Source of the DNA: Minisyncoccota bacterium
Lineage (GTDB): Bacteria > Patescibacteriota > Minisyncoccia > Phycocordibacterales > UBA9973
Direction: 5' to 3'
NCBI GenBank assembly: GCA_041659205.1
Contig: JBAZYS010000003.1
Location: 3,266-67,265, forward strand
Length of the DNA: 64,000 bases
Made by a program: the position numbers and the translations under genes. The notes beneath the pieces are model-generated. The model searched no databases and was not told the origin of the DNA. It was given only the letters and a program-made list of their open reading frames with translations. Positions within the stretch are counted from its first letter, which is position 1. Each line of letters starts with the position of its first letter. This document shows positions 1 through 64,000 of the stretch, one piece after another.

Positions 1-1
1 A

Positions 2-868
2 ATACCTACAACGGATGCATTAGAATTCTTAGTAGCCTTCAACAACGAGGATAACTATACAGTCTGGGTTGAAATAGCTACAGGCCTTTCTAGACTAGGA
101 CAGCTTATAGCGAAAACTCCCACAAAAGAAAAATTAGATAAACTCGTGTTGGAATTATTCTCCCCTGTCGCTTTAAGACTTGGCTGGAATAAAAAACTTG
201 CCCACCATGGCGGGGATGACGAACTTCATGCAGACACACTTCTCCGATCTCTTGCAATTTCTCGTGCTGGTGTCTCTGGAGACAAGAAAATAATTTCTGA
301 AGCTAGAAAGAAATTTTCACAAATACAAAAAGGCCACCAAGTATCACCAGATATCCGTGGTGCTGTATATTCGATAGTAGCCACCCATGGTGGAATAAAA
401 GAATACAATATATTAATAAAACAATATAAGAACGAAACACTTCATGAAGAGAAAAATCGTATCGGTAATGCTTTAGGAGATTTTTCTAATTCAAAGATTC
501 TAAAAATGGCTTGTGAGTTTGCATTGTCTAAAAATGTACGCATTCAAGACACTGTGGGCATTCTTTCAGGTGTCGGAGCTAACCCACATGGCCGCGATAT
601 ATGGTGGAATTTTATTCAAAAGAATTGGAAGACTCTTGTATCACGATATGGTGAAGGAGGGCTCACATTGGGCAGAGCCGTAAAAGCAATTTCTGGCAGT
701 AGTGAGGAAAAACATTTAAAAAATTTCAAGAAATTCTTCGCCAACCATGAAGCTCCAGGTGCCAAGCGCGCAATTGAACAAATTATAGAACGCCTAGAGA
801 GTAATGTTGCATGGTTAAAAAGAGATAAGAAGATTATTGAGAAATTTCTAAAAAATAAATCTTTTTAA
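2..868 (+). CDS. M1-family aminopeptidase (aminopeptidase N-like), C-terminal ERAP1-like domain; 5' end lies outside the window
   Basis: Frame 2 is open from position 2 with no stop before 868; the translated C-terminal helical domain resembles aminopeptidase N C-termini; the M at 146 is internal. Confidence 0.55.
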   Translation: MPTTDALEFLVAFNNEDNYTVWVEIATGLSRLGQLIAKTPTKEKLDKLVLELFSPVALRLGWNKKLAHHGGDDELHADTLLRSLAISRAGVSGDKKIISEARKKFSQIQKGHQVSPDIRGAVYSIVATHGGIKEYNILIKQYKNETLHEEKNRIGNALGDFSNSKILKMACEFALSKNVRIQDTVGILSGVGANPHGRDIWWNFIQKNWKTLVSRYGEGGLTLGRAVKAISGSSEEKHLKNFKKFFANHEAPGAKRAIEQIIERLESNVAWLKRDKKIIEKFLKNKSF

Positions 869-1770
869 TTCATGTTCTCTCGTAACTGTGCAATTTTATA
901 AATACTAAATACGAGAACTAAAGCAGCTATCCATTGAGAAAATGATAACACTGTATGATTTACAACGAAATCCAATAAAATTGCTACAAAAGGAAATGTG
1001 AGCTCTAAGATAGTAGAAATATGCACAGGTGTTTTCGCAAGACCTTTGTAATAAATAAGAAGTGCAACCATTCCAGTAGAGATAGCAATAAGTAAAAGCA
1101 AACTAAATTGAGACGAAGTAGGGATAGCTAAAGAGCTACCATTTTTCCCAAAAAATAACATAAAAGGTAGAGCCATAATTATCGTAAATAGAAATCTGTA
1201 AAATGTACTAACTTTAAAATCAATATTCCCTAAAAGCATTTTCGAAAATGTAGTAGAAGATCCCCAAGCAAAAGCAGCGCCGAGAGCATAAAGAGCAGCT
1301 ATTACTGTCCCCTCTCCAGTTTGTAAATTAACAATACCATTTGGGAAAGTAACAAAATATGCTGAAATAAGTGCAAATAGTGCCCACTTAATGTACCTTT
1401 TATCTAATTTTTCTTTAAGAAAAATTCTAGCAGTTCCAATGGCAAATATTGGCTGAAGTTTCTGTAGAAGAAATACTACCGAAATAGAAATAAAATGAAC
1501 TTTGCCGAGAGCTGTCGTAAACCACAATGTCCCCAGAAGTCCGCTCAAGCCAGCAATCAATATAGCAAGCCACCATTCCCTTTTTGTAAGTTTTGTTTTC
1601 AAAATATATTGAAAAACAAAAGGAGACAAAATTATCAAACCAATCAAATGCTCAAAGAAAATTATGGTAATTGGTGGGAGTATATATAAACGTTGACGAA
1701 TAAGTCCGTCAAAAGCCCAAAGCAATGCCGCGATGATTATAAACATTGGACCAGTATAATTTTTTAGCAT
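865..1770 (-). CDS. EamA/DMT-family membrane transporter (about 10 TM)
   Basis: 301 aa, highly hydrophobic with two repeated 5-TM halves typical of the drug/metabolite transporter fold. Confidence 0.5.
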   Translation of the reverse strand: MLKNYTGPMFIIIAALLWAFDGLIRQRLYILPPITIIFFEHLIGLIILSPFVFQYILKTKLTKREWWLAILIAGLSGLLGTLWFTTALGKVHFISISVVFLLQKLQPIFAIGTARIFLKEKLDKRYIKWALFALISAYFVTFPNGIVNLQTGEGTVIAALYALGAAFAWGSSTTFSKMLLGNIDFKVSTFYRFLFTIIMALPFMLFFGKNGSSLAIPTSSQFSLLLLIAISTGMVALLIYYKGLAKTPVHISTILELTFPFVAILLDFVVNHTVLSFSQWIAALVLVFSIYKIAQLRENMN

Positions 1771-2093
1771 AAATCAATATCTTTTTTAATTTGTAAAATT
1801 AACTCTTCTTCTGTTTCAAAATTTTGATATTCTCTAATAAATTTATTAATTTCTAGAGTTACTATTTTTCCATACGCATCTCCACTACACCCTATCAAAT
1901 GCGCTTCGACTTTATCTCCTGGCCCGATTACAATCCCAGCTCGATATTTTTTTTCTTCTAAGATTGCAAGACCAGCATATACTCCATTCTTAGGAACTAC
2001 TTGATTTTTAACTTCTAAATTCGTCGTTGGAAAGCCAAGCTTTTTTCCATATCCATCCCCATGTACAACGATACCTTTAATTATATAATTCAT
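1764..2093 (-). CDS. Riboflavin kinase (stand-alone RibF C-terminal-type domain)
   Basis: 109 aa; motifs GYGKKLGFPTTNL...GIVIGPG...AHLIGCSGD typical of the riboflavin kinase domain. Confidence 0.6.
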   Translation of the reverse strand: MNYIIKGIVVHGDGYGKKLGFPTTNLEVKNQVVPKNGVYAGLAILEEKKYRAGIVIGPGDKVEAHLIGCSGDAYGKIVTLEINKFIREYQNFETEEELILQIKKDIDLC

Positions 2094-3434
2094 TTAGATA
2101 GAAAATCTTTCGTCAATTCTCTCCATGTCTCTTGGGAACATCGAGGCTTCACGAACGTTTTTAAGTCCTAAAAGCTGCATAGTAATACGCTCAGATCCAA
2201 AAGCAAAACCACCTTCAGGTGGAACACCGTATTTGAATGCTTCCAAAAACATTTTAATTTTATTTGGATCCATCTTCCACAATTTCACATGTTCCATCAG
2301 CTGATCGTATTTATTTATTCTGCGTCCACCAGAGAGCCATTCAAGTCCGCGACAGAGCAAGTCCACTCCTTCGTTGAATTCCGGATTTTCTGGGTTTGGA
2401 TAAACATAAAAAGGTTTTTTTAACGTAGGATAACCATAGACGAAAACAAAGTCAGAACCTGTTTCTTTTTTTATAATTTCACAGATTTCTCTTTCATCTT
2501 GTGCATTTAAGTCTTTTTCTCCCCTTACGTCACGATTAAAGTTCTCGAATATTTTCTGCTGTGCCTCAACTAATGAAAGCGTCGGTGTCTTTTCTATCAT
2601 CACTGGAAGCTCTGCTTTTAAGAGTTTTAAATGGTCAGCATTTTTCTCTTTTACTTTTTCTAAAATAAACCTCACAGTTCCTTCTGCCATATCTCGAACA
2701 TCTTCCCATCCATCGATAAATGCCATTTCAGCATCGAGAGATACAACTTCTGTCAGATGTCTCGTGGTGGCACTTGGTTCAGCGCGGAAAATTTTATTTA
2801 CAGAAAAAACTCTCTCGAATGCCGTCATCACGATTTGTTTATAAAGCTGAGGAGATTGAGTAAGATACGCTTTTTTATCAAAATAATCAATTTGGAAAAC
2901 TTCACTTCCACCTTCTGCTACTGCGGGTGTGATGGAGGGAGCTTGAAATTCAAAAAACAAATTTTGTTTCATAAACTCTCTAAAAGAATCTATAATCGTT
3001 TCTTGCACCTTGAAGACTGCCTGAACCTTTGGGTGACGTAAAACGAGCGCGCGATTATCTAGCTCTGTGACTAAATCTAGATTATATCCGTCCAGAGACA
3101 TATCGAAAGGAAGTGATGCAGCTTCTCCTAGAATTTCTATATTTAAAACTTCGAGTTCAATGTCGCCATTTAATACGCCTTGTTTAATATTTTTCTCTGG
3201 ACGTTTATTTACTATTCCTGTCATTTTAAGAACCCATTCGAGCCTTACTTCTTTTGCTTTTTCAATAGCTTCTGCATGACTAGGTAATACTACACATTGA
3301 ACCTTACCCGTCATGTCGCGCATATCAAAAAATACCATTTTACCTTGATCACGCCTGACGTCCACCCATCCAGCGATGATGATCTCCTTGCCAACATTGT
3401 CCTTTAAATCCTTAATATAAATACGATTCTTCAT
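2094..3434 (-). CDS. aspS: Aspartyl-tRNA synthetase, archaeal/eukaryal type (class II), probably non-discriminating
   Basis: 446 aa; N-terminal OB fold, class II motifs FRAEPS, QSPQLYKQ, C-terminal GFAFGSERITM; the SPQLYKQ signature fits AspRS rather than AsnRS (SGQLY). Confidence 0.75.
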   Translation of the reverse strand: MKNRIYIKDLKDNVGKEIIIAGWVDVRRDQGKMVFFDMRDMTGKVQCVVLPSHAEAIEKAKEVRLEWVLKMTGIVNKRPEKNIKQGVLNGDIELEVLNIEILGEAASLPFDMSLDGYNLDLVTELDNRALVLRHPKVQAVFKVQETIIDSFREFMKQNLFFEFQAPSITPAVAEGGSEVFQIDYFDKKAYLTQSPQLYKQIVMTAFERVFSVNKIFRAEPSATTRHLTEVVSLDAEMAFIDGWEDVRDMAEGTVRFILEKVKEKNADHLKLLKAELPVMIEKTPTLSLVEAQQKIFENFNRDVRGEKDLNAQDEREICEIIKKETGSDFVFVYGYPTLKKPFYVYPNPENPEFNEGVDLLCRGLEWLSGGRRINKYDQLMEHVKLWKMDPNKIKMFLEAFKYGVPPEGGFAFGSERITMQLLGLKNVREASMFPRDMERIDERFSI

Positions 3435-3551
3435 CCTATTAGAAAATTAAAATAATAAACTCATTTTTTTCATACACGTCCGGTGATTTTCTAACAGGAC
3501 AGGTATAAAAGAATATTAACACGAAATTAATTATAAAAAAAGACAAAAAAA

Positions 3552-3574
3552 AGCGGGCACCCAAGGTGCCCGCT
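3552..3574 (-). terminator. GC hairpin (agcgggcacc-caag-ggtgcccgct) flanked by A/T runs on both sides; terminator for the 3595-3789 gene
   Basis: Perfect 10 bp stem directly downstream of the minus-strand stop at 3595, with a T-run on the minus strand. Confidence 0.6.
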
Positions 3575-3594
3575 AACTTGATATTTCACACTCA

Positions 3595-3789
3595 CTACTT
3601 GACCAAGCGAACTGATTTCCTGCCCCTTGGAGGATTTAAGGGACACCTAATACGGGAAAGCTTGTTTGCCTCTTTTATGGCAAACATCCCGCACTTTGTA
3701 CACTCGAAGTGTATGTGGCCTTTTTCATCCTTAACACGGAGTACTTTTTCGTGTGACCCACACCTGAATACTCTCTTCCCCATACCCAT
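3595..3789 (-). CDS. Small zinc-ribbon protein, hypothetical
   Basis: 64 aa with CxxxH...HFEC..C pattern; GGGAG RBS 8 nt upstream of ATG; terminator immediately downstream. Confidence 0.45.
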   Translation of the reverse strand: MGMGKRVFRCGSHEKVLRVKDEKGHIHFECTKCGMFAIKEANKLSRIRCPLNPPRGRKSVRLVK

Positions 3790-3829
3790 GGTAAAACTCC
3801 CAAAAAAAATTAAAGAGAAGTTTTGAAGT

Positions 3830-4400
3830 AGGTTCTAACCTATGTTAATGCTCAGGTTTTTGCTCAGGAATCGCTGAGCGCGGAAATGGTCTTACCGCAA
3901 TTGTGGCAAGTTGCCCTTCTTCCGATGCGGTTTACCCATATTGAACAGCAATATGTTTTTGACACGGGAATTTTGTACCAGTGAGGATCACTCCTAACTG
4001 CCTCTAAATCTTCGTTGTTAAGAACTACCGTTCCTTGACTCATTCTTTAATCCTTATGTGTTTTTCCGGTGGCTGCCGGATCAGCTTTTATTAAATGGAA
4101 TTATTTGGCGGACAGTAGTGCCACAATCCGTCACAACTTCTTTTAATAAAGATAGGAGGGCCTTTGTCATAGAGTTCTTCATGACCAAAAGGTTCAATGA
4201 TCCACAAAGGAAGATCGAACATAGCCACTCCAGATGGTACTATCAGAACCTTACAAGTTTGCCAAGGCTGTAGACTCATCACCATTCTCCATTTTTTATT
4301 CCGGGGTCTGCCGGATCAGCTTTTCTTCATTTTTCAAGTTACTGATCAATCCATTAAGAATGTAGTATTATGTCATATATTCAAGAAAAAACAAGCCTTT
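3830..4400. other. Non-coding, GC-elevated region with imperfect ~30 bp direct repeats (4063-4092 and 4298-4327: ttccggKKSctgccggatcagctttt); candidate structured RNA or decayed gene
   Basis: No ORF longer than 71 aa on any frame, only mutually overlapping short ORFs; GC visibly higher than neighbouring genes; repeats about 237 bp apart. Confidence 0.3.
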
Positions 4401-4436
4401 AAAAAATAAAAAGTGGACGCTTTATAGGGCGTCCAC
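4401..4436 (-). terminator. Rho-independent terminator after the 4449-4895 gene
   Basis: Hairpin gtggacgc-tttataggg-cgtccac followed on the minus strand by a T-run (A-run 4401-4412 on plus). Confidence 0.65.
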
Positions 4437-4448
4437 CAAGATATTGCA

Positions 4449-4895
4449 TTACTTTTTATTAGTGGAAATTTCATTTCCACATAAAAGACATTTGAAAGTG
4501 TCACGATGTAAAGCACTTTGTTTCAAATAGAATTCCTGTGTGACAGGCCAAAGCCCCGCTGAACTGAAATATTTATCTTTAATGTAAGTTCTACTACAAC
4601 CACACGGTAAATCAAGAAAATGATGAGGAACAGTTACTGTCTTACCATTCCGGCCCACGGTTACCATACCACTAAGCCAGTCTCGAAACCGAGCAAACGG
4701 TATATTATCTTTCACTTTCTCTAAAAAATGCCAGTGAGAAGGATTGCCATGCAGATTCCCAAAACCAGTCCCTACATAAGTAGGCCATGATTTTTCTATC
4801 TCCGACTTAGCTTTTTTATATTGCGGACACCGATCTCTCAGGCAGGATCCTTGTCCATCGTCCTTTCCCTCACAACATTTCACGATGAATTCCAT
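4449..4895 (-). CDS. Cysteine-rich hypothetical protein
   Basis: 148 aa, about 11 Cys (CC, CxxxxC, CGC, CxxC motifs); own terminator; no family recognised. Confidence 0.45.
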   Translation of the reverse strand: MEFIVKCCEGKDDGQGSCLRDRCPQYKKAKSEIEKSWPTYVGTGFGNLHGNPSHWHFLEKVKDNIPFARFRDWLSGMVTVGRNGKTVTVPHHFLDLPCGCSRTYIKDKYFSSAGLWPVTQEFYLKQSALHRDTFKCLLCGNEISTNKK

Positions 4896-4963
4896 TTCTT
4901 CTCCCTAAAAAAGTATTGCAAAGAGCCACTTGTGTAGGCAGGCTCGTTCTCCTTTTCAATTGT

Positions 4964-4995
4964 CAAAAAACAAAAACCAGTCCCTAGAGGGCTGG
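4964..4995 (-). terminator. Rho-independent terminator of trpS
   Basis: Hairpin ccagtccctagagggctgg with a T-run on the minus strand, about 140 bp downstream of the trpS stop. Confidence 0.6.
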
Positions 4996-5136
4996 TTTTT
5001 GAGTTGTAGTTTTTTTAAGAGTTTTTACAGCGCAAATATCAGCCTTCTAATTTGAGGGCTGAAGAAATAACTATTTGACTGTATGGTATTTTTGTTCACA
5101 GATGCATTATATCATATGCTTTTAATGGTGCAAATT

Positions 5137-6087
5137 TTAGTAAATACTTACTCCAATCTTTACTCGGACTTCTTCCATTTTTGCAGAAGCAACTTTTTTT
5201 GCTTTTTCACCACCAGCTTTTAGGATTGCGAGTGCTTTTGGAATATCTTTTTCAAATTCTTTTCTTTTTTCGCGAAGTGGTGCAATAAATTTTTCTAAAT
5301 CTTCTATTAAAATTTCTTTTAGCTCTTTATACTTTCCTGCTTTCTCTTCATAAATTTTCTTTAATTCATTTTCAGGACGAACAAGTTTATGAATCGCATA
5401 TACATTTACTGGAAGCTCTCCACTTGAATCCGTCACTATGCTCATCACACATTTTTTAATTTCTTCATATTCTGCAAAGAGTGAGATAGTGTTACCATAA
5501 CTTTTAGACATCTTACGTCCGTCAAGTCCTGGAATATTTTCCATATCTTTCATGATAACTTCTTTTGGTAATTTGAAAGTTTCTCCAAATATTCTATTAA
5601 ACTTCTGTGCTGTATCTCTGGCGTATTCAACGTGCTGTTTTTGATCTTGACCAACTGGAATAATGTCTGGACCATAGAGTAAAATATCTGCTGCCATTAA
5701 CATAGGATAGTTAAAGGTTCCCACATTTACTTCTTTACCTTTTGCAATAGCATCTTTGTAGGCATGAGCACGTTCCAAATATGGCACAGTGGTGATAGTG
5801 TCAAAAATCCAAGCAAGTTCTGTGTGCTCCTGAACGTCAGACTGTTTAAATAATGTAACCTTTTCTGGGTCGAGGCCAATGGCCAAATAATCTAACAAAA
5901 TATCCGTTATATTTTGTTGCATTTCTTTTTTGTTTTGGATGAAATTTAAAGCATGATAATCAGCTATAAAAATGTAGCTTTCATACTCATTGGCCAAATC
6001 TACGAACTGTTTCATGGCGCCAAAATAATTGGCAATACTTACCTTGCCGGTTGGTTTTACGCCTGATAATAATATCTTTTTTGACAT
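5137..6087 (-). CDS. trpS: Tryptophanyl-tRNA synthetase
   Basis: 316 aa class I aaRS; HIGH-like region near the N-terminus and a KMSKS motif (RKMSKSYGN). Confidence 0.85.
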   Translation of the reverse strand: MSKKILLSGVKPTGKVSIANYFGAMKQFVDLANEYESYIFIADYHALNFIQNKKEMQQNITDILLDYLAIGLDPEKVTLFKQSDVQEHTELAWIFDTITTVPYLERAHAYKDAIAKGKEVNVGTFNYPMLMAADILLYGPDIIPVGQDQKQHVEYARDTAQKFNRIFGETFKLPKEVIMKDMENIPGLDGRKMSKSYGNTISLFAEYEEIKKCVMSIVTDSSGELPVNVYAIHKLVRPENELKKIYEEKAGKYKELKEILIEDLEKFIAPLREKRKEFEKDIPKALAILKAGGEKAKKVASAKMEEVRVKIGVSIY

Positions 6088-6168
6088 ATTTATATATTAT
6101 CATACTTCAATAAATTCAGCATAAATAATTGTCCACATTTTAGTAACATCTTTGCCCACTTTTCGACT

Positions 6169-6195
6169 TTGACAATTATTCTACTGTGCTAGAAT
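6169..6195 (+). promoter_or_regulatory. Sigma70-like promoter upstream of dnaB (TTGACA, 15 bp spacer, extended -10 TGcTAGAAT)
   Basis: TTGACA at 6169-6174; TGcTAGAAT at 6187-6195; 7 bp before the dnaB start codon region. Confidence 0.5.
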
Positions 6196-6201
6196 GGCTT
6201 C

Positions 6202-7608
6202 ATGGTAAAAGTAATAAATAGCATTAAGAAAAATAGTAACCTTCGCATTCCACCTCAAAGCATCCCTTCTGAGCAGGCAGTCTTGGGTTCAATCATGCTC
6301 CGTAAAGATGCAATTCACGAAGTTGAAGATATGATAAATTCAGACTCTTTTTATGTCGAAAAACATAAAAAGATTTTTCAAGCGATGCTTGACCTATCAT
6401 TGAAAAATGAACCAATAGACATGCTCTCACTCTCTACAAAACTTGGAGAAAAAAAACTCCTTGAAGTTGTCGGTGGCAATCAATATTTAGCAGAAATAGT
6501 AAACGTTGTTCCCTCTTCTACAAATATAAAACACTATGCGGACATAGTTCAGAAAAAATATGTCTTAAGGAGTTTGATTGATGCTGCAGACTACGTCTCT
6601 GAGCTCGCTTTCGAAGAAGGTGATGACCACATGGATGATATTTTAGACATGGCAGAAAAGAAAATTTTCAGTGTAGTATCTAGTCCCAAAAATCAAAAAT
6701 ACGTAAACTTAAAAGATGCCCTACCTGAAGCTTATGAACGTTTAGAAAAATTACATGAAACGAAAGGTATGCTTCGTGGACTTGCTACTGGATTTAAAGA
6801 ATTAGATACCATGCTCTCTGGTCTCCAGAAGTCGGACTTGATTATTTTGGCTGCTCGGCCAAGCATGGGTAAAACTACCCTTGCATTAGACATCGCCCGC
6901 ATGTCAGGAGTCCTACATGAAAAATCTATTCTAATATTTTCGCTAGAAATGTCATCTCAACAGCTTGTCGACAGAATGCTTTCTGCTGAATCCCGTGTGA
7001 ACGCTTGGAATCTACGTACTGGGCGCCTATCTTCTGATCATGAATTTTCACAAATACGAGATTCACTAGACAAGCTCGCAAAAGCTCAAATTTACATCGA
7101 TGATCAGCCTGGAAATTCAATTGTTAAAATGAAAGCTCTTTCCCGCAGACTTAAGGCTGAAAAAGGTCTCGATCTTATCGTCGTCGACTACTTGCAACTG
7201 ATGACTACTTCGAAAAATTATGATTCGATGGTAAACCAAGTTACAGAAATTTCTAGGTCTCTAAAATCACTTGCAAAAGAATTAGATGTTCCCGTATTGG
7301 CCTTATCTCAGCTTTCCCGTGCAGTGGAGTCTCGTGGTGGCAAGCCTCGCCTCTCAGACCTTCGAGACTCAGGCTCTATCGAACAAGATGCTGACGTTGT
7401 TATGTTTATTCACCGAGAAGACAGAGGTAAGGATGAATCTGAGAAAACAAACATTGCAGAAATCTTGATTGAAAAACACAGAAATGGACCAACTGGGAAA
7501 GTGGACCTATACTTCGATGAAAAAACTACAACATTCTTAAACCTTGAAAAAAGTAACCTAAGCGAATTTGCTCCGTCGAAAATAGGTGGAGAACTAGATG
7601 AATTCTAA
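6202..7608 (+). CDS. dnaB: Replicative DNA helicase DnaB
   Basis: 468 aa; N-terminal DnaB domain, Walker A GKT (ARPSMGKTTLALD), RecA-like C-terminal domain. Confidence 0.9.
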   Translation: MVKVINSIKKNSNLRIPPQSIPSEQAVLGSIMLRKDAIHEVEDMINSDSFYVEKHKKIFQAMLDLSLKNEPIDMLSLSTKLGEKKLLEVVGGNQYLAEIVNVVPSSTNIKHYADIVQKKYVLRSLIDAADYVSELAFEEGDDHMDDILDMAEKKIFSVVSSPKNQKYVNLKDALPEAYERLEKLHETKGMLRGLATGFKELDTMLSGLQKSDLIILAARPSMGKTTLALDIARMSGVLHEKSILIFSLEMSSQQLVDRMLSAESRVNAWNLRTGRLSSDHEFSQIRDSLDKLAKAQIYIDDQPGNSIVKMKALSRRLKAEKGLDLIVVDYLQLMTTSKNYDSMVNQVTEISRSLKSLAKELDVPVLALSQLSRAVESRGGKPRLSDLRDSGSIEQDADVVMFIHREDRGKDESEKTNIAEILIEKHRNGPTGKVDLYFDEKTTTFLNLEKSNLSEFAPSKIGGELDEF

Positions 7609-7613
7609 AAAAT

Positions 7614-8222
7614 ATGGACATCATAGAAAAATTAACTGAAGTTTTTAAAGAATTCCCCGGCATAGGTGAACGCCAAGCCAGACGTTTTGTTTATTTCTTG
7701 ATGTCTCGGAATCCTGCTTATAGTGAAAATTTATCTAAATTTATTTTAGAATTAAAAAAAGAAATAACTCAATGCAAAGAATGCTTTAGATTTTTTATTT
7801 TAAAAAAAGATGAAAAAATCTGTGACATTTGTTCTGGTGTAAACACAGATTCATCAACTCTCATGATTGTAGAAAAAGATTCTGATTTCGAAAGTATCAG
7901 AAAAAGTGGTATTTATCATGGAAAATATTTTATTTTGGGTGGACTTGTACCTATCGTCGAGAAGACTACCAAAAGTAGAGTTAGGATTGAAGAATTAAAA
8001 AAGAAAATTTCATCCAGTAACGACCTTAAAGAAATAATTTTAGCATTTTCTATAAGCCCCCAAGGTGACCATACGGACCAATACGTTCGAGAACAATTAA
8101 AAGATATTACAGAAAAAAATAACGTTAAAATTTCTTCTCTCGGTAAAGGTCTATCCACAGGAACCGAGCTAGAATACTCCGACAACGACACGCTTAAAAA
8201 CGCTCTAAAAAATAGACAATAA
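7614..8222 (+). CDS. recR: Recombination protein RecR
   Basis: 202 aa; helix-hairpin-helix N-terminus (FPGIGERQARRF), C4 zinc finger CxxC...CxxC, Toprim domain. Confidence 0.85.
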   Translation: MDIIEKLTEVFKEFPGIGERQARRFVYFLMSRNPAYSENLSKFILELKKEITQCKECFRFFILKKDEKICDICSGVNTDSSTLMIVEKDSDFESIRKSGIYHGKYFILGGLVPIVEKTTKSRVRIEELKKKISSSNDLKEIILAFSISPQGDHTDQYVREQLKDITEKNNVKISSLGKGLSTGTELEYSDNDTLKNALKNRQ

Positions 8223-8227
8223 AAAAA

Positions 8228-8247
8228 GGTTCGGACGAATCCGAACC
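8228..8247. terminator. Hairpin ggttcggacgaatccgaacc between recR and the minus-strand genes; the T-run is on the minus strand
   Basis: Perfect 8 bp stem; A-run 8221-8227 upstream gives a U-run for minus-strand transcripts. Confidence 0.5.
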
Positions 8248-8283
8248 TTAATAGATAGACAACATTTGGTGAACGAAAAGTGT

Positions 8284-8388
8284 TTAGCTTTTTTTATTTC
8301 TCCATTTTCGGACAAGATATACTAGCAATAGAAAACCCGTTCCTCCGAAAATGACAATCATGCCAGCAATGAGTATATTTCTCTCCAT
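8284..8388 (-). CDS. Possible 34 aa single-TM peptide (MERNILIAGMIVIFGGTGFLLLVYLVRKWRNKKS), not in the ORF track
   Basis: ATG preceded by GGAGGTAAATC (a strong RBS); hydrophobic core plus basic C-terminus; immediately downstream of the 8410-8847 gene on the same strand. Confidence 0.3.
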   Translation of the reverse strand: MERNILIAGMIVIFGGTGFLLLVYLVRKWRNKKS

Positions 8389-8409
8389 GATTTACCTCCT
8401 TGCAAAATC

Positions 8410-8847
8410 TTACTGAAGACCCTTTTCGATTGGTGTTCCATTTTGTGATGGATTGCGTCCTGTCATGAGGACGAAGGCCGCATGATTCCAGACAACATTA
8501 GTCGGGTAGTACTTGATGACTTCTTTCGCTTGAGCAGCAGCAGTCTTGATATCCATTTGCACAGGTCCAATACTGCGCCCAGGTATCACAAAATGGATTA
8601 AACCGTTGCCACAACAATGCTCCACCATCATGAAGTTCCCGTCCTGGAAACGGACGATGTCGCCTTGTTCGACGCTCTGGAGGGCACGCGTGATTTCTTT
8701 ATTTCCAACATCTTTTTGCGGTGGTACCATGTAGATCAAAAGCACCACAAGTAAAAGAGCAAATCCCAATACGATAGTAAGGAATGTCTTAGGATACTTA
8801 ACGACGCGTCCAGCAATATAATCCGAGTACATGTTGTTTCCTTTCAT
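8410..8847 (-). CDS. Hypothetical membrane-anchored protein
   Basis: 145 aa; one N-terminal TM (FLTIVLGFALLLVVLLIYMV) followed by a soluble domain with HCCGNG. Confidence 0.4.
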   Translation of the reverse strand: MKGNNMYSDYIAGRVVKYPKTFLTIVLGFALLLVVLLIYMVPPQKDVGNKEITRALQSVEQGDIVRFQDGNFMMVEHCCGNGLIHFVIPGRSIGPVQMDIKTAAAQAKEVIKYYPTNVVWNHAAFVLMTGRNPSQNGTPIEKGLQ

Positions 8848-8946
8848 TTAAGTTGTCGAGTAACGACCCCATATTACCCGATGGCAATACAAGCGTTCAG
8901 CCCATACAATACAAAGAAAATTTACTTCTGTCAAGAGTAAATATTA

Positions 8947-8974
8947 ATAAAAAAATCACCATTTACGTGGTGAT
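8947..8974 (-). terminator. Rho-independent terminator of rplU (works in both directions)
   Basis: Hairpin atcaccatttacgtggtgat with a T-run on plus and an A-run on plus (T-run on minus). Confidence 0.6.
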
Positions 8975-8978
8975 TTTT

Positions 8979-9305
8979 TTATTTTATAGAAGTAATTTTT
9001 ACCTTAAAGAATGGCTGACGATGACCGTTTCTCTTTAAATAACGAGACTTTTGTTTATATTTTATAACCATAACCTTTCGAGAACGGCCAATTTCCACGA
9101 TTTCAGCATCAACTTTTGCAGCTTTGATATAGGGTGTTCCGATAGTGGTATCTTTACCGTCATCTACAAGAAGAACCTTATCGAAGACAAGCTTGTCCCC
9201 TTTTTTGTATTCAACTCCGGTAGTCTTGATTTTCTCAATAGAAACAAGGCTCCCTTCAGAGACTTTGTATTGCTTACCGCCTGTTGTAATGACTGCGAAT
9301 TCCAT
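8979..9305 (-). CDS. rplU: 50S ribosomal protein L21
   Basis: MEFAVITTGGKQYKVSEG... is the canonical L21 N-terminus; the track ORF starts 12 codons earlier, and the start is placed at the M before EFAV. Confidence 0.85.
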   Translation of the reverse strand: MEFAVITTGGKQYKVSEGSLVSIEKIKTTGVEYKKGDKLVFDKVLLVDDGKDTTIGTPYIKAAKVDAEIVEIGRSRKVMVIKYKQKSRYLKRNGHRQPFFKVKITSIK

Positions 9306-9406
9306 AAGTTCCATAATATACGATATTTCACAAAAACGCAAGCCCCGTCACTTATAAACATAAGCTATTTTGAGACGGGACAAGCATCTGCTACAATATT
9401 AGGTAT

Positions 9407-10414
9407 ATGCAACCAAAAATTATAGAGAAATATTTTTTCTTTGGGCTCTTAGCTGCTACTTTTATCTTTACTTTTCTAATTTTTCAGCCTTTTTGGATTG
9501 TGCTTGTTTTGGGTGTTTCATTCTCAATAATGCTTTATCCTGTCTATCAGTGGTTAAGTAGGAAGCATTTACCAAGCTGGCTAGCTGCTCTTATAACCTT
9601 AACTCTATTCATCTTAGTACTTTGTCTTCCACTTTTTGGAGTTATAACCATTGTCTTTAATCAATCTCAAGATCTTTATTATTCTATCGCAAACAATGGC
9701 AACACTTTCCCCTTAATAAGCTCAATTGGAAATAAAATAAATCATTTTTTGCCAAATGGAATATATTTTGACATAAATGAAAAAGTTTCTGGCTTTATTT
9801 CCTTCTTAACAAATAATTTGGCGAATATATTTAGTGCCACACTTTCTGTTTTGTTCTCTTTTGTTTTAATGCTCTTAACTATTTTCTATTTTTTGAAAGA
9901 TGGAGAAATGTGGAGAAAAGCATTATTAAAATTTAGTCCACTCTCCGACTCTGATGATGAAAAAATAATTGGCAGACTTTCACAGACAATTAATGAAGTG
10001 ATGAAAGGAACTCTTTTTATTGCTATCATTCAAGGCATATTGATGAGCATTGGCCTCACAATCTTCGGTGTCCAAAATGCAGCTATCTGGGGTGTAGTCG
10101 CAGCAATCACTTCCCTCATACCATCCGTAGGGACAGCGATGGTCTCTGTCCCGGCAATTATTTTCCTTTTCATGACTGGGCACATCGTCCCAGCCTTTGG
10201 TCTTACTATCTGGTCCACAATAGTGGTGGGCACAATAGACAATTTCCTAACTCCATATATCATTGGAAATAAAATTAAAATTCCTCCATTCTTGATTCTT
10301 TTTTCAGTTCTAGGTGGTATCGCCCTTCTTGGACCCGTTGGTATTTTAATTGGTCCCCTTGCAGTTAGTTTGCTATATACTCTAACTGAAATATACCAGA
10401 GCGAATTTAAATAA
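9407..10414 (+). CDS. AI-2E family transporter (PerM/YdiK-like permease)
   Basis: 335 aa, about 8 TM; conserved C-terminal region with TPYIIGNK...G...G.hGhhhGP pattern. Confidence 0.7.
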   Translation: MQPKIIEKYFFFGLLAATFIFTFLIFQPFWIVLVLGVSFSIMLYPVYQWLSRKHLPSWLAALITLTLFILVLCLPLFGVITIVFNQSQDLYYSIANNGNTFPLISSIGNKINHFLPNGIYFDINEKVSGFISFLTNNLANIFSATLSVLFSFVLMLLTIFYFLKDGEMWRKALLKFSPLSDSDDEKIIGRLSQTINEVMKGTLFIAIIQGILMSIGLTIFGVQNAAIWGVVAAITSLIPSVGTAMVSVPAIIFLFMTGHIVPAFGLTIWSTIVVGTIDNFLTPYIIGNKIKIPPFLILFSVLGGIALLGPVGILIGPLAVSLLYTLTEIYQSEFK

Positions 10415-10415
10415 A

Positions 10416-11813
10416 ATGGCTTTAAAATTCTACAATACTTTAACTAAAGAAAAGGATATCTTCTCCCCAATCGACCCAAAAGAAGTTCGAGTGTATACCT
10501 GCGGCCCAACGGTTTATAACTATACCCATATAGGTAATTTGCGTTCTTTCTTTTTTGCAGACTTGGTACGTCGCACTCTCCAATATAGTGGATTTAAAGT
10601 AAAGCAAGTAATGAATATTACTGACATAGGACACCTTTCTAGTGATGCTGATTCTGGTGAAGATAAAATGACAAAAGGACTTTTGAGAGAAGGAAAAGAA
10701 TTAACACTAAAAAATATGCGCGAGCTTGCAGAATTTTACACAGCAAGTTTTAAAAAAGATTTACAAGCCCTTAATATTGAAATGCCTTCAGGTTTATATT
10801 TTGCAAGTGACTATGTTAAAGAAGATATTGAATTAATCCATAAACTAACAGAAAAAGGATACACATATAAAACAAATGATGGGATATATTTCAATGTTTC
10901 TAAAATGCCTGACTATGGAGCACTTTGGGCTGGGAAAAGAGATTGGAATAAAGAAGGAGCAAGAGTAATAGAAAATTCTGAAAAAATAAATCCTGAAGAT
11001 TTCGCATTGTGGAAGACTGATAATAAAATCGGTTTCGAATCCCCTTTCGGAATTGGTTTTCCTGGTTGGCACATAGAATGCTCTGCGATGGGATTAAAAT
11101 TTCTTGGTGAACAATTCGATATTCACACAGGAGGCATTGATCTTATACCTACACATCATACAAATGAAATAGCTCAATCAGAATGCGCCACTGGTAAAAA
11201 GCCTTTTGTTAAATTCTGGATGCACAGTGAATTTGTTGATACGGGTAATGAGAAAATGTCTAAATCTACAAATAATTTTTTAAGATTGGATAGTTTAATT
11301 GAAAAAAATATAAATCCTATAACCTATCGTTTTTGGCTTTTAATGGCCAGCTATCGTACTAAAGTCAACTTTGTATGGGAAGCACTCGAGGGCGCAGAAA
11401 CAGCCTTAAAACGCCTTTATGCCCTTTATTTAGGCCTCGGAAATGAAGTTGGCCAGCCTGCGCAGTCAGGGCATGTCCACATGGAATACCAGAATAAGTT
11501 TAAAGAATACATGGAAGATGACCTAGATACCCCACGGGCGTTAGCATTATTGTGGGATGTTTTTAAAGATGGAAATATGTCTGATGCTGACAAGAAAGCT
11601 ACAATTTTAGACTTCGATAAAGTGTTAGGGTTAGGCTTCGAACACTTAAAGGAAGACGTAATTCCTGAAGAAGTAAATAAACTAGCCGAGGAACGCGAAC
11701 AAGCTCGCAAGGATAAAGATTTTAAAAAGTCCGATGAGCTTCGAGAAAAAATAAATTCTCTTGGCTATGAAGTTAAGGATACAAACATGGGGCAAAAGAT
11801 TTCTAAAATTTAA
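10416..11813 (+). CDS. cysS: Cysteinyl-tRNA synthetase
   Basis: 465 aa; CGPTVYNYTHIGNLR (HIGH region), zinc-binding Cys and KMSKS (EKMSKS). Confidence 0.9.
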   Translation: MALKFYNTLTKEKDIFSPIDPKEVRVYTCGPTVYNYTHIGNLRSFFFADLVRRTLQYSGFKVKQVMNITDIGHLSSDADSGEDKMTKGLLREGKELTLKNMRELAEFYTASFKKDLQALNIEMPSGLYFASDYVKEDIELIHKLTEKGYTYKTNDGIYFNVSKMPDYGALWAGKRDWNKEGARVIENSEKINPEDFALWKTDNKIGFESPFGIGFPGWHIECSAMGLKFLGEQFDIHTGGIDLIPTHHTNEIAQSECATGKKPFVKFWMHSEFVDTGNEKMSKSTNNFLRLDSLIEKNINPITYRFWLLMASYRTKVNFVWEALEGAETALKRLYALYLGLGNEVGQPAQSGHVHMEYQNKFKEYMEDDLDTPRALALLWDVFKDGNMSDADKKATILDFDKVLGLGFEHLKEDVIPEEVNKLAEEREQARKDKDFKKSDELREKINSLGYEVKDTNMGQKISKI

Positions 11814-12835
11814 AAAGGTTGTTGTTGAGTAATACAGTGCAACGCTCCACCACCATAAATAATATCTCGACAATCTGTGCCAATAATTTTATGATCTGGG
11901 AAACAAGATTTGATAATCTCAAAAGCTCTTTTATCATTTGCATCATTAAAGGTTGGAACCAATACAACTTTATTACTAATATAAAAATTAGCATATGATA
12001 CAGGAGCCTTAGTTCCATCATCATAATTCATATGGGGCATAGGTAACTTAATAATTTCAAAAGAAAGCTTGCTTAAAATTTCATAATTCTCTTTTAGGAT
12101 TTCATAATTTTCATCTAGCGTATCGTCTTCGTAACAAGTTAAAATTTTACCAGGTGCAACAAAACGGGTAATATCATCCACGTGCCCATCAGTATGGTCG
12201 TTAGTTAATCCTCGCTTAAGCCAAATTATTTTTTTTACACCAAAATATTTCTTCAAATTTTTTTCAATTTGTTCTTTAGTTAAATTTGGATTACGGTTTG
12301 AATTAAGCAAACATTGTTCTGTGGTAATCAAATTTCCCTGTCCATCTACTTCAATTGATCCACCTTCCAAAACCATTTTTAAATTGAATTTTTCCCCAAT
12401 AGGTGTAATTGAATTAAATACATCATTATCTTTAAGCAAATCAGCATAAAAAGGATCTGTGGCTTTACCGTAAGCGTTATATTCGGCTTTTATCCAAGCT
12501 AAAGAATTATCTATACCGTATAGAAACACAGGTCCATAGTCACGAATCCAAACATCCGCATAATTTGAAACATGAAAATTTACTTGGCTTAAATCTATCC
12601 TTAGATTAGAAAAAATATCCTTAACACGATTTTTTGTCTTTTCATCCAATACCAACAATTCAATTTTTTCAGTTTCAGTAAGTACTTTTATGATTTCACA
12701 ATATTTTTCCTCTACAATAGCGACACGTTTAGGAAAAGTAGTCTCATCATAAGGCCAGGCAAGCCAAGTAGCAGAATGTTTTTCCCATTCTGCCGGCATT
12801 ATAAAATTATTTTCTACTTGTTTACTACTTGGCAT
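11810..12835 (-). CDS. aguA: Agmatine deiminase (peptidyl-arginine deiminase-like family)
   Basis: 341 aa; MPAEWEKHSATWLAWP N-terminal signature and the C-terminal catalytic Cys region GGGALHCITQQ. Confidence 0.8.
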   Translation of the reverse strand: MPSSKQVENNFIMPAEWEKHSATWLAWPYDETTFPKRVAIVEEKYCEIIKVLTETEKIELLVLDEKTKNRVKDIFSNLRIDLSQVNFHVSNYADVWIRDYGPVFLYGIDNSLAWIKAEYNAYGKATDPFYADLLKDNDVFNSITPIGEKFNLKMVLEGGSIEVDGQGNLITTEQCLLNSNRNPNLTKEQIEKNLKKYFGVKKIIWLKRGLTNDHTDGHVDDITRFVAPGKILTCYEDDTLDENYEILKENYEILSKLSFEIIKLPMPHMNYDDGTKAPVSYANFYISNKVVLVPTFNDANDKRAFEIIKSCFPDHKIIGTDCRDIIYGGGALHCITQQQPF

Positions 12836-12838
12836 TTT

Positions 12839-13702
12839 TTAAATAAGTGAATTGTAGGAATCTCTGCGACGATTTCTCATAAAACCCCACTCTTTTTCTA
12901 TAATTTTATTACTAGTTATATCAATTTTAGAAATTAAAACTTCATCTTTTGACATTCCTGCCCTTTTAATTATTTTGCCAAAAGCATCGGAAATAAAGGA
13001 CTGTCCCCAAAATTTTAATTTATCCTCCACTCCTGTCCTATTTACAGCGACGACATGTAAACTATTCGCTATCGCATGCCCACGCATTACTGTCTCCCAT
13101 GCATTATGCCAATCTCCTTCTTTTTGTTGTTCTCCTTTTATAATTCCAATTGCAGTAGGATAAAAAATAATATCAGCTCCGGCAAGCTTTACTGCACGTG
13201 CTGCTTCTGGAAACCATTGATCATAACAAATAAGAACTGCGAAAATGGCGTATTTAGTCTTATAAATTTTGTACCCGCCATCACTTTCTTTAAAATAATT
13301 TTTCTCATAAAAAAGAGGGTCTTGAGGTATGTGAATCTTTCTGTAAGTTGGCATTAATTTTCCATCAGTATTTATTACCACCGCTGAGTTATGAAAATGC
13401 CCTATTTTATCTTTCTCAAAGATTGGTACAATGATTACCACTTCATATTTCTTTGCAATTAAAGAAAACATTTTAGTTGATTCACCTGGAATTGTTTCCG
13501 AAAAATCATCTTTTTTTGCATTTTTATATTGAGGAAAATATATGGTTCTATAAAGCTCTTGCAGGCAAATAATCTGGGCACCTTTTTTCGCTGCCTGTTC
13601 TACTAGTTTTACAGTCTTTAGCAGATTAAAATTCATGTCTTTAGACACGGAAGTTTGAATCGCAGCAATTGTAACAAATTTATTTTTCATTTTGTTGGTC
13701 AT
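12839..13702 (-). CDS. aguB: N-carbamoylputrescine amidase (carbon-nitrogen hydrolase / nitrilase superfamily)
   Basis: 287 aa; the E-K-C catalytic triad context (ICLQELY ... LICYDQWFPE) is typical of CN hydrolases; directly downstream of aguA. Confidence 0.75.
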   Translation of the reverse strand: MTNKMKNKFVTIAAIQTSVSKDMNFNLLKTVKLVEQAAKKGAQIICLQELYRTIYFPQYKNAKKDDFSETIPGESTKMFSLIAKKYEVVIIVPIFEKDKIGHFHNSAVVINTDGKLMPTYRKIHIPQDPLFYEKNYFKESDGGYKIYKTKYAIFAVLICYDQWFPEAARAVKLAGADIIFYPTAIGIIKGEQQKEGDWHNAWETVMRGHAIANSLHVVAVNRTGVEDKLKFWGQSFISDAFGKIIKRAGMSKDEVLISKIDITSNKIIEKEWGFMRNRRRDSYNSLI

Positions 13703-14321
13703 TGTTGAAATATAACATATTTACAATTATTTTACGATATAAGATAAAAATTATAATTACATTTACTATAACCAAATATAGACTAAAACTATAAATAGTA
13801 AAACTCCAATCCTTAATTATGAACAAGGCTAAAACATTATTTATAACACCCGGTAAATAAACTGATACTGTTTCGGTCTCTGGAAATTTCCAGGATTTTA
13901 CAATTGTTGGCACTGAGGCTAAACCATCACTCAAAATTGCAAAAAGGATAGATATTCCTAAATTGTGAGTAAGTGTATAAAGTACTAAAGCTAACAATGC
14001 AAATATTCCGCAAAATATATCTAAATTAGTAATTTTGAAATAAGCATTTTTTTTCCAAAAGGAAACGATTATTACCACAAGAGGACCAAATCCTGCCATA
14101 AATATAGGTAACACCGAGAGTCCTGCTCCAGCTTTTAATTGAAAGAATGCTCCGATAAAAGGAGCCAGCATCCAAATAAACCAAGAGACTAGATTGGGTC
14201 TAGTCTGTCCAAAAAGCATATCCTTTAAATAAAAGAAATATCCGAGTAGGCTTATAAGAATCGTAATGTAAATTATATTTTCGGGAATCATATTATTTAA
14301 TAAACCTCTTGTTGGTAACAC
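13680..14321 (-). CDS. Hypothetical polytopic membrane protein
   Basis: 213 aa with about 6 predicted TM helices; overlaps the stop of the upstream Cys-rich gene by 25 bp (operonic). Confidence 0.45.
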   Translation of the reverse strand: MLPTRGLLNNMIPENIIYITILISLLGYFFYLKDMLFGQTRPNLVSWFIWMLAPFIGAFFQLKAGAGLSVLPIFMAGFGPLVVIIVSFWKKNAYFKITNLDIFCGIFALLALVLYTLTHNLGISILFAILSDGLASVPTIVKSWKFPETETVSVYLPGVINNVLALFIIKDWSFTIYSFSLYLVIVNVIIIFILYRKIIVNMLYFNNDQQNEK

Positions 14322-16000
14322 TTCTCACAATACACTACTTCTGGTCGATCAGGGGCATAGGAGGTTCTAATTGATTTACCGCATTTCATACATTCGCGGT
14401 CATATAATTTTGGCATTTGAAGTTTCTCAAAACGAGACTGTTCTCTACATTTCAAACACCTATCAGGAAGTGGTATGTTCATCTTACGAAGAAGATCGAA
14501 TTCTAAGCCAGAAATTTTATATCTTCTATCACAATTTAGACAAGAAATCACTTCCTTTAAAATAGAATCATTTACCTCCGTAATGGTTTCTGGCAAAGTA
14601 CTACCAGAAATTGTTGCCTCAACCTGCTGTTCTATTTCGTCATTCCAAGAATACCCGCATTTTAATGCTTCTTCCTTTGTCTTGGTGAAGAATTTATGAG
14701 CATTAGAATTATTATAGGCGAATTTACTAAATCCTGGTTGAAAAAATTCTCCATAAGGCCAAGACCTACCCAATTCATCTATATACGGATTATTTTTCAT
14801 ATCTTCAATAATTTGTTCCTTTAGTTTTAAATATACTTCTTTTGTATATTGTTTATTTAAAATACTATAGCCTTTTCTTTTTAAACTTGAACAACCAAAA
14901 TTATTTTTTGATTCTATGCACCATAAACAATACTCGGAGTTCACCACATCAGGGAAACAATAGGTAGAAAATTTGGAATTACTAACATTGTTACCAAGGG
15001 CTGTTGATTCATAAATAAGTTCTGCTACATGACCCCAGCCAGAATAATCCATACAATCGGCTATTGGTGACACTGTTATAAATTGACACCATTTACTGTT
15101 TTCTGCCTTACTTGCAATATAAATTTCTTTTGAATTCTTAGAATTAAATACATACTCTCCAGTAACATTTAAATTTAAGGAATGCCCAGTATAAAATCTA
15201 TAAGGATGTTCCAACCAAAATTTTTCAGCTTCTTTTCTAACTTTTTTAATACCCGAACGTGTATCTAGTTTTAGTTCTTTTAATTTTTTAAAATATTCCT
15301 CTTTAGAATATTGAGCATTGAATATCTTATAAGAAGACCCACTCAAGTTCACACACCCAACACAATTCATGCATCCGTAACAATTGCGAGAAAACCACAC
15401 TTCCGTACAGGCATCACATTCTTGGGAATAAAAAACACGATAACAATCATTTTGTCCAATACTCTCATAGCAAAGCTCTGATTTAAATATTCTAAGCGAA
15501 TCAGCTGTATCCTTTACTGTATTTAGAAAAGAAGAGTTACAAACATTTTCACAATAATCTGCCCAAATTGTCATAATACAATTTTTTGAAAAGGCGAGCG
15601 AGTTGCTGTAATCACAATTATTTAATGTAAGATATTCAGTTTCAAGGGCAGTTTGTGGAGTTTTTTCTGTAAGTTCTTTTAATTGAGCTAAAAATGGCCT
15701 ATTGGGATCATAATCCATAGCGTATTCTGTTCCGTCCCAACTATCTCCCCACCAACAAGGCTGACAATAAACGGTGATTTTTTGTGAAGGTGAATATATA
15801 GAAAGTGTTCTTTTTCCACACTTATCGCAATTTCTATAAAAAAGAGACCAAGCGTTCATACAGGCTAAACGCCTAATCATCCTACACTCTCCACACCAAG
15901 TTGGCGGTGGAACTTTTATCTTTTCATAAAAATTAAAATCTTCGACTTCTATCGTGAAGTCTTTTTTGCAATTCTGGCAACTTTTTATTTCTGCTTTCAT
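14297..16000 (-). CDS. Cysteine-rich multi-zinc-ribbon protein, paralog A (novel family)
   Basis: 567 aa, about 40 Cys, no signal peptide; N-terminal CQNCKKDF...FYEKIKVPPP.WCGECR and C-terminal CLNCDRRYKI...KMNIPLPDRCLKCR share the same motif; two internal repeats each end in NC..C..C.GC... + Y.I.N.QYSKEEY..LK; C-terminal YCEKCYQQEVY. Confidence 0.7.
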   Translation of the reverse strand: MKAEIKSCQNCKKDFTIEVEDFNFYEKIKVPPPTWCGECRMIRRLACMNAWSLFYRNCDKCGKRTLSIYSPSQKITVYCQPCWWGDSWDGTEYAMDYDPNRPFLAQLKELTEKTPQTALETEYLTLNNCDYSNSLAFSKNCIMTIWADYCENVCNSSFLNTVKDTADSLRIFKSELCYESIGQNDCYRVFYSQECDACTEVWFSRNCYGCMNCVGCVNLSGSSYKIFNAQYSKEEYFKKLKELKLDTRSGIKKVRKEAEKFWLEHPYRFYTGHSLNLNVTGEYVFNSKNSKEIYIASKAENSKWCQFITVSPIADCMDYSGWGHVAELIYESTALGNNVSNSKFSTYCFPDVVNSEYCLWCIESKNNFGCSSLKRKGYSILNKQYTKEVYLKLKEQIIEDMKNNPYIDELGRSWPYGEFFQPGFSKFAYNNSNAHKFFTKTKEEALKCGYSWNDEIEQQVEATISGSTLPETITEVNDSILKEVISCLNCDRRYKISGLEFDLLRKMNIPLPDRCLKCREQSRFEKLQMPKLYDRECMKCGKSIRTSYAPDRPEVVYCEKCYQQEVY

Positions 16001-16026
16001 GTTCCCGGAAGTGAGTTTTTAGATTG

Positions 16027-16293
16027 TTAAATTTTCGACTCGTTTTTTATATACTCTATAATTCTTCTTCTAAACATTCTTCTTCCTGTGCTTGTTTTTA
16101 AATACTTTTCGCGACGTTTAGCATCATTTTCGTTTAAACAAGCTTCGTAATATATCAATTTCCATGGTATATATCTTTTAGTCGAAAAATTTAACCCTTG
16201 ATTATGTTCTTTCAACCTACGCTTAAGATCTTTTGTATAACCAAAGTATAACTCATTATATGTTTTACTTTCTAAACAATAAATATAGAACAT
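16027..16293 (-). CDS. GIY-YIG nuclease-superfamily small protein (YhbQ/UPF0213-like)
   Basis: 88 aa; FYIYCLE...LYFGYTKDLKRRLKEHN is the classic GIY-YIG signature. Confidence 0.7.
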   Translation of the reverse strand: MFYIYCLESKTYNELYFGYTKDLKRRLKEHNQGLNFSTKRYIPWKLIYYEACLNENDAKRREKYLKTSTGRRMFRRRIIEYIKNESKI

Positions 16294-16320
16294 AATTTAT
16301 CTAAAAATCTACTTCCGGGT

Positions 16321-17193
16321 TCATATCCCTTCTTTTTTCAACTCTTCCAAGAGTTCACGGGCTTTTTTAGAAATCTTACTAGGTATTTTTACTCTTATTC
16401 TTATGAGGAGGTTTCCAGTAGTTCCTCTCGAGGCCGCTTCCCCATAGCCTGTCATCTGAACAGTTTCTCCGTCTCTTATCCCGGCAGGAATATTTATTGA
16501 GACTTCTTCTTCACGACGAAGTACTCCTTTGCCTTTACATGTTTCGCATTTTTCTTTTGGCACTTCTCCTGCACCAAAACAAACTTCACAAGCTCTTGTG
16601 CTTCCAATGTTTCCAAAGATTGTTCTCTTTTGTTCGTGAATTTTACCTTGACCATTGCAATGTTTACAGGTTTCCATTTTAGAACCAGCTTTTGCCCCAG
16701 AGCCCTTACAAGTTAGACAAGTCGAGAGTTTAGTAAGTAAAATCTTCTTATTTACACCCAAGATAGAATCAGTAAGTAAAATTTGTATTTCAGTAGATAT
16801 GTCTCTGCCTCTTTTTGGCTGTGGCCTACCCCCACCCATGCCTCCACCACCTCCAAAAAAATCACTGAATATGTCATTCAAATTTCCGAAATCAAAATCA
16901 GCACTCTGATAAGCCCCTCCACCATTAAAATCAAAACCTCCGAAGCCTTGCGCACCTCCTCCATATCCGCCCGCTCCTGCACTTTCAAAGCCTGAACCAT
17001 ATTGGTCGTATTTTGAACGCTTAGCATCATCAGAAAGGACTTGATAAGCTTCATTCACTTTCTTAAACTCAACCTCATTACCTCCCTTTTTATCAGGGTG
17101 ATGTTTGTGCGCCAACTTATAAAAGGCCTTTTTAATTTCGTCTTTTGACGCACCTTTATTAACGCCTAAAATTTCATAATAATCCTTGCTCAT
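16321..17193 (-). CDS. dnaJ: Chaperone DnaJ (short form with truncated C-terminal domain)
   Basis: J domain with HPD (KLAHKHHPDK), G/F-rich linker, four CxxCxGxG zinc-finger repeats; 290 aa. Confidence 0.85.
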   Translation of the reverse strand: MSKDYYEILGVNKGASKDEIKKAFYKLAHKHHPDKKGGNEVEFKKVNEAYQVLSDDAKRSKYDQYGSGFESAGAGGYGGGAQGFGGFDFNGGGAYQSADFDFGNLNDIFSDFFGGGGGMGGGRPQPKRGRDISTEIQILLTDSILGVNKKILLTKLSTCLTCKGSGAKAGSKMETCKHCNGQGKIHEQKRTIFGNIGSTRACEVCFGAGEVPKEKCETCKGKGVLRREEEVSINIPAGIRDGETVQMTGYGEAASRGTTGNLLIRIRVKIPSKISKKARELLEELKKEGI

Positions 17194-17202
17194 AAAGAAA
17201 AA

Positions 17203-18723
17203 CTATATCATGGGCTCCCCTTCTTGGGAAGCATTTATTTCATCATTTTCATTATCATTTTTTTCTTGTTCTTTTCTTTTATTTCTTCCTTCAATTATTG
17301 CTTTTTCTTCTACGCTTCGAATAATTGTGGCTTCTTCTTCGGCAATAAGCTTCGCTGCATCGTCCTTCGGTATTGAATATTTTCTGCGGGATGCGTCTAT
17401 AATCTCTTGCCTATACGAAGGATGGGTAGGTGCTAATACTCGAAGAGTCTCTGCAGAAAATGGGTCATAAGATTCCCCATCAATTGTCATTTTTATGTAA
17501 AATTCTGCAACTGCAAGATTTATCATATCTTTTACGTCGAAAACAGGCGCGAATTCCGGCTTTAATTTTACAGCATCCTCACCTCCAACACGGAAACAAA
17601 TCACACTTCCGACATTTCCAAGCACAGCCTGATAAACTTTGGGTATAATCTGTCCCACATATTGATGAGCAATTGTTAAATTCAATCCATACTTTCTAGC
17701 TTCAGATAAAATATTTTCAAAGGTTTGGGTAACGACATTTTGGAACTCATCCACATATAGATAAAAATCGGTGCGGTCTTTCTCCGGTATTGCTGCGCGC
17801 TCCATTCCGGCTTGTTTTATTTTCGTCAAAAATATAGAACCAAGGAAAGAAGAATTTTCTTCACCGAGCCTACCCTTAGAAAGATTAATAAAAATTATTT
17901 TTCCTTCATTCATTAATTTACTAATATCTATTTTATTTTGTTTCTGGCCGAAAATATTTCGAAGCAGTGGGTCAGAGAGGAATTGACCAAGCTTATTAAC
18001 GAGCGGAATAATGGCATCTGTGTCGAATTTCTCAGACCAGTCAGCGAATTCAATAGCGAAGAATCTCTTCACCATGTCATCTGTAATGTACTCCACTACT
18101 TTCTGTCTGTAATTTCTATCAGTTAACATTGAAATCATCCCACGCATTGTGGCATGAGGATAATCCAGGAGTGCTAGACAAGTAAAACGAAAAACGTGTT
18201 CGAGACGAGGTGTCCAGTTTGCTCCGAATTGTTTCTGGAAAACTTCGATGAGCCCTTGAGTAAGTTGAAACTTAAACATTGGGTCAACATTTGCAAGTGG
18301 ATTAAAGGATGCGGGAAAATCGATATCTGCAGGGTCGATAATGCAAACATCTTCAATGCGTTCCTTCGGAATATAGTCGAGCATTGCATCTATCACGTCA
18401 CCGTGGGGGTCAATCAAACACAAGCCATGACCATACGACACATCTTGGCGTATGAAAAGTTCAAGAAGTTTTGTTTTACCGACGCCCGACTTGCCTATTA
18501 TGTATAAATGCCTTCGGCGGTCTACTCGCTTAATACCGAAAACAAATTTCTTTTCTTCCAGAGAAGCTACGTAGTTCGTTCGTCCAATAAAAGACACGTC
18601 TTCTGGCTTTACCTTTCCGAAGACTGGCAATTCTGGTGGCGGCGGAGCATATTTTATTATTTGTACTCGATTAGGCTTTGCCATATATTCCTTTATTTTA
18701 CTACAATTTTCCCCTACTTTCAA
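17203..18723 (-). CDS. Soluble FtsK/HerA-superfamily P-loop ATPase (VirD4/VirB4/HerA-like), paralog 1
   Basis: 506 aa; Walker A YIIGKSGVGKT; DPHGD 25 aa downstream; Walker B YLYVDEFQN; SEARKYGLNLTIAHQYVGQ motif; no TM segments. Confidence 0.65.
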   Translation of the reverse strand: MKVGENCSKIKEYMAKPNRVQIIKYAPPPPELPVFGKVKPEDVSFIGRTNYVASLEEKKFVFGIKRVDRRRHLYIIGKSGVGKTKLLELFIRQDVSYGHGLCLIDPHGDVIDAMLDYIPKERIEDVCIIDPADIDFPASFNPLANVDPMFKFQLTQGLIEVFQKQFGANWTPRLEHVFRFTCLALLDYPHATMRGMISMLTDRNYRQKVVEYITDDMVKRFFAIEFADWSEKFDTDAIIPLVNKLGQFLSDPLLRNIFGQKQNKIDISKLMNEGKIIFINLSKGRLGEENSSFLGSIFLTKIKQAGMERAAIPEKDRTDFYLYVDEFQNVVTQTFENILSEARKYGLNLTIAHQYVGQIIPKVYQAVLGNVGSVICFRVGGEDAVKLKPEFAPVFDVKDMINLAVAEFYIKMTIDGESYDPFSAETLRVLAPTHPSYRQEIIDASRRKYSIPKDDAAKLIAEEEATIIRSVEEKAIIEGRNKRKEQEKNDNENDEINASQEGEPMI

Positions 18724-18747
18724 TTCGGACGCAGGGCGTCCAAAACG

Positions 18748-20418
18748 CTAGTAAACCTCTTTTTGATAGCATTCTGTACAATACATTATCGGAGCAACAT
18801 CCTCGGTCAAATTTGTGTGAGTTTCTTTCCCACAATTAGAGCATTTACGAACAAAAAACTTAAATGATCCCCGACGGCGAATACGGTCATGATGTCTGCA
18901 GTAAAAACATTGACGTGGAATTGGCAATACCATCTTTTTATAAAAAATATATTCTTGTTCGGTAATTTTATAATTTCTTTCGCAAGAAGTACATTTTAAT
19001 ATTTCATGTATGATTGAATCATCTATATCTTTAATATGATCTGGGATATTTTCAGATAATAGTGTTTCTTTGCCTTTAGTTGTTTGAATGTCATCTTCCC
19101 ATCGGAAACCTTGTATAAGTGCTTCATTTTTAGTTAAAGGCAAATTATCTTGAGCGATTGTTTCATTATAAGCAAAAGGTGCAATATTTGGTGGCATCAT
19201 TAAACCATGAATTCCAAGCATTATTAATTCATCTATTATGTGTTTTTTTAGCTCTTCGTATTCATCTTTTGAATATTCTTTATTAAAGATAGAATAACGT
19301 CCATTCCTTAAAGCATCGCATCCTATGCAATCGTGACAATTTCTTATTTCAAATGAATATAAAATATTACTACAATTTTCAGGCCAATAAGAACCTATCA
19401 CGTTGCTACAGTATCCAGTAGCAACCACTTCAAGCAATAATTCTGATTGAGTTCCATAGCCGATAGTTCCCAGAGAATCCTTTATGTTTTTAGAGGAAAA
19501 AAGATACCTTGAATTTTCCCCTTTTGAAACTTCGAATGAATTATAAACGTTCTTGCACTCCGTCAAATAGTCTCCTATCGAATTTACCGTCTTTAGATTA
19601 TTATTTTCTCTTCTTGGAAGAGTTTTAGAAAATTCAATAAACTTCTTTTTTGCTTCTTCAGTTTTTTTATAACTCCCTTTTATCTCCTGAATTCTTTTTT
19701 GATATTCATCAGCACTTAGTTGTTCATTAAAATAACAATTGCTTTTATTTCTTAAATTTACACAACCAAAACAGTTTGTAAGCCCACTACCATTCAAGAT
19801 AAAAGATGAGTCTACGCAACTCGTAACATTTTGACTCCATAATACGCTAGCAGATTCTTGAACATTTATGCATTCATAACAGCGTTCAAAATTAACTCCA
19901 AAATATATATCTGAGGAATCCAACCCTTTTTTAACACCCCTTGAATAGAGGAGGTCTTCTGATGGACTGGTATTAAAAACTAAGTAACAATTTCTACAAC
20001 CACCAGCCATATTAGTATATTCACTATTAATATTGGGTCCATCACCAGAAGAAATGCCTAAATTTATTTTAGGAACTTTAATTAAAAATTCCCCCATTTG
20101 GTCAAAAAAAGGGCGATTTTTATCATATTCCGTAGCATAATCTTTCGGGTCCCATTTTTCAGAGTAAAAACAGTCATAACAATATTTTTTGTATGATGAT
20201 TTTGGATTATACATTGTGATAATATGTTTCTGACATAAATCACATTTTTGCCCAGAATATAATGTGGTCTCGTTTCTCCACATTGCACGCATCTTAAAAC
20301 GACAATCAGGACAAACTTTCGGCACTGGTACTTTCATTCTTTCGTAAAATGAAAAATCATCCATTTCTAAGGTGAAATCCTGTTTGCAATTCTGACAATT
20401 TCTCGTTTCATTTCGCAT
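18748..20418 (-). CDS. Cysteine-rich multi-zinc-ribbon protein, paralog B
   Basis: 556 aa; same architecture as paralog A (CQNCKQDF...FYERMKVPVP..CPDCR; internal Y.IFNKEYSKDEY; C-terminal YCTECYQKEVY). Confidence 0.7.
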   Translation of the reverse strand: MRNETRNCQNCKQDFTLEMDDFSFYERMKVPVPKVCPDCRFKMRAMWRNETTLYSGQKCDLCQKHIITMYNPKSSYKKYCYDCFYSEKWDPKDYATEYDKNRPFFDQMGEFLIKVPKINLGISSGDGPNINSEYTNMAGGCRNCYLVFNTSPSEDLLYSRGVKKGLDSSDIYFGVNFERCYECINVQESASVLWSQNVTSCVDSSFILNGSGLTNCFGCVNLRNKSNCYFNEQLSADEYQKRIQEIKGSYKKTEEAKKKFIEFSKTLPRRENNNLKTVNSIGDYLTECKNVYNSFEVSKGENSRYLFSSKNIKDSLGTIGYGTQSELLLEVVATGYCSNVIGSYWPENCSNILYSFEIRNCHDCIGCDALRNGRYSIFNKEYSKDEYEELKKHIIDELIMLGIHGLMMPPNIAPFAYNETIAQDNLPLTKNEALIQGFRWEDDIQTTKGKETLLSENIPDHIKDIDDSIIHEILKCTSCERNYKITEQEYIFYKKMVLPIPRQCFYCRHHDRIRRRGSFKFFVRKCSNCGKETHTNLTEDVAPIMYCTECYQKEVY

Positions 20419-20419
20419 G

Positions 20420-22597
20420 TTATTCTAGAATTTTTCTTAATACATCTTCGGGCACCTCCTTTGTTGTTGGTTTTTGAGGTATTGGCATTGGAGTTGGTGT
20501 AGGAGTAGGAGTAGGTGTTGAAATTGGAGTTGAAATTGGGGCTGGAGTTGGAGTTTTTTGCGAAATCAAATCTTTTAATTTATTCATCTCGTCTACACCT
20601 GCAGAACGGTCATTACGAGGAATAAAACTCCCACCAGATGGACTGGCAAGTTTATTTTCTTCTTGCTTGATTTTATCTTTTAACGTATCGAGAGAAACGG
20701 GTTCAGGTGTAGGAATCTTAACTGGAATAGGAATTGGAGGTGAAATTACTGGACTTACCTCCTGATTTTGCAAAGTTTTATTCAAAACTTCTCTTAAGGC
20801 TGAATTATCCACTTTTTTAGGAATCTCAGCTTTAGTCTTAACAACTTTTACAGTAGGAACAAAAACTTTTTTAATCGTCCCAATTATTCCTGGTTTACCC
20901 GCCAAAAAGGAGGGCTTTGATACTGAAGAAACTTGCTTAAATGCTGGTATAGGAGGTTTCGGTACGAAAGCAGGTTTCGGTGTAGGTTTTTCTACTCTTT
21001 CTGGATATCTATTATTTTCTTCAACTTTTTTACCTTTTTGCTCAAATTCTATTCCTAAATCAGCTAATGGTTTAAAAAATTTAGATTCATCATAATTTAT
21101 TTGGTCTTGTCCTTTTTTTTCTACCTTTACCTCTCCAGATTTTATTTTTGCAATACATTCCTTACAATAGACTGCTCTACCTGGTTCTGGTTTAAACGGC
21201 ACAGTCTTCTCTAGTTTACAAAGTGAACAAATAACTGGAAATTTTTCCATACTTGAAGAAGAAGCGGATTCATTAAAACCTCCAAGTGACATTCCACTCC
21301 AATCATTAATTTCTCTCTCCACTACTCCTCTTGGCTTACAATAAAGAGCTCGAGAAGAGTTTATAACTGCATCTTCGATTTTCTTGTCACCAGACTTTAC
21401 CATTGGCGGAAGTGTCTTCGCAGAAAATGGTCTAGACGTCACACCATCAATCATTAATTTCAAATAAATTTTATAGTTCGGTAAATTTACAATATCTGAA
21501 GGAGTAAATTCTGGATCAAATTCTTTTTCCAAAAAGTCTGCATCGTCAGAACCGACACGAAAGACAATCATCGTACCCACGTTTCCGAAAACAGCATCTC
21601 GTACTGCAGAACTCTTGTCCACGACAAGCTGGGCTGTGTACTGGTGGGCCACAGTAAGGTTCAATCTGTATTTTCTAGCCTCAGACAAAATACCTGCAAA
21701 AGCATCCGTCACGAAATTTTGAAATTCGTCGACATATAGGTAAAAGTCCTTACGATGATCCTCAGGAATACGCACGCGCTCCATGGCGGCAAGCTGAATC
21801 TTGGTAATAATCATTCCACCCAAGAGGCCGGAATTGTCTTCACCAATGCGCCCCTTAGAAACGTTCACCAGAAAAATCTTCCCATCGTTCATAATGTCGA
21901 AAATATTGATAGTACTTAAAGATTGACCGACGACGTTGCGGATGATAGATGTAGAGAGAAATTGCCCAACTTTATTTTGAATCGGAGCAATTGCCTCATT
22001 TCTAAATTTATCTTGCCAAGCTTCGTATTCGTGAATCCAAAAAGCCTTGATAACTGGATCTTTTAAATTCGCAATTATTTTCTGACGATAATCTTTATCA
22101 ACTAGCATCCTAGGAATACCTAATAGTGTCGTTCCCGGAGTATCAAGCAAAGCTAGAATACAATTATTTAAAATATATTCCATTCGAGCACTCCAGGCAT
22201 TCGCCCAAATTTTAGTAAAAATTCCCATCAGTCCCGAAGCTACGAGATGCTTGTATTGAGGGTCAATAAGTTCAAGAACATTAAAACCTATATGATGTTC
22301 AGTGTCAGCTGGGTTGAAATAAACTACATCCTTAATGCGCTCTGGTGGAATAGAAGACAGAACTCCCTCAACGAGCTCTCCGTGCGGGTCAACTACGCAG
22401 ACCCCTTCGCCATTCTGGATGTTCTGAATAATCATGTTGAACATAAGCACAGATTTACCTGTACCTGACTTTCCGAGAATATAAACATGCTGGCGTCTAT
22501 CCTTGCGTTTTATGCCGAAGAGCTGATTTTTATCACGAAAAGTAGTAAGACCCAGATAGGTAACATCTTTATTTATAGGTATTTCTGGAAGTTCCAT
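20420..22597 (-). CDS. Soluble FtsK/HerA-superfamily ATPase, paralog 2, with C-terminal zinc ribbon and Pro/Thr-rich disordered tail
   Basis: 725 aa; Walker A YILGKSGTGKS, DPHGE, YLYVDEFQN, ARKYRLNLTVAHQYTAQL; then CSLCKLEK...P.P..AVYCKECIAK (a zinc ribbon resembling the Cys-rich proteins' C-terminus) and TPTPAPISTPISTPTPTPTP low-complexity. Confidence 0.65.
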   Translation of the reverse strand: MELPEIPINKDVTYLGLTTFRDKNQLFGIKRKDRRQHVYILGKSGTGKSVLMFNMIIQNIQNGEGVCVVDPHGELVEGVLSSIPPERIKDVVYFNPADTEHHIGFNVLELIDPQYKHLVASGLMGIFTKIWANAWSARMEYILNNCILALLDTPGTTLLGIPRMLVDKDYRQKIIANLKDPVIKAFWIHEYEAWQDKFRNEAIAPIQNKVGQFLSTSIIRNVVGQSLSTINIFDIMNDGKIFLVNVSKGRIGEDNSGLLGGMIITKIQLAAMERVRIPEDHRKDFYLYVDEFQNFVTDAFAGILSEARKYRLNLTVAHQYTAQLVVDKSSAVRDAVFGNVGTMIVFRVGSDDADFLEKEFDPEFTPSDIVNLPNYKIYLKLMIDGVTSRPFSAKTLPPMVKSGDKKIEDAVINSSRALYCKPRGVVEREINDWSGMSLGGFNESASSSSMEKFPVICSLCKLEKTVPFKPEPGRAVYCKECIAKIKSGEVKVEKKGQDQINYDESKFFKPLADLGIEFEQKGKKVEENNRYPERVEKPTPKPAFVPKPPIPAFKQVSSVSKPSFLAGKPGIIGTIKKVFVPTVKVVKTKAEIPKKVDNSALREVLNKTLQNQEVSPVISPPIPIPVKIPTPEPVSLDTLKDKIKQEENKLASPSGGSFIPRNDRSAGVDEMNKLKDLISQKTPTPAPISTPISTPTPTPTPTPMPIPQKPTTKEVPEDVLRKILE

Positions 22598-22636
22598 ACA
22601 TGTAAATTATACCTCGAAATCAGTTTTTTCCAAACC

Positions 22637-23599
22637 TTATTTGTCTTTGTAAATATCTCTTACTTGACCTGTATGTGGATCAAAAGCTCCCCTATTTTTA
22701 CTAAAAATATCAAATGCTGGATCCTTTTTCTTTACAAAAGAATCGACTAACTTAAAATCGTTCGGATGATCTTTCAAAAAACTTTCAGGATTTGTGAAAT
22801 ACTCTGCACAAATTTCAGCCCAGTATTCATGTGCTGCTCTTAATAATCCATCCCTTGTTCCGTTCAAATGTGGTAAATAATCAGAATTTATATCATCTTT
22901 ACCAAAAGCATCAGGAGCCATGAGCCTTTTATGAACTTCTAGCAATTGAGTTTGCCTTTCTAAAATATTTAAATTTATATCACTGTCCCAATCATTAGCA
23001 TGGGCAAATTCGTGCGCAATCGTAGTATTGTCTACTGGTATTGTGCCACCACTCAATTCTGGATTGGTGTATAAATAAACATTGCCTCCCTGAAAACCAC
23101 CAAGTTTACTATGCCCTCTTGAGGTTTCTTTAATAGAAGAAATAAATTTTATTTGTTTAATTTGTCCAGAAATCCATCCTTTAGGATAAGCTCCGTATTT
23201 TTCTGTGAATAAATACTTAGGTTCAACGGAAAAATTTTTTCCCTCAAACCCTTTTAGTTCAGGATCTTTTTTTTCTTCTTTGTTTTGAAAATATGCATTC
23301 TGGTCTCCTTCATTTATTTGACTCACAGCGCCATAACCAAAAATTTTTTTAATTTCTGTCTCGTTTGTTTCTTTTTGTTTCAATTGTTCTGGATTAAAAG
23401 AGGATGTGATATGTCTATTATATTCAATATCTTTATTTACAGATTTTACTGCTTCACCTGCAACAAAAAGAGCCCCGGCCGCAAGACCAACTTTACCAAT
23501 CTTCTTAAAACAAACCAAAGATTTACCGAATATATTTTCGGCCTGTTTTTGTGGATCTTCTTCTTTTTTATCAATAGATCTAGTTCCTTCAAGGTTCAT
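22637..23599 (-). CDS. Membrane-anchored putative zinc metallopeptidase (HExxH zincin)
   Basis: 320 aa; N-terminal TM (VGLAAGALFVAGEAV); HEFAH motif (TIAHEFAHANDWD) plus downstream AAHEYWAE; no closer family recognised. Confidence 0.45.
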   Translation of the reverse strand: MNLEGTRSIDKKEEDPQKQAENIFGKSLVCFKKIGKVGLAAGALFVAGEAVKSVNKDIEYNRHITSSFNPEQLKQKETNETEIKKIFGYGAVSQINEGDQNAYFQNKEEKKDPELKGFEGKNFSVEPKYLFTEKYGAYPKGWISGQIKQIKFISSIKETSRGHSKLGGFQGGNVYLYTNPELSGGTIPVDNTTIAHEFAHANDWDSDINLNILERQTQLLEVHKRLMAPDAFGKDDINSDYLPHLNGTRDGLLRAAHEYWAEICAEYFTNPESFLKDHPNDFKLVDSFVKKKDPAFDIFSKNRGAFDPHTGQVRDIYKDK

Positions 23600-23633
23600 A
23601 ACGTAATTGATTATAACCTAATATTTACTAACT

Positions 23634-23660
23634 AAAAAGCCCCATTGTAAACAATGGGGC
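23634..23660 (-). terminator. Rho-independent terminator 5 bp after the dnaK stop
   Basis: Hairpin gccccattg-taaa-caatggggc with a T-run on the minus strand. Confidence 0.7.
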
Positions 23661-23669
23661 TTTTTGTAA

Positions 23670-25568
23670 TTAAACTTTTGGAGCTTCTTCTTCTCCTTCA
23701 GTTTTCTCTTTTACTTCCGCAGCTTGCTCTTCTGGAGCACTTGCTCCTGGAGCCTCTGCGCCGGCACCGGCCTTAGATACGGCTTCGCCAATCTTAGACA
23801 TCTCTGTTGAGAGTTCTTCGGTAGCTTTCTTTATCGCCTCACCGTCAGTACCATCTTTTACTCCACGGAGAGCAGTGATTTTTGCATTAACTTCATCTTT
23901 CAATTCTGCAGGAATTTTAGCTTCATTATCTTTCAATGTTTTCTCCGCAGTGTAGATAATCATTTCCGCTGTATTTTTTATATCAACAACTTCCTTTTTC
24001 TTTTTATCTTCTTCTGCATGAAGTTCAGCGTCAGCTTGCATTTTTTTAATTTCTTCGTCCTTAAGACCAGAACTTGCTTCAATCTTAATTGACTGACTTT
24101 TACCTGAAGCTTTATCCTTTGCAGTAACATTCAAGATCCCGTTCGCATCGACGTCGAAAGCGACTTCAATCTGTGGCATACCACGAGGTGCTGGTGGAAC
24201 TCCATCCAAGATAAATCGTCCTAGGGATTTATTGTCGGAAGCCATTGGGCGTTCACCTTGAACTATATGAATTTCAACAGAAGTCTGATTGTCCGCAGCC
24301 GTAGAAAATACTTGCGATTTTGAAGACGGAATAGTGGTATTTCTTTCAATTAATTTTGTTGCTACTCCTCCTAATGTCTCAATACCTAATGATAGAGGTA
24401 TAACATCAAGAAGAAGAACATCACGCACATCACCAGCGAGCACTCCTGCCTGCACTGCAGCACCGAGAGCCACAACTTCATCAGGATTGATGGACATATT
24501 TGGAGCCTTGCCGAAAAGAGTCTGCACCGCAGAAACTATCGCTGGCATTCTCGTCTGACCACCTACCATAATGATTTCATTGATGTCATTCATTTTAAAT
24601 GGTGAGGCGGCGAGAGCTCTCTTTGTAATTTCAATTGAGCGATCAATGTATTCCTTTGCAAGAGATTCGAGCATCGCCCGAGTCATTTTCAAAAGTAAGT
24701 GCTTTGGCCCTGATGCATCAGAAGTTATAAATGGAATATTTATTTCAGTTTCCATGGTTGTAGAAAGTTCGTGTTTCGCTTTTTCTGCTGCTTCTTTTAG
24801 TCTCTGATGAGCTAGAGGATCCTTAATAACATCAATCCCTGACTCCTTTTTGTATTCATCCGCGATCCAAGAAATAATTTTTCTATCGATGTCTCCTCCG
24901 CCCATGTGACTGTCTCCATCTGTAGACTTTACTTCTATGACATCATCACCTATCTCTAGAACAGACACGTCAAAAGTACCTCCACCGAAATCGTAGACGA
25001 CAATCTTTTCATTTTTCTTTTTATCGAAACCATAAGCGAGCGCTGCTGCAGTTGGTTCATTGATAATACGCTTCACATCGAGGCCAGCAATAGCTCCTGC
25101 ATCCTTAGTAGCTTTTCTTTGAGCATCGTTGAAATATGCGGGAACGGTAATGACAGCTTCAGTAATCTTTTCACCAAGCTTTGCCTCCACATCTGTTTTA
25201 ATTTTTTGCAAAATCATCGCAGAAATTTCTTCTGGACGATAAAATTTATCTGTCATTTTCACCTTTACTCCACCCCCATCCCCAGCTTCAATTTTAAATG
25301 AGGCTGTTTGTCTATCCTTCTGTACTTCTGGATCATCAAAACGATGCCCCATGAAGCGCTTCATTTCCGCAATCGTATTTTCTGGATTTGTGACTGCTTG
25401 CCTCTTCGCAAGTAAACCGACGATACGGTCACCATTTTTTGCAGTCGCCACCACAGAAGGGGTCGTGCGATTACCTTCGACATTTTCAATAATCTTTGGT
25501 GCGCCTCCTTCAATGAAAGCGACAGCCGAATTTGTTGTACCTAAATCTATTCCTATTATTTTGCTCAT
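23670..25568 (-). CDS. dnaK: Chaperone DnaK (Hsp70)
   Basis: 632 aa; [18 protein letters not shown], and a full NBD plus SBD. Confidence 0.95.
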
Positions 25569-25655
25569 ATTTTATATGGTTATTTTATAATTTAACTTAT
25601 ATTTCGCGACCACTAATTATTTGTATAAAAGTAGTATATATGATAGTATGTAGTC

Positions 25656-26192
25656 ATGTCAAGAAAAGTAGACTATTCAAAGAAAATACTTAAGGTTTTA
25701 GGTGAAAAATCGGCTATTTCCCTACCTGAATTGATAGATAGAATAAGCCCCGAAGAGTGCTCCCAAAGCTCTAAATACGCCCTTACGCGCTCTTTAAAAG
25801 GTCTTCGAGATGCTGGCCTCATCGAACAAATACCATCCTCCCAGAACGAATATGCCAGGCTAACTAAAGAAGGTAGAAAAAAAATGAATAGCCTAAAACT
25901 AGATAATAACACCACTTTGGTAAATACTTCTTGGGATGGTTTTTGGAGGATAATTCTTCTCGACCTCCCAGAGAACAGAAAAGCAGAACGAGAGAGCTTA
26001 CGTTACCTTTTAAAAAAAGCGGGCTTCATATGTTTAAAAAATTCTGCCTGGATTTCCCCTTTCCCATACGAACACTTATTTACAAATATTAAAAAAGATC
26101 TAGGGCTAACTACAGAAATGATGATTATTGTCACTGAAAATATAGACGAGGAGAGCAAAAAAGTTTTATTTAAAACTTTCGGAACCCGGTAG
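25656..26192 (+). CDS. Winged-helix transcriptional regulator, PaaX-like family
   Basis: 178 aa; N-terminal wHTH resembling the PaaX N-terminus; divergently transcribed from dnaK. Confidence 0.5.
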   Translation: MSRKVDYSKKILKVLGEKSAISLPELIDRISPEECSQSSKYALTRSLKGLRDAGLIEQIPSSQNEYARLTKEGRKKMNSLKLDNNTTLVNTSWDGFWRIILLDLPENRKAERESLRYLLKKAGFICLKNSAWISPFPYEHLFTNIKKDLGLTTEMMIIVTENIDEESKKVLFKTFGTR

Positions 26193-26253
26193 TAGAGCTT
26201 TGCGATATGTGAAGCATGCATCTAAGGATGCCTCGCAAAGTCTCACTACCGGG
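26185..26253 (+). other. Long imperfect stem-loop (about 21 bp stem) overlapping the regulator stop codon
   Basis: cccggtagtagagctttgcga ... tcgcaaagtctcactaccggg with about 2 mismatches. Confidence 0.4.
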
Positions 26254-26272
26254 GAAAATAAAATTTACATAT

Positions 26273-26288
26273 TTACGCCATGGCGTAA
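26273..26288. promoter_or_regulatory. 16 bp perfect palindrome TTACGCCATGGCGTAA (operator-like), copy 1
   Basis: Perfect dyad; part of a ~38 bp direct repeat whose second copy is at 26696-26733. Confidence 0.5.
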
Positions 26289-26296
26289 ATATGTAT

Positions 26297-26602
26297 TTAG
26301 GTAATATTTTTCGTCATCCATTCTTTATAGGCGCGATTAATTCTTCGCACATCAACTCCAGCGATAAGTGGCGTGGAATAACTATGATGTTTAGAAACTA
26401 AATCATTCACTTCTTCGAGCTTGGATTCAAGAGTGGTCACCATGAGCATCGTCTGGGATACTTCTTTTAATCCCCCTTCCCAGTTATACATAGAATCGAT
26501 AGCCCAATAATCTACACAGACACCGAGCTTTTTGTCTATGATTAGTTTCCCTAAAAGTTGTGCTTCGATAGAATTCGCGCAAGTTGTATATATAAATACC
26601 AT
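26297..26602 (-). CDS. cutA: Divalent-cation tolerance protein CutA
   Basis: 101 aa; CutA1 fold signature (VFIYTTC...AQLL, SMYNWEG). Confidence 0.7.
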   Translation of the reverse strand: MVFIYTTCANSIEAQLLGKLIIDKKLGVCVDYWAIDSMYNWEGGLKEVSQTMLMVTTLESKLEEVNDLVSKHHSYSTPLIAGVDVRRINRAYKEWMTKNIT

Positions 26603-26696
26603 AAAATTAGAGTACGATATTTGATAAACAGAATAGCCCGACCTTTATAGTATTATACTCCTTTTATAATAAACTAGGATATTCTTATATTCCAAT

Positions 26697-26712
26697 ATAC
26701 GCCATGGCGTAT
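26697..26712. promoter_or_regulatory. 16 bp perfect palindrome ATACGCCATGGCGTAT, copy 2, about 90 bp upstream of the cutA start
   Basis: Perfect dyad sharing its 14 bp core TACGCCATGGCGTA with copy 1. Confidence 0.5.
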
Positions 26713-26719
26713 ATGTGTA

Positions 26720-28390
26720 TTAAGCCATATTTTGTTTATAACATTCTTCGCAAGCAATTTTTTGGTATTCCCATTCCGGTAAATAATATGCCTCAATGTC
26801 CTTTTTACAATAAAAACAAGAGTATGGATACGCCTGAAGAGCCGTCAAATACTTTAATTGATTTCTTGTTCGTACGTCAAAATGATATCGTGGAAGTGGG
26901 ATACTATTTTCTTTATAGAATATCAATTCATTTTGTGCAATATTAAAACGCCAATTAGATTTTGGGCAGATAAGTGCTTGATTAATAATAGAATCTGAAA
27001 CATCTTTTATATCGTCAGGTAATTCATTTGTTTGCATTCCTTCAATATTACTTTCATCAACATCTTCCCAATAACCACCCAGCCTTAAAATATCTTCTTT
27101 TTTTGTATCTCCAAAATACAAATAACTAGTAGAAAAATTAAATGATCCAGCGCTCATTGAATATGGCAAAAACTTTCCATATTCCCCATTTTTTTTCATA
27201 TTTGAAATAATTTTATTTTTCAAAATTTCATATTCCTCTTTACTATATTGCTTATTTAAAATACAATATTTCTTTTTCTTTATACCAACACAACCAAAAC
27301 AATATTCACATTCAGTACAAATGTCTAAATATTCGGAATATCTTGAAGAAGACCAAACACTGTATTTTTCTGCATAACCATACAGGCAACAACTACAATT
27401 TCCAGATAATTCAGTAAACCAGCAACCATCAGCGTCGATATTAGACTTTTCGTTAATGCCCCTAATGCAGTTATGACAATCTTCAGAATTGCTGATGGTG
27501 TTGCAATTGTGGCAATTTTTACAATCTAATAAATAATCTCCATCAGAACTATATATTTTAAAATTAAAATTTTCCCTATGAACAACTTCATTTTTTATTA
27601 TTTCATCAAAACGTTCTTTAAAAGATTGTATAGATTCATAAGATCCAAGATTAAATGATTTTAATTTTTCTTCATATTCTTCCTTGGTGTATTGCTTATT
27701 TTCTATGCAATATTGTTTATTACGTAGATTCCAACTCATGAAACAATTCTGGCAATTTCTACAATCATATAAAAAGCTTGATTCTATACAATCACGAGAA
27801 TGCTTTGAATAAAAAAGTTTATAAGAATGATGACAATCTGAGCAGTCAAAACTTTTTTCACAACTAAAACATATTGTCATATCTATAGAATTTTTTACAT
27901 AAAAACCTCTATATGAATAAAACAAATCTTCACATTGTTCCAACGAACGTGATAAATAACAATTTTTAGAATTCCAGACATCATCACACCAATCACATTT
28001 TATGTTTTTAGTACCATTCTGATGTGGATGAGGAACACGCTCTTGAAGATCTTGCAATTGTTTAAAAAATAGTTGATTCTCATTATATTCTACTCCATAA
28101 TCCATAGCGTCCCATTTATCGCTGTACCATTCCTTAGAAGTATAAATAGGATATCTATTTTTCTCTGGTAAAACTGTAATTAAGCCTTCTCCTGATAAAT
28201 CTGATTTCCCTTTACGAAATTTTCCAAACATCCAGAATGATAAATGTAATTTAACACGGCAAAAAAAACACAAAATGGGTAATTCAATATCAACTTTTTG
28301 ATATAAAGAAAATTCCTCTTCTGTAATTATGAAGTCTTTTTTACAATGTTCACAAATTCTATTCTCCTTTTTCTTTGAATTCATACACAT
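26720..28390 (-). CDS. Cysteine-rich multi-zinc-ribbon protein, paralog C
   Basis: 556 aa; CEHCKKDF...; internal duplicated module with YCIENKQYTKEEYEEKLK and YCILNKQYSKEEYEILKNK; overlaps the grpE stop by about 30 bp. Confidence 0.7.
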   Translation of the reverse strand: MCMNSKKKENRICEHCKKDFIITEEEFSLYQKVDIELPILCFFCRVKLHLSFWMFGKFRKGKSDLSGEGLITVLPEKNRYPIYTSKEWYSDKWDAMDYGVEYNENQLFFKQLQDLQERVPHPHQNGTKNIKCDWCDDVWNSKNCYLSRSLEQCEDLFYSYRGFYVKNSIDMTICFSCEKSFDCSDCHHSYKLFYSKHSRDCIESSFLYDCRNCQNCFMSWNLRNKQYCIENKQYTKEEYEEKLKSFNLGSYESIQSFKERFDEIIKNEVVHRENFNFKIYSSDGDYLLDCKNCHNCNTISNSEDCHNCIRGINEKSNIDADGCWFTELSGNCSCCLYGYAEKYSVWSSSRYSEYLDICTECEYCFGCVGIKKKKYCILNKQYSKEEYEILKNKIISNMKKNGEYGKFLPYSMSAGSFNFSTSYLYFGDTKKEDILRLGGYWEDVDESNIEGMQTNELPDDIKDVSDSIINQALICPKSNWRFNIAQNELIFYKENSIPLPRYHFDVRTRNQLKYLTALQAYPYSCFYCKKDIEAYYLPEWEYQKIACEECYKQNMA

Positions 28391-28955
28391 TCACCCGGGC
28401 TGGGCGCATGACGCGTTCGCCTAGCTTATAACCCTTCTGAGTTACAGTGGCTACCTTATGTTCTAATTCTTTTCTGTCTGTTTCTACAACATCTATAGAC
28501 TGATGAATACTAGGATCAAAACTCTCCCCCACTTCTCCGACGGGCTTTACTCCATATTCCTCGAATATTCCGTTCATCTGTGCATAAATATATTCCACAC
28601 CTTTGCGCCAATTATCTTCTACTTTTTCCCAAGCATCTTTGTTTGCAAAAGCCATATTAAAACTATCAATCACAGAAAGAAAACGAGTAAGAATTCTCTC
28701 ACGCATCGCTTCTGAAAAAATAGCTTTTCTCTCATCTTCTTGTTTTCTATAGTTAGCAAATTCTGCTCGCTCCTTCTGCCAGCCAGTCAAATACTCTTCC
28801 TTTTCTTTCTTGAGCTCTTTTATATCCGCTCTAAATTTCTTTAAAGTTTTCTTCAAATCCTCTTCCCCGTCTTCATTGAATTCAAATTCAAGAACCTCGG
28901 AATCATCCTTTTTTTCCTCAAGATTATCTTCTTTTTTAATTTCTTCATCTGCCAT
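28359..28955 (-). CDS. grpE: Nucleotide exchange factor GrpE
   Basis: 198 aa; coiled-coil N-terminus and GrpE C-terminal beta domain. Confidence 0.85.
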   Translation of the reverse strand: MADEEIKKEDNLEEKKDDSEVLEFEFNEDGEEDLKKTLKKFRADIKELKKEKEEYLTGWQKERAEFANYRKQEDERKAIFSEAMRERILTRFLSVIDSFNMAFANKDAWEKVEDNWRKGVEYIYAQMNGIFEEYGVKPVGEVGESFDPSIHQSIDVVETDRKELEHKVATVTQKGYKLGERVMRPARVNVYEFKEKGE

Positions 28956-28972
28956 ATTTACTCATCTTAGCA

Positions 28973-29000
28973 TAAAAATCCCCTCTTTTCTAGAGGGGAT
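28973..29000 (-). terminator. Rho-independent terminator of rpsI
   Basis: Hairpin atcccctcttttctagaggggat flanked by A/T runs. Confidence 0.65.
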
Positions 29001-29016
29001 TTTTTGTAAAATATAA

Positions 29017-29457
29017 TTAACGTTTTGACCACTGAGGAGCCTTGCGGGCTTTCTTGAGACCGAATTTTCTGCGCTCTTTTGCTCTAGGATCACGCTTAAG
29101 GAAGCCTAATGTCTTCAAACCTCCACGTAAAGTAATATCTGATTCAATGAGAGCTCTTGAGAGTCCATGACGAATAGCTTCTGATTGAGAATGAATTCCG
29201 CCACCTGATACGTGTACTTCTACAACCCATTTAACATCTGACTTAGCACCACCTGTTGGTATGCCTTTAATTATCGGATCTAATATTAAACGTCGTTGAT
29301 CTTCTGTTTTAAAATATTCCTTTGCATCAATACCATTTACAGTAAAATGAGCTTTGGCACCTTCATTAATGCGTACTCTTGCAGTAGAAGTCTTTCTTCT
29401 TCCTATCGCCTCAATGTATTTTCCTTTTGCTTTTACTTCTTTTATATCTTTATCCAT
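29017..29457 (-). CDS. rpsI: 30S ribosomal protein S9
   Basis: 146 aa; C-terminal ...KKARKAPQWSKR typical of S9. Confidence 0.9.
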   Translation of the reverse strand: MDKDIKEVKAKGKYIEAIGRRKTSTARVRINEGAKAHFTVNGIDAKEYFKTEDQRRLILDPIIKGIPTGGAKSDVKWVVEVHVSGGGIHSQSEAIRHGLSRALIESDITLRGGLKTLGFLKRDPRAKERRKFGLKKARKAPQWSKR

Positions 29458-29461
29458 ATTA

Positions 29462-29842
29462 TTAATCTACGATTGTTAAATGTTTCATCATAATTCGGCG
29501 TAATTTATTTCCTGGAAGCATTTGAAATGTAGCAAGCTTGATTAATTCCTTCAATCCTTTTTTCTCAGCAGTTTCTGTACCTTTTAAAATACGTAGTCCA
29601 CCTGGAATACCTGAATATCTAGTATGATAAATCTCATCCAATTTCTTTGGTGTAATACGAAGTTTGTTTGCATTAATAACTTTTACAGGGAAACCAGAGT
29701 AAACATTGCGTTCAAAAGTCGCTTTCGTTTTACCCATCAATGACATCGCTACTTCACTAGCAACTCTGCCGAGGGTTCTGCCTGAAGCATCTATTGTCTT
29801 CATTTCTGTATCCTTATTTACTTTTGTTTCTGTTTTTTTCAT
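29462..29842 (-). CDS. rplM: 50S ribosomal protein L13
   Basis: 126 aa L13 fold; adjacent to rpsI as in the conserved rplM-rpsI operon. Confidence 0.85.
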   Translation of the reverse strand: MKKTETKVNKDTEMKTIDASGRTLGRVASEVAMSLMGKTKATFERNVYSGFPVKVINANKLRITPKKLDEIYHTRYSGIPGGLRILKGTETAEKKGLKELIKLATFQMLPGNKLRRIMMKHLTIVD

Positions 29843-29887
29843 TATATTTTTTATACTAAGTTATTTTCATCAATAACACAAGAAAAT

Positions 29888-30244
29888 CTATTTAACAAAT
29901 TCTATAACTGCCATTGGTGCACCATCTGACTTTCTAATTCCTAATTTCAAAACTCTGGTATAACCACCTTTCTTGTCTGCATATCTTGGGGCAATGACTT
30001 CAAAAAGCTTTTTAACTTCAGCGCTGCGGTTTGAAAGCTTCGCAATGATAAGTCTGCGAGTAGCAAGGCTACCGCCCTTGGCACGAGTCACAAGCTTTTC
30101 TATAAAAGGTCGCAATTCTTTTGCTTTAGGTTCGGTTGTTTTAATCTTCTCACGTACTATCAAATTGAGCGCTAAAGAATTTAAAAGCGCTTTCTTTTGT
30201 GTTTTATCTCTTCCGAATTTTCTTACATTATTTCCATGTCTCAT
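29888..30244 (-). CDS. rplQ: 50S ribosomal protein L17
   Basis: 118 aa; MRHGNNVRKFGR N-terminus; follows rpoA. Confidence 0.9.
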   Translation of the reverse strand: MRHGNNVRKFGRDKTQKKALLNSLALNLIVREKIKTTEPKAKELRPFIEKLVTRAKGGSLATRRLIIAKLSNRSAEVKKLFEVIAPRYADKKGGYTRVLKLGIRKSDGAPMAVIEFVK

Positions 30245-30269
30245 ATAATTAGTGGCGTTAAGCTCGTAG

Positions 30270-31247
30270 TTATTCTTTTAAATTAAGGCCAAACTTGTTT
30301 AAAACTTTTTTAATCTCGGTAATACCTTTTTCTCCAATGCCTTCGATTTCAAGCAAATCTTCTCTTTTCTTTCGAGCAAGACCTCCAAGAGTTCGAATAT
30401 TTGCAGAAGTAAGAGCATTTAATGTTCTAGTTGAAAGGTCGAGGCTGTCTGTACGAGTCTTAAGAACGTCAGCAAAATCGCCTCCTTTCTTATCTTCTCC
30501 TTCTTCTTCCTCTTCTTCTTTAGATGCTTTTTTACCGACTTTTACTTCTTCCTCTACATCCTTGAAATCAATAATCGCTTTTAATTGATTTATCATGATT
30601 TCTATAGAACGAGTCATCGCTTCACGGGCAGTAAGGGTTCCATCTGTCTCGATTGAGATTCTTAAGCGATTGTGGTTCGTCTTGTCGCCGACACGCATGT
30701 TTTCAACTTCATAGGCTACTCTACGAATAGGAGAAAAAATAGCATCTACGGCAATAGTCCCGACATCAACTTTTTCTTTCTGAAAAGCCTCTTTTGAAAT
30801 AAAGCCTAAGCCTTTTTCAATTTTCATTTCAATATTTAAATTTACCTTGCCTGTAACTTCTACAATGTGAAGTTCGGGATTCAAGATTTCTACTTGTCCA
30901 CCAGTTTTTATATCAGAAGCTAAAACTTCTTTCGGTCCTTTTATAGATAATGTTACTGTCTGAGGTTCATCAGAGAGCATTTTGAAACGAGTTTTCTTCA
31001 AGTTTAAAATCATCACGATAACGTCCTCTTTAATTCCGTCCATTGTCTGAAATTCATGACTAACACCGTCAATCTTGATAGACGTAATACTAGCGCCTGG
31101 AAGAGAAGAAAGAATTATCCTTCTTAAGCTATTACCTAAGGTATGTCCATACCCTGGGTACAAACCATCTATTTCAAATACTCCCTTATTACCTTCTTCT
31201 AAGACAACACGAGGCTTTGAAGGCATAATTATTTTATATTCAGGCAT
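30270..31247 (-). CDS. rpoA: DNA-directed RNA polymerase alpha subunit
   Basis: 325 aa; N-terminal dimerisation domain and C-terminal alpha-CTD with acidic linker. Confidence 0.9.
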   Translation of the reverse strand: MPEYKIIMPSKPRVVLEEGNKGVFEIDGLYPGYGHTLGNSLRRIILSSLPGASITSIKIDGVSHEFQTMDGIKEDVIVMILNLKKTRFKMLSDEPQTVTLSIKGPKEVLASDIKTGGQVEILNPELHIVEVTGKVNLNIEMKIEKGLGFISKEAFQKEKVDVGTIAVDAIFSPIRRVAYEVENMRVGDKTNHNRLRISIETDGTLTAREAMTRSIEIMINQLKAIIDFKDVEEEVKVGKKASKEEEEEEGEDKKGGDFADVLKTRTDSLDLSTRTLNALTSANIRTLGGLARKKREDLLEIEGIGEKGITEIKKVLNKFGLNLKE

Positions 31248-31311
31248 AATTTTTATATTTATCCGCCCCTGGCGGGAAAAGTTAATTAAACTCTAATAAT
31301 ATTTTTAAAAT

Positions 31312-31914
31312 TTAACGACTGTAAAATTCAAGAACGGCATTAATATCAAGAAAGGTTTCGATATTTTTTGGTTTAGCTAAAATGCGTCCTTCCATACTAC
31401 CTATATCAAAAGCAACCCAAGTAGGAGCAGTATAATCTTTCAGTCTGGCCTCCAAGTTTTCAAAAATTTTCTTTACTTTACTTCCCTCACGAACCTTTAT
31501 AACATCTCCAATCTTTACCTCATATGAAGGAACAGTGACCCGGTGATTGTTTATAACAAAGTGTCCATGAGATACCATCTGTCTAGTAGCACGACGGCTG
31601 GCTCCGAGACCCATTCTGTAGATTACGTTATCGAGACGAGATTCAAGTCCTTCGTAGAGTTTCTCTGCAGTACCAGCACCTTTTACTCCTGAAACTTTCT
31701 TCACATAGTTTGAAAGCTGTTTTTCAGAAATACCATATGAGAAACGAATCTTCTGCTTTTCAATTAATTGAACTCCGTATTCTGTTGGAGCCTTTGGACG
31801 CTTTCCTCCTGGCAAAGTTTTCGCAGTTGCGGCAGAAAATTTAGCAGTCTGACATTTGTCATAAACTCCAGGACCAAGTCTTCTACAAATTTTAAATTTT
31901 GGCTTTGATATCAT
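31312..31914 (-). CDS. rpsD: 30S ribosomal protein S4
   Basis: 200 aa; S4 RNA-binding domain (RLDNVIYRMGLG...SHGHF.IN). Confidence 0.9.
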   Translation of the reverse strand: MISKPKFKICRRLGPGVYDKCQTAKFSAATAKTLPGGKRPKAPTEYGVQLIEKQKIRFSYGISEKQLSNYVKKVSGVKGAGTAEKLYEGLESRLDNVIYRMGLGASRRATRQMVSHGHFVINNHRVTVPSYEVKIGDVIKVREGSKVKKIFENLEARLKDYTAPTWVAFDIGSMEGRILAKPKNIETFLDINAVLEFYSR

Positions 31915-31928
31915 AAATTTTTTTAATA

Positions 31929-32360
31929 TTAAACTCTTCTTGGCTTCTTAGCTTTTGGTCCATTGTGAGGCACTGGTGTCGCATCTAGAACAGAAGTGAT
32001 TTCAATCCCATGAGCCATAAAAGCTCTAACCGCTGGTTCACGTCCTGATCCAACTCCTAGGATAACTACATCGGCATCCTTTACTCCGAGGATTTCCGCT
32101 TTACCACCAATAATATCTCCTACCTTAGAAGCTGCAAAAGGAGTACCTTTTTTAGCACCTCTAAAGCCTAAACTTCCTGCACTTGACCAAAATAATGTAT
32201 TACCTCCCTTATCTGAAAAAAGAACTTTAGTATTATTGAAAGTAGCCTCAACATGTAAAATTCCAGAAGTAATTTTCTTCTTGGCAGTTTTTGACGGAGC
32301 TTTTTTTACTTCTTCTCCTTCAAGCTTTATTTCTTCTGTTGTTGTTTTTGTTTTTGGCAT
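31929..32360 (-). CDS. rpsK: 30S ribosomal protein S11
   Basis: 143 aa; conserved C-terminus ...DATPVPHNGPKAKKPRRV. Confidence 0.9.
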   Translation of the reverse strand: MPKTKTTTEEIKLEGEEVKKAPSKTAKKKITSGILHVEATFNNTKVLFSDKGGNTLFWSSAGSLGFRGAKKGTPFAASKVGDIIGGKAEILGVKDADVVILGVGSGREPAVRAFMAHGIEITSVLDATPVPHNGPKAKKPRRV

Positions 32361-32380
32361 TTAAAATTTTTGTTTATTGA

Positions 32381-32761
32381 TTATGTTTTACTCTCTTTTC
32401 TCTTACCAGAGGCCATCGTCTTTCTGACATTACCTCTAACTGTTCGGGAGTTTGTCTTTGTGCGCTGTCCACGAACTGGTAATCTCTTCATGTGGCGAAC
32501 CCCTCTGTAACTTTTGATATCTTTCAGTCTTTTTATATTTGCGGCAACTTCTCTTTTTAGATTTCCTTCGATTGAGATTTTCTCCACAATGGCACGAATA
32601 CTATTTTCTTCATCTAAAGTTAAATCTTTAGCTTTTTTACCAGCATCAATGTTAACTTGCTTTAAAATTTTACGAGCAGAAGAAATACCAATACCATATA
32701 GGCATGTTAGTCCAATCTCTAGTCTCTTTTCATTTGGTACGGTGATTCCTAAAATTCTCAT
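32381..32761 (-). CDS. rpsM: 30S ribosomal protein S13
   Basis: 126 aa; MRILGIT/VPNEKR N-terminus. Confidence 0.9.
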   Translation of the reverse strand: MRILGITVPNEKRLEIGLTCLYGIGISSARKILKQVNIDAGKKAKDLTLDEENSIRAIVEKISIEGNLKREVAANIKRLKDIKSYRGVRHMKRLPVRGQRTKTNSRTVRGNVRKTMASGKRKESKT

Positions 32762-32777
32762 AAATTATTATTTTTGT

Positions 32778-32888
32778 TTATTGCTTTTGTTTATGCTTGG
32801 GGTTAGTACAAATTATTCTTAAATGCCTGGCTCTTTTAACCATTTTACAATTATCACAAATTTTTTTTACTGCTGATTTTATTTTCAT
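32778..32888 (-). CDS. rpmJ: 50S ribosomal protein L36 (not in the ORF track)
   Basis: 36 aa [36 protein letters not shown] with the C..C...C.....H zinc ribbon; sits between infA and rpsM as in the conserved operon. Confidence 0.8.
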
Positions 32889-33004
32889 AAAAAATTTTAT
32901 TTAAACAATACAAAATAAGAGAAAAACAAGGAGAAAACCCTTATTTTTCAATGCTTTAACTTTTTAAAAACCGTAATTAGTATAATACACTATTATTAAA
33001 AAAA

Positions 33005-33238
33005 TTACAACCTTTTAACGATTCTTCCCTTTCCGCCATAAGGATCAAGTACTATCTCAACTGAATCCCCGATTAAAACTTTGATTCTGTGCATGCGCAT
33101 CTTCCCTCCCAAATATGCCAGAATTTCTTTTTCATCTTCTCCGGAACCTTCCATTTTGACCCTAAATAAAGTAGAAGGCAAAGCCTCTGTTACAACGCCT
33201 CTTGCCGTTACTATTTTCTCTTTTCTCTGGTCACTCAT
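33005..33238 (-). CDS. infA: Translation initiation factor IF-1
   Basis: 77 aa S1-like OB fold; VTEALPSTLFRVKMEG... typical of IF-1. Confidence 0.9.
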   Translation of the reverse strand: MSDQRKEKIVTARGVVTEALPSTLFRVKMEGSGEDEKEILAYLGGKMRMHRIKVLIGDSVEIVLDPYGGKGRIVKRL

Positions 33239-33300
33239 GAATATATGTATATTATAGTAAAATTAATAAATTAAGTCAAATAAATACTACGTAATATGGA

Positions 33301-34659
33301 TTACTTAAGAAAATCGACTGTCAATTTTATATCTTTTGTTTTACTTGGAATGGTTTGAATCCAAAGTGGGCTTAATTTTAAGGTAGCAGAATCAATGCCA
33401 GGATATTCTGCAAGGATTTGGGTAAAGTCCTTTTTTGATTTATTGAGTAAATTAGCTGTAAATTTATTTACGTCAAGCTTCCAAACAATCTTTGCGGGAC
33501 CTGTTAAACTAAAATTAATACTATTTACACTCTCAAACGAAATACTATCTTTGTTGAAAAGTGTAAAAGCTAAATCTTTAATATTTGGTATATAAACTTC
33601 ACTATTATCATATTTCTCAATATTGTTTTTAGCAATTTTTTGAGTAAGTTTTTGTTCATTGAAAATAATACCATAGAGAGTACCCTTCAAAGTTAGAACA
33701 GCTGAACCATCTGCTTTAGCTTCACCAGCAATAATGTCATCAACTTTTAATGCTGTAGCATCCTTATACAATAAAAATCCAGGAATCTGACTCGCAATTT
33801 TATTATAAAGTTTATCTCTCAGGGACGTCTCCAGCTCTTTCCCTATATCAGTTTTTTGAGTATCACTAAAAATGCGAGATTTCCCGACGATTCCTCCTGT
33901 GATACTTCCGACAGAGCGACCATCAAATTTGGCATATCTACTCGTGCCTTTAAAACCTGCAATTTTAAAATCAAGCGGGCCACTATTATACGCAGACCCC
34001 TGTTCGGCTGCATAAATATCTACTCCGACTTGCCCCGGTGTGCCATCCTTTGCCATACCAGGAACTACAACTTTCTTTTTTGTTTTGTAAATTTTATTAT
34101 TTGAACCTTCAAGTCGTGTATCAATGGCAAGTGTTTGGGGGCTGCCATTAAATTTGTTGTAAACAATTATTTTACCCTTTGCACTTTCTTTGTAGTCCTG
34201 CTCCTCTAAAATTATTGTTTTCGAATCTTCACCAGAGAAGTGCGCAAGCTCAAAAGGTAAAACATCAGCATTTGAATCAAGACTCGCAGACAAATTCTCG
34301 TTCAGTACTACATCCTTCATTTTGAGCTTTACTGTTACTTCCGCTCTAGAAAATAAAAATGAAATAGCAAAAAAACAAAATACAACAGAAATGAATGCAA
34401 TAAACCAAAGCATAAACCTTGACTTGCTTTGGTTTGAGTTTCTCTCTCCTAAGTTTATACTTGGATATTTTTCCTCTTCTTGAACTCTTTTAAATATTTC
34501 TCTTGGTTTTATTTTAGGCTCAATTTTAAACTCCATCTTTGGTTCTATTTTTGGTTCAATTTTGGGCTCTATTTTGCGTTCAATTTTCGACTCTATTTTC
34601 GGAGTAAATTTTTTTACATGCTTTATTCGCACCATGTCTTGTAGTAATTTTTTGGCCAT
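33301..34659 (-). CDS. Hypothetical single-pass membrane protein with N-terminal (K/E)IEPK tandem repeats
   Basis: 452 aa; 15-nt tandem repeats at about 34500-34630 encode KIEPKIEPKIEPKMEFKIEPKIKP; one TM, then a large extracytoplasmic domain; downstream of a PilM-like gene (PilN/O-like position). Confidence 0.4.
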   Translation of the reverse strand: MAKKLLQDMVRIKHVKKFTPKIESKIERKIEPKIEPKIEPKMEFKIEPKIKPREIFKRVQEEEKYPSINLGERNSNQSKSRFMLWFIAFISVVFCFFAISFLFSRAEVTVKLKMKDVVLNENLSASLDSNADVLPFELAHFSGEDSKTIILEEQDYKESAKGKIIVYNKFNGSPQTLAIDTRLEGSNNKIYKTKKKVVVPGMAKDGTPGQVGVDIYAAEQGSAYNSGPLDFKIAGFKGTSRYAKFDGRSVGSITGGIVGKSRIFSDTQKTDIGKELETSLRDKLYNKIASQIPGFLLYKDATALKVDDIIAGEAKADGSAVLTLKGTLYGIIFNEQKLTQKIAKNNIEKYDNSEVYIPNIKDLAFTLFNKDSISFESVNSINFSLTGPAKIVWKLDVNKFTANLLNKSKKDFTQILAEYPGIDSATLKLSPLWIQTIPSKTKDIKLTVDFLK

Positions 34660-34661
34660 AA

Positions 34662-35858
34662 TTATGCTTGTCCCGCTACTCCAGGATTAGTTAAAAAGCG
34701 ATTAATGTAAATAGAATCAATAATAAGAAAAGGTTCGCGAATTACATCCTCCTTGAATACAGCTGTTCCATGGAGTGCTTCAATACTCAAGAAAATAACC
34801 TCAAACTTTGATTCCGTTAAAGTGTACTGACTAAATTGCTCACTTTTAATTGTTTCTGTAAAAAAATCTACTAAATCTTTATCTATCGCAATATAAATTG
34901 TGGAAGGAATTGAGATATCTTTTGATAAATTCGCTAAAGAATCTTGAAATTTCTTTAACCACTCTGCTCTTAATTTATTTAAAATCAATCCGAGTTTTCT
35001 TGCCACTGCTATTTCTGCATGTCCATCTTCATAGAGCGAAATTAGGGAATATGCTTCATTTAAACTACAACCAAAATCCAAAGCTACTCCACGAATAAGA
35101 AAATTGCGTCCAAGTGGGAAAGACATTGAATCACGGAGGGTATTCTTTTTTATCATTGCAATATCTGTCACTTCCCCTCCGATATCTATCAAAAGAAAAT
35201 TTTCTTGCTTAACATACATATCACGCACGACAGTAAAGAATGATAGAACAAAAGAAGAAAATTTTATTAATTTAAAGTGAAAATATTTACCGATAGTGTC
35301 TTCAATTTTTCTTAAAACTTGTTCTCCACTAATTGAAATAAAAATCGTCATTTCCAACTCTTTAGTTTTTTTATTAAGTGGTTTAGATGTCTCATAACCA
35401 TTTAGCATCGTTTTAATATTTTTGAGTTCTATCGTCCGTACCATATTGTCAGGATTACTATATTTCAAGAGATGCTCTTCCTCAAAAAGTTTAATTTCTT
35501 TTTTAACCAATTCATCTGCTAATTTTTCAGTGAAAACAAAAGGAACATTCTTCTTGAAATTAATTATTCTAGTTTGAGAAGCACGCCAAGCTGAAGACAA
35601 AACACAGAACACTTGTTTAGGTGCACCGAGCCTAGCTTGATAAATTTTACTGGAAACAACATCTAATGATTTAATTGTCAGCAAAAGAAAACGGTCAATA
35701 TCTATCTTTTCTTCGAGCGCTATCGGTTCGCGCACAGAGAGAATTATTTTAGGAATACCACTATCCTGCGCTTCAAAAAGCGCTCCACCCACAGAAGAAG
35801 AACCAATATTAAAAACTAATATCAATTCATTCTTTTTATGTCCAGAAAAAATACCCAT
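34662..35858 (-). CDS. Actin-like ASKHA-fold ATPase, PilM-like (FtsA/PilM family)
   Basis: 398 aa; phosphate-1 LVFNIGSSSVGGALFE (DIGSSS-type PilM signature) and phosphate-2 LLIDIGGEVTDIAMI. Confidence 0.5.
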   Translation of the reverse strand: MGIFSGHKKNELILVFNIGSSSVGGALFEAQDSGIPKIILSVREPIALEEKIDIDRFLLLTIKSLDVVSSKIYQARLGAPKQVFCVLSSAWRASQTRIINFKKNVPFVFTEKLADELVKKEIKLFEEEHLLKYSNPDNMVRTIELKNIKTMLNGYETSKPLNKKTKELEMTIFISISGEQVLRKIEDTIGKYFHFKLIKFSSFVLSFFTVVRDMYVKQENFLLIDIGGEVTDIAMIKKNTLRDSMSFPLGRNFLIRGVALDFGCSLNEAYSLISLYEDGHAEIAVARKLGLILNKLRAEWLKKFQDSLANLSKDISIPSTIYIAIDKDLVDFFTETIKSEQFSQYTLTESKFEVIFLSIEALHGTAVFKEDVIREPFLIIDSIYINRFLTNPGVAGQA

Positions 35859-35880
35859 ACTTGATTATATCATAAATAGA

Positions 35881-37626
35881 TTAATCCAATATAGCTTTAA
35901 TGCGTCTGATGCCGGCAGCTACTGCCTCTTCTTTTTGAATTTTAAAATGACCTAGTTCTTTAGTATTATTTACATGAGGTCCACCACAAAATTCCTTAGA
36001 AATAGGGTTGCCATTTTTATCCTCAATAAAATACAATGATACGGTATCTGGATACTTAGCCCCGAATTCCATTTCCGCACCGAGTTTTTCTGCTTCAACT
36101 AAAGGCATCTCTTTGCGGACAACATTTAAACTTTCAGAAATTTTTTCATTGACCCAGTCTTCTGTTTTTTGTTTTTCTTCGTCGGTTAATTTATGGTCAC
36201 AAAGAAAATCCATGCGTAGACGCTCCTCAGTGATATTGCTCCCCCGCTGTTTTATATTTTTATCGACGACAACCTGTAGTCCTGCAAGAAGTAGATGATG
36301 TGCAGTATGAAGTCTAATGGTCTTCTCATTGTGATTTGCAAGTCCACCCTTAAACATACCAGCTGACGAAGTCTGAGATAGCTTCTGATGTTCTGCCATC
36401 TTTTTGTGAAATTCTTCTATGTCAACCGTCTGCCCTTTTTCCATAGCAAGCTCAAGAGTAAGCTCTATGGGGAAACCATAAGTAGTCGCTAAGATAAATG
36501 GGTCAATACCCTTTTCAAATTCTTTTAATCCGTGCTCGAGAGTTTGTGAAAATTTTCCTATTTCTTTTATTATTGGTTCAAATATATTTGTATTCAAACT
36601 AGGATACGCATAACTATAGGTGGCAACATATGCATTTAATATATTTACGACATCATCATTCTTTGCGTCTGGAAAAATATGTTTTAAATATCTCCAACCC
36701 CTACGAATCAAACGACGCATAACGTAGCCTGCGTCTTTGTTCCCTGGGAAAACACCATCTAAAGACATAAACAAGGCTGCCCGAAAATGGTCAGCAATAA
36801 TTCTAAATGCTTTCTCATCTTTTTGAATATTTGGTAATGAATGCAAAACATCCATTACTTTCACAAAGATATCTGTATCATAGGCTGTTTTTTTGCCTTG
36901 CATTACCGCTGTGATTCTCTCGAGCCCTGCACCAGTATCTACATTTTTTTGTTTTAATTTGCCTATTACTTTTCCACCTTCCTTTTCATACTCCATGAAA
37001 ACATCATTCCAGATTTCTATCACTTCCTCTTTTTTTATTGCTTCTAAAAATGCCTCCTTTGATAAATCTCCAACATTTCCTGATACATCGTAAAACATCT
37101 CACTACAAGGACCACAGGGGCCATTGTCTCCCGGGCTCCACCAATTATCATCTGCACCTAAAAAATAAATTCTATTTTCAGGTATTCCTAAACTTTTCCA
37201 AATTTCTGCTGAATCATTATCTTTTGGAGCATTTTCATCTCCTTCAAAAGCTGTCACATATAAGCGTGAAGCATCAAGCCCAAGACCTTCGGTTTTAGAA
37301 GTTAAAAATTCATAACTCCATTTTATAGTATCTTCTTTAAAATAATCTCCGAGAGACCAATTTCCCATCATTTCAAAAAATGAAAGATGCCTATTGTCTC
37401 CGATGTCGTCGAGGTCTCCTGTGCGAACACATTTCTGAATATCGACAATTCTTTTACCCATTGGGTGCTCTTGTCCAAGGAGATATGGCACCAAGGGTTG
37501 CATTCCAGCCGTGTTGAAAAGCACTGAAGGATCATTCTCAGGTACAAGAGAAGCAGAAGGGATTATTTTATGTCCTCTATTTTCAAAAAATTTTAGAAAT
37601 TTTAATCTAATTTCACTTGATTCCAT
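35881..37626 (-). CDS. alaS: Alanyl-tRNA synthetase (short form lacking the C-terminal C-Ala domain)
   Basis: 581 aa; N-terminal catalytic core (FENRGH..., GPCGPCSE) and editing-domain HxxxH (HTAHHLL). Confidence 0.85.
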   Translation of the reverse strand: MESSEIRLKFLKFFENRGHKIIPSASLVPENDPSVLFNTAGMQPLVPYLLGQEHPMGKRIVDIQKCVRTGDLDDIGDNRHLSFFEMMGNWSLGDYFKEDTIKWSYEFLTSKTEGLGLDASRLYVTAFEGDENAPKDNDSAEIWKSLGIPENRIYFLGADDNWWSPGDNGPCGPCSEMFYDVSGNVGDLSKEAFLEAIKKEEVIEIWNDVFMEYEKEGGKVIGKLKQKNVDTGAGLERITAVMQGKKTAYDTDIFVKVMDVLHSLPNIQKDEKAFRIIADHFRAALFMSLDGVFPGNKDAGYVMRRLIRRGWRYLKHIFPDAKNDDVVNILNAYVATYSYAYPSLNTNIFEPIIKEIGKFSQTLEHGLKEFEKGIDPFILATTYGFPIELTLELAMEKGQTVDIEEFHKKMAEHQKLSQTSSAGMFKGGLANHNEKTIRLHTAHHLLLAGLQVVVDKNIKQRGSNITEERLRMDFLCDHKLTDEEKQKTEDWVNEKISESLNVVRKEMPLVEAEKLGAEMEFGAKYPDTVSLYFIEDKNGNPISKEFCGGPHVNNTKELGHFKIQKEEAVAAGIRRIKAILD

Positions 37627-37640
37627 ACAGAATAACTATC

Positions 37641-38111
37641 TTAACTTTCTTTACTCATATTCCCATCGGCCATCCTCCTAATTGGTTTTTCAATTATATT
37701 CATCAAAATGAAAATGATAAGAATCAAAACTGTAGAAATGGTCGCTAAGCTATAAAGTCCAAAGCCTACTGCCACACCTACCCCAGCTGTGACCCAAAGA
37801 CCTCCAGCCGTTGTAAGGCCCATTAATTTTTCGCCTTGCATCATTATTAAACCAGCGCTTAAAAATCCAACACCCATTATGATGTTAGCAGCAATCATTC
37901 CAGGATTAAAACCACTGACTCCTGCATATTTTTGTGATAGAAATTCAGAAATTATTATGAAAAGAGTTGCTCCCATGGCCACCAATGAATGCGTTTTCAT
38001 CCCAGCTACTTTGTGAACAAAAAGACGTTCTGCTCCTATAAACATTCCCAGTGACAGAGATACAGTTAATTTTAAAATTATCTCACTATTTTGTGTAAAA
38101 AATTGTTGCAT
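37641..38111 (-). CDS. MgtC/SapB-family membrane protein
   Basis: 4-5 TM with the MgtC-like pattern; start placed at the internal M (MQQFF) to avoid overlapping mnmA. Confidence 0.5.
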   Translation of the reverse strand: MQQFFTQNSEIILKLTVSLSLGMFIGAERLFVHKVAGMKTHSLVAMGATLFIIISEFLSQKYAGVSGFNPGMIAANIIMGVGFLSAGLIMMQGEKLMGLTTAGGLWVTAGVGVAVGFGLYSLATISTVLILIIFILMNIIEKPIRRMADGNMSKES

Positions 38112-38118
38112 AGTCAAA

Positions 38119-39393
38119 TTATATAACAACTCCACCACCCAAGCAAATATCACCATCATAGACAACGATGGATTGGCCAGAGGCCACTAAGGTATTTTTT
38201 GCAAAAATTATCTCAGCTTTTCCTCCAGAAAGAACTTTAACCTTGCAAGGTAAAAATTCTCCATGATAACGAATCTGCGCAATGTAATTTTTGTTCGATT
38301 CAGGAATTCCTGAAATCCAATTTGTGTTATTAATTTCTACACAAAAACTATTTTCAGAAGAGGCTACGGAGCGCGACGGCGTGAGTCTTGAGGAATTTTT
38401 CAACAGAAAAATATCCGGACTCTTTTGAGAATAGTTTTTATTTTGCGATACTATCAAAATATTTTTCTTAATATCTTTTCCGATTACAAAATACGCACCA
38501 TCTGTGGACGTCTTTTGGGTAATTGTAAAACCATGTCGTTCCCCCAAAGTATGAAATACAACTCCATCATGATGGCCAATCGTTTCCCCAATTTCATTTA
38601 CCACTTTGCCTTTTTTAGACTTTATATAGTGTTTTAAAAAATCTTTCAAATCTACCGCTCCTAGAAAACAAATTCCTTGGCTATCTTTCTTCTCGGCAAC
38701 CGGAAGATTAAATTTCTTCGCAAGTTTTCTCACTTTCGTTTTCTTTAAATTACCAATTGGAAATAAAATTTTCTTTAATTGTTCTTGCTTTAGTGTCCAC
38801 AAAAAATAACTTTGATCCTTCGATGGATCTACACCTTTTTTAAGACAAAACAAATTATGTTTTTCGAATACCGACGTTGCTTTAGCAGGCAGGTTGAGAA
38901 AAGCATGATTTGTTTTGTCTTGCTGGCGATGTAAAAATTGTTTTTTTTCGGGAATATCCTGCTTCGCAACGTCACCACTCAAAAAATCAATTTTTACATC
39001 GCCATTCTCCGCATAATGTCCTGTCGCCACAAAATCAGCTCCCATCGCAAGAGCTTTTTTGAGAAATGCACCGAACTTCACTTCTTTATTGCACATCACA
39101 TCAGGATTCGGGGTTCGTCCCAGTTTATATTCACTTATCATATAGTCAGCCACTTCCTTTTTATAAACATCTGCAAGGTCAAAAGTAAGAAATGGAATAT
39201 CTAAAAAAGCAGCCACACGCATGGCGTCACGACGCTCGTCTTCTTCATTACATTCAAGGAAATCTGGATGCCAAGTTTTAATAAAAACTCCCACTACGTC
39301 AAAACCCTGCTTTTTTAACAAAGCAGCTGAGACGGCACTATCTACACCTCCTGATATTCCTACAAATACAGTTTTTTTCGTTAGGTTTTTCAT
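38119..39393 (-). CDS. mnmA: tRNA-specific 2-thiouridylase MnmA (with an insertion of about 50 aa)
   Basis: 424 aa; PP-loop VGISGGVDSAV N-terminus, catalytic Cys region, C-terminal beta-barrel. Confidence 0.8.
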   Translation of the reverse strand: MKNLTKKTVFVGISGGVDSAVSAALLKKQGFDVVGVFIKTWHPDFLECNEEDERRDAMRVAAFLDIPFLTFDLADVYKKEVADYMISEYKLGRTPNPDVMCNKEVKFGAFLKKALAMGADFVATGHYAENGDVKIDFLSGDVAKQDIPEKKQFLHRQQDKTNHAFLNLPAKATSVFEKHNLFCLKKGVDPSKDQSYFLWTLKQEQLKKILFPIGNLKKTKVRKLAKKFNLPVAEKKDSQGICFLGAVDLKDFLKHYIKSKKGKVVNEIGETIGHHDGVVFHTLGERHGFTITQKTSTDGAYFVIGKDIKKNILIVSQNKNYSQKSPDIFLLKNSSRLTPSRSVASSENSFCVEINNTNWISGIPESNKNYIAQIRYHGEFLPCKVKVLSGGKAEIIFAKNTLVASGQSIVVYDGDICLGGGVVI

Positions 39394-39521
39394 ACAATCA
39401 AAATATTAATAAAATAAACTTTTGAAGGGGTTTCGAGGCTGTCGAGCCGAGAATTTCAGGATTTTTTAAGCTTCAAAAAATCCGTACCGAAAAAAGTTTT
39501 ATTTTATTGAATATATTGATA

Positions 39522-40049
39522 CTATAGAGCCATCAGCTTTTTGTAAAGCTCGAAGGTTGCACGTGCATCTGGCAAGGCACTATGTGCCCGCTCGTTTTTT
39601 ATATCAAAATGAATACACAGTTCTCGAAGAGAAAGATGCTCGATGTTTGGATCGTTGTGAAATTTTGCCCAGGCTAATGAAATTGTATCTAATTTATGAT
39701 AATGCATTGTATTTTGTATTTGTATTTTATTGAAAGTATATTCTAGAAATCCCGCATCAAAAGCAACATTGTGCCCTACCATAATACAATCCTTTACTTT
39801 TAGGGACAGTATTTCCATTGCCTCTTTTAAGCCATAAGCAGATTCCCAGTTGTCAGGATTATAATGATTCACTTTTAAAGCAACAGGGTCAGCATCTTCT
39901 ATGTGTTCAGGTTTTATTTTTAGTTCAAACTCTTCTATTACTTCTAGCTCGGCAGTTGTAAGAACACAACCAATTTCAATAATCTCATGTTTGAGCAAAT
40001 TAAGGCCGGTCGTTTCTATGTCGATAAAAGCAAAATTGTGTTTTCTCAT
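39522..40049 (-). CDS. DEDDh 3'-5' exonuclease (DnaQ/epsilon-like)
   Basis: 175 aa; Exo I FIDIETTGL, Exo II, Exo III H....D. Confidence 0.75.
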   Translation of the reverse strand: MRKHNFAFIDIETTGLNLLKHEIIEIGCVLTTAELEVIEEFELKIKPEHIEDADPVALKVNHYNPDNWESAYGLKEAMEILSLKVKDCIMVGHNVAFDAGFLEYTFNKIQIQNTMHYHKLDTISLAWAKFHNDPNIEHLSLRELCIHFDIKNERAHSALPDARATFELYKKLMAL

Positions 40050-40095
40050 GGTTCTATTGTATCACCATAACCCTAAGTTCATCGAATGGGTCATT

Positions 40096-41055
40096 TTATT
40101 TTAAATATTTAAATTTATTCTGCACATGCTCTGCAAAAGTTTTTGCATAATGAATACCTCCATCTTTGTCATGGAGATAATAAAGATATGGAGAACTTTC
40201 TGGATAGATAGATGCCTTTATTGCTAGAATGCCAGGATTACTGATTGGGCTCTTCGGTAATCCTCTTGTCTGATAAGTCTCGGGTGCAGCGTCAACCTGA
40301 AGGGGCATACCAATCTTTATTCTTCTCCAGAGAATTCCAGAGATTACCCCCCGATCAATATCTCCTTTTGACTCTCTCTCGATGATTGAAGCCATGATTA
40401 TGATATCTTTCTCATTTTTATTTAAAGAAATAATTTCTTTACGAAGAGGATTAATTTTTTTCTCAAAATTTTCTGTCATTGATTTTAATACAACTTTTTC
40501 ATCAGCATCCGCTAGAAAAAAATATGTATCTGGGAAAAGATAACCTTCATATTTTTTTGCTTGTATCAAAAACTGAGCATTATTAAAATTTATTAACTTT
40601 AATGAAACCGTATCTCCTATTTGGCCTATATCATAACCCTCTGGAATTGTTATTGAAACAGGTGCCATTCTATGCTCACCACTTGCTATACGCCAGGCTA
40701 TTTCCCAAACTGGCAATTTTTTTTCAAATAAATAGTTAGCAGAAACTATGTGTAGCTCTGCCCCAAAAATTATCACAAAGGATTCAAATATCACCCTGGA
40801 ACGTATTAAATGTTCATTTTTAAGTTCAGCAGAAATATTCCGCAAGTTTGACCCTTTCTCTACTCTCAGGATAGCTCCAACTGGAAAATCTCTAGGTGTA
40901 CTTATAAATAAAAAATAAACAAAACCTAAAGATATAGCTGAGCCGACTAAATAATAAAAATATTTTTTATTATTCTTCCACGAAGGACAGTCTTTCGTAG
41001 AAACGAAGGATTGTCCTTCGTTAGGATTTTTAAATTCTTTAGGTAAATTTTCCAT
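40096..41055 (-). CDS. mltG: Endolytic murein transglycosylase MltG (YceG-like)
   Basis: N-terminal TM plus YceG domain; the track ORF 40096-41109 would overlap the upstream gene, so the internal M was chosen. Confidence 0.65.
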   Translation of the reverse strand: MENLPKEFKNPNEGQSFVSTKDCPSWKNNKKYFYYLVGSAISLGFVYFLFISTPRDFPVGAILRVEKGSNLRNISAELKNEHLIRSRVIFESFVIIFGAELHIVSANYLFEKKLPVWEIAWRIASGEHRMAPVSITIPEGYDIGQIGDTVSLKLINFNNAQFLIQAKKYEGYLFPDTYFFLADADEKVVLKSMTENFEKKINPLRKEIISLNKNEKDIIIMASIIERESKGDIDRGVISGILWRRIKIGMPLQVDAAPETYQTRGLPKSPISNPGILAIKASIYPESSPYLYYLHDKDGGIHYAKTFAEHVQNKFKYLK

Positions 41056-41056
41056 A

Positions 41057-42451
41057 CTAAATAGGTAAATTTGTAGGCGGAGCAGCTTCTTTAGACTCAA
41101 TACGTTCAAGAGTAGGAACTTTCAATATCTGACCTGGGAAATGCCAAAGCGTAGCAAGCTCTTCAACGTTCAAAACAAATGTTGGAGGGTGAAAATACGG
41201 AAGCCAAAATTGTTTAATAATTATAGAAACAAATCCTGTAATCGTATGGTTATTAAAAAGATTGTGCCTCATTGGTAAATGAAAAAAACCTCTTTCACGA
41301 AATTCATGAACCATTCTATCAGCTAATATCATCACTTTCTCAGAAGAAAGAGGGAAAAATGAAGTATTAAAAGCATCTGCCTGGGTTGAGTTCACGCGAG
41401 AAAGTTCATTGCAGTCGGGCCTAGCGTACTGACGAAAAATAAGACGAAGATTCCTTCTGTTGCTCATATCATATACTTCTTTTTTAGCTACATAACATAC
41501 TCTAATACCAGAATCAAAACCAATTTTTGAAATCTTTGAAACCATTCCCTCTACGGTTTTCTTATAAATATCAGGTACACGCATTTCTATGCGCTCCCCT
41601 TCATCCTTAACAGCCGTAAAAGCTTTTAAAAATTTAAACTGCTCTTTTTTTGCTTCCTCAACCCAGTCATGATGCCCAAAATATGTTCCGTGAGTATGGT
41701 AAGATTTCTTCGAAGGTCTAACAACAATCTGCATCCACATTTGTTCTCCTTTTTGCAGTGAACCAAAAAGCTCAATAACAGGAGAAATAGGGTCAACTTT
41801 ATATTCTTCTTTTGGATCTTTATCTAGACCGAAATCTACATACGTCTTAATCGGGTACGCTTCTGGTTTTACTAAATTAAATTCACAGCCCCACGCATTC
41901 CAATCACTCTCCGGAGAAATTTTATCAACTGCGAGAGTGTAATCTTCTACTGCTTTTACTTGTGCTTGTGGGTACTGTGCATATATCTGTGTTTCTATAA
42001 GACCCTTCACACGCGTCGGTGTTCGTATATAAAAATGAACTTGTCCATCTATAGATGCAATTTCTAAAGAAAACCAAAACCACACAGCACCCTGCCAGTA
42101 CTCTTCCCGGCCTCCTTTCTGACTCCAGTGATAAAGAGCATTTGTAAAGAAAAGTTCCATCGCTTTTGGGCTTCTTAAAACCTCACGTGGAGGAACTATT
42201 TCAAGTAAAACAAAATCTATACCGGAAATAAAATCTTGCTGTACATAATGAACCCACATCTTCCAAGCTATCCAACCTAAAAATATTGTTCCAGCCAAAG
42301 GAAGCAAACTTCTTATAAGTGTATACTGATACTCGAATTTAAAAATAAAGTAAACAATAATTACAATTAGTATCCAGTACCAATATTCCAACACCAACTC
42401 TTCAATACGATCAAGTAGCCCAGCCGGTTTTTCTTTTTTTCCCTCAGCCAT
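41057..42451 (-). CDS. Hypothetical membrane protein (2 N-terminal TM plus a large soluble domain)
   Basis: 464 aa; no recognised family. Confidence 0.4.
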   Translation of the reverse strand: MAEGKKEKPAGLLDRIEELVLEYWYWILIVIIVYFIFKFEYQYTLIRSLLPLAGTIFLGWIAWKMWVHYVQQDFISGIDFVLLEIVPPREVLRSPKAMELFFTNALYHWSQKGGREEYWQGAVWFWFSLEIASIDGQVHFYIRTPTRVKGLIETQIYAQYPQAQVKAVEDYTLAVDKISPESDWNAWGCEFNLVKPEAYPIKTYVDFGLDKDPKEEYKVDPISPVIELFGSLQKGEQMWMQIVVRPSKKSYHTHGTYFGHHDWVEEAKKEQFKFLKAFTAVKDEGERIEMRVPDIYKKTVEGMVSKISKIGFDSGIRVCYVAKKEVYDMSNRRNLRLIFRQYARPDCNELSRVNSTQADAFNTSFFPLSSEKVMILADRMVHEFRERGFFHLPMRHNLFNNHTITGFVSIIIKQFWLPYFHPPTFVLNVEELATLWHFPGQILKVPTLERIESKEAAPPTNLPI

Positions 42452-42513
42452 GCTCTTATTTTAATACAAAAGACAAAATAAACAAAGCTATATATGTAAA
42501 TAGGCAATAGAAA

Positions 42514-43578
42514 TTAGGCTAAGGTATAGAGACCTTTTGCGTTCTTTTTGAAATATTTTGGATTTGCAAGATTAACTAAAATAGTATTCTTTTTGAAATA
42601 TCTCTCCTTCATTACTCTAGCTACAACATCATCCTTTGAAAGTGGTGCTCCTTCTCTTTTTAAGATATCTTGGATTACCTCACGGGCAATACCAGTCTTA
42701 TAACCCCATTCTGCAAGAGCATACATTCCACGGCCCACTAAGACGAAACGAGAATCTTTAATAAGTTCATTGTGACAAGTCGCATAGTGTATTTTTTTGC
42801 CAAATGTTTTCGAAATAGAATCTGCTACTTCTTTAAAGTGCAAAGGTGTTCCATGGCGTCTCATCACCAGAAAAGCATAATCCTTAACACCGCGAGTACG
42901 AATATTTGGTGATGAAGCTTTACCCCATTCACCTAGTTCGTTTTTAGCAATTGTCTTCGACATAGAGAGCCATCTCTTTGCCATTTCTTCATCTCTATAT
43001 CCTTCAGCAACATCTTTCATTTGATCAAAAAACTTTTTAATCATTTCAGTTTCCGGAATAAGGTCTTCATCTTTTAAGCTAGAATAAAGCTTACGAAGAG
43101 TTTCATGAACCTTGGTAGACATTGTATCGTCCACACTGTAGCGCGTATGAAAATTTTCATCTTCCCGATGTTTCTTGAACACGTCAGCTAAAACTAAGAA
43201 AAAAGAAATATGATTCTGGGTATTTTTATCTTTAGAAATAAAAGGCAAAAATTCATGTTCGGCAACGATTGAGCCTAAATTGTGTACTATTTGCCTCAAC
43301 TCATCAAAAATAGCTTGCTCATTTTTATAGGCATCTGATTTTTTAACAAGATTAATAGCCGCCTCCTCAACCTGACGAACACGTTCACGGGTAATGTTAT
43401 ATTTTTTACCAATCTCCTCAAGAGTTTTCTTTTTTCCATCTGGTGTCAAGCCAAAACGATTCATGATCACATCGAGGGCGCGATCCTGAAGATGAGAAGT
43501 TATTTTTTTAGTAATTTTTTGTGGTTTAAAAGATATTGTTGCCATATTTTTTTTATCTCTTTGATTTAATTCTATCAA
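42514..43578 (-). CDS. Sigma-70 region-4 (HTH) domain protein with long uncharacterised C-terminal domain
   Basis: LEEIGKKYNITRERVRQVEEAA is a textbook sigma70 r4.2 HTH but sits near the N-terminus; no regions 2 or 3 recognised. Confidence 0.5.
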   Translation of the reverse strand: MIELNQRDKKNMATISFKPQKITKKITSHLQDRALDVIMNRFGLTPDGKKKTLEEIGKKYNITRERVRQVEEAAINLVKKSDAYKNEQAIFDELRQIVHNLGSIVAEHEFLPFISKDKNTQNHISFFLVLADVFKKHREDENFHTRYSVDDTMSTKVHETLRKLYSSLKDEDLIPETEMIKKFFDQMKDVAEGYRDEEMAKRWLSMSKTIAKNELGEWGKASSPNIRTRGVKDYAFLVMRRHGTPLHFKEVADSISKTFGKKIHYATCHNELIKDSRFVLVGRGMYALAEWGYKTGIAREVIQDILKREGAPLSKDDVVARVMKERYFKKNTILVNLANPKYFKKNAKGLYTLA

Positions 43579-45352
43579 TTTCTGTCAGATATTTTTTACG
43601 AAGTCGAACAGATTTTGGTGTGATTTCTAAGTACTCATCCCCATTCATAACCTCAAGACCTCGTTCAATACTCAAAGTAAAAACAGGATTAAGGGTTATC
43701 GCCTCATCAGTACCAGAAGCTCGCATGTTGGTAAGTTGTTTTCCTTTTGTTGGGTTGACTGACATGTCCTCACCTTTCAAAACATTACCAACAACCATTC
43801 CTTCATAAACTTCAGTTCCGTGATCTACATACAATATACCACGTTCTTGTAAATTTGCAAGGGAAAAAGCTACGGCCTTACCCGCCACCATAGAAGACAT
43901 GGAACCATACTCTCTTTTTTTGATTTCTCCAGCATACTCTCTGAAGCCTGTAACGCGAGAAGACATTATTCCTTCTCCTTTTGTGTCTATAATAAATTCA
44001 CTACGATAACCTAAAAGTCCGCGTGTCGGTATATCGAAGATGACTCTAGCGATTCCTTCTTTTTCAACCATATCCTTCATAATACCGCGTCTTTTACCGA
44101 TTTTTTCAATAACTGCTCCACTAGACTCCATCGGAACATCAATTACCAATTCTTCATAAGGTTCTGTTTTAACCCCGTTTTCTTCTTTAATGATAACTTC
44201 TGGTTGAGAAACCTGCATTTCAAAACCTTCTCGGCGCATATTTTCAAGCAAGATTGCAATATGGAGTTCCCCTCGTCCGTATACTTTAAAAAATGAAGGG
44301 CCCATTTTGTCGCCCTGGTCTGGAGAAAAATCAACTTTCAATCCGACGTTTATTTCTAATTCTTTTTCTAATCTTTCTTTGATTTGTCTAGAGGTAAGAA
44401 ATTTTCCTTCTTTTCCAGCAAATGGAGAATCATTCACTAAAAAGTTAAGAGAAAGTGTCGGCTCATCAATAGCGATATGAGGTAATGGTTCGATGCTCTC
44501 GTCTTCACACAAAGTCTCTCCAATATAAATATCAGGAATTCCTGCAAGTAAAACAATGTCACCTGAAGTAGCAGACTCAATTTCTTTTCTATTTATTCCT
44601 TCAAAAACAAAAAGTTTTGTGATCTTGCCCTTTCTTGTTCCGTTTTCTCCTTTAACAAAAAGCTGGCTTCCGGAGACAATTTTCCCAGAGTAAATACGTG
44701 CGACAGCCATTCTGCCTAGGAAATTATCGTAACCCAAATTAAAAACTTGGGCAGACATTTTCCCCTCTTCTTCAACAGAAGCTGGTGCAACTTTTTCTAA
44801 AATTAAATCAAGTAATGGAGAAAGGTCTTCTGACTTATCATCTAAATGTCTAAAGGCTTTTCCTTCGCGTCCGATAGCGTAAATTGTTTCAAAATTTGCT
44901 TGCTCTTCATTAGCCCCTAGTTCGAAAAATAAATCCAAAACTTCTTCGTGAACTCTATGCGCATCCGCTGCTGGTTTATCTATTTTATTTATAACTACTA
45001 TTGGCTTCAAACCTAATTCTAAAGATTTCTTAAGGACGAAACGGGTCTGAGGCATTGGGCCTTCGGCTGCATCTACGAGTAAAAGAACAGAATCAATTGC
45101 ACGTAAAACACGCTCAACCTCAGAGCCGAAGTCAGCGTGACCAGGAGTATCCACAATGTTTATCTTTGTATCTTTATAATTAATCGAAGTATTTTTCGAA
45201 TAAATAGTAATTCCACGCTCTTTTTCAAGATCGTTTGAATCCATTGATACTCCTTCATCTTGAAGCCCACCATTTTGCTTCATTAAAGCATCAGTCAAGG
45301 TCGTCTTGCCGTGGTCCACGTGAGCTATTATTGCTATATTTCTAATTTGCAT
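43553..45352 (-). CDS. typA: Translational GTPase TypA/BipA
   Basis: 599 aa; IRNIAIIAHVDHGKTTL, DTPGHADF, NKID; TypA-specific C-terminal domain. Confidence 0.9.
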   Translation of the reverse strand: MQIRNIAIIAHVDHGKTTLTDALMKQNGGLQDEGVSMDSNDLEKERGITIYSKNTSINYKDTKINIVDTPGHADFGSEVERVLRAIDSVLLLVDAAEGPMPQTRFVLKKSLELGLKPIVVINKIDKPAADAHRVHEEVLDLFFELGANEEQANFETIYAIGREGKAFRHLDDKSEDLSPLLDLILEKVAPASVEEEGKMSAQVFNLGYDNFLGRMAVARIYSGKIVSGSQLFVKGENGTRKGKITKLFVFEGINRKEIESATSGDIVLLAGIPDIYIGETLCEDESIEPLPHIAIDEPTLSLNFLVNDSPFAGKEGKFLTSRQIKERLEKELEINVGLKVDFSPDQGDKMGPSFFKVYGRGELHIAILLENMRREGFEMQVSQPEVIIKEENGVKTEPYEELVIDVPMESSGAVIEKIGKRRGIMKDMVEKEGIARVIFDIPTRGLLGYRSEFIIDTKGEGIMSSRVTGFREYAGEIKKREYGSMSSMVAGKAVAFSLANLQERGILYVDHGTEVYEGMVVGNVLKGEDMSVNPTKGKQLTNMRASGTDEAITLNPVFTLSIERGLEVMNGDEYLEITPKSVRLRKKYLTEIDRIKSKR

Positions 45353-45470
45353 ATTTTAAAATTTTATTTTTCCGTTAACGAAACAAAAAAGCCCTAAGGC
45401 CCTTTTAAATCTATTTTATAATAACATAGTTTTAAGGAAAACACAAATATCACTATAAATAAACAAAAAA

Positions 45471-45494
45471 AGGCAAGTTTATTGCCTTTTTTTG
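45471..45494. terminator. Terminator hairpin aggcaagtttattgcct plus T7, bidirectional
   Basis: Stem-loop flanked by an A-run upstream and a T-run downstream. Confidence 0.55.
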
Positions 45495-45519
45495 TAAAGA
45501 TTAAAGCTAAAAAATATGC

Positions 45520-45972
45520 TTAATTAGTCCCCTTTCTGTTTCTTTGCATAGCTACGGCCTTGGTAACTATTTTTACTGTTTTGGCAGTTAGAATATTTGT
45601 TGTTTTATCCAGTGTACCAACAACAATTACTTTTTGCCCCACAGCAAGATTTGATAACGTAGCGCTAATTCCATCCTTTTTATAGGTAGTTGATGCATCA
45701 GTTTTAACATCAACAGATGAAATCTGTTTAGTCTTTAAATTTTTTACATCAATTGTAAAACCAGTACTACTCAACACTCCGATGGTTCCAACAATATTTG
45801 CTTTTCCTGTCCTTCTAATTCTTAAACCTTTCTCACCCTTGCCTTCTTTTTGATGAATAGGCTGTACGTTTTTTATACCAAGGTCTTGTGGGCCTGCAGC
45901 AAAAACACTAGAACCTGAAACTAATAATGATATTGCGAGCGCACCTGTGGCAATTTGTTTTTTGTATTTCAT
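45520..45972 (-). CDS. Secreted hypothetical protein (signal peptide; DUF5666-like beta-rich)
   Basis: 150 aa; cleavable signal peptide then TV/VG-rich beta region; adjacent to the two-component system. Confidence 0.4.
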   Translation of the reverse strand: MKYKKQIATGALAISLLVSGSSVFAAGPQDLGIKNVQPIHQKEGKGEKGLRIRRTGKANIVGTIGVLSSTGFTIDVKNLKTKQISSVDVKTDASTTYKKDGISATLSNLAVGQKVIVVGTLDKTTNILTAKTVKIVTKAVAMQRNRKGTN

Positions 45973-46054
45973 AAATTCGAATTAAGTTATTTAATTAATA
46001 ATGAACCTACACTACGACTATAGTGTACATTTATTCTATATTTACTAAATGAAG

Positions 46055-47089
46055 TTATTGTGAAGAGATAGGTAAAGTAATTATCACATTTGTACCCTTA
46101 TTTACTCCACTTTTTATTGCAATTGTTCCTTTATGATTTTCAATTATTTTTTTTGACAAAGTAAGCCCAAGTCCTGCACCTTCAGTATTACGTGCCTCAT
46201 TTCCTCTAAAAAAAGGATCGAAAATTTTATTCAAAATATCTTCTCTTATCCCGACACCATTGTCACTTATTATAATTACATATTTACCTGAAACAATTTT
46301 ATCTGACACTAGAATACTTCCATTCTCTCTTGTATGCTTAATGGCATTATCAAAAATATTAAAAAATACTCGACTTAACTCAATTTCACTACCTTGTATA
46401 ATTACTGATGTTTCTATTTTTTCCCCGATATTTATATTTTTTATCTTGGCTAAATTTTTATTTTTTTCTACAATAGATTTTATTAGCTCATTTATATGCA
46501 CATCCTTATATTCTGTTTGTCTTGGTGTGTCATATTTTGATAAATCAAGTAAATTATTACTGAGTTTTGAAAATTCTCTCATCTCTTCTAGTGTATTTTC
46601 TAATGTTTTTTTAGCTCCAATAAAATCTAAATTCTTATTGTTAAGATTAACTTCAAGTCCCGAGATAACTACAGCGATAGGGGTACGTAGTTCGTGAGAA
46701 GCATCAGCAATAAATCTCTTCTGCTTTTGCATATTAAATTTAATTGGTTCCAATGTCTTATATGTAAGTAGAAATCCCAAAATAATAACAAAAAATATAA
46801 TAATCAAGTCTATTGTAATAAAACGATTTAATAATATATCTTGCGCTCTATCTATGATTAACTGAGCAGTTCTAGCGTCAAGAAAAATATTATCTAAAAT
46901 TGATTGAGCAAAATTAGAAAGAATCGTGTTGTAAAGGACAATACTAGAACCACCCAAAATTACTATTGCCGTAATTGAATAGTATAAAGTAAGTCTGAGT
47001 CGCGCGATAAAAAATTCATCGTTCTTACGATTAACCTTCCATTTTGTAACCAACTCCTCGAATTGTTTGTATAATTTTTCCATTATCAT
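46055..47089 (-). CDS. Sensor histidine kinase
   Basis: 2 TM; H-box ADASHELRTP; N, G1 and G2 boxes (DNGVGI, GLGLTL). Confidence 0.85.
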   Translation of the reverse strand: MIMEKLYKQFEELVTKWKVNRKNDEFFIARLRLTLYYSITAIVILGGSSIVLYNTILSNFAQSILDNIFLDARTAQLIIDRAQDILLNRFITIDLIIIFFVIILGFLLTYKTLEPIKFNMQKQKRFIADASHELRTPIAVVISGLEVNLNNKNLDFIGAKKTLENTLEEMREFSKLSNNLLDLSKYDTPRQTEYKDVHINELIKSIVEKNKNLAKIKNINIGEKIETSVIIQGSEIELSRVFFNIFDNAIKHTRENGSILVSDKIVSGKYVIIISDNGVGIREDILNKIFDPFFRGNEARNTEGAGLGLTLSKKIIENHKGTIAIKSGVNKGTNVIITLPISSQ

Positions 47090-47699
47090 GAATTTTTCTT
47101 CTTAGATTTTTTATATGCACGTCGACAGTATTACTAAATGATGAATCTGCAAAATCCCAAGCATGCGAATAAAGTTCGTCTCTGGTTATTACTTTATTTA
47201 AATTGCGAATCAGATATTCAAGTACCATGAATTCTTTCAGCGTTAAAGAAATGATTTTGTTTTTGTAAGTTACTGTCCTACTCGTTGTGTTCATATTAAT
47301 ATTACCAGAAGTAAGCACAATGGGCGAAGATTGCTTTGGACGTCGCAAAAGTGCATGAACGCGAGCAAGTAGTTCCTTGAAAGCAAATGGCTTTGCTAAA
47401 TAATCGTCTGCCCCAGCATCAAGACCAATAACCTTATCATCTGTGGTACTAAGCGCAGTAAGCATCAGTATTGGAACGATAACGCCATTTTCTCGCCAAC
47501 TATCACAAACTAAAATTCCATCTTTCCCAGGAAGCATTCTGTCGAGAATCACAAGGTCGTATTCGTCACGATTGAATAATATCCGACGTTCTGCCACAAG
47601 CCCATCTACTATAATATCAACAGCATAGCCTTCTTGCATAAGGCCTTGTTTCAAATTTTCCGCCAATTTTGTATTGTCTTCAACGACTAATATCTTCAT
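47031..47699 (-). CDS. OmpR-family response regulator
   Basis: Receiver domain (MKILVVEDN...D...K) plus winged-helix trans_reg_C. Confidence 0.85.
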   Translation of the reverse strand: MKILVVEDNTKLAENLKQGLMQEGYAVDIIVDGLVAERRILFNRDEYDLVILDRMLPGKDGILVCDSWRENGVIVPILMLTALSTTDDKVIGLDAGADDYLAKPFAFKELLARVHALLRRPKQSSPIVLTSGNINMNTTSRTVTYKNKIISLTLKEFMVLEYLIRNLNKVITRDELYSHAWDFADSSFSNTVDVHIKNLRRKIHDNGKIIQTIRGVGYKMEG

Positions 47700-47797
47700 A
47701 CATTTATGATACCACCATTAAGTGAAATCTTCATGAAGAGCACATTTTAAACAGCAGAGGATGCAAAAAATGTTATTTTATGTTATTTTGTAAATAC

Positions 47798-47942
47798 GCG
47801 TCGGTATAGGGTGTGCAGGAAAAACTATAGTATTGATATAAAGTTCTTATACGTTGAAAAGTAAACATATGCGTCGGTATAGGGTGGTAGGAAAAACTAG
47901 AGTATCGATGTAAAGTTCTAATACGTTGAAAAGTAAATACAT
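47798..47942 (+). repeat. Two tandem ~73 bp copies of the tRNA-Tyr leader plus first ~17 nt of tRNA-Tyr
   Basis: gcgtcggtatagggtgKKMagg aaaaactaKagtatYgatRtaaagttctWatacgttgaaaagtaaaYaYat repeated at 47798 and 47871, then the real tRNA at 47943. Confidence 0.7.
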
Positions 47943-48025
47943 GCGTCGGTGGTAGAGTGGTCAATTACAACAGACTGTAAATCTGTCGCCTTCGGGCTAC
48001 GAAGGTTCGAATCCTTCCCGACGCA
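47943..48025 (+). tRNA. tRNA-Tyr (GTA), long variable arm
   Basis: Acceptor GCGTCGG/CCGACGC, anticodon loop cuGUAaa, T-loop GGTTCGAATCC, discriminator A. Confidence 0.85.
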
Positions 48026-48057
48026 CAAAACAAATCCCGAAAGGGATTTTTGTTTTG
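48026..48057 (+). terminator. Terminator hairpin after tRNA-Tyr
   Basis: caaaacaaatccc-gaaa-gggatttttgttttg. Confidence 0.6.
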
Positions 48058-48224
48058 TTAATCGGAGAAAGCAAATTTATTTGCTTTCGTGAAGGATGAG
48101 AAAAGCTTTTACCTATATGCTGGAAGTATATGCAAAAGGTATACTGCCCTCGTAGAGGGAGAAATTCCTTCCATTAAAAATTTAAGCTTCTGCTTGGGTT
48201 TTTTAATTTATATCTCGTTACCCT

Positions 48225-48252
48225 TGACAAATTGATTAAAAGTTGTTACTCT
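48225..48252 (+). promoter_or_regulatory. Putative promoter (TTGACA, 16 bp spacer, TACTCT) for the GC-rich small gene
   Basis: Consensus -35 box; weak -10 box. Confidence 0.3.
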
Positions 48253-48330
48253 CAAAAATGAAAACAAGCACATTGAACAAACAAACGGCACCCGAAAAAA
48301 CATCGGGAAATTCTAAAAGGAGGAAAAGCC

Positions 48331-48564
48331 GTGTCGACTGAACAGAAAGCTCCCAAGGACAAGACCCGGGTGATCGGGGTCGATCTTTTCGACCACGAGG
48401 ATTACCACGTCGGTGACTACGATACGCCCGAAGAGGCGTTCGAGATCGCCGACGATCACAACAAAGCACGCACTGGTCCGATGGACGATGTTTTCTACGT
48501 CTACAACGACCAGGGTGCCTACATCCGAGGAAACGAAGCTGTCGGACAAGAAGTGAGTCCGTAG
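48331..48564 (+). CDS. GC-rich small acidic hypothetical protein (GTG start), likely horizontally acquired
   Basis: 77 aa; AAAGGAGG RBS 7 nt upstream of GTG; own terminator; GC far above the genome background. Confidence 0.55.
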   Translation: MSTEQKAPKDKTRVIGVDLFDHEDYHVGDYDTPEEAFEIADDHNKARTGPMDDVFYVYNDQGAYIRGNEAVGQEVSP

Positions 48565-48584
48565 TTTCCATCTTCACCACCAAT

Positions 48585-48616
48585 GGGCGGTCAGCAATGA
48601 CCGCCTTTTATTTTTT
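48585..48616 (+). terminator. Rho-independent terminator of the GC-rich gene
   Basis: gggcggtca-gcaa-tgaccgcc followed by ttttatttttt. Confidence 0.7.
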
Positions 48617-48655
48617 AAAAAATATTTAATTAAATAATATAGATACAAAATAAAA

Positions 48656-51358
48656 CTAAACAGTAGAACGAGACTTTACTCGAATTGAGCTTTTTACTTT
48701 ACCTTTTTTGTTTTCAATTAGAAGTTCATTATTTTTTACAGAAACATAAATAGTATCCCCTTTTGAAACTTTATTTGAAATAATGAAAGTCGCCACCGTG
48801 TTTAATATTTTATTTTGAATTAAACGATTAAGTGGTCTCGCCCCAAAATGTGGGTCATAGCCTTCCTTGGCTAGATAAGAAAGGGCCTCATCTGAAATCT
48901 CAAATTTTATCCCCTTACTAACTAAACGAGTAGCGACTACCTTAATTCGCAAATTGACTATTTCTTTAAGAGCCTCTTGCGACAAAACATCAAAGACAAT
49001 AATTTCATCCAAGCGATTTAAAAATTCGGGACGAAAATTGTCCTTTAACGTTTCCATAACTTTTTCTTTCATATTTCCATAATCTTGTTTTTGAGAATTA
49101 TTAGAAAAACCAATTGACTCCATTTTTTCCACAAACTGTGAACCAATGTTCGAAGTCAAAATAATAACGGTATTTTTAAAATTAACTACTCTTCCTTTTC
49201 CATCAGTCAGTCTTCCTTCATCGATAACTTGCAGAAGCATATTAAAAACTTCAGGATGAGCTTTCTCTATTTCATCAAAAAGAATCACCGAGTATGGGCG
49301 ATGACGCACGGCTTCAGTCAGTTGACCTGCTTCATCATAGCCAACATAACCTGGAGGAGAGCCAATAAGCTTAGACATTGAATGTCTTTCTGTGTACTCA
49401 GACATATCTACTCGAATAATGGCACTATCATCATTGAACATAAATTGCCCCAAGGCCTTCGTAAGCTCTGTCTTCCCGACACCCGTGGGACCCAGGAAAA
49501 TAAACGAACCAATGGGCCTATTGGGGTCACCAATGCCTGCACGAGAACGACGAACGACATCTGCCACTCTTTTTATCGCAGCATCTTGACCAACAACTCT
49601 CTTCTCCAATTCATCTTCCATTTTTTCTAATTTTTCTCTTTCTTCTTCAAGCATTTTGTTTAATGGAATACCTGTCCAGCGAGCAACCACTTCTGCGATA
49701 TCTTCAGCAGTTATTTCTTCTTTTAAAATTCTTCGTGATTTTTGTAATTTCTTTAATCGGGCAAGTTTTATTTCAAGCTCTTTTTTTAATGCTGGTAATT
49801 TCCCATAACGTATCTCCGCCGCCAGAGAAAGATCCGCTTTCATTTCAGCCTCTTCTGCCTCTAGCCTTATGCTCTCTATTTCTTTTTTAATGCTCCTAAT
49901 TTCAAGTACAATTGTTTTTTCGTTTTGCCACTTTAATTCAAGCTCTTTTGTTTTCTCAGACAAATTTCCAATTTCTTTATCAATCTCTTTTATCCTGTTT
50001 TTATTTTCTTGAATTTTTTGTTTATCTTGATGTTTATCTCCACTCGAAAAATTTATTTCTTTTTTGAGAGCTTCTTTTTCAATTTCAAAACGCATTATTT
50101 TTCTATGAGCATCTTCTAAAACAGGTGGCTTATTTTCTAGCATTATCTTCAATGACGAAGAAGCCTCATCTATTAAGTCCACTGCTTTATCTGGTAAAAA
50201 TCTATTCGTAATATAACGAGAAGAAAGATTCACTGCTGCAACTATCGCGTCATCTGTAATCCGAACTCCATGGAAAAGTTCATATCTTTCTTTGAGCCCA
50301 CGCAAAATAGCAAAAGCATCTTCGATACTAGGTTCATCAATATAAACTGGCTGAAAACGACGAGCGAGTGCAGGATCCTTTTCAATGTGTTTTTGATATT
50401 CTCGCAAAGTTGTCGCCCCTATTGCCCGCAATTCTCCACGAGAAAGCGCTGGCTTTAACATATTGGAAGCATCCATCGTGCCTTCTGCCCCACCCGCACC
50501 AACGATAGTGTGAATCTCATCTATAAAAAGAATTATCTTACCGTCTGACCGTTCAATTTCCTTCATTATACCTTTTAACCTTTCCTCAAATTCTCCACGA
50601 TATTTTGTTCCCGCCACAAGCATTCCTAAATCAAGAGAAACAAGGTCCTTATCTTTTAAAGATTCTGGAACACTGTTTTTTGCAATCATTTGAGCAAGGC
50701 CCTCCACGACAGCAGTTTTACCTGTACCGGCCTCCCCTATTAATATAGGATTATTCTTGGTCCTTCTAGAGAGTATTTGCATAATGCGTGTTATTTCATT
50801 GTCACGCCCGATGACCGGATCTAATTTATCTTCTTTCGCTAACTTAGTTAGATTGCGAGTGTATTTTATAAGTAATTTAAATTGTTTTGGGGGAGTCGCC
50901 TCAGTAATATTTTGACTGCGAAGTTCTTCTAAAACTTTCACTACTTGGTCTTTATGAATTTTAAATTTGGAAAGCGTCTCTCGTGCCTCACTCGTAACAT
51001 CAAGCACAGCAATAAAAAGATGTTCCGTAGAAACAAAATCATCTTTCATATATTCTGCTAATTTTACTGATTGCTCAATTACCTGAGCTAAATCTGGATT
51101 AAGATAAATCTGATAAGAAGGAGAAATAGTACTGTGATTTTCTGGTAACTCAATTAATTCTAAAACAGAATCAGTCAGAAGCATCGTATCAATTTCCAAT
51201 TTATCTAAAATAGAATTTACCATTGACTCTTCCTGAAGTAGAAGCGCTGCAAGTAAATGAAGTGCTGAGACATGATTTACTCCACGCTCAATAGCGAGCT
51301 CATGAGCCTTCTTGATTGCATCTTTTGCTTTAGTTGTAAATTTATTTAATGGTGGCAT
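48656..51358 (-). CDS. clpB: Chaperone ClpB (Hsp104-type disaggregase)
   Basis: 900 aa; two AAA+ modules ([18 protein letters not shown]) and a long coiled-coil middle domain. Confidence 0.9.
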
Positions 51359-51402
51359 ATATATAAGTTAAAAAGTTGTAAAATTAATGAGAAACAAAAA
51401 AA

Positions 51403-52185
51403 TTAGAAAGCTTTAGGAGCTGGTGCATCAGAACCCTTTAGGGCACTCGTAATGCTTTCAATTGAAGAAAAAGAGGAAGTATCAGGAGAAAGTGCTATAC
51501 CTAACACTTCGCCATCTAAATTAAGAACTAGAGAACCTATGTTTGATTTTGAAACAGTTATATCAATATTCTTATTTGAATTCAAGCCTTCAAACATAAA
51601 AGAAGTTGTAGTATTTCCTATTACTAGAACCTTCTGTCCGATTTTCATTTTACTTAAGTCTCCAAATGTTGGAACAGTATAACTAAGTTTGTCAGTTCCA
51701 TTAACAGCAGCTCCTACTTTAATAAAAGAAAACCCTTCCTTATTCGTCGAAACAAAATCAGCTTTAAATTTTCCACTATCATTTTTAACATAATAAACTC
51801 CCTTGTCCGGCACGAGTGAAGCATCAACGACGACAGTATCATCAGTGGAAACTACAAACCCTCTCCCAGCAGAGACTTCAACAGTTTTCAGATCTATGTC
51901 TTGTGTTTCTTTTGTAATAGAAAATACTGAAGATTTATTTTTAGCAATTGCATCCACTACCAAATCTTCTTCCTTAACGACGACAGTCTGCACTGTAGTC
52001 TTGCCTTCCACTTGCTGAATTTTCTCAATTGTTTGTTGGACGACACGATTTATCGGCGCAGTAAAAGACACGGGTGCTTGTTGCATCAAGGTCACAGTCG
52101 TAATGCCCGTCGCAATAGAAGTAATGAAAGAAAGCAATACTGCGAGCAATATAAGTTGTGATTTATTTAAATCTTTAATATCCAT
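51403..52185 (-). CDS. Membrane-anchored trypsin-like (S1/HtrA-like) domain protein, apparently catalytically inactive
   Basis: 260 aa; N-terminal TM; GRGFVVS ... SNIGSLVLNLDGEVLGIA aligns to the HtrA GNSGGPL.N..GE.IGI block with the catalytic Ser replaced. Confidence 0.4.
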   Translation of the reverse strand: MDIKDLNKSQLILLAVLLSFITSIATGITTVTLMQQAPVSFTAPINRVVQQTIEKIQQVEGKTTVQTVVVKEEDLVVDAIAKNKSSVFSITKETQDIDLKTVEVSAGRGFVVSTDDTVVVDASLVPDKGVYYVKNDSGKFKADFVSTNKEGFSFIKVGAAVNGTDKLSYTVPTFGDLSKMKIGQKVLVIGNTTTSFMFEGLNSNKNIDITVSKSNIGSLVLNLDGEVLGIALSPDTSSFSSIESITSALKGSDAPAPKAF

Positions 52186-52188
52186 TTC

Positions 52189-53523
52189 TCAATTATACCA
52201 TTTTTTTAGCTTTGTCAAAACTTGAGATAAAACTTTAATTGTGTAGTCAATATCTTTCTTTGTAGTCTGCCTGCCCATTGAAAAACGAAGTCCGCCTATC
52301 TCTCTATCTATCTCTGGATGTATTGCTTTTATAACGTATGAGCCTTCTACGTTGGAACTTTTACAAGCACTCTTTGAAGAAGCCATAACACCCTTCGCAG
52401 AAAGTTCTATAACTAAAAGGTCACTTTGAATTTTAGGAAATGTTACGTTCACATTGTTCGGTAATCTATTTTTTAGATCGCCGTTAAATATATGCGGAGC
52501 AAAAGAATGATTTTTGAATGGTCTGGGGATTTTTTCCGAGGACCTGAAAAAATTATTCTTTTGCGAAGCTAATAACTTTTTAAAAAAATAATCACGAAGT
52601 TTTGTTAAGCGTTTGCTTTCTTTTTCTTTAATATCTTGTGCTAATTTTAATGCATTAGAAAATTTCAAAATTTCTGCTAAATTTTCTGTCCCTGGACGTA
52701 ATCCCATTTCTTGGTCTCCCCCACCATATACATTTGCAAGTTTAACCATTTTTCTTTTATAAAGAACTCCGACTTTCCCCCCACCTTCAATCTTCGAACC
52801 AGATAATGAAAGTAAATCCACGCCGAGTCTCTCTACATTAAGATCTAAATAATTAACAGCCTGCACTGCATCAGTATGAAATAAAGGTAAAGAAAATGAA
52901 GGAAATAATTTCTTTGAATGGTCTGGGGATTTTTTCCGAGGACCTGAAAAAAAATTGATTTCCTTCATTTTCTTAAAATGCCTAATCTCTTTTGCGATCT
53001 CACGAATCGTCTGTATTGTGCCTATTTCGTTATTCGCATACATTACCGAAACAAGTATTGTATTGGTCTTAATTTCTTTTTTTATTTTTTTGGGATCCAC
53101 TATTCCATTCTCCTCAACAGGGACAATTGAAATTTCCACAAGTTTTCTTTTTTCTAATAATTTAAAAGTTTCAAGCACTGAGGGATGTTCAATGTTTGTG
53201 GTTATAATGTGCGGAAGGAGTTGTTTGGTAGTTTTTGAAATGCCTTGCGCAGGCTGACGAGCCGAGCAGAGCAATTCGCCAACAGGCGAATATGTGTGCA
53301 TTTCAAAAATTGACCAAACAACTCCTTGTATCGCAAGATTGTTACTTTCTGTACCCCCACTCGTAAAAATTATTTCTTCAGGTCTAGATCCCAAAACACT
53401 CGCCACAGCTTTGCGCGCATTTTGAAGTTTATTTTTTGCATCTACCCCGAGAGAATGAATTGAGCTAGGATTTGCTTCTACGCTAGCAGCGTAATCTAGG
53501 TATATTTTGTTTGATTTAACCAT
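52189..53523 (-). CDS. Cysteine desulfurase (class V aminotransferase, IscS/NifS-like) carrying three in-frame insertions
   Basis: 444 aa; TSGGTESNN, HTDAVQA, SLSGSK(I) PLP-lysine region, C-terminal SACKSS active-site Cys loop; insertions relative to IscS coincide with repeat elements. Confidence 0.8.
   Translation of the reverse strand: MVKSNKIYLDYAASVEANPSSIHSLGVDAKNKLQNARKAVASVLGSRPEEIIFTSGGTESNNLAIQGVVWSIFEMHTYSPVGELLCSARQPAQGISKTTKQLLPHIITTNIEHPSVLETFKLLEKRKLVEISIVPVEENGIVDPKKIKKEIKTNTILVSVMYANNEIGTIQTIREIAKEIRHFKKMKEINFFSGPRKKSPDHSKKLFPSFSLPLFHTDAVQAVNYLDLNVERLGVDLLSLSGSKIEGGGKVGVLYKRKMVKLANVYGGGDQEMGLRPGTENLAEILKFSNALKLAQDIKEKESKRLTKLRDYFFKKLLASQKNNFFRSSEKIPRPFKNHSFAPHIFNGDLKNRLPNNVNVTFPKIQSDLLVIELSAKGVMASSKSACKSSNVEGSYVIKAIHPEIDREIGGLRFSMGRQTTKKDIDYTIKVLSQVLTKLKKWYN
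52499..52564. mobile_element. Palindromic insertion element family A, copy 1 (inside the cysteine desulfurase ORF, in frame)
   Basis: 38 bp core tgaatggtctggggattttttccgaggacctgaaaaaatt flanked by a copy-specific inverted repeat gcaaaagaat/attcttttgc. Confidence 0.6.
52892..52972. mobile_element. Palindromic insertion element family A, copy 2 (inside the cysteine desulfurase ORF, in frame, read in a different frame)
   Basis: Identical 38 bp core (+2 A) flanked by a different inverted repeat gaaaatgaaggaaat/atttccttcattttc. Confidence 0.6.
53215..53327. mobile_element. Palindromic insertion element family B, copy 1 (inside the cysteine desulfurase ORF, in frame)
   Basis: Outer inverted repeat aaggagttgtttggt/accaaacaactcctt; inner tttgaaatgc-cttgcgcaggctgacgagccgagcagagcaa-[hairpin attcgcc aacag ggcgaat]-atgtgtgcatttcaaa. 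Confidence 0.6.
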
Positions 53524-53547
53524 AAAAATAGTATATATTGAAATTGT

Positions 53548-54012
53548 ATGAATACAAAGCTCGAGATAACTTTTTTTGTTTTAAGCGGAATTGCCATTTT
53601 GGGTACTCTTTTCTGTACTATTTGGATTATTGTTACCGAAAAACGCCTTAAAAAGTTTTTTCTTGGTAAAAAAGCAAAAGATTTAGAAGATACAATTTCT
53701 ATTTTGGAAACTGAAATCAACAAATTAAATAAGGCAAAAGAAGAACTTGAAAAAAATATTGTTACAATAAACTCTAAACTTAAAAAAAGTATCAGAGGAC
53801 TTGAGACCATACGTTTCAATCCTTTCCCTGACCAAGGCAGTAACCAGAGCTTTGCTATTGGAATGCTCAATGAAGAAGGTAGCGGCCTAGTAATTTCAAG
53901 TTTATATTCTCGTGAGAGAATGAGTATCTTTGCTAAACCAATAAAAAATGGAAAATCAGAATACGAACTCACTAATGAGGAAAAAGAGGCTCTAGAAAAA
54001 GCAAAGGTATAA
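53548..54012 (+). CDS. DUF4446-like membrane/coiled-coil protein upstream of infB
   Basis: 154 aa; N-terminal TM then coiled coil; 6 bp before infB; preferred over the antisense hydrophobic ORF 53496-54044. Confidence 0.5.
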   Translation: MNTKLEITFFVLSGIAILGTLFCTIWIIVTEKRLKKFFLGKKAKDLEDTISILETEINKLNKAKEELEKNIVTINSKLKKSIRGLETIRFNPFPDQGSNQSFAIGMLNEEGSGLVISSLYSRERMSIFAKPIKNGKSEYELTNEEKEALEKAKV

Positions 54013-54018
54013 AAAATT

Positions 54019-55539
54019 ATGAAAACTGATGAAAAAGAAAACAAAATAATTGTACATCCACCTGTCGTGGCTGTAATGGGACATATTGACCATGGAAAAT
54101 CAACCTTACTTGATTACATCAGGAAAACAAATATTACTGAAACTGAAACTGGAGGAATAACTCAGAGAATTTCTGCTTATGAAGTCGTGCATAAAGATGA
54201 AAATGGGCAAAATAGAAAAATAACTTTTCTAGATACACCGGGCCATGAAGCTTTTTCTAAAATGAGGGAACGGGGTGCAGAGATAGCCGATATTGCAATC
54301 CTCGTCGTCTCCGCAGAAGATGGAGTAAAACCTCAAACGATTGAAGCCTGGAAAACTATAACTGAATCCAAAATTCCCTACATTGTTGCTATAAACAAAA
54401 TAGATAAGCCAGGGGCGAATGTTGAAAAAACAAAAATGGAGTTAGCAGAAAATGAAATCTATCTTGAAAATTATGGAGGGACAGTCCCCTTCACAGAAAT
54501 TTCTGCAAAAGATGGTACGGGTGTAGATGATTTGTTGACGCTCATCTTAGTCTTAGCTGATATGGAAAACCTGACTGGAAACAAAAATGAAGAAGCAGCG
54601 GGTTTTGTAATTGAAGTAAACCTAGACTCAAGACGCGGAATCATGGCGAGTTTGGTTATAAAAAACGGCACAATGAGAAAAGGAATGACCGTGGTTGTAG
54701 AAGACAGCATGTGTTCTACCCGTATCATTGAAAACTTTTTAGGTAAAAGTATAGATGAAGCTACGTTCTCTTCCCCTGTGCGTGTCGTAGGCTTCGACAA
54801 GATGCCTAGAGTGGGAGCACCGTTTAAAACTTTTCAAAAAAAATCAGATGCCATTAAATACACAGAAGATTGGAAAGAAGGAAAAATTGCTGAAAAAACA
54901 AAAAATAATAAAACAAGCAATGAAGAAAATACTAAAAAAATAATACCGATAATATTAAAAGCGGATGTTTCAGGTTCTATTGAGGCTATCGAAAAAGAAA
55001 TAGCTAAAATCAGAAATGATAATGCTGAATTTAAAATTGTTGTAAAAGGCATCGGACCAATCACTGAATCTGATATAAAAGGAGTGTCCCAAGGAGCGGA
55101 TGCAATAGTCATCGGTTTTAACGTTAAAACAGACAAAAGTGCACTCGAAGTCGCCGAAAAAAGAGGCATTACAATCTCCTTTTTTGAAATTATTTACAAA
55201 ATGACCGAATGGCTTGAAGAACAAATGGAAATACGAAGACCAAAGATTGAAACCATGGAAACAACTGGCCAAGCGAAAATTATTCGCGCTTTCAGCCGTA
55301 CTAAAGAACGTCAGATAGTCGGAGGCAAAGTAACTGTGGGTCAAATTAACTTAAATAGCACTGTCAGAATTATGCGCCGTGAATTTGAAATTGGTCGTGC
55401 AAAAATAATTAACTTAGAAAAAAGTAAAGTTAAAACAAGCACCGTCGAGGAGGGTGCTGAGTTCGGAATGATGATTGAATCAAAGATTGAAGTCGTCGCT
55501 GGAGATATATTGGAATCATTCTCCGTAATTCAAAAATAA
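54019..55539 (+). CDS. infB: Translation initiation factor IF-2 (short form starting at the G domain)
   Basis: 506 aa; [28 protein letters not shown]; C-terminal beta-barrel domains. Confidence 0.9.
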
Positions 55540-55540
55540 T

Positions 55541-55873
55541 ATGGGAGAAGAAAATAAAAGAACTGAAAAAGTGTCTAATGCCATCAAGGAGCTCGCTGCT
55601 CAGTTCCTAGGACGCGAGAACAATAGAACTTCTCTCATCACTGTAACTTCTGCCAATGTCTCCCCTGACCTGAAGCGCGCGACTATCTTCATCACAGTCC
55701 TACCTGATTCCAAAGAACATGATGCACTTGAATTCGCAAAAAGAAAAAGAGCAGAACTTCGAGATTTTTTGAAAAAGAATATGCCGATAAAAGTAATCCC
55801 TTTTGTTGACATAATGATTGATAAAGGAGAAAAAAATCGTCAGAAAATTGACGAACTGCTCCGAAATGGTTAA
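55541..55873 (+). CDS. rbfA: Ribosome-binding factor A
   Basis: 110 aa KH-like RbfA; follows infB as in the canonical order. Confidence 0.8.
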   Translation: MGEENKRTEKVSNAIKELAAQFLGRENNRTSLITVTSANVSPDLKRATIFITVLPDSKEHDALEFAKRKRAELRDFLKKNMPIKVIPFVDIMIDKGEKNRQKIDELLRNG

Positions 55874-55875
55874 AC

Positions 55876-55983
55876 TTCTTCAAATAGTCTTTGAAAAATG
55901 CCTTGCGCAGGCTGACGAGCCGAGCAGAGCAAATTTTCAGCAGAAAATTATGTGTGCATTTTGAGAAGAGCTATTTGAAGAAG
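55876..55983. mobile_element. Palindromic insertion element family B, copy 2 (intergenic, right after the rbfA stop)
   Basis: Outer inverted repeat cttcttcaaatag/ctatttgaagaag; same conserved inner cores; central hairpin replaced by the compensatory aattttc-agcag-gaaaatt. Confidence 0.6.
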
Positions 55984-55990
55984 TCTAAAT

Positions 55991-56062
55991 GGCCTGGTAG
56001 CCAAGTGGTAAGGCATTCCTCTGCAAAAGGAATATACGGCGGTTCGATTCCGCCCCAGGCCT
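55991..56062 (+). tRNA. tRNA-Cys (GCA)
   Basis: Acceptor GGCCTGG/CCAGGCC, anticodon loop cuGCAaa, T-loop GGTTCGATTCC, discriminator U. Confidence 0.85.
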
Positions 56063-56123
56063 CAAGAGATTAAGTTTTTAATTTCTTTTTGTTCTTTATA
56101 TGCTAGAATGTTTTAGTATAATT

Positions 56124-56205
56124 GCCCGGATGGCGGAATTGGTATACGCGCACGACTTAAAATCGTGTCTCGTAAGGGATGTGGGTTCGACTCCCACTCC
56201 GGGCA
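56124..56205 (+). tRNA. tRNA-Leu (TAA), long variable arm
   Basis: Acceptor GCCCGGA/TCCGGGC, anticodon loop cuUAAaa, variable arm, T-loop GGGTTCGACTCCC. Confidence 0.85.
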
Positions 56206-56414
56206 CCGCACGGAAATAAGCAAATTTATTTGCTTATGTGTGGGAGTCGAAAGGATTTTCGTTATTGAGCGGAGCGAAATCGAAAATCACCTGGCTATGT
56301 AATAGCCGACTCCTCCGGGCACACAACTTAATAATTAATTTTGCGCCCTTGGCTGTTTTGGTAGGTCGTTAGATTAGGTAATTAAGTTATGTCGAAGTAG
56401 AATAAAAAATAAAT

Positions 56415-56487
56415 GCGTCCATAGCTCAGCTGGTAGAGCAGATCCCTCTTAAGGATAAGGTCGGAGGTTCGATCCCTCCTGGACGCA
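56415..56487 (+). tRNA. tRNA-Lys (CTT)
   Basis: Acceptor GCGTCCA/TGGACGC, D-arm GCTCAGCTGGTAGAGC, anticodon loop cuCUUaa, T-loop GGTTCGATCC. Confidence 0.8.
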
Positions 56488-56512
56488 CAGCATTAAAATA
56501 TAATGCAAATTT

Positions 56513-56594
56513 GCTGGGATGGCGGAATTGGTATACGCGCTAGTCTTAGGAACTAGTGGGGCAACCCTTGGGAGTTCGAGTCTCCCTCCCAGCA
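56513..56594 (+). tRNA. tRNA-Leu (TAG), long variable arm
   Basis: Acceptor GCTGGGA/TCCCAGC, anticodon loop cuUAGga, variable arm, T-loop GGAGTTCGAGTCTCC. Confidence 0.85.
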
Positions 56595-56612
56595 CATAAT
56601 AGTTGAGTTAAA

Positions 56613-56640
56613 GCCCCCATAGCTTATAGGCTATGGGGGC
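56613..56640 (+). terminator. Hairpin after the tRNA cluster (gcccccatag ... ctatgggggc)
   Basis: 10 bp perfect stem; weak U-run. Confidence 0.4.
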
Positions 56641-56659
56641 TTGACATTTGTATGGATAA

Positions 56660-57439
56660 GTGCTATACTTCTCTTATATGAATACAACAAAAAACAATTC
56701 AATAGTTTTCGGCTTGAAAATGTTGTCTATTTTGGCATTTAGCCTATTAGTTATACCTGCGACAGCTTCAGCTACCCTGGCTTTTACCCCTACCCCAAGT
56801 GAAAATCCAGCACCAATGGTTAACTCAATAAGCCCAGATTCTAAAAACAGAAATGACAACGTTAATACGATAACAATTACAGGAAGTGGATTTATCTCAA
56901 ATTCTGTAGCTAGGGTAAATGGACAAGTACGTCCTACTGTCTTTATTGATGCTTCTCATCTCTCACTTCAGTTAATTGGGAATGATGCATATAATCCTGA
57001 CGGACTTTATATTAATGTCTTTAATGAATTGCCAGGAGGAGGGTACTCAAATGCTGCTTTCTTCAAAACAAATATGATTGTCCCTGCAACTACAAATACA
57101 GGAAATACAAATGGGAACACCAGCAACAATAACTATGGTAATGCAAACACAAACGGAAATACAAATAACACTAATTCTTCTGCATCAAAAAATACCAAAA
57201 ACAGTAACACGAGTACTTCTACAAACAACAACCAAACAAAAAGTTCGACTACTACTGATGCAAACTCAAACTATAGCAACCTAGCATCTAATGCAATATT
57301 TGGAACAAATGGTTTTATGCCAACTGGCCTAATACAATGGATATTGTTTGCGATAATCGTATTACTACTTATTATTTTAGTTAGAAAAATCTTTGGTGGT
57401 AAAAAGAATTACGACGAAGCACCTATGAAGCACGCGTAA
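56660..57439 (+). CDS. Cell-surface protein with IPT/TIG-like domain, Asn/Thr-rich linker and C-terminal TM anchor
   Basis: Signal peptide; ISPDS..ITITGSGF...VNG block; long N/T low-complexity stretch; C-terminal hydrophobic helix plus basic tail. Confidence 0.45.
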   Translation: MLYFSYMNTTKNNSIVFGLKMLSILAFSLLVIPATASATLAFTPTPSENPAPMVNSISPDSKNRNDNVNTITITGSGFISNSVARVNGQVRPTVFIDASHLSLQLIGNDAYNPDGLYINVFNELPGGGYSNAAFFKTNMIVPATTNTGNTNGNTSNNNYGNANTNGNTNNTNSSASKNTKNSNTSTSTNNNQTKSSTTTDANSNYSNLASNAIFGTNGFMPTGLIQWILFAIIVLLLIILVRKIFGGKKNYDEAPMKHA

Positions 57440-57472
57440 TAACTATTATAAAATAAAGACATTTTCAAGAAA

Positions 57473-57518
57473 GTCAGCCCCGCAAGGGGTTGACTTTTCT
57501 GTTATTGTATGATACAAT
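57473..57518 (+). promoter_or_regulatory. Terminator hairpin (gtcagcccc-gcaa-ggggttgac) overlapping a near-consensus promoter (TTGACT, 17 bp spacer, TACAAT) for the downstream GC-rich genes
   Basis: TTGACT at 57490-57495; TACAAT at 57513-57518. Confidence 0.5.
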
Positions 57519-57615
57519 ATATACGACTAGGCTCTCTGACAAAAGAATAGAAACCAAACAACTCGCACCCACAATAGTGCCCAACGCGCCTTTGAGCGTA
57601 AAGAAAGGTAAGACA

Positions 57616-58503
57616 ATGTCTAACCAAAAAAGTTTAACAATGCCAAAGACACAAACTCCAAACGGAGTTATAATCAGCCTCTTAGGATTAGCAATCCTAG
57701 CATGGCTCGTTTTGTACTTGTTGATCTTTGGAGCATTCTTCAGCGCAATCATCGTGTTTTTCATCATGGGGATGACCACGAAAGTTTATACTGATACTGT
57801 CCAAGGATTCGAAGCCCACATCCTTCTCAACAACCTAACACAAGAACAACGTGCAGTGTTCCAGGGAATGAATTTTAAATTACCCTGGGAAACATTCCAA
57901 CAAAAAATCGATCTTCGGGTCGAGCTCAATGAAGTCCTCAAGGACGAAACCTACGCAGCCAAAGACACATTGATGGTAGTGAAGTATGTTTACACCATTC
58001 GGCCAGACGTGTCAGGAGATAACCCAGGGGAAAAAATAGTCCTTTTTGCGTCGTTCGAACCTGACGCAATCAAGATGGCTGGTAGAGCAATTTTCAGTAG
58101 TACCCTATCTGATCATTATGCTACTAAAAACGGTACCCAGCTCCTTAATAAGGCTGAAATCACCAAAGAACTTTTTGGGCCTAATAGTAATAAGTTAGAA
58201 AAATTTGATAAGGAACACGGGTCAGTAGCAGAGGTTGTATTGGAAGACTCTGACTTCGACGAGGCTACACAGAAGTCAAGAGACATGTTGTCTCGAGCTA
58301 CTTCCTTTGACGCAACAGTTAAAAAACTGACGTCTAAAGGAAGAGTAAATCCAGCAGAGGCTGTACGCGTAGCAAAACTCATGGCCTTTGACGACGTTAA
58401 GGAGTTTAACCTTAACGTCACAGGGCTCGAAAATCTACAATCAGCGAACTTCGCTGGAGGGCTCTCAATTCCCTCCACTGATAAGAAAGGACCCAAGAAA
58501 TGA
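57616..58503 (+). CDS. Membrane protein with tentative SPFH/band-7-like domain (GC-rich, likely foreign)
   Basis: Start placed at MSNQKS (RBS-like aaagaaaggtaag upstream); 1-2 TM then a domain with VKYVYTIRPD-type SPFH-like strand; the track ORF starts at 57490 inside the promoter. Confidence 0.35.
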   Translation: MSNQKSLTMPKTQTPNGVIISLLGLAILAWLVLYLLIFGAFFSAIIVFFIMGMTTKVYTDTVQGFEAHILLNNLTQEQRAVFQGMNFKLPWETFQQKIDLRVELNEVLKDETYAAKDTLMVVKYVYTIRPDVSGDNPGEKIVLFASFEPDAIKMAGRAIFSSTLSDHYATKNGTQLLNKAEITKELFGPNSNKLEKFDKEHGSVAEVVLEDSDFDEATQKSRDMLSRATSFDATVKKLTSKGRVNPAEAVRVAKLMAFDDVKEFNLNVTGLENLQSANFAGGLSIPSTDKKGPKK

Positions 58504-58970
58504 GCCACACACCCACGGGTACTACCACACCCCCAAAAAGCACGAACCTACTTAAATGGGTCTTCTTGACCATCGCACTAATTCTCTTCATTCTCTATGT
58601 GAAGAATGAATTCAGTGGAACAAAGAAAAAGGCAGAGGCAACCGCTGCTGAAGTGGCAAAAAATGCAGCACAAGCTGTATCCCAGGCATTGACAGCTACT
58701 CCTCCTCCCCAAGGGCCCAAAAAGAAATTAATCAGCTTCAACGATGGGCCAATCGTTTCATTCACCTACTACGGCGGACCACTCATCTGGAATGCCATAG
58801 GGGGGAAAGTCGACTTTGTCGACGAATATGGAGTGAAGTGGAGTCACACCCCTGGAAAGCTGGAAGTCGGAGTTATGAACCAACAGCTTCACAGAGGCGT
58901 GGTCTTCGCCAGCAAACAAGCTAACTCGAAAGCAACGGGTGTGGAAATCACCCAAGTCTGGAAGGACTAG
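58500..58970 (+). CDS. Hypothetical membrane-anchored protein (GC-rich)
   Basis: 156 aa; N-terminal TM; translationally coupled (ATGA overlap) to the upstream gene. Confidence 0.4.
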   Translation: MSHTPTGTTTPPKSTNLLKWVFLTIALILFILYVKNEFSGTKKKAEATAAEVAKNAAQAVSQALTATPPPQGPKKKLISFNDGPIVSFTYYGGPLIWNAIGGKVDFVDEYGVKWSHTPGKLEVGVMNQQLHRGVVFASKQANSKATGVEITQVWKD

Positions 58971-59000
58971 ACTATTCATCGCGCTAGTCACGCAAAGCAA

Positions 59001-59030
59001 AAGGCGCCCCACTCGTGGGACGCCTTTTTT
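59001..59030 (+). terminator. Rho-independent terminator after the GC-rich gene pair
   Basis: aggcgccccactcgtgggacgcct plus tttttt. Confidence 0.65.
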
Positions 59031-59063
59031 ATTTTCACTAATAAATTCCTACAAAATAAAATA

Positions 59064-59399
59064 CTAGGGTGGAGACAAATGAACAGAATTATCCCCTGTT
59101 GAATTTATTTGGACATCACTAATATTCAGAGTTTTTAAAATAATCCCAAGGATAGTCCAAACTCCCATCATAATAGTAATACCAACAATTCCCCAAATCA
59201 TATGCTGCTTACCTGTCGTCTTTTTCTCTTCATTTTCTTGATTTGAAAGAAATTCAAATATACCATAAAGAAAATAAACAACAGCTAGAGCAAATAGTAA
59301 TCCGATAAGTGGATTTATAATCATCGTATCAACATTCGCGATAAACCCATTTAAGGAAGTTGATGCAGCATAGGCTATCTTTGTAGAAAATAAATCCAT
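59064..59399 (-). CDS. VirB2/TrbC-like pilin family protein, paralog 1
   Basis: 111 aa; hydrophobic helix - charged loop (ENEEKKTTGKQ) - hydrophobic helix (MIWGIVGITIMMGVWTILGII). Confidence 0.5.
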   Translation of the reverse strand: MDLFSTKIAYAASTSLNGFIANVDTMIINPLIGLLFALAVVYFLYGIFEFLSNQENEEKKTTGKQHMIWGIVGITIMMGVWTILGIILKTLNISDVQINSTGDNSVHLSPP

Positions 59400-59409
59400 A
59401 CTAAAAATA

Positions 59410-59796
59410 TTAATTTATTGTCGGCAAAGTAATTGTACCAGAGTTACTGACATCAAAAGTCTTGGTCAAAATACCTACAAGACCCCACATAGCAATAATG
59501 ACAGCCAAACCAATGATACCGAAGATTATGCGGTCTCTTCCTGCTTTTTTAGCTTCCTCGTCACTTGAGATAACATAGGTAATAACTCCCCAAACGAAGT
59601 AAACTACGCCTAGAGCAATCAAAACTGGCACAACTGCATTAAGGATTTGACCAATTTTACATAGTACTGTAAACAATGTTCCTTGCCCTGCATTAGCCGC
59701 ACAATTACTTCCACCTGTTGTAGTGACCTGTGCCAAAGCAACAAGAGGAGAAAAACCTAAAACAGAACCAGACAACACAATTAATTTCTTTTTCAT
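59410..59796 (-). CDS. VirB2/TrbC-like pilin family protein, paralog 2
   Basis: 128 aa; signal peptide ...VALAQV; helix-EEAKKAGRDR-helix (IIFGIIGLAVIIAMWGLVGIL). Confidence 0.5.
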   Translation of the reverse strand: MKKKLIVLSGSVLGFSPLVALAQVTTTGGSNCAANAGQGTLFTVLCKIGQILNAVVPVLIALGVVYFVWGVITYVISSDEEAKKAGRDRIIFGIIGLAVIIAMWGLVGILTKTFDVSNSGTITLPTIN

Positions 59797-59873
59797 AATT
59801 ATTTCTTCCTAACTTCTAATAATAAACGCGACCTAATAATGCTAATAATATCCTTGTATTATACTCCTTGCTA

Positions 59874-60926
59874 TTATCCTGGGCAAGTTCCGTCTGCTCT
59901 CCTGATAAACATAGGATTAGGACAAGGGCCCGAAGAAACACAAGTTTGAGTATTAAAATTATATTGAGTGCCTGAAGGACAAGAACTAGGACCTCCACTT
60001 CCTCCAGAGGGACACATTAGAGGGTTTGATACATATGTTTTACCATCTGGACAAAGGGTTGGACCCCCACCTATTGGACACAAAAATTGATTCATAACAA
60101 CTGTTCCATCAGAACAAGTAAAAGAACCACCTCCGCTCGTACTATCTGGAACACAAGCAGTACCATCATTGTGCGTACCCGATGGACAAGGACCAACAAA
60201 GCCATCTCCAGTATTGCCTCCTCCATCTGTAGAAGAACTCGATCCAGGAGGGCGTACTTGTGGAAGGATATTTCCATTAATACCAAAGGTGCTGGTAAGT
60301 ATACCCACTAGACCCCAAACAGAAAGCATCACTGCAAGAGCAATAATACCCCAAACCATAAACTGTTTACCTTGGGCTCTCTTCGCTTCTTCGTCTGCAT
60401 TGATTATAAAAAAGTTAACTGCTCCCCAAACGAACATAACTGTCGCAAGAGCAAAAATAAGAGGAATTATTGAATTATTTATTATACAAGTCACATAACT
60501 GAGTACCCCTTGGAAATTGGTCCCCATCGTACAAGTAGAGCTTGCTCCAGTTAAAGGTGCAAGCGACGGAGCAGTAACTCCACTTAAACCAAAAGTATTA
60601 ACTATAATATTTACAAGCCCCCATAATCCTACGATAACTGCAAAACCGATAAGGCCATAAATCATTCTATCTTTACCTGTTTTCTTCGCTTCTTCCCCGT
60701 CTGCAATGACGTATTGAACGACACCCCAAACGAAATACACTACTCCAAGAGAAACAAGAACAGGAATTATTGAGTTAAGGATTTCTTTCATTTGACATAT
60801 TAATTTACCTATGCCAGTGAGAGAATCACACGTCGAAGCAGCAGCAAAAGAAATAATTGGAATTAGAGCTATAAAAGAAAAAATTGATATAAACTTATAA
60901 ACAGATTTTAATGATTTCTTATTCAT
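59874..60926 (-). CDS. Multi-module pilin-like protein (two tandem VirB2-like modules) with Cys/Gly/Ser-rich C-terminal domain
   Basis: 350 aa; two copies of ...VYFVWG..-[A]DGEEAKKTGKDR / ADEEAKRAQGKQ - .WG(L/I)I..AV...WGLV. modules, then 14 Cys in a G/S/P/T-rich tail. Confidence 0.5.
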   Translation of the reverse strand: MNKKSLKSVYKFISIFSFIALIPIISFAAASTCDSLTGIGKLICQMKEILNSIIPVLVSLGVVYFVWGVVQYVIADGEEAKKTGKDRMIYGLIGFAVIVGLWGLVNIIVNTFGLSGVTAPSLAPLTGASSTCTMGTNFQGVLSYVTCIINNSIIPLIFALATVMFVWGAVNFFIINADEEAKRAQGKQFMVWGIIALAVMLSVWGLVGILTSTFGINGNILPQVRPPGSSSSTDGGGNTGDGFVGPCPSGTHNDGTACVPDSTSGGGSFTCSDGTVVMNQFLCPIGGGPTLCPDGKTYVSNPLMCPSGGSGGPSSCPSGTQYNFNTQTCVSSGPCPNPMFIRRADGTCPG

Positions 60927-60935
60927 ATATTTTAT

Positions 60936-61307
60936 TTATAACGCTAGCACTGTAGCTGATATCATCTTTGCTATAGCCCATGAACCTAATAATATTGCTG
61001 CCCCTATCAATGTATACATAAGTGCTTCTTTTGCTTTGCTTAGCTTCTCAGAATTACCCCTTGCAAAAACAAAAAGAAAACCACAATAAATAATTGCGAG
61101 CGCCACTACTGGTATACCTATTTTCAACATGCCTTCAAGGATTTTCTGAATAAGCCCTGGGACCGAAGTTATACTTGGAATTGGATTTTCAATCTTACCA
61201 CCACGAGCCTCTGTTCCACTTCCTTGTGCATAAAGTGTAAAAATAGGAATAATAAATAAATAAACTGCTAAAGTAATTTTGCCCCAGTTTTTCTTAAAAA
61301 ATTTCAT
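60936..61307 (-). CDS. VirB2/TrbC-like pilin family protein, paralog 4
   Basis: 123 aa; signal peptide ...LYAQGSGT; helix-NSEKLSKAKE-helix. Confidence 0.5.
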   Translation of the reverse strand: MKFFKKNWGKITLAVYLFIIPIFTLYAQGSGTEARGGKIENPIPSITSVPGLIQKILEGMLKIGIPVVALAIIYCGFLFVFARGNSEKLSKAKEALMYTLIGAAILLGSWAIAKMISATVLAL

Positions 61308-61354
61308 GATTATATTATACTATAATGTTAATTATAAACTAATTTAATATCTAA

Positions 61355-61792
61355 TTAAGGTGAAAGTGGATTAAAACCAATCCAGCTACCCTGATAACCT
61401 AAAATTGATAATACTGTTCTAACAATAAGAAAAGCAGCTATCGCTATAATAAGGCCAATAACAACATCTGAAAAAATTGCTTTCGCTTTTGTCCTAGCAT
61501 GAGCTACTTCCCCTCCTGCTGAAACCATTAGAAAGCCAGCATAAGCAAACATTATGGCTGCGATAGGAATAACCATATCGAAAAGAATAAACTTAATAAC
61601 TTTATTTACTAGGGCCATAAGAGCGTTGAAGTCGCATGGTTGAGCAATTTTACCACTACTATCTGGTGTATTGTTGCAAGGAACCAAGCCTCCTCCTGTA
61701 GATGTACCTGAACCCTGTGCAAAAGACAAAGCTGGGATAATGAGTATTAAAAATACTAAAACGGAGATTAAGATTTTTTTTGTATTTTTCAT
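61355..61792 (-). CDS. VirB2/TrbC-like pilin family protein, paralog 5
   Basis: 145 aa; signal peptide ...LSFAQGSGT; helix-GEVAHARTKAKA-helix. Confidence 0.5.
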   Translation of the reverse strand: MKNTKKILISVLVFLILIIPALSFAQGSGTSTGGGLVPCNNTPDSSGKIAQPCDFNALMALVNKVIKFILFDMVIPIAAIMFAYAGFLMVSAGGEVAHARTKAKAIFSDVVIGLIIAIAAFLIVRTVLSILGYQGSWIGFNPLSP

Positions 61793-61796
61793 ATAA

Positions 61797-63086
61797 TTAC
61801 TTAAATAATAAAAGACTTATTTTTGAGTTCGCATCTTTAACGGCATCATTCACTGATAAATTACCAGACAATACTGAATCAATCATACCACTAAAAATGT
61901 TATTGGTATCTTTTGGCGATGGGTCAAGCCAGCTTCTGGCGTACAATGCGGAATTATAAAAAATAGGAGAATAAGCATCATCGGGCTTTATTGCAAGTAA
62001 ATCACGACGAGCTGGTGCTCCTCCTGTAGCTGTAGCAAATTTTGATGCAAAATCGCTCGTCGCGAGTAAACTCGCTGCCGTAAAAGCAGTAGTAAAATTC
62101 TTCGACGAAGCAGAAATAGCAATGCCGGTGACTCGAGCGCCTGTTACCTTAGAAGGAGAACTTCTAATCTGTGGAACACCTGAGATGAAAAAATTCTGAT
62201 TGGGGTTTCTATTTACCAAAGACTGAAGCTCAGAAGCATAACCAAAATAAAAAGCTAAATCTTCCCTAGAAAAAGCATCATTAGAATTTGGGAAAGATTT
62301 ATTCCACGAATATAAAGTATTATTGGGATCCGCAAAATCTGTATAAAACTTTAAAATTGAAGGAAGATTGTAATTTCCTATTGACGCGTCTAATGTTGAA
62401 TTTAGAATCCCATCTTTTTCTTTTGTAATAGGATTACCAGCCTGCATAAAAAGAGTCGCAAGAATATCTTTAGCATGAACTATATTAGAAGAGTGACCTA
62501 ATGCTACACCGCTTTTTATTATTTTATTTGTATTGTCTTTTTTAGTAAGTGTGGGAACCATTTTGGTCATCTCATCCCAATAGGCAGGTGGATAAACGAA
62601 TCCACTCGCATCAAGCATGCTTCTGTTGTAATACATCATAAGAGGATCAATAGAAACAGGAAAAGCGTAAACACCCTTCCCTGCTAAAAATACCTCCCCT
62701 GCTCCCGCAAAAACATTTTTGAACGTAGAGAGCGGATAGCTAGTATAGGGAATAGCAAAAATTTTATTAGAATAATGAAGAATCAAATTATCTGGTAGAA
62801 AAAATAAGTCTGGCCCTGCTCCCGCAGCCAATGCTTCAAGTAAATCTTGGTCAAAAGTATCAGGAGATTTTTGTACGTAAGAAACAACAAAAGTGGGATT
62901 CGCATCATTGAAACTCTTCATTGCTGTAGCTATCGTTGCACCCGGAACTGTACCCCACAAAACCACCGTACCTAAACTACCGGTACTATTTTTACCGAGA
63001 GGGATAGCGCCAGAAAAAACTAACATACCAAAAACAGCAGCAGCGATAAATACAATTAAAATGATTAGTTGAAAATTTCCTTTCAT
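61797..63086 (-). CDS. Extracellular solute-binding protein (ABC transporter SBP, family 1-like), membrane-anchored
   Basis: 429 aa; N-terminal anchor helix then an SBP_bac_1-like fold (VVLWGTVP..., AAGAGPDLF). Confidence 0.55.
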   Translation of the reverse strand: MKGNFQLIILIVFIAAAVFGMLVFSGAIPLGKNSTGSLGTVVLWGTVPGATIATAMKSFNDANPTFVVSYVQKSPDTFDQDLLEALAAGAGPDLFFLPDNLILHYSNKIFAIPYTSYPLSTFKNVFAGAGEVFLAGKGVYAFPVSIDPLMMYYNRSMLDASGFVYPPAYWDEMTKMVPTLTKKDNTNKIIKSGVALGHSSNIVHAKDILATLFMQAGNPITKEKDGILNSTLDASIGNYNLPSILKFYTDFADPNNTLYSWNKSFPNSNDAFSREDLAFYFGYASELQSLVNRNPNQNFFISGVPQIRSSPSKVTGARVTGIAISASSKNFTTAFTAASLLATSDFASKFATATGGAPARRDLLAIKPDDAYSPIFYNSALYARSWLDPSPKDTNNIFSGMIDSVLSGNLSVNDAVKDANSKISLLLFK

Positions 63087-63093
63087 GGATTAT

Positions 63094-63609
63094 TTATTCC
63101 TTAACTAATATCATACCATAATGATGACCTCCTGCATCAATATCTCTATCAAAAACAAAGCCATTTTTCTCGAACATTAAACGAGCTTCATCTTTCGGAA
63201 TTATATTCGTGCCCCCCATGACTGATGATTCAGACCAATCAATGAGAAGTACCCTTCCTTTTATTTTAAGTATTCTTTTTACCTCTTCGATAAATTTTCC
63301 CTTATCTTCTACCTGAAAAAGTATATTTGAAGCAATTACCGCATCAACTACGCCATCCCCTATTTTCGTTCCACCCAATTTCTCCACATCTCCTAGAATA
63401 ATTTCAACATTATTTAGCTTTAACTCAAGTACTCTACTTTTTATAGTATCTAGGAAATCCTTCTGAAGTTCTACTGCATAGACTTTCCCCCTTCCGACTA
63501 TCTGACCTGCTGCCAAAGTATAAAAACCAGTCCCCGCACCCAAATCTGCTACGATATTATCTTCCCTTAATCCAAAAGCTTTTAAATTTTTTAATGGGTC
63601 AGTGAACAT
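63094..63609 (-). CDS. Class I SAM-dependent methyltransferase
   Basis: 171 aa; motif I VADLGAGTG, motif II KVYAVEL, post-I acidic residue. Confidence 0.7.
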   Translation of the reverse strand: MFTDPLKNLKAFGLREDNIVADLGAGTGFYTLAAGQIVGRGKVYAVELQKDFLDTIKSRVLELKLNNVEIILGDVEKLGGTKIGDGVVDAVIASNILFQVEDKGKFIEEVKRILKIKGRVLLIDWSESSVMGGTNIIPKDEARLMFEKNGFVFDRDIDAGGHHYGMILVKE

Positions 63610-63646
63610 ATTTTTTTATTTTTTAGGTTTTTACTAACAAGCTTTT

Positions 63647-64000
63647 TTACAAACAAGCAAGAGAAGCAATACCATCACCTCCTCGGAGACGCATCACCGT
63701 CACTCCCTGAGTCTGGCGACCAAGAGATGAAATATCTGAAAGAGGGGTGCGAATTACTTGTCCTTTTTTAGACATCGCTATCAACTCTACCTCTTCCCCT
63801 GTCAAAACCTTCGCCACTATTAGTTTACCAGTTTTTGCGGTAACTTTCGCTGTTTTTATACCCGAGCCACCACGTTTCTGAACTTTATATTCTTTCAAAT
63901 CTGTCTTTTTGCCGAAACCATTTGCACTCATCGTCAAGAATGCACCTTTCCCTGCAGCCTTCTTCACCACATCCACACTTATGACTTCATCAGTTTTAGA
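63647..64000 (-). CDS. gyrA: DNA gyrase subunit A, C-terminal beta-pinwheel domain (3' end of the gene; continues beyond the window)
   Basis: Repeats of the GyrA CTD blade (QKRGGSGIK..., GQVIRTPLSDISSLGRQTQGVTVMRL); frame open to 64000. Confidence 0.7.
   Translation of the reverse strand, partial: SKTDEVISVDVVKKAAGKGAFLTMSANGFGKKTDLKEYKVQKRGGSGIKTAKVTAKTGKLIVAKVLTGEEVELIAMSKKGQVIRTPLSDISSLGRQTQGVTVMRLRGGDGIASLACL

Follow-up and report, generated by a model that had tools for sequence, protein, structure and literature searches.

Translated hairpin repeats with a host-derived stem arm in housekeeping genes of Patescibacteria

Introduction

Rickettsia palindromic elements (RPEs) form short palindromic families that lie in frame in unrelated housekeeping genes of a reduced-genome bacterium. 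Their extra segments are translated at positions predicted to be compatible with the protein fold, and intergenic copies also occur (PMC10969869). The same features are reported to have been described by Ogata et al. in 2000. RPEs are about 100–150 bp long, and their sequence is conserved family-wide along this length. They are not known to carry a stem derived from the host flank.

Documented effects of template switching are the creation of inverted repeats, their homogenisation and the inversion of their spacers (PMC8794818, PMC8604942). In the resulting quasipalindrome mutations, one arm serves as template for the other, the two are made alike and the spacer is invertible (PMC8794818, PMC8604942, PMC7202029), but only local sequence is involved, whereas the loop of the elements described here is a conserved repeat found at many loci and in many genomes. 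Coding palindromes in the mitochondria of Nematomorpha are long and perfect inverted repeats in translated, functional genes of an AT-rich reduced genome (PMC6649704). In contrast to the present elements, in which one arm and the core make up extra loop residues, both of their arms encode conserved protein and no mobile core is shared.

MITEs, REP/REPIN sequences and the GC-rich hairpin clusters of fungal, sponge and algal organelles are also small, non-coding, multi-copy hairpins, and some of the organelle hairpin elements occur in coding regions as well (PMC2800124, PMC2670323). The GC clusters of yeast are a familiar case. MITEs have terminal inverted repeats, direct target duplications and related insertion sequences. 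REPs are extragenic, with a GTAG/CGTC head and RAYT genes (PMC3733652). PATE-like elements of the IS200/IS605 type depend on TnpA and show a fixed short target, no duplication and a strand bias. A literature search on in-frame palindromic or hairpin mobile elements of Patescibacteria/CPR found no description of the family reported here, and a paper on tRNA group I introns (PMC13011429) does not mention hairpins or palindromes.

Two copies of one repeat in a cysteine desulfurase gene

The host gene is a 444-residue ORF on the minus strand (52189–53523) of the window, which is the whole 64,000-nucleotide stretch of DNA that was analysed and comes from an ultra-small member of the Patescibacteria. 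ORF, Pfam and PDB matches identify its product as an IscS/NifS-like cysteine desulfurase of the class-V aminotransferases. The Pfam match (PF00266, E=3e-47) is split into three stretches, PDB cysteine desulfurases match with E values down to 2e-59, and the protein is 100% identical to one annotated in a Candidatus Paceibacterota MAG.

The original prediction, made from sequence alone, was that an identical 38-bp element lies twice in this gene, in two reading frames and within segments inserted relative to E. coli IscS, each copy being bracketed by a perfect inverted repeat of its own. The repeat itself held and is slightly longer, with 40 nt (TTTGAATGGTCTGGGGATTTTTTCCGAGGACCTGAAAAAA) exactly repeated at 52513–52552 (copy 1) and 52913–52952 (copy 2). 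When up to 3 mismatches were allowed, the 38-nt core was found at these two sites only, with 0 expected from 100 shuffles. The starts of the copies are 400 nt apart, which is not a multiple of 3, and the two copies are therefore read in different frames of the same ORF, giving the peptides NNFFRSSEKIPRPFKNHSF and INFFSGPRKKSPDHSKK as had been claimed. The claim of insertion relative to E. coli IscS also held, in that alignments with solved structures of IscS/NifS, that of E. coli IscS (1p3w) among them, are interrupted or gapped at residues 181–214 and about 316–340. An inverted-repeat search recovered the copy-unique inverted repeats together with the perfect runs that had been quoted. The range predicted for the second copy, 52915–52956, overshoots by 2 nt, and copy 2 departs from the quoted core string in its final two letters.

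Each repeat copy is the tip of a long hairpin with a copy-specific stem. The inverted repeat of copy 1 pairs 52499–52515 with 52548–52564 (17 nt, 94% complementary), and that of copy 2 pairs 52890–52915 with 52949–52974 (26 nt, 88% complementary). No further occurrence of the stem arms was found elsewhere in the window, and the stems are thus not a second repeat family. Both hairpins are much more stable than shuffles (z = -6.7 and -7.9 for copies 1 and 2).

The full copy 1 hairpin (52499–52564, 66 nt) consists of arm, T-run, core, A-run and arm, and lies in a loop named site 3 (residues ~322–342). It folds with -21.7 kcal/mol on the sense strand and -32.1 kcal/mol on the + strand (z about -6.5). 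Its core on the + strand (52516–52546, GAATGGTCTGGGGATTTTTTCCGAGGACCTG), which the gene reads in reverse orientation, is a short variant of the repeat family described below as family 1 and is identical in three further genomes (L017, L027 and L044). The copy 2 hairpin (52890–52974, 85 nt; -33.1 kcal/mol, z -7.9) lies in a second loop, site 2 (residues ~186–213), and is kept, with a few substitutions, in the independent assembly L001. Its core (52916–52946, + strand) is identical to that of copy 1 in the other reading frame. The two cores within one gene agree at 40/40 positions, while the orthologous copy 2 in L001 has already diverged.

The gene contains three hairpin insertions in all. The third, which extends the original prediction, belongs to a different family (family 2) and lies at site 1 (53215–53327, residues ~70–103). 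Its core reads ..AAATGCCTTGCGCAGGCTGACGAGCCGAGCAGAGCAA[sub-hairpin]TATGTGTGCATTT.., its gene-upstream arm encodes the conserved (Q)GVVW, and it folds with -53.3 kcal/mol (z -8.3).

The repeat pair might be an artefact of assembly, or might have arisen by chance in an AT-rich MAG, since the source is a MAG and identical repeats 400 nt apart could stem from mis-assembly. This explanation can be ruled out almost completely. The chance expectation is zero, the ORF is intact, and copy 2 and the family-2 insert are both present, with substitutions, in L001, which was assembled independently from a different sample. More than 40 MAGs and about 80 metagenome contigs, from many projects, contain the family. 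An artefact would have refuted the original prediction, but independent assemblies share the structures.

Family 1 in related genomes

The unit of family 1 consists of a T-run, GAATGGTCTGG, a variable inner hairpin, CGAGGACCTG(A) and an A-run, and the core always lies between the T-run and the A-run. Only this core of 30–55 nt is conserved, and the stems of 12–30 nt are copy-specific. Conservation across genomes is strong at the core termini, TTTTTGAATGGT...CCTGA, which are common to family 1 and a further family (family 3), while the interiors differ. The core ends GGTC../..GACC pair with each other, and the long outer repeats are copy-specific and host-derived.

In a collection with one genome per species, the family scan returned 53 loci, all of them in Patescibacteria-type MAGs (Nomurabacteria/Paceibacterota), against about 0.1 chance matches as estimated from pattern length and collection size. 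The core pattern had 0 matches in viral contigs, and there is therefore no sign of a phage vector. Family 1 exists as a set of small non-coding hairpin-forming repeats specific to Nomurabacteria/Paceibacterota-type Patescibacteria.

Most copies (44/57, 77%) are intragenic, in ORFs of 150 aa or more whose reading frame the element leaves uninterrupted; 17 are read forward and 27 in reverse, in several frames and without stop codons. The remaining 13 occupy short spacers between housekeeping genes, with RecA, ClpP, YidC, RnpA, dUTPase and similar genes as neighbours. None of the 57 copies breaks a gene. The intragenic hosts are diverse housekeeping genes, and cysteine desulfurase together with MnmA accounts for 12 of the 53 genome matches. 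With 77% of the copies inside genes, no conserved GTAG head and no RAYT gene nearby, the comparison with REP/REPIN is negative; GTAG occurs only in some inner loops of the cores.

Family 1 shows several traits of RPEs, namely lineage-wide dispersed copies that all fold as hairpins and frequent in-frame insertion into unrelated genes at sites that suit the protein fold. It is inferred from sequence, without RNA or protein data, that the copies are RPE-like translated palindromic elements which add 16–26 residues. The elements differ from RPEs in that only the core is conserved, the stems are inverted upstream host sequence and the hosts are Patescibacteria. Because of this host, family 1 can be at best an RPE analogue and not a member, a judgement by analogy that involved no sequence comparison with RPE families.

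The original prediction had also read the repeat pair as an undescribed family of in-frame palindromic insertions in a PLP enzyme, analogous to RPEs, and had proposed to count copies in related genomes, to align orthologs and to model the protein. This reading is supported, and all of its testable parts held. The core is multi-copy across many related genomes and mostly intragenic and in frame, relatives with and without inserts share three loops, and the modelled inserts are low-confidence coil between well-modelled elements. Conservation of the segments as protein without nucleotide copies would have counted against it, but nucleotide-level copies do occur elsewhere.

One stem arm is pre-existing coding sequence

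A comparison of filled and empty sites across about 85 orthologous genes shows the gene-upstream arm to be coding sequence that was present before the insertion, and the downstream arm to be its inverted copy, inserted together with the core beside a T-run. In the cysteine desulfurase, the 5' arm at all three sites (1, 2 and 3) corresponds to the loop of insert-free orthologs, and the length gained is that of the core plus one arm. That one arm is host-derived is shown, although the polarity was resolved at four sites only, in two gene families. The fourth is in PheT, where the polarity agrees at the motif level only, in an alignment without a clean empty site.

At site 3, empty orthologs such as L073 read FKKLLKLKNQNF|NFLV, compared with FKKLLASQKNNF[..16 aa..]APHIF in the window. 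The gene-upstream arm of copy 1 (52548–52564, minus strand), with the codons S-Q-K-N-N-F ending in the T-run, is pre-existing coding sequence, and ..QKQNF or ..KNQNF is the equivalent loop motif in insert-free orthologs. The added block is inferred to be 48 nt (52501–52548, minus strand), made up of the core and the inverted upstream host flank, with edges that are ambiguous by a few nt inside the T-run. At site 2, empty orthologs have H[YF]KKxxxKxF|P[LIVYF]F ahead of HTDA, 13–15 aa as compared with 34 aa in the window. The gene-upstream arm of copy 2 (52949–52974, minus strand; K-K-M-K-E-I-N-F) is likewise pre-existing, and the HFKKM.. motif follows immediately after a conserved EIR motif in filled and empty orthologs alike. 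The putative added block (52894–52950, minus strand) is 57 nt, the core plus an inverted copy of the codons KKMKEIN. The inserted element is accordingly not the 38 bp originally predicted but, by inference, about 48 nt in copy 1 and about 57 nt in copy 2, in each case the core and only one arm. The bracketing by a unique perfect inverted repeat is refined in the same way, one arm being the pre-existing gene and the other its inverted copy.

The same arrangement is seen between other genomes, in empty L085, CAAAAACAAAATTTT|GATTTT, versus filled L059, GTCAAAAACAAAATTTT[core+AAAATTTTAGTTTTT]GACTTT, and in empty L001 versus filled L002, with the inverted flank AGCGGG/CCCGCT. In L059, conserved codons downstream form part of the distal stem, and the arms thus change in the opposite direction too.

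T-runs flank the insert (core and new arm) as direct repeats in many copies but not in all. Of 44 copies, 12 have TTTT at the outer boundary of the stem, compared with 8% in controls. A universal T-run at this boundary was considered and rejected, the run being merely enriched.

L001 has no copy 1, yet its loop sequence also differs from that of the window, and a recent insertion of copy 1 is therefore unproven. A search for hairpins present in only one of the window and L001, over 21 kb, found only small GC-rich mini-hairpins that differ.

Stem pairing and covariation

With gapped extension, used since a conserved 1-nt A bulge defeats ungapped extension, arms of 12–30 nt (median 19) were present in 57/57 copies. 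In an anchored alignment of 55 copies, 84.9% of the cells pair, compared with 57.0% after shuffling (0/500 shuffles reach the observed value) and 47–65% when the partner is slid. The covariation score of this alignment is 0.689 versus 0.168. Double changes preserve pairing in orthologous copies (L020/L068/L097, the PheT series and the window versus L074). Between the window and L136, which share the outer arm of copy 2 but have different cores, pairing is kept through double changes in the shared outer stem and the core is flipped. The stems are copy-specific and their arms covary.

Such stems could be selected functional hairpins, for example in mRNA- or DNA-level control of sulfur-relay and translation genes, as RNase III-type processing sites, or as segments that are excised or bypassed to leave a protein without the insert. 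In support, the structures are very stable, compensatory changes preserve both stems and inner sub-stems, and the same genes are hit repeatedly (cysteine desulfurase and MnmA, as counted above). This explanation is nevertheless unlikely. On the sense strand, G.U mismatches do not outnumber A.C mismatches (A.C 21, G.U 12), and selection for mRNA pairing is thus not apparent. The ORF is open through all 44 intragenic copies, whichever frame they are read in, which would be needless if they were removed, and close orthologs without an insert exist at every site. Per-genome copy numbers are modest, positions are scattered, and no Rfam family matches. In Rfam searches, the whole window at gathering score gave tRNAs only, and 52400–56000 at E<=10 gave only tRNAs and noise, with nothing relevant.

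A known RNA, ribozyme or intron was rejected as a candidate, there being no Rfam match and the ORFs being open through the copies. The segment CUGACGAG in the family-2 core resembles a hammerhead by eye, without model support.

Proposed mechanism of spread

The elements meet the main traits of template-switch mutations. At three cysteine desulfurase sites and in PheT, one arm predates the insertion and the other repeats it in inverted form, paired changes separate relatives, and the core is flipped between the window and L136. Spread and growth by template switching during replication, with fold-back copying of the host flank, is inferred as the most likely route and is favoured, with moderate confidence, over cut-and-paste movement. 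This inference rests on sequence comparison without experimental or read-level data.

In the proposed scheme, a nascent strand ending in a T-run would move to the matching T/A-run of another copy, and the core would then be copied. For copy 1 the donor would probably be copy 2, which the same gene carries 400 nt further upstream. The strand would next snap back and reverse-copy its own upstream flank, and would finally return to the original template through microhomology, often a T-run. The stem would hence be made at the host site rather than imported with the element. Later template switches between the arms would maintain complementarity, extend the arms and sometimes flip the core. Landing would take place beside T-runs on the sense strand of genes, and only in-frame, stop-free copies within tolerant surface loops would survive. 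These steps, as inferred, would require no dedicated enzyme and imply no host function. A single simple event is not enough for every copy, because L002 has new sequence on both sides of the core at site 3 (ACTTTC.../...GAATGT).

Further observations stand against the template-switch mechanism. Only about a quarter of the copies have a T-run where the strand would return, and the conserved core termini would fit sequence-specific recognition by a protein.

A possible alternative is a non-autonomous MITE- or PATE-like element, the core termini of which would be recognised in trans by a transposase or HUH enzyme. In that case the core and A-run would be inserted beside T-runs, and host-matching stems would arise later through quasipalindrome correction. 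The core ends, conserved across genomes and common to families 1 and 3 with differing interiors, favour this alternative, as do the consistent T-run target preference, the occurrence of the core in both orientations and the multi-copy, lineage-restricted nature of the family. On the other hand, no direct target duplication of the kind found with MITEs lies beside the core, and the T-run/A-run flanks are inverted. A host-derived stem is present in all 57 copies, so that no "fresh" state was seen. Viral contigs have no copies. No transposase adjoins any examined copy, which is weak evidence since only short loci were examined. Compared with IS200/IS605, family 1 shows a T-run target and a gene-relative polarity, but both core orientations.

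A bolder form of the template-switch reading is that family 1 is a transposase-free selfish repeat that spreads by copy-choice at homopolymer runs and makes its own stem in the same event by fold-back copying, with its polarity fixed relative to the gene (probably replication) direction, and that it has added translated loops to essential proteins across a whole bacterial radiation. Taken jointly, these claims would more readily be doubted than accepted, if only by a little.

Rickettsia is the best-known source of in-frame palindromic "protein-coding parasites". If the reading is true, they occur in a second, remote reduced-genome group, and the phenomenon would follow from genome reduction in general and not be peculiar to Rickettsia. 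The host-templated stem leads to a concrete and testable proposal, template switching, for the origin and upkeep of the palindromes. Should the gene-relative polarity be confirmed, the elements could be used in uncultivated bacteria as natural markers of template-switch rates and of the direction in which replication runs.

Further insertions in the window and effects on the proteins

Family 2 has an intergenic copy with its own unrelated stem (55870–55988), which ends 2 nt before a tRNA-Cys. The MnmA gene also carries three hairpin insertions. One lies at the junction of the PRC-barrel and C-terminal domains (38343–38439), has its own GC-rich core and is common to most orthologs. The other two lie in the loop after GHYA, one with a unique core (38842–38921) and one with the family-3 core CCTGCTTCGCAACGTCA (38924–39004), which is also found at site 3 in other cysteine desulfurases. 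A palindrome of 19+19 nt from another family (40980–41021) lies in a YceG-like gene, in frame and close to the N-terminus, and its family recurs in the L002 cysteine desulfurase, at site 2.

Cysteine desulfurase orthologs are 379 to 456 aa long, with and without inserts at the three shared loops, and MnmA orthologs are 359 to 444 aa long. The insertions offer an explanation for much of the length variation in such conserved proteins of these genomes. An AlphaFold model of the cysteine desulfurase built with a 20-sequence alignment was unusable (pLDDT 47.5), and a model from a 120-sequence alignment was used instead (mean pLDDT 80.8). In this model the three inserted segments are low-confidence coil amid well-modelled elements, with pLDDT values of 43–48 for residues 81–100, 53–57 for 191–210 and 41 for 331–340. 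The inserts thus sit in loops, which are taken to be surface loops that tolerate them. Four insert peptides matched no Pfam family. Annotators and structure predictors should be warned that such loops are repeat-derived.

A 40-nt repeat occurs twice in the cysteine desulfurase gene

Within the ORF 52189..53523 (minus strand), a 40-nt sequence, TTTGAATGGTCTGGGGATTTTTTCCGAGGACCTGAAAAAA, is repeated exactly and in direct orientation at 52513-52552 and 52913-52952. When up to 3 mismatches were allowed in its 38-nt core, only these 2 matches were found in the 64 kb, where chance would give none. Each repeat copy forms the tip of a long hairpin, of 66 nt for copy 1 (52499-52564) and 85 nt for copy 2 (52890-52974), and both fold 6-8 standard deviations better than shuffles. 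The copies are 400 nt apart and are therefore read in different frames. The arms of copy 1 are unlike those of copy 2, and no sequence resembling either was found in the rest of the window. The original prediction of one identical core placed twice in one ORF, translated in two frames into different peptides and bracketed by inverted repeats unique to each copy, held in all three parts, as confirmed by the exact repeat, the 400-nt spacing with the translation, and the dissimilar arms.

Nine long-armed inverted repeats with a spacer of 20-110 nt were detected in the window, versus a mean of 2.1 in first-order Markov random sequences. The hairpin scan also showed weaker AT-rich inverted repeats at 3434-3499 and 56619-56754 (arms of 14-15 nt with mismatches), which might be chance matches or degraded elements.

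The inserts occupy variable loops of the protein

The ORF encodes a cysteine desulfurase of the class-V aminotransferase fold (Pfam PF00266; top PDB matches of IscS/NifS type), identical to an annotated protein of a Candidatus Paceibacterota MAG. Its alignment to solved structures is interrupted at query residues about 70-93, 182-213 and 317-340 (sites 1, 2 and 3). The predicted placement of the two copies in inserts held, since they are the breaks at 182-213 (copy 2) and 317-340 (copy 1). The break at about 70-93 corresponds to a third hairpin in the same gene (53215-53327, 113 nt, -53 kcal/mol), whose GC-rich core is unlike that of copies 1 and 2. Alignment of close orthologs, which range from 379 to 456 aa, showed that most of their differences lie in whether an insert is present, and of which type, at the same three loops, plus one or two other loops. 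An AlphaFold model built with 120 orthologs (mean pLDDT 80.8, pTM 0.82; a 20-sequence model was too poor for use) predicted low-confidence coil for all three inserts (block means 41-57), each between well-modelled elements above 90.

The repeat belongs to a dispersed family conserved at the DNA level

Family 1, the repeat family of copies 1 and 2, was scanned with the pattern GAATGGTCTGG N{3,33} GAGGACCTKAAAA in one genome per prokaryotic species. The scan gave 53 loci, against ~0.1 chance matches estimated from pattern length and collection size, with one to five matches per genome. All 53 were from MAGs labelled Nomurabacteria, Paceibacterota, Patescibacteria group, (uncultured) Saccharibacteria or unclassified 'bacterium', and the same pattern gave 0 matches in viral contigs. 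An assembly artefact, which would have refuted the original prediction, is all but excluded, because the same structures are found in independent assemblies.

The scan loci, the window and the related genome L002 together provided 57 copies for analysis, and mapping them to coding and intergenic sites showed a multi-copy, mostly intragenic family. Forty-four lie inside ORFs of at least 150 aa that stay open through the element, 17 in forward and 27 in reverse orientation. Several frames are used, with the recurrent peptides FLNGLAGVGDPENRGPEK, FFRSS..RPFKN, FSGPR..PDHSK and FFQVLG..QTIQK. Since the nucleotide core is kept though the frames differ, what is conserved is the DNA sequence and not the protein. 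The host genes include cysteine desulfurase (sites 1-3), MnmA (loop after GHYA), PheT, UvrA, RsmA-like and HD-domain proteins, among others. The remaining 13 of the 57 are in short spacers among housekeeping genes (RecA, ClpP, YidC, RnpA, dUTPase), and no interrupted gene or adjoining transposase was found at them.

Of the 53 unbiased matches (loci L003-L055), 12 are in cysteine desulfurase or MnmA, two genes functionally linked through the sulfur relay in tRNA thiolation. This might reflect tolerant loops, common insert ancestry or a property of the locus, and we cannot decide among the three. Beside one intergenic copy, ClpP (L015, 5416-6333) looks split: an ORF of 102 aa, matching Pfam positions 3-90 of 182, comes before one of 201 aa. 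The cause could be a sequencing error, a further insertion or a frameshift.

The stems are individual to each copy and covary

The conserved unit consists of a T-run of 4-7, GAATGGTCTGG, a variable inner hairpin (replaced by GGATTTTTTC in the window's short variant), (C)CGAGGACCTG and an A-run of the T-run length plus one base. The inner hairpins show paired changes between subfamilies (CTGGG/CCCAG, CCGGG/CCCGG, GCG/CGC, GCC/GGC, GTCTGC/GCAGAC). Families 1 and 3 have the termini TTTTTGAATGGT...CCTGA(G)AAAAA in common with unlike interiors, and the termini of family 2 are TTTTTGAAATGC...GCATTTCAAAAA. Outside the T and A runs the stem is individual to each of the copies (57/57), with arms of 12-30 nt (median 19).

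In an anchored alignment of 55 distinct copies, from which the variable inner part was excised for equal row length, the 20 proposed pairs were formed in 84.9% of cells, versus 57.0 ± 1.1% after shuffling (0/500 shuffles reached 84.9%) and 47-65% when the partner was slid. Four to six pair types were observed per column, and the covariation score was 0.689 versus 0.168. For L020, L068 and L097, which have the same core at the same site, the downstream arm tracks the upstream coding arm (TTCACC/GGTGAA, TTCATC/GATGAA, CTCGCC/GGCGAG), and it does so too in a PheT series (..ATCGGC followed by GGGGTCA, AGAAAC, AGAGTCG or AAAGTTA). Window copy 1 and its counterpart in L074 differ by a compensated change (GCAAAAG/CTTTTGC versus GCAGAAG/CTTCTGC) and have one mismatch in common. 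Window copy 2 and L136 have the same outer stem and a covarying inner stem, and the L136 core is the long variant in the opposite orientation. The stems of L081 and L036 show uncompensated decay.

On the sense strand, 21 mismatches are of A.C type and 12 of G.U type. There is no G.U excess and therefore no sign of selected mRNA pairing; from this spectrum, the pairing is likely maintained by a DNA-level process. Selection for an RNA or DNA structure, or excision of the hairpin, is an unlikely explanation of the elements, since besides this spectrum the frames are open in every reading, insert-free orthologs exist for every site and there are no Rfam matches.

Origin of the stem arms

Filled and empty sites (orthologs with and without an insert) were compared in 80 orthologous cysteine desulfurase loci from metagenomes plus L001, L002 and L136. 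At site 2, empty genes encode H[YF]KKxxxKxF-P[LIVYF]F-HTDA (13-15 residues). In filled genes the conserved EIR motif is followed directly by the same upstream stretch, whose end is a Phe codon/T-run, and then by the core, the reverse complement of the upstream codons, and P-x-F-HTDA. At site 3, the empty L085 reads CAAAAACAAAATTTT followed by GATTTTTTA, and the filled L059 reads GTCAAAAACAAAATTTT[CGAGCTGG...CCCGAG AAAATTTTAGTTTTT]GACTTTCTA, so the core and an inverted copy of the upstream 15 nt make up the insert, with TTTT at both bounds. L001 and L002 differ at this site by a clean 75-nt insertion, whose terminal CCCGCT is an inverted copy of upstream AGCGGG. At site 1, the upstream arm encodes an ordinary loop (for example YAAQEQDF, versus YAAEKPGF or LAAVEQNF of empty genes) and the new sequence is the downstream arm. 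In L002 this new arm extends into conserved Pro-His codons, whose CCGCATA happens to match TATGCGG upstream, the type of microhomology that a returning strand would use. In PheT, sequences without the element have KSASPD/KSAEFD where the upstream arm encodes KSAESF.

The upstream arm is thus old and the downstream arm new in 4/4 resolvable sites, which cover two gene families and several independent element types and orientations; this polarity rests on four sites only. By the same comparison, the arms 52548-52564 (copy 1) and 52949-52974 (copy 2) are inferred to be host codons, and the inferred additions are ~48 nt (about 52501-52548) and ~57 nt (about 52894-52950), with ends ambiguous by a few bases in the T-runs.

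A template-switching model and its misfits

Throughout, the conclusions rest on comparing sequences from MAGs and metagenome contigs. A T-run precedes the core, an inverted copy of the T-run and upstream flank follows it, and no direct duplication was found beside the family-1 core. A T-run is present at the far end in 12/44 copies versus 8% in controls. Arm length is set locally, polarity is fixed, and later homogenisation and core flips are seen. Template switching during DNA synthesis is the most economical account of this pattern, and we lean towards it, with its steps inferred from sequence comparison. The nascent sense-strand end in the T-run would pair with the run of another copy, copy the core from this donor, fold back to copy its own upstream sequence, and re-anneal to the original template through microhomology. 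Inverted repeats are known to arise, lengthen and become homogenised through this process, which can also invert their spacers (PMC8794818, PMC8604942, PMC7202029). For copy 1, the obvious donor would be copy 2, which lies 400 nt upstream within the gene: the copies are 40/40 identical, whereas the orthologous copy 2 of L001 (an 87%-identical relative) differs at several bases. Selection would retain only in-frame, stop-free events in tolerant loops, hence the recurrent hot spots.

Gene strands switch from minus to plus at the divergent pair 53523/53548, at the cumulative GC skew minimum (about 52000-54000), so the cysteine desulfurase gene is probably co-oriented with replication. Its sense strand is inferred from GC skew and gene strands to be the nascent leading strand. 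A replication origin may lie next to the gene; no dnaA was noticed near the boundary.

The main alternative is a transposase-driven MITE/PATE-like element whose stems were acquired later. Conserved core termini across genomes and families would suit a recognising protein, and this conservation is also a possible misfit of template switching. Against a transposase, the flanks are inverted and not direct, 0/57 copies are stem-less, and none was present near the copies, although only short loci were examined. This alternative remains possible and is not excluded, as whole genomes were not searched.

Template switching has other misfits. The return-point T-run is present in only about a quarter of copies. 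Site 3 of L002 has new sequence flanking the core on both sides, as though part of a donor stem may have been copied too. The distal stem of L059 takes in conserved downstream codons, so conversion also goes in the opposite direction. L001 has no copy 1 and an entirely different loop, and a diverged ortholog of copy 1 is present in the distant L074, so the difference may be due to recombination or loss and not to a recent gain.

Relation to known systems

Family 1 behaves like the Rickettsia palindromic elements (RPE), in that its palindromic repeats are in frame, are translated and lie within essential genes of a reduced genome (PMC10969869), but the lineage is different and the elements are much smaller. 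The predicted RPE-like nature held at the level of behaviour; sequence relatedness was untested and membership in the RPE family cannot be demonstrated. Unlike MITEs, family-1 elements have no direct duplication, and unlike REP/RAYT they are mostly intragenic without a GTAG head. Their stems behave like template-switch inverted repeats. A further parallel is with the coding palindromes found in mitochondria of Nematomorpha (PMC6649704), except that here the loop has a dispersed conserved core. The claim of an undescribed family held provisionally, as no prior description was found in the literature searched, Rfam or Pfam, and subscription journals were not covered.

Other hairpin inserts

The MnmA gene (38119..39393, minus strand; Pfam tRNA_Me_trans; orthologs of 359 to 444 aa) contains three in-frame hairpins with different cores, at 38343-38439, 38842-38921 and 38924-39004. 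The core of the last, CCTGCTTCGCAACGTCA, recurs at cysteine desulfurase site 3 of L060, L098, L099 and L131, and its family, family 3, has termini in common with family 1. The family-2 core (AAATGCCTTGCGCAGGCTGACGAGCCGAGCAGAGCAA..TATGTGTGCATTT) has one copy in cysteine desulfurase (53215-53327) and one intergenic copy 2 nt upstream of tRNA-Cys (55870-55988), with unrelated stems. Their inner sub-stem is altered on both sides (ttcgcc/ggcgaa versus attttc/gaaaat), and likewise varies on both sides in the copies of L096 and L112. A YceG-like gene includes, close to its N-terminal end, an in-frame palindrome of 19+19 nt at 40980-41021 (ACGAAGGACAGTCTTTCGT / ACGAAGGATTGTCCTTCGT). The palindrome's family is distinct from the others and is also found at site 2 of the L002 cysteine desulfurase.

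In the proteins P0022 (site 2) and P0241 (PheT), a nested insert in the inner loop enlarges the family-1 core (FLNGLAGIGLESA[LM]KTDSK.NRGPEK), so hairpin loops might themselves be insertion targets. A recurrent peptide, ..LTPSPLSLxRRGVGER.. / ..LRHPLLxKERxGER.., was observed at sites 1/2 of L077, L097, L104, L113, L115, L127 and L035, and points to the use of these cysteine desulfurase loops by one or more additional repeat families. Very small, GC-rich, in-frame mini-hairpins, missing in the window, were observed in L001 (10016-10048 and 19112-19132) and at the N-terminus of the gene in L002. One example, TTGTCCCGCCGTGGCGGGG, encodes LSRRGGVKGSN, and by appearance these could be a further class of short palindromic inserts.

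Follow-up and report, generated by a model that had tools for sequence, protein, structure and literature searches.

Hairpin repeats of about 110 bases in CPR bacteria: a probably selfish palindromic family with a strand-specific core resembling 23S rRNA helix 86

Two hairpin sequences in the window (the whole stretch of 64,000 nucleotides that was analysed) share a core, one lying within a cysteine desulfurase gene and one behind rbfA, and the question is what kind of element occupies both places and keeps its stems complementary while their sequences change. A first-pass annotation had described both as copies of a palindromic family at these positions, and the 31-mer CTTGCGCAGGCTGACGAGCCGAGCAGAGCAA indeed has exactly two occurrences in the window, at 53244-53274 and at 55902-55932, and none in 100 shuffles. 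The cores it had listed as shared, AAATGCC...GCAA and ATGTGTGCATTT, are identical between the two copies, and the central 7-bp stems have unrelated sequences with perfect complementarity (ATTCGCC/GGCGAAT versus AATTTTC/GAAAATT). The central loop was corrected from five to 4 nt (AACA or AGCA), since the first G of the 3' arm had been counted twice, and the distance between the outer repeats, by the annotation's own definition, from 97 bp to 83 and 82 nt. The outer repeats are present in both copies, those of copy 2 being 14 bp and thus one longer than listed. Copy 1 lies in frame inside the desulfurase open reading frame as described, but on the antisense strand relative to the gene; copy 2 lies directly 3' of the rbfA stop codon, as had been noted. 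Additional copies retain the hairpin complementarity (see below), and a scan with a covariance model (R1), the kind of search that had been proposed, gave a total of four family members in the window:

52189..53523, - strand: cysteine desulfurase (Aminotran_5), 444 aa, host of copy 1; the ORF reads ...HTYSPVGELLCSARQPAQGISK... across the insert
53215..53327, + strand: copy 1, whole element (113 nt), antisense strand of the cysteine desulfurase gene, in frame
53215..53229, + strand: left outer arm of copy 1, pairing with 53313-53327, locus-specific; in gene orientation the downstream arm ...ACCAAACAACTCCTT, coding T-K-Q-L-L
53313..53327, + strand: right outer arm of copy 1; in gene orientation AAGGAGTTGTTTGGT, coding the host residues (Q)G-V-V-W
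53232..53243, + strand: 5' strand of the inner P1 of copy 1 (TTTTTGAAATGC), pairing with 53298-53309; element-borne, semi-conserved family-wide (alignments A3, A4)
53245..53269, + strand: P2 of copy 1, UUGC-GCA-GGCU-GACG-AGCC-GA-GCAG, a look-alike of 23S rRNA helix 86
53271..53295, + strand: P3 of copy 1, 3-bp base, bulged A, variable 7-bp stem and AACA loop, at the helix 87 position
55541..55873, + strand: rbfA, host gene upstream of copy 2 (Pfam RBFA, E 5e-15)
55874..55985, + strand: copy 2, whole element, flanked by the rbfA stop codon and a tRNA gene
55875..55888, + strand: outer arm of copy 2, ACTTCTTCAAATAG, pairing with 55971-55984
55903..55927, + strand: P2 of copy 2, same sequence as P2 of copy 1, helix 86 look-alike
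55929..55953, + strand: P3 of copy 2, stem AAUUUUC/GAAAAUU, loop AGCA
38343..38439, + strand: copy 3, a diverged member, antisense strand of mnmA, in frame, in the linker between PRC-barrel and C-terminal domains
39406..39510, + strand: copy 4, more diverged, intergenic, P2 = UUC-GA-GGCU-GUCG-AGCC-GA-GAA

Copies 3 and 4 are additions to the first-pass annotation. The R1 scores were 98 bits for copy 1 (E 3e-25), 91.9 bits for copy 2, 52.7 bits for copy 3 (E 2e-12) and 27.3 bits for copy 4 (E 3e-5). As RNA, copy 1 folds with -59.3 kcal/mol (z -9.8) and copy 2 with -44.8 kcal/mol (z -6.5), values equalled in neither case by any of 200 shuffles. Copy 2 begins one base after the stop codon of rbfA (55871-55873) and ends 5 nt short of the tRNA at 55991. 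In the mnmA product, Pfam domains stop at residue 317 and resume at 353. The cysteine desulfurase gene also hosts two copies of another palindromic family.

These hairpins belong to a large, apparently undescribed family of ultra-small (CPR/Patescibacteria) bacteria, whose copies are often found in frame within essential genes. One genome scan and one metagenome scan of public data yielded about 150 copies, every one from CPR bacteria; the non-rRNA matches were all in Paceibacteria, Nomurabacteria, Zambryskibacteria, Saccharibacteria or Minisyncoccia, a size and taxonomic spread that the two initial copies had not revealed. No Rfam family was matched by the element. The core comprises some 83-100 nt, and one particular strand of it folds into a three-way junction: an element-borne stem of 12-19 bp (P1), a hairpin whose internal loop is G.A/A.G and whose tetraloop is GACG (P2), and a hairpin of free but strictly complementary sequence (P3). 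P1 carries a conserved non-Watson-Crick module, GAGCGA x CGAGCG, with tandem G.A pairs. The outermost 10-15 bp of the hairpin differ by locus, and the paired arms have a median of about 29 positions. Covariation was measured on 124 distinct copies against shuffles and slid registers. Paired cells amounted to 90.9 % versus 71 % in shuffles, and the covariation score was 0.525 versus 0.18 in shuffles and at most 0.17 in slid registers. P3 was 99.2 % paired with both sides changed in eight of ten pairs, the tip stem of P2 (P2b) 98 % paired with both sides changed in all four; together 12 of 14 base pairs were double-changed, and so were 11 of the 12 pairs of P1. The core is extremely conserved over deep CPR lineages, with the qualification that the invariance of CCTTGC, GACG and GAGCAGAG in the alignments was partly imposed by the search patterns. 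P2b and P3 vary from copy to copy around constant unpaired bases, which argues for selection on the fold, as had been proposed from two copies, and against recent copying.

A further result beyond the first-pass annotation is the resemblance of P2 to helix 86 of 23S rRNA, with P3 at the position of helix 87. The 20-mer of P2 in copy 1 recurs exactly in 23S genes of Chloroflexi, Aquificaceae and an alphaproteobacterium, R1 has its best match within the E. coli rrnH operon at 23S nt 2347-2370, and P3 aligns to H87 in 23S loci. Like the rRNA helices, which lie in domain V at the base of the central protuberance, the element has a basal stem (UUGC/GCAG in P2, CUGC/GCAG in the rRNA), the G.A/A.G internal loop, a covarying 4-bp stem with the GACG tetraloop, and then a single unpaired purine followed by a second hairpin. 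There are also differences: the element lies outside any rRNA gene, the window contains no rRNA, and the internal loop has an additional bulged C. In copy 4 the loop is the symmetric GA/GA of the rRNA helix. P3 has 10 bp and an ANCA-type loop where H87 is a 3-bp GAAA hairpin, and a long local stem closes the junction in place of H82/H83.

Thirty-seven of 127 copies (about 30 %) lie within open frames of at least 200 codons, in both orientations. These copies use three of the six possible frames and no others, and P3 variants that avoid TAA were present in 31 of the 37, compared to 14 of 90 intergenic copies; the copies are therefore probably read through and not spliced. The inserts are probably translated as an extra peptide in protein loops or linkers: in the alignment of the desulfurase to PDB 9wep, the query residues 70-93, 182-213 and about 317-345 remained unaligned, and the inserts occupy segments to which solved desulfurases do not align. 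Independent insertions of opposite orientation hit the same two desulfurase loops (L105, L041). Even within coding sequence, stem pairing is maintained by compensatory change. Copies persist only where they are harmless, either intergenic, often overlapping a stop codon, or in protein loops and linkers where the frame stays free of stops and the length fits.

Comparison of orthologous sites shows gain, loss, inversion and nesting of copies, and the occupancy differences for which an ortholog comparison had been suggested were observed at both the desulfurase and the rbfA-tRNA site. At the desulfurase site, the window and three related loci (L010, L031, L032) carry the element, and L033 is empty. 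Between the filled orthologues, compensatory changes were GTT/AAC to ATT/AAT, TTTGG/CCAAA to TCTGG/CCAGA and, in P3, ATTCGCC/GGCGAAT to ATTCGTC/GACGAAT. The rbfA-tRNA site holds the element in the window and in L025, where the outer arm has compensatory changes, holds it inverted in L032 and is empty in L155; L156 has a solo arm, and a similar 5' arm without the core is retained in L156 and L157. Homologues of MnmA have the insert, lack it or have the arms only (P0146), and L096 and L126 have copies nested in P3. The element loci are hot spots with several unrelated palindromic families. Whether insertion into a palindrome or generation of one accounts for the outer repeats had been left undecided, and copy 1 favours generation. 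The empty site L033 carries the host codons GGT GTT GTT TGG, with G67 invariant in alignment A2, while the T-K-Q-L-L arm has no counterpart there and covaries with the opposite arm in L031 and L032; since the conserved host arm is present in the empty site and the other arm is not, one arm of the outer stem is, judged by this comparison, host coding sequence (G-V-V-W) and the other its new inverted copy. Clean evidence for a host-derived arm comes from this one site; the inner arms at the mnmA site have no host counterpart, and at the rbfA site a remnant is indistinguishable from the ancestral state. No target-site duplication was seen at the copies, and no transposase, reverse transcriptase or autonomous partner adjoined any copy in the short loci around them.

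The strand on which the fold resides bears on two other readings. A purely double-stranded palindrome or cruciform, serving protein binding or recombination or arising as a by-product of replication, would have a common core through recent copying and paired stems through hairpin-templated repair, and selection would not act on a single-strand fold. Homogenisation of the arms would indeed yield a nearly all-Watson-Crick P3, as observed in its variable part (877 Watson-Crick pairs, 1 G.U, 8 A.C), the two DNA strands fold about equally well, and orientation is random. We nevertheless regard this as quite unlikely. An invariant U.G pair and frequent G.U pairs would turn into A.C mismatches on the opposite strand; the pair at the base of P3 is G.U or G-C, and in P1 G.U exceeds A.C (105 versus 48); the bulged C of P2, the bulged A of P3, the GA/GA loop and the junction bases are conserved asymmetric features; P2b and P3 differ between copies around fixed unpaired bases; and orthologous copies retain the core in host desulfurases that are about 70 % identical. 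The second reading is a functional structured RNA, transcribed, mimicking the H86-H87 junction and only secondarily dispersed, which would bind a ribosomal or ribosome-assembly protein of that region, e.g., bL27, or an RNase, and act as decoy, sensor or processing signal. P2 matches helix 86 down to the internal loop and tetraloop, P3 replaces H87, every variable stem covaries strongly, and G.U pairs are conserved on one strand only, which as RNA folds better than its complement by 6-7 kcal/mol. The extreme conservation of the core and its non-Watson-Crick modules, the GA/GA loop and the tandem-G.A module of P1, would fit an RNA beneficial to the host, and the N-terminus of bL27 is located among H38, H81, H85, H86 and H87 (PMC11354259). 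Against this, orientation to host transcription is random (21 same versus 20 opposite between co-directional genes, 21 sense versus 26 antisense inside ORFs) and also independent of neighbouring copies, one orthologous site has the element flipped, and copies are freely lost or cut down to their arms. Neither an association with ribosomal-protein genes nor a promoter-like or terminator-like signal tied to the element was seen, and with the lack of an Rfam match this makes a functional RNA unlikely as the primary explanation.

The outer arms could alternatively be older than the element, if a unit of roughly 97 nt inserted into the centre of pre-existing palindromes such as terminator hairpins, older palindromic elements or quasi-palindromes of A-runs and T-runs. 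Copy 2 and many intergenic copies lie directly 3' of stop codons, where hairpins are expected, nested arrangements occur, the loci are hot spots, and the outermost bases at mnmA (AAAAA/TTTTT) are host K and F codons on both sides. At the empty desulfurase site, however, no palindrome corresponds to the 15-bp arms of copy 1, and just the GVVW side is present. The arms exceed terminator stems by far in length, are richer in A+T, have no T-run behind them and were not called in a terminator scan; we consider this origin doubtful. The first-pass annotation had further suggested a ribozyme, and a self-cleaving ribozyme or small intron-like element removed from transcripts would leave the host proteins without insert. 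The three-way junction and a CUGACGA string resembling the hammerhead CUGANGA box point in this direction, but the string sits in the loop and stem of P2, away from the junction, and varies within the family (of 123 copies, 75 have C-G as closing pair and 44 have U-A). The junction has no GAAA element, and no ribozyme family was matched in Rfam even at E up to 10. Copies within ORFs always hold the frame and bring in no stop codon, and P3 variants free of stops are strongly enriched among them, which would be unnecessary if the insert was excised. This filter largely refutes excision, which we regard as highly improbable.

The element is probably a dispersed selfish palindromic repeat of CPR/Patescibacteria, comparable to the Rickettsia palindromic elements, with a strand-specific folded core; the interpretation of the first-pass annotation is, overall, supported. 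The conserved core may serve as recognition module for the propagating machinery, which may use single-stranded DNA or RNA as intermediate. Template switching within the hairpin, a process known as such, could perfect and lengthen the arms during replication or repair. For the outermost base pairs of copy 1, an inverted copy of the adjoining host codons would have been written onto the opposite side. The likeness to helix 86 might reflect descent from an rDNA fragment or the use of an rRNA-binding protein.

The closest analogues are the Rickettsia palindromic elements (RPE), reportedly described by Ogata et al. in 2000. They are treated in the reviews PMC3184786 and PMC2229807. Both families consist of palindromic repeats, about 100-150 bp long, scattered over the small genomes of bacteria that depend on a host, lack a transposase of their own, and occur in intergenic DNA as well as in frame within conserved protein genes, where they add a peptide segment in loops. 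The hairpin family differs in phylum, with no sequence relationship known, in its conserved three-way-junction core with heavy covariation and helix 86 look-alike, in locus-specific outer stems partly copied from the host flank, and in its inversion at a fixed site. MITEs and other small bacterial repeats (Correia/NEMIS, ERIC/IRU, Coxiella QMITEs; PMC5896051) are likewise short, non-autonomous, hairpin-forming and multi-copy, and can occupy ORFs and alter proteins; they have subfamilies with conserved inverted termini, as the GC-richer subfamily of the hairpin family has with its P1 CACAGGTTTTGCAAGA. In the latter, however, neither a target-site duplication nor a related insertion sequence was found, conservation is central and not terminal, and the stems covary instead of being conserved. 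REP/BIME sequences with their RAYT transposases (PMC3733652) share the extragenic palindromes, single-strand folds and strand-specific recognition, but REPs are simple hairpins of 20-40 bp with a terminal GTAG or CGTC tag, in intergenic DNA only. In the hairpin family CGTC occurs solely as complement of the P2 loop, and RAYT-like genes were not seen. Yeast mitochondria have mobile palindromic GC clusters. Palindromic repeats are also reported for the organelle genomes of Volvox (PMC2670323). These organelle repeats are much shorter and lack a conserved core of several helices, but they too are selfish hairpins that enter coding regions without breaking the frame, and variable protein segments tolerate them.

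Both copies of the element were located by sequence inspection where the first-pass annotation had proposed them, one in the cysteine desulfurase gene and one between rbfA and a tRNA gene. A covariance model of the family (R1, built from alignment A4 described below) was run over the window unfiltered and revealed two diverged members, so that the following features are to be considered:

53215-53327, copy 1, on the antisense strand within the gene of a 444-aa Aminotran_5 cysteine desulfurase, the frame stays open
55874-55985, copy 2, in the rbfA-tRNA spacer, starting 1 base past the rbfA stop codon and ending 5 nt ahead of the tRNA
38349-38432, copy 3, diverged member in mnmA, R1 52.7 bits, E 2e-12
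39415-39499, copy 4, diverged intergenic member, R1 27.3 bits, E 3e-5

The hairpin has a size of 108-113 nt, with four copies in the 64-kb window and at least about 150 in public data. AAATGCCTTGCGCAGGCTGACGAGCCGAGCAGAGCAA and ATGTGTGCATTT were identical between copies 1 and 2, and a 31-mer core had two occurrences in the window and none in 100 shuffled sequences. As RNA, the + strand of both copies forms a three-way junction of a long closing stem (P1), a hairpin UUGC-GCA-GGCU-GACG-AGCC-GA-GCAG (P2) and a variable hairpin (P3). Folding energies were -59.3 kcal/mol for copy 1 (z -9.8) and -44.8 kcal/mol for copy 2 (z -6.5). The central 7-bp hairpin had been described as wholly different in its arms between the copies and perfectly complementary inside each, which was confirmed, while its loop has 4 nt (AACA, AGCA) and not the 5 nt assumed. 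A private perfect inverted repeat around each copy was present as claimed, the spacing between the repeats had to be corrected from 97 to 83 and 82 nt. The annotation's view of a repeat family with a fold under selection was supported, and the finding is real.

A scan with the 20-mer of P2, one genome per species, presented 30 loci. Twenty-three were element copies, all of them in Patescibacteria (CPR), namely Zambryski-, Nomura- and Paceibacteria, Saccharibacteria and Minisyncoccia. At least 120 loci were obtained from metagenomes with a pattern in which the tip stem of P2 was unconstrained; three among these (L038, L073, L153) were left out as chance pattern matches. Many of the hits stem from groundwater sites such as Hainich or Rifle. 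Viral contigs yielded no matches, thus no evidence for a phage origin of the element. In A4, an alignment of 124 distinct copies among the matches listed, 90.9 % of the cells were paired (shuffles, 71.0 %; slid registers, no more than 55 %), and the three-way-junction structure had a covariation score of 0.525 versus 0.18 in shuffles. The P2 tip stem was paired to 98 % with both-side changes in 4 of 4 pairs, its variants including GGCU/AGCC, GGCC/GGCC, GCGC/GCGC, GCAC/GUGC, GAUU/AAUC and GUCC/GGAC; P3 was paired to 99.2 % with both-side changes in 8 of 10 pairs. CCTTGC, GACG and GAGCAGAG were invariant in A4 because they were imposed by the search patterns. The two diverged window members, each with a long private outer stem, showed that the P2 base stem and tetraloop are variable as well (UUC-GA-GGCU-GUCG-AGCC-GA-GAA).

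Conserved wobble pairs were present on the + strand only. The base of P2 had a U.G pair in 123 of 123 distinct sequences and the base of P3 a G.U pair in 59 of 123; mismatches in P1 were G.U in 105 and A.C in 48 cases. The + strand was 6-7 kcal/mol more stable than the - strand as RNA, whereas both strands were equal as DNA. The orientation towards the host genes was random, with 21 copies in the same and 20 in the opposite direction between co-directional genes and 21 sense and 26 antisense inside ORFs. Neighbouring copies were opposed as often as aligned, and one orthologous site shows a flip of the element. Neither a cis-acting RNA of the 3'-UTR nor an IS200/IS605-like lagging-strand bias was retained as explanation, since there was no orientation bias versus host transcription or neighbouring copies. 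The observations suggest that a strand-specific fold is selected, though neither in the host's own transcripts nor on one constant replication strand. They are more compatible with recognition of a single-stranded intermediate during propagation than with a cis-acting mRNA element.

Among the matches listed, 37 of 127 unique copies, an intragenic share of about 30 %, were located within open frames of 200 or more codons (23 antisense, 14 sense). The in-ORF copies used only three of the six frames and encode the peptides LAQxDxxSRAIxQQxxMR, HTYSPxGELLCSARQPAQGISK and THIFLLKNCSARxVxLRKA; an example of a predicted junction peptide is ...EMHTYSPVGELLCSAR... The common intergenic P3 variants beginning with AAT or AAA create a TAA in the main antisense frame. 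The variants ATT/ATC were found in 31 of the 37 in-ORF copies versus 14 of 90 intergenic copies, again among the matches listed. Such a filter against stop codons in P3 would be expected for a translated insert and pointless for an excised one, and from their sequences the in-gene copies are predicted to be read through. Occupied sites in conserved protein genes were tolerant ones, loops of the desulfurase and the linker of mnmA. When the window desulfurase was aligned to cysteine desulfurases of known structure, its three inserts appeared as unaligned extra segments between conserved blocks; this alignment was used instead of an AlphaFold model, which was set aside with a mean pLDDT of 42. 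The window desulfurase is 100 % identical to the homologue P0001. Its close homologues range from 379 to 456 aa, due to four to five insertion hot spots with several unrelated peptide families.

Other repeats were observed in the window. A 'first' palindromic family has two 100 % identical 40-nt cores (TTTGAATGGTCTGGGGATTTTTTCCGAGGACCTGAAAAAA) at 52513-52552 and 52913-52952 in the same desulfurase gene, with arms at about 52499-52566 and 52890-52974. The two cores differ in reading frame (FFSGPRKKSPDHS and FFRSSEKIPRPFK), and each copy has a private outer inverted repeat, the same architecture as in the helix-86-like element. Related peptides (FLNGLAGVGDPENRGPEKK, FFRSSDPRVPLPARPFKNL) occupy hot spots in many desulfurase homologues. 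The mnmA gene contains a 24-nt inverted repeat, 38924-38947 and 38981-39004, 96 % complementary, in a second length-variable segment (columns ~130-190 of the MnmA protein alignment A5); a third palindromic family, again inserted in-frame, is its probable source. Shortly past tRNA genes, at 48069-48110 and 56218-56259, there is a direct repeat of 42 nt with 79 % identity that begins with the hairpin AAGCAAATTTATTTGCTT. It may be a terminator or processing hairpin of tRNA operons; R1 had a weak match at 56183-56253. A tandem direct repeat of 62 nt (47817-47878 and 47889-47950, 90 % identity, period 72 nt) extends into the beginning of a tRNA (47943-48025). Two 34-nt segments, 26266-26299 and 26686-26719, are 386 nt apart and each palindromic around GCCATGGC (TACATATTTACGCCATGGCGTAAATATGTA...), with weak hairpin matches of R1 at 26264-26297.

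The closing stem P1 consists of two layers. The inner 12-19 bp are borne by the element and specific for the subfamily, e.g., ATAGTCTTTGAAAAATGC in the subfamily of copy 2 and CACAGGTTTTGCAAGA in a GC-richer one, each at unrelated loci; the outermost 10-15 bp are locus-specific. The site of copy 1 was filled in the window and in the fetched loci L010, L031 and L032, and empty in L033, which reads ...GGT GTT GTT TGG GCT TGG CAG GGA AAA GGA TTG CCA CAC... In gene orientation, the upstream arm of copy 1, GGAGTTGTTTGG, comprises the host G-V-V-W codons, which the empty site has as well; G67 of the desulfurase is invariant. The downstream arm, ACCAAACAACTCC, had no counterpart in the empty site, therefore an inverted copy of the host flank was written in and about six loop codons were replaced. 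Between orthologues the arms co-vary, GTT/AAC to ATT/AAT (V to I in one arm, L to F in its partner) and TTTGG/CCAAA to TCTGG/CCAGA, as does P3 of copy 1, ATTCGCC/GGCGAAT to ATTCGTC/GACGAAT. Half-finished changes (T12C in L031, T8C in L032) are G.U pairs on the + strand. Intra-hairpin template switching is a known route of quasi-palindrome correction and may here have made the arms perfect and extended them outwards. At the mnmA site the match to host codons is limited to the terminal A-run and T-run of the arms. Many GC-richer copies (L034-L153, e.g. L040, L051, L112, L116, L026) are flanked on both sides by a motif GAGCGAR ... CGAGCGA, and one AT-rich subfamily has a GAGCGA-type motif right at the junction (CCGAGCGUGCC...GUGCUAAGCGAGG). 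The motif has the potential to form tandem G.A/A.G pairs on either side of a GC step; it may represent a conserved module of non-Watson-Crick pairs, an older invaded element or a target preference.

Turnover was observed at further orthologous sites. The rbfA-tRNA site was filled in the window and in L025 and empty in L155. In L032 (315-435) the element is inverted and has a 45-nt A+T-rich hairpin in place of the P2 tip (R1 54.5 bits). L156 has the 5' arm (ACTTATTTGAAATAGTCTTT) alone, followed directly by the tRNA; such a solo arm may be a remnant or the ancestral state. The closest relative, L010, with an 87 % identical desulfurase, carries an unrelated 90-nt insert with the palindrome CACCCTCTCCTTCATAAGGAGAGGGTTAGGTG instead of copy 2. 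In L033, the locus with the empty desulfurase site, a gene with a faint LAGLIDADG_3 match (1-206) adjoins the tRNA cluster downstream of rbfA. Copy 3 is situated in the mnmA linker between Pfam domains. Its peptide, YSQKSPDIFLLKNSSRLxPSRSVASxxNSFC, is common to most close MnmA homologues, missing in P0213, P0185, P0217 and P0189, and reduced to the two arms in P0146. Small hairpins are nested within P3 in L096 and L126, and in a GC-richer lineage (L105, L041) independent copies in opposite orientation occupy the same two desulfurase loops.

Seven of the 30 matches of the 20-mer scan were 23S rRNA genes (Chloroflexi, an Aquificaceae MAG, an alphaproteobacterium), among the matches L030, identified as LSU rRNA by Rfam. 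Within the E. coli rrnH operon, R1, derived from element copies only, matched best at 23S nt 2347-2370, CUGCG-AGCGUGACGGCGCGAGCAG (E 0.012), a stretch that aligns to P2 position by position and that is helix 86 in standard numbering. Only the E. coli match is independent, because the 23S loci were chosen by the 20-mer; in these loci P3 aligns with the next small hairpin, H87. Compared with the non-CPR 23S rRNA of Chloroflexi, Aquificaceae, the alphaproteobacterium and E. coli, P2 shares with helix 86 the basal stem, the GA/GA loop, the 4-bp stem and the GACG loop; the 20-mer is exact in the 23S genes of the first three. Unlike helix 86, the element is not part of an rRNA gene; its copies are in protein genes and spacers. 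The Rfam scan detected no rRNA in the window. H82-H87 are part of the central protuberance (PMC9687910), and the N-terminus of bL27 is located among H38, H81, H85, H86 and H87 (PMC11354259). The likeness to helix 86 may originate from descent from an rDNA fragment or from the use of an rRNA-binding protein.

Several known classes of repeats and RNAs were considered. MITEs are marked by a direct target-site duplication and by terminal inverted repeats that are conserved and recur in an autonomous insertion sequence. The inner P1 is conserved within subfamilies. The junctions of copies 1 and 2 had no direct target-site duplication, the flank repeats there are inverted and not direct, and the GAGCGA flank motif is identical at different loci and therefore not a random duplication. 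About 150 short fetched loci contained neither a transposase gene nor a long version of the element, and the search for an autonomous form with an ORF between the core halves gave only the nested hairpins of L096 and L126 and a truncated/tandem copy in L147. The element is not regarded as a classical MITE, as neither a target-site duplication nor, in the fetched loci, a cognate transposase was found. REP/BIME sequences are simple, exclusively extragenic hairpins of 20-40 bp that end in a GTAG/CGTC tag; a three-way junction of 110 nt with 30 % intragenic copies does not belong to them. In integron attC sites, conserved outer R/L boxes enclose a variable centre beside cassette genes. The element has the opposite design, a conserved centre with variable outer arms, and an integrase context was not seen.

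Known RNA classes were compared as well. In hammerhead ribozymes the three-way junction carries conserved strands, CUGANGA and GAAA, and there is a cleavage-site triplet. A hammerhead reading of CUGACGAG was rejected: CUGACGA is located in the loop and stem of P2, not at the junction, and is not conserved; at pair 27-32 of P2, 75 copies have C-G and 44 have U-A, and the junction strands of the element are C, A and GU. Rfam 15 at gathering thresholds reported only tRNAs in the whole window, and at E up to 10 the two copies matched no ribozyme and overlapped only with weak generic miRNA-hairpin matches. An intrinsic terminator is a G+C-rich stem followed by a T-run; neither copy was called by the terminator scan, the arms have no T-run after them, and predicted terminators and promoters showed no link to the elements. 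Literature searches retrieved no account of repeats or RNA motifs of this kind from CPR bacteria, and a general search gave analogue families only.

CPR genomes are viewed as streamlined, yet conserved proteins seem to be peppered with translated repeat insertions, both of this family and of no fewer than two further palindromic families that occupy the same genes. The insertions inflate and diversify the protein length (379-456 aa in one desulfurase clade) and can confound annotation, alignment and structure prediction. With at least about 150 covarying copies, many under coding and fold constraint at once, the family lends itself to the study of compensatory evolution inside coding sequence.

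Rickettsia palindromic elements are dispersed palindromic repeats of about 100-150 bp that reside in-frame in conserved protein genes at tolerant sites. The element is likewise dispersed, palindromic and of similar length, and the copies in long open frames (37 of 127) appear to be in-frame in conserved genes at tolerant sites. The most economical reading is a selfish repeat family working like the Rickettsia palindromic elements, outside that family. As the host belongs to the Paceibacterota and the hosts of the latter to the Rickettsiales, the element is treated as an analogue and not as a member. A more far-reaching proposal, which we regard as rather unlikely, would see the element as the bacterial equivalent of a SINE derived from rRNA: a single-stranded RNA or DNA form would mimic the H86-H87 junction of 23S rRNA, thereby recruit a protein of the ribosome or of rRNA handling to propagate itself, and at or soon after integration write an inverted copy of the host flank. 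If so, every copy would obtain a private stem complementary to its own locus, and mobility would be marked by an inverted, not a direct, target duplication. Both the helix-86 mimicry and the host-derived inverted arm are leads to the way the element propagates. Unlike the Rickettsia palindromic elements, the family analogous to them described here has a conserved, covarying three-way-junction core, a look-alike of helix 86 and inverted outer arms derived from the host.

Follow-up and report, generated by a model that had tools for sequence, protein, structure and literature searches.

A conserved array of five VirB2-like pilin-family genes, including a fused double pilin with a Cys-loop tail, in Patescibacteria

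What do tandem arrays of pilin-like genes build in bacteria that appear to live on other cells? Patescibacteria contribute a large part of bacterial diversity; in the one species tested, the T4SS and its pilin array are essential. We analyzed a 64-kb window (the whole stretch of DNA under study, 64,000 nucleotides), in which an earlier note, made from the sequence alone, had proposed a cluster of five VirB2/TrbC-like pilins belonging to a T4SS-like surface apparatus. We consider it probable that these genes form a chromosomal Paceibacterota (Nomurabacteria-like) operon for five VirB2-like T4SS_pilin types, which are built into a pilus or tube by a T4SS encoded elsewhere.

All five of the open reading frames claimed at positions 59064 to 61792 are present and co-directional on the minus strand (Table 1), and they are tightly packed, with gaps of 4 to 77 nt between the operon genes. 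Against the Pfam T4SS_pilin profile (PF18895; gathering cutoff, 26.6 bits), G1 (35.6 bits), G2 (37.6 bits), G3 (63.2 bits in two stretches), and G4 (32.6 bits) all scored above the cutoff, implying that the family membership is not due to chance. G5 scored 21.9 bits, below the cutoff, and all 18 of its orthologs matched PF18895 at E<=1e-3 (best, 3.1e-10), with TrbC being matched by 7 of the 18. The TrbC/VirB2 profile (PF04956; cutoff, 27.9 bits) was passed by G4 (35.9 bits), was matched below the cutoff by G5 (21.9 bits) and G1 (12.3 bits), and gave nothing for G2 or G3 in the Pfam search. Besides, the NCBIfam model NF045849 matched G3 at 43.6 bits (cutoff, 40) and G1 and G2 at 31 to 34 bits. 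The profile searches support the assignment of the proteins to the VirB2/TrbC-related T4SS_pilin family, which is typical of CPR/Patescibacteria. This basic classification is already in the databases and is unchanged by the present results: NCBI names G2 and G3 "pilin" (G3 is identical to MFA5841072.1, from a MAG that carries MFA5841070-74, locus tags WC847_02260-02280) and G4 "TrbC/VirB2 family protein." A tblastn search of G4 against 72,556 plasmids gave no match, and a promoter scan of the locus performed no better than on shuffled sequence. The hairpin 3' of G1 consists of an 8-bp GC-rich stem (GGCGTCCC/GGGGCGCC) and a 6-nt loop, followed by TTTTGCTTTG; it is bidirectional by virtue of an A-run on its upstream side, and the automatic terminator scan did not list it.

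Table 1. Features of the array and of other loci discussed in the text (positions in the 64-kb window)
Feature	Position	Strand	Remarks
VirD4/TraD/HerA-superfamily P-loop ATPases	17203-18723 and 20420-22597		Between dnaJ and dnaK
Intrinsic-terminator-like hairpin 3' of G1	58993..59030	-	Read directly from sequence
G1, last pilin	59064..59399	-	111 aa; no signal peptide, no Cys; conserved N terminus MDLFSTKIAYA (ortholog consensus)
G2, fourth pilin	59410..59796	-	128 aa; signal peptide ends ..ALAQV; Cys32/Cys46 pair; loop DEEAKKAGRDR
G3, double pilin	59874..60926	-	350 aa; signal peptide, two modules, Cys-loop tail
G3 C-terminal tail	59877..60242	-	Residues 229-350; G/S/P/T-rich
G3 module 2	60243..60545	-	Residues ~128-228; exterior linker Cys132-Cys147, helix, loop DEEAKRAQGKQ, helix
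G3 module 1	60546..60839	-	Residues ~30-127; Cys33-Cys44 segment on the exterior, then two helices joined by loop GEEAKKTGKDR
G4, second pilin	60936..61307	-	123 aa; most TrbC/VirB2-like of all five; signal peptide ends ..LYAQGSGT
G5, first pilin gene	61355..61792	-	145 aa; divergent TrbC-like class; N terminus signal-peptide-like, ends ..SFAQGSGT; Cys39/Cys53 pair precedes helix 1
Solute-binding protein (SBP_bac_1, MalE-like)	61797..63086	-	N-terminal membrane anchor; PF01547, 62.5 bits
Class I SAM methyltransferase	63094..63609	-	Pfam Methyltransf_31/11/25

Hydropathy and charge maps of the five proteins agreed with the module that had been described, i.e., a helix, a charged loop, and a second helix in each protein, with the charged residues concentrated in the interhelix loop; six such modules are distributed across the five proteins. 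This is the PF18895-type architecture (signal peptide, two hydrophobic helices, and a short charged loop), except that G1 lacks the signal peptide. Sec signal peptides had been assigned to all five proteins, and signal-peptide-like N termini were indeed found in four, whereas G1 has no N-terminal hydrophobic segment and only 21 of its 80 orthologs appear signal-peptide-like by a crude rule. As for the endings AQGSGT and AQV, the former occurs in G5 and G4 only and the latter in G2 only, while G3 has SFAAAS and G1 has none. The cysteines of the array proteins are all paired and lie in segments predicted to face outward. The Cys count was even in 82 of 82 G2 orthologs; among 61 double pilins, two cysteines were found in the N-terminal segment of 46 and in the linker of 60, the number of tail cysteines was even in all 61, and the helices were free of Cys in 59.

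AF2 gave long helical hairpins for G3 (helices at residues 39-74, 78-111, 138-175, and 181-214) and for G4 (a signal-peptide helix plus a hairpin at 49-81 and 86-122, with hairpin pLDDT of 73-89). Foldseek searches of these two models against the PDB returned no match at E<=0.001, and the top, insignificant matches were generic helical hairpins, the ATP synthase c subunit and T3SS needle among them; hairpins of two helices are too simple for a fold search to discriminate. When the PDB was searched by sequence and profile with G4, the double-pilin profile, and a six-module profile, nothing meaningful emerged either. We rejected a type IV pilin identity, since none of the five sequences has a class III signal peptide (G|F/M-T-L-x-E) and each module has two helices; a Pfam search of the five proteins gave no T4P match.

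The proposed fusion of two pilin modules in G3 is supported by its two PF18895 stretches, and the Cys-rich exterior tail is real, although its description needs correction: it comprises about 122 to 125 aa (residues about 226 to 350) instead of 110 aa, and it carries 10 cysteines, 14 being the count for the entire protein. The tail is G/S/P/T-rich as described (71 of 125 residues) and contains five Cys-x(10-12)-Cys loops, at residues 247-258, 271-283, 292-305, 316-329, and 335-348. In the modules, Cys33 is conserved in 87% and Cys44 in 82% of 61 homologs, and Cys132 in 97%, with its partner at column 143 or 147 (49% each); module 2 also has a conserved ILPQV.PPG motif. Two other readings of G3 were set aside: signal-peptidase cleavage of the roughly 26-residue exterior linker between the modules, because the candidate site "TGA|SS," about 20 residues past the helix end, would probably be too far from the membrane, and sortase anchoring, because the motifs "LPQV.PPG" and "LPTIN" are followed by neither a transmembrane (TM) segment nor a charged tail.

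No tail among 83 species orthologs is as long as that of G3, the runner-up having 37 aa, and in protein P0002, whose core is 91% identical to that of G3, exactly loop 1 is absent. AF2 confidence for the tail was low except for a beta-hairpin at residues 320-331. A search of the tail alone against 5.8 billion proteins found no homolog; this null result is probably in part a low-complexity or E-value artifact, since P0002 clearly shares the tail. Tandem Repeats Finder detected no DNA-level repeat in G3 underlying the five Cys loops. The long Cys-loop tail is rare, alters by gain or loss of whole loops, and is apparently undescribed. Fusions of two or three pilin modules are frequent in the clade and, apparently, also undescribed. 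The tail had been proposed as a possible tip adhesin; borne on a pilin module, it would be expected along a filament and not at the tip only.

How might such proteins work together? We infer that Sec would insert G2 to G5 and YidC would insert G1, so that the two termini lie outside the cell and the loop within it, and that disulfides would form on the exterior segments. Extraction and polymerization of the pilins may be the task of a T4SS of the VirB4/TrsD/VirB3 type whose genes lie in another part of the genome; the product would be a heteromeric pilus, or a short tube, serving contact or exchange between the bacterium and a host cell. The double pilin G3 would then represent a covalently linked pair of neighboring subunits, and its tail, a flexible Gly/Ser/Pro stalk with five small disulfide loops, would decorate the filament exterior as a fast-evolving and probably host-binding surface.

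The T4SS link rests on family membership and on published sister-genome data, not on the 64-kb window, which is part of an 85-kb contig. ORF profile scans detected no VirB4, VirB3, or VirB6 within the window, and none of the three was present within 10 kb of the array in any of 82 related loci; large ORFs with a Walker-A motif in that +-10 kb range were limited to IF2 and ClpB. The two ATPases at 17 to 22 kb, which the earlier note had taken as a sign of a T4SS, turned out to be weak evidence. They are soluble VirD4/HerA-superfamily proteins with no TM segment or anchor; they scored 27 to 41 bits with Pfam TrwB_AAD_bind, above the Pfam cutoff, and 44 to 54 bits with the NCBIfam TraD/VirD4 models, far below the cutoffs of 250 to 650, and they matched HerA/mad8 defense models too. 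A VirD4 coupling-protein identity was rejected on account of the absent TM anchor and the low NCBIfam scores, and a VirB6 identity of a seven-TM protein at 13680-14321 was discarded for want of profile support. Published tables list four sister genomes with the same array as VirB4 positive and one as negative, and place VirB3/TrsD/VirB4 at a distant locus in two of them (PMC12102498, Tables S1/S3). The T4SS core that these tables list for such array-bearing relatives comprises VirB3, TrsD, and VirB4, with a single PF18895 pilin beside it (PMC12102498). Since VirB4 in these genomes thus comes with a pilin of its own, the array may have some other function.

It is also conceivable, but in our judgment unlikely, that the array proteins are membrane-resident parts of a monoderm T4SS translocon, like PrgF, TrsC, or the "pilin-like" Mbov_0395 proteins of Mycoplasma, and never form an extracellular filament, with the tail of G3 simply projecting into the cell wall. 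This would accord with the general absence of pili from monoderm T4SSs (PMC12102498; PMC12857230), and a T4SS pilus has so far been demonstrated in no Patescibacterium or other monoderm (PMC12857230). Furthermore, the Mycoplasma ICE family NF045849 is matched by G1 to G3, in the case of G3 above the cutoff, and the FATA_PrgF profile matched a gene inside a likely copy of the array in one sister genome. However, G4 scores above the cutoff of the TrbC/VirB2 pilin model, the translocon genes are not encoded together with the array, and a surface structure accounts more easily for five separately conserved types of subunit, for disulfide pairs on the exterior, and for a long exterior tail.

The genes upstream of the array raise a further question. 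The solute-binding protein (SBP) gene lies 4 nt upstream of G5, and its product has 5ci5 as the best PDB match (1e-8). An SBP gene is located directly upstream of the first pilin gene in 80 of 82 loci, even overlapping it in one (L091), and likewise in distant triple-pilin loci; the SBP, with 69 to 81% identity among the top 120 matches, is better conserved than the pilins. The SBP is an orphan: no ABC ATPase motif was detected in the 64-kb window or the related loci, and no conserved permease was found near the array. The methyltransferase gene, 7 nt upstream of the SBP gene, is also a conserved neighbor of the array, being found upstream in 77 of 82 loci and in distant loci. The constant placement of the array after a methyltransferase and an orphan sugar-type SBP, and never within 10 kb of virB4, is apparently undescribed.

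From this arrangement one might suppose that the methyltransferase, SBP, and five pilins specify a distinct, undescribed Paceibacteria surface organelle, which we regard as quite doubtful. It would be a heteromeric VirB2-type tube with a fixed set of five kinds of subunit, including a double (or triple) pilin fused covalently, and its exterior would carry the rapidly evolving disulfide loops for host recognition; together with the co-encoded SBP, the tube would obtain compounds from the host, and it would have no genetic coupling to the VirB4 locus, where a separate pilin is encoded. Very unlikely, in our view, is a T4SS-independent envelope device in which the SBP and the pilin-like proteins capture or import a host-derived, sugar-like compound, the VirB2-like modules having been recruited as a channel through the membrane or as a short conduit. 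The close and well-conserved association with the SBP, the lack of a nearby ABC ATPase or conserved permease, and the separation from virB4 would suit such a device. However, the region from gyrA to IF2 and ClpB is collinear in the lineage, so the SBP adjacency may be inherited order instead of functional coupling, and the ABC partners may simply be elsewhere in the genome. Moreover, VirB2-like proteins acting without VirB4 have no precedent, and the variable number of modules (6 to 8 per array among related loci) argues against a fixed channel stoichiometry.

The favored reading of a heteromeric pilus or tube draws on the conservation of the array as well. A relative was found in 218 species genomes; the order pilin, pilin, multimodule pilin, pilin, pilin was the same in 82 loci and recurred in more than 80 species-level genomes, a recurrence that is apparently undescribed. 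Best cross-genome matches fell in the same array position in 83 of 83, 79 of 82, 78 of 80 (G1), 70 of 81, and 66 of 81 cases for the five positions, with a median best identity of 64 to 75% across species, and the five members share 16 to 35% identity with one another. Thus, what had been called diversified paralogs are five old, position-specific ortholog groups, and this argues against recent paralog diversification. It is highly improbable that the genes are recently diversifying paralogs for antigenic or host-range variation, as proposed for the VirB2 paralogs of Bartonella and Anaplasma: this idea, raised for Patescibacteria arrays in PMC12102498, would fit the low identity between members and a G3 tail that is highly variable between close relatives, but it is largely refuted by the position-specific orthology and the order kept in 82 loci, there being no sign of recent duplication, no DNA repeats, and variation confined mainly to one tail and not to the gene set.

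The position-by-position conservation implies a heteromeric structure with fixed roles, not antigenic variation. The natural fusion of two or three VirB2 modules shows which subunit ends must adjoin in the assembly, and the fused pilin offers a ready-made handle for modeling or cryo-EM. Besides, the hypervariable disulfide-loop tail and the co-encoded orphan SBP suggest candidates, open to testing, for the recognition of hosts and the capture of nutrients.

Type IV pilins, such as Pseudomonas PilA, bear a C-terminal disulfide-bonded exterior loop that contributes to receptor binding. The likeness to the tail of G3 is a functional analogy only, since PilA belongs to an unrelated family and G3 has five loops in series. 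The Mycoplasma ICE Mbov_0395 family (NF045849) is likewise a small two-helix protein, from a conjugation system of wall-less monoderms; its model covers an 80-position single module of a mobile element, whereas the present genes are chromosomal, arrayed, and partly fused. Bartonella and Anaplasma phagocytophilum also have several adjacent VirB2 genes (PMC12102498), but those paralogs are read as immune-evasion variants, in contrast to the old conserved orthologs at the positions described here.

With Agrobacterium VirB2 and RP4 TrbC (PF04956), the array proteins share a propilin of about 100 to 145 aa with a signal peptide, two helices, and a short charged loop. In hhalign comparisons with seven annotated VirB2/TrbC proteins, the G5 and G4 types aligned collinearly over about 60 columns, if weakly (G5 type, P=0.001, probability 21%, 63 collinear columns; G4 type, P=0.008, probability 5%), and the G2 and G1 types were not significant. 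A bona fide virB2 is flanked by virB1 and virB3, whereas the present genes are not so placed and are not encoded next to virB3/virB4. The classical VirB2/TrbC pilins examined have neither fused modules nor Cys tails, and the present host is a monoderm and, unlike Gram-negative T4SS hosts, has no outer-membrane core complex.

The core finding is not new, as the closest counterparts, tandem VirB2-like arrays of Patescibacteria, are already in the literature (Wang 2023; Quiñonero-Coronel 2025). The second of these studies (PMC12102498) reported 441 such arrays, defined as 2 to 11 VirB2-like genes in tandem or with one gene between and with about 25% mutual identity; with five consecutive genes at the identities given above, the present locus is an array in this sense. 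An 8.6-nm tube seen by cryo-ET between a Patescibacteria cell and its host (PMC11880426) is circumstantial only. The T4SS cluster of Southlakia epibionticum ML1 (SEML1_0006-0019), a species in which pilin arrays are essential (PMC10633639), and the "Sec-secreted array" of Nanosynbacter lyticus TM7x resemble the present locus in having small PF18895/VirB2-like genes with signal peptides arranged in tandem on the chromosome of an ultrasmall monoderm. Known and present arrays alike have structurally similar members, only about 25% identical in the known ones. In the accessible literature on Patescibacteria pilin arrays we found no mention of fused pilins or of an SBP. Whereas the array of S. epibionticum lies inside its T4SS gene cluster, the present one follows a methyltransferase and an SBP away from virB4, and it differs from known Patescibacteria arrays in that its central gene encodes a fused two-module pilin (three-module elsewhere), which here bears a five-loop Cys tail.

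The five minus-strand ORFs that an earlier note had read as VirB2/TrbC-like pilins, designated G5 to G1 in order of transcription, were recovered at exactly the same positions in an ORF check; the gaps between them are 47, 9, 77, and 10 nt from G5 to G1. Profile searches assigned all five to the Pfam family T4SS_pilin (PF18895). G1 to G4 scored 32.6 to 63.2 bits (cut-off, 26.6), with two separate stretches in G3, and G5, slightly below the cut-offs of both PF18895 and the TrbC/VirB2 family (PF04956), was placed through its sampled orthologs, 18/18 of which matched PF18895 and 7/18 TrbC. Besides, G4 exceeded the PF04956 threshold (35.9 versus 27.9 bits), and G3 matched the Mycoplasma-ICE "Mbov_0395 pilin-like" family of NCBIfam (43.6 bits; cut-off, 40). 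Support from direct homology comparisons was weak for solved as well as classical VirB2 proteins. Identical proteins, encoded on an 85-kb contig of a "Candidatus Paceibacterota" MAG, are named "pilin" (G2 and G3), "TrbC/VirB2 family protein" (G4), and "hypothetical" (G1 and G5) in GenBank; the pilin reading is correct and is already in databases and the literature. [quoted passage not shown] 2023, PMC10633639), and Quiñonero-Coronel et al. (2025, PMC12102498) used PF18895 and PF04956 to screen 3,035 genomes of Patescibacteria and reported 441 arrays of 2 to 11 VirB2-like genes with ~25% identity within arrays. Since such arrays are in print, the core finding, that a CPR bacterium has VirB2-like pilins in tandem, is already published. 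In the literature searched, we found no description of the conserved five-ortholog architecture, of a multi-module pilin, of a Cys tail varying by whole loops, or of an array linked to a solute-binding protein gene and unlinked to virB4.

Hydropathy and charge maps revealed in every protein the module noted earlier, i.e., a hydrophobic helix, a loop of ~12 residues rich in K/R and D/E, and a second hydrophobic helix; the same maps and the two PF18895 stretches bear out its tandem duplication in G3. The description of the leaders held in part: the ending AQGSGT is found in G5 and G4 only and AQV in G2 only, whereas G3 has SFAAAS, and G1, for which a Sec signal peptide had also been claimed, is devoid of a signal-peptide-like segment. 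The G3 tail, put at 110 aa with 14 Cys, measured ~122 to 125 aa and contains 10 Cys, 14 being the total of the whole protein. The original observation is thus real, and these corrections are minor.

Features of the pilin array and of other regions of the window
Feature	Position	Strand	Product	Remarks
Methyltransferase (SAM)	63094-63609	-		precedes SBP
Solute-binding protein (SBP)	61797-63086	-		upstream of G5
G5	61355-61792	-	145 aa ORF	
G4	60936-61307	-	123 aa ORF	
G3 (double pilin)	59874-60926	-	350 aa ORF	
G2	59410-59796	-	128 aa ORF	
G1	59064-59399	-	111 aa ORF	
GC-rich hairpin, then T-run	~58993-59030			directly past G1; read from sequence
Two membrane-anchored proteins	57490-58970	+	337 aa, 156 aa	convergent on array terminator
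Surface protein	56660-57439	+		signal peptide; "choice-of-anchor Z" repeat domain (NF058597, 67 bits); Asn/Thr/Ser-rich stalk; C-terminal TM anchor
Four-tRNA cluster	55991-56595	+	Cys-GCA, Leu-TAA, Lys-CTT, Leu-TAG	between rbfA and surface-protein gene
Walker A ORF	26720-28390	-	556 aa	between grpE and dnaK
dnaK	23670-25568			
Walker A ORF	22637-23599	-	320 aa	
ATPase	20420-22597	-		CxxC-x17-CxxC zinc finger
ORF	18748-20418	-	556 aa	
ATPase	17203-18723	-		
dnaJ	16321-17193			
ORF	14297-16000	-	567 aa	same CxxC-x17-CxxC zinc finger
7-TM protein	13680-14321	-		
PAD_porph (agmatine deiminase type) adjoining carbon-nitrogen hydrolase	11810-13702	-		

With G3 as a query, an exhaustive search yielded 7,598 cluster representatives (E ≤ 1e-3), of which 50 reached E ≤ 1e-30; among the best 148, two modules were counted in 44 and three in 10. 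When each species was represented by one genome, a scan found a relative in 218 genomes, and 80 loci were retrieved, whose array structure was scored with a home-made module HMM.

Among 61 double pilins, the helices and loops are Cys-free in 59, the inter-module linker carries two Cys in 60, and the N-terminal exterior segment carries two (positions 33 and 44) in 46. Cys132 is present in 97% of them, with column 143 or 147 as its partner, and the number of tail Cys is even in 61/61. Together with the charged loops, this pattern suggests that both ends of each module lie outside and the loops inside, with disulfide-bonded exterior segments, a predicted topology that is internally consistent. 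In an AF2 model of G3 (pLDDT, 66.6), the leader forms a helix, four long helices follow (pLDDT, 75 to 82), and the tail is disordered except for a β-hairpin at 320-331. According to a 2025 review, these are the only VirB2-like pilins among monoderm T4SSs, and the pilus is yet to be seen (PMC12857230); a purely membrane-embedded role in a translocon is nevertheless unlikely in our judgment.

The G3 tail, a Gly/Ser/Pro/Thr-rich stalk bearing five Cys-x(10-12)-Cys loops, is the longest among 83 species orthologs, extending 118 aa beyond the domain (next longest, 37 aa). Past the conserved motif ILPQV.PPG, the tail of most orthologs is absent or limited to one loop, e.g., GPCPNGSIIRSDGTCP. A relative with 91% core identity is missing exactly the first tail loop, and another with 85% shares almost no tail; therefore, the tail changes by gaining and losing whole loops, far faster than the core.

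Within ±10 kb of the array, no locus contained a VirB4-like ORF; IF2 and ClpB were the only large Walker-A proteins in that range. In published tables, VirB4 is listed in 4/5 sister genomes carrying the array; for two of the five, the tables place a single PF18895 pilin beside VirB3/TrsD/VirB4, and hundreds of genes separate this locus from a tandem VirB2/PrgF/VirB2 set marked "not near VirB4" (PMC12102498), which we infer to be an array of the G1-to-G5 type. The two ATPases at 17 to 22 kb, previously taken as support for a T4SS, are weak evidence for one linked to the array: their TrwB/TraG-type Pfam matches are barely over the cut-off, they score far under every NCBIfam VirD4/TraD cut-off, they also match HerA and "mad8" defense models, and no TM anchors were predicted in them. 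Both are soluble proteins of the VirD4/HerA superfamily encoded between dnaJ and dnaK and interleaved with further ORFs, and the whole 13680-23599 arrangement resembles the paired "t4cp2" matches reported far from virB4. T4CP-like proteins numbered 5,713 in the 2025 survey, most of them away from virB4, and the S. epibionticum homolog is nonessential (PMC12102498). The 556-aa Walker A ORF near grpE had no match in Pfam, NCBIfam, PADLOC, or PDB. The adjoining PAD_porph and carbon-nitrogen hydrolase genes likely form an agmatine-to-putrescine pathway; energy metabolism of the arginine/agmatine type is of interest for Patescibacteria.

The array lies in a housekeeping background typical of a small genome (aminoacyl-tRNA synthetases, DnaB, DnaK/DnaJ/GrpE, ClpB, IF2, and GyrA). 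Upstream of the array, 73 of 82 loci have gyrA, 77 have a class I methyltransferase, and 80 have an SBP_bac_1 protein, and a surface protein, RbfA, and IF2 follow downstream on the opposite strand. Where present, the SBP gene directly precedes the first pilin, with a 4-nt gap in the window and a 4-nt overlap in locus L091. The SBP and methyltransferase are fixed upstream partners in ~80 species and in three distant loci, where the central pilin has three modules and 32 to 37% identity to G3. The SBP is a remotely MalE-like, sugar-type binding protein with a predicted N-terminal membrane anchor, and its conservation exceeds that of the pilins (69 to 81% identity over the top 120 matches). Neither an ABC ATPase signature nor a conserved permease near the SBP was found in the window or related loci. 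This linkage might point to a device that works with the SBP and independently of a T4SS, which we consider improbable; the adjacency may be partly inherited, as the whole region is strongly collinear in the lineage. Downstream, the surface protein is conserved in 66/82 loci. The 337-aa and 156-aa proteins are found in only 10/82 and 2/82, so the region just past the array is variable. The counterpart of the 337-aa protein in L001, a 672-kb relative, is annotated Band_7/SPFH, and the L001 array is directly followed by a Fic/RhuM-domain gene (11907-12893) and an rve integrase (14707-15654). This side of the array appears to be an insertion hotspot.

Every locus has the same co-directional order, i.e., two pilins (sometimes an extra one), the multi-module pilin, and two pilins; a third pilin occurs upstream in 19 loci and downstream in 7. 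At five loci (L065, L071, L079, L081, and L082), the first pilin-HMM match is a far larger ORF (380 to 966 aa), which could be a first pilin fused to another domain or an ORF-calling artifact. Two sequence classes were recognized: G5 and G4 are TrbC-like with the common AQGSGT ending, and G3, G2, and G1 share the pattern ...VVYFVWGV...EEAKK.GKDR...WGLV.... Mutual identity within the window is 16 to 35%, and the best cross-genome match of a gene lay at its own array position in 83/83, 79/82, 78/80, 70/81, and 66/81 cases. The five genes therefore represent old ortholog groups in a fixed order and not recently diversified paralogs, which largely refutes antigenic variation among paralogs and leaves it very improbable.

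We consider it probable that the five pilins are polymerized by a T4SS encoded elsewhere. They would enter the membrane and lose their leaders, and the T4SS would build from them a pilus or a short tube of heteromeric composition, in which the fused G3 would supply two neighboring subunits and its Cys-loop tail, exposed at the surface, would act as a variable binding element. Conjugative pili have a caliber of 8.6 nm. A tube 8.6 nm wide, which its authors do not link to these pilins, was seen by cryo-ET to extend into the host from another Patescibacterium (PMC11880426).
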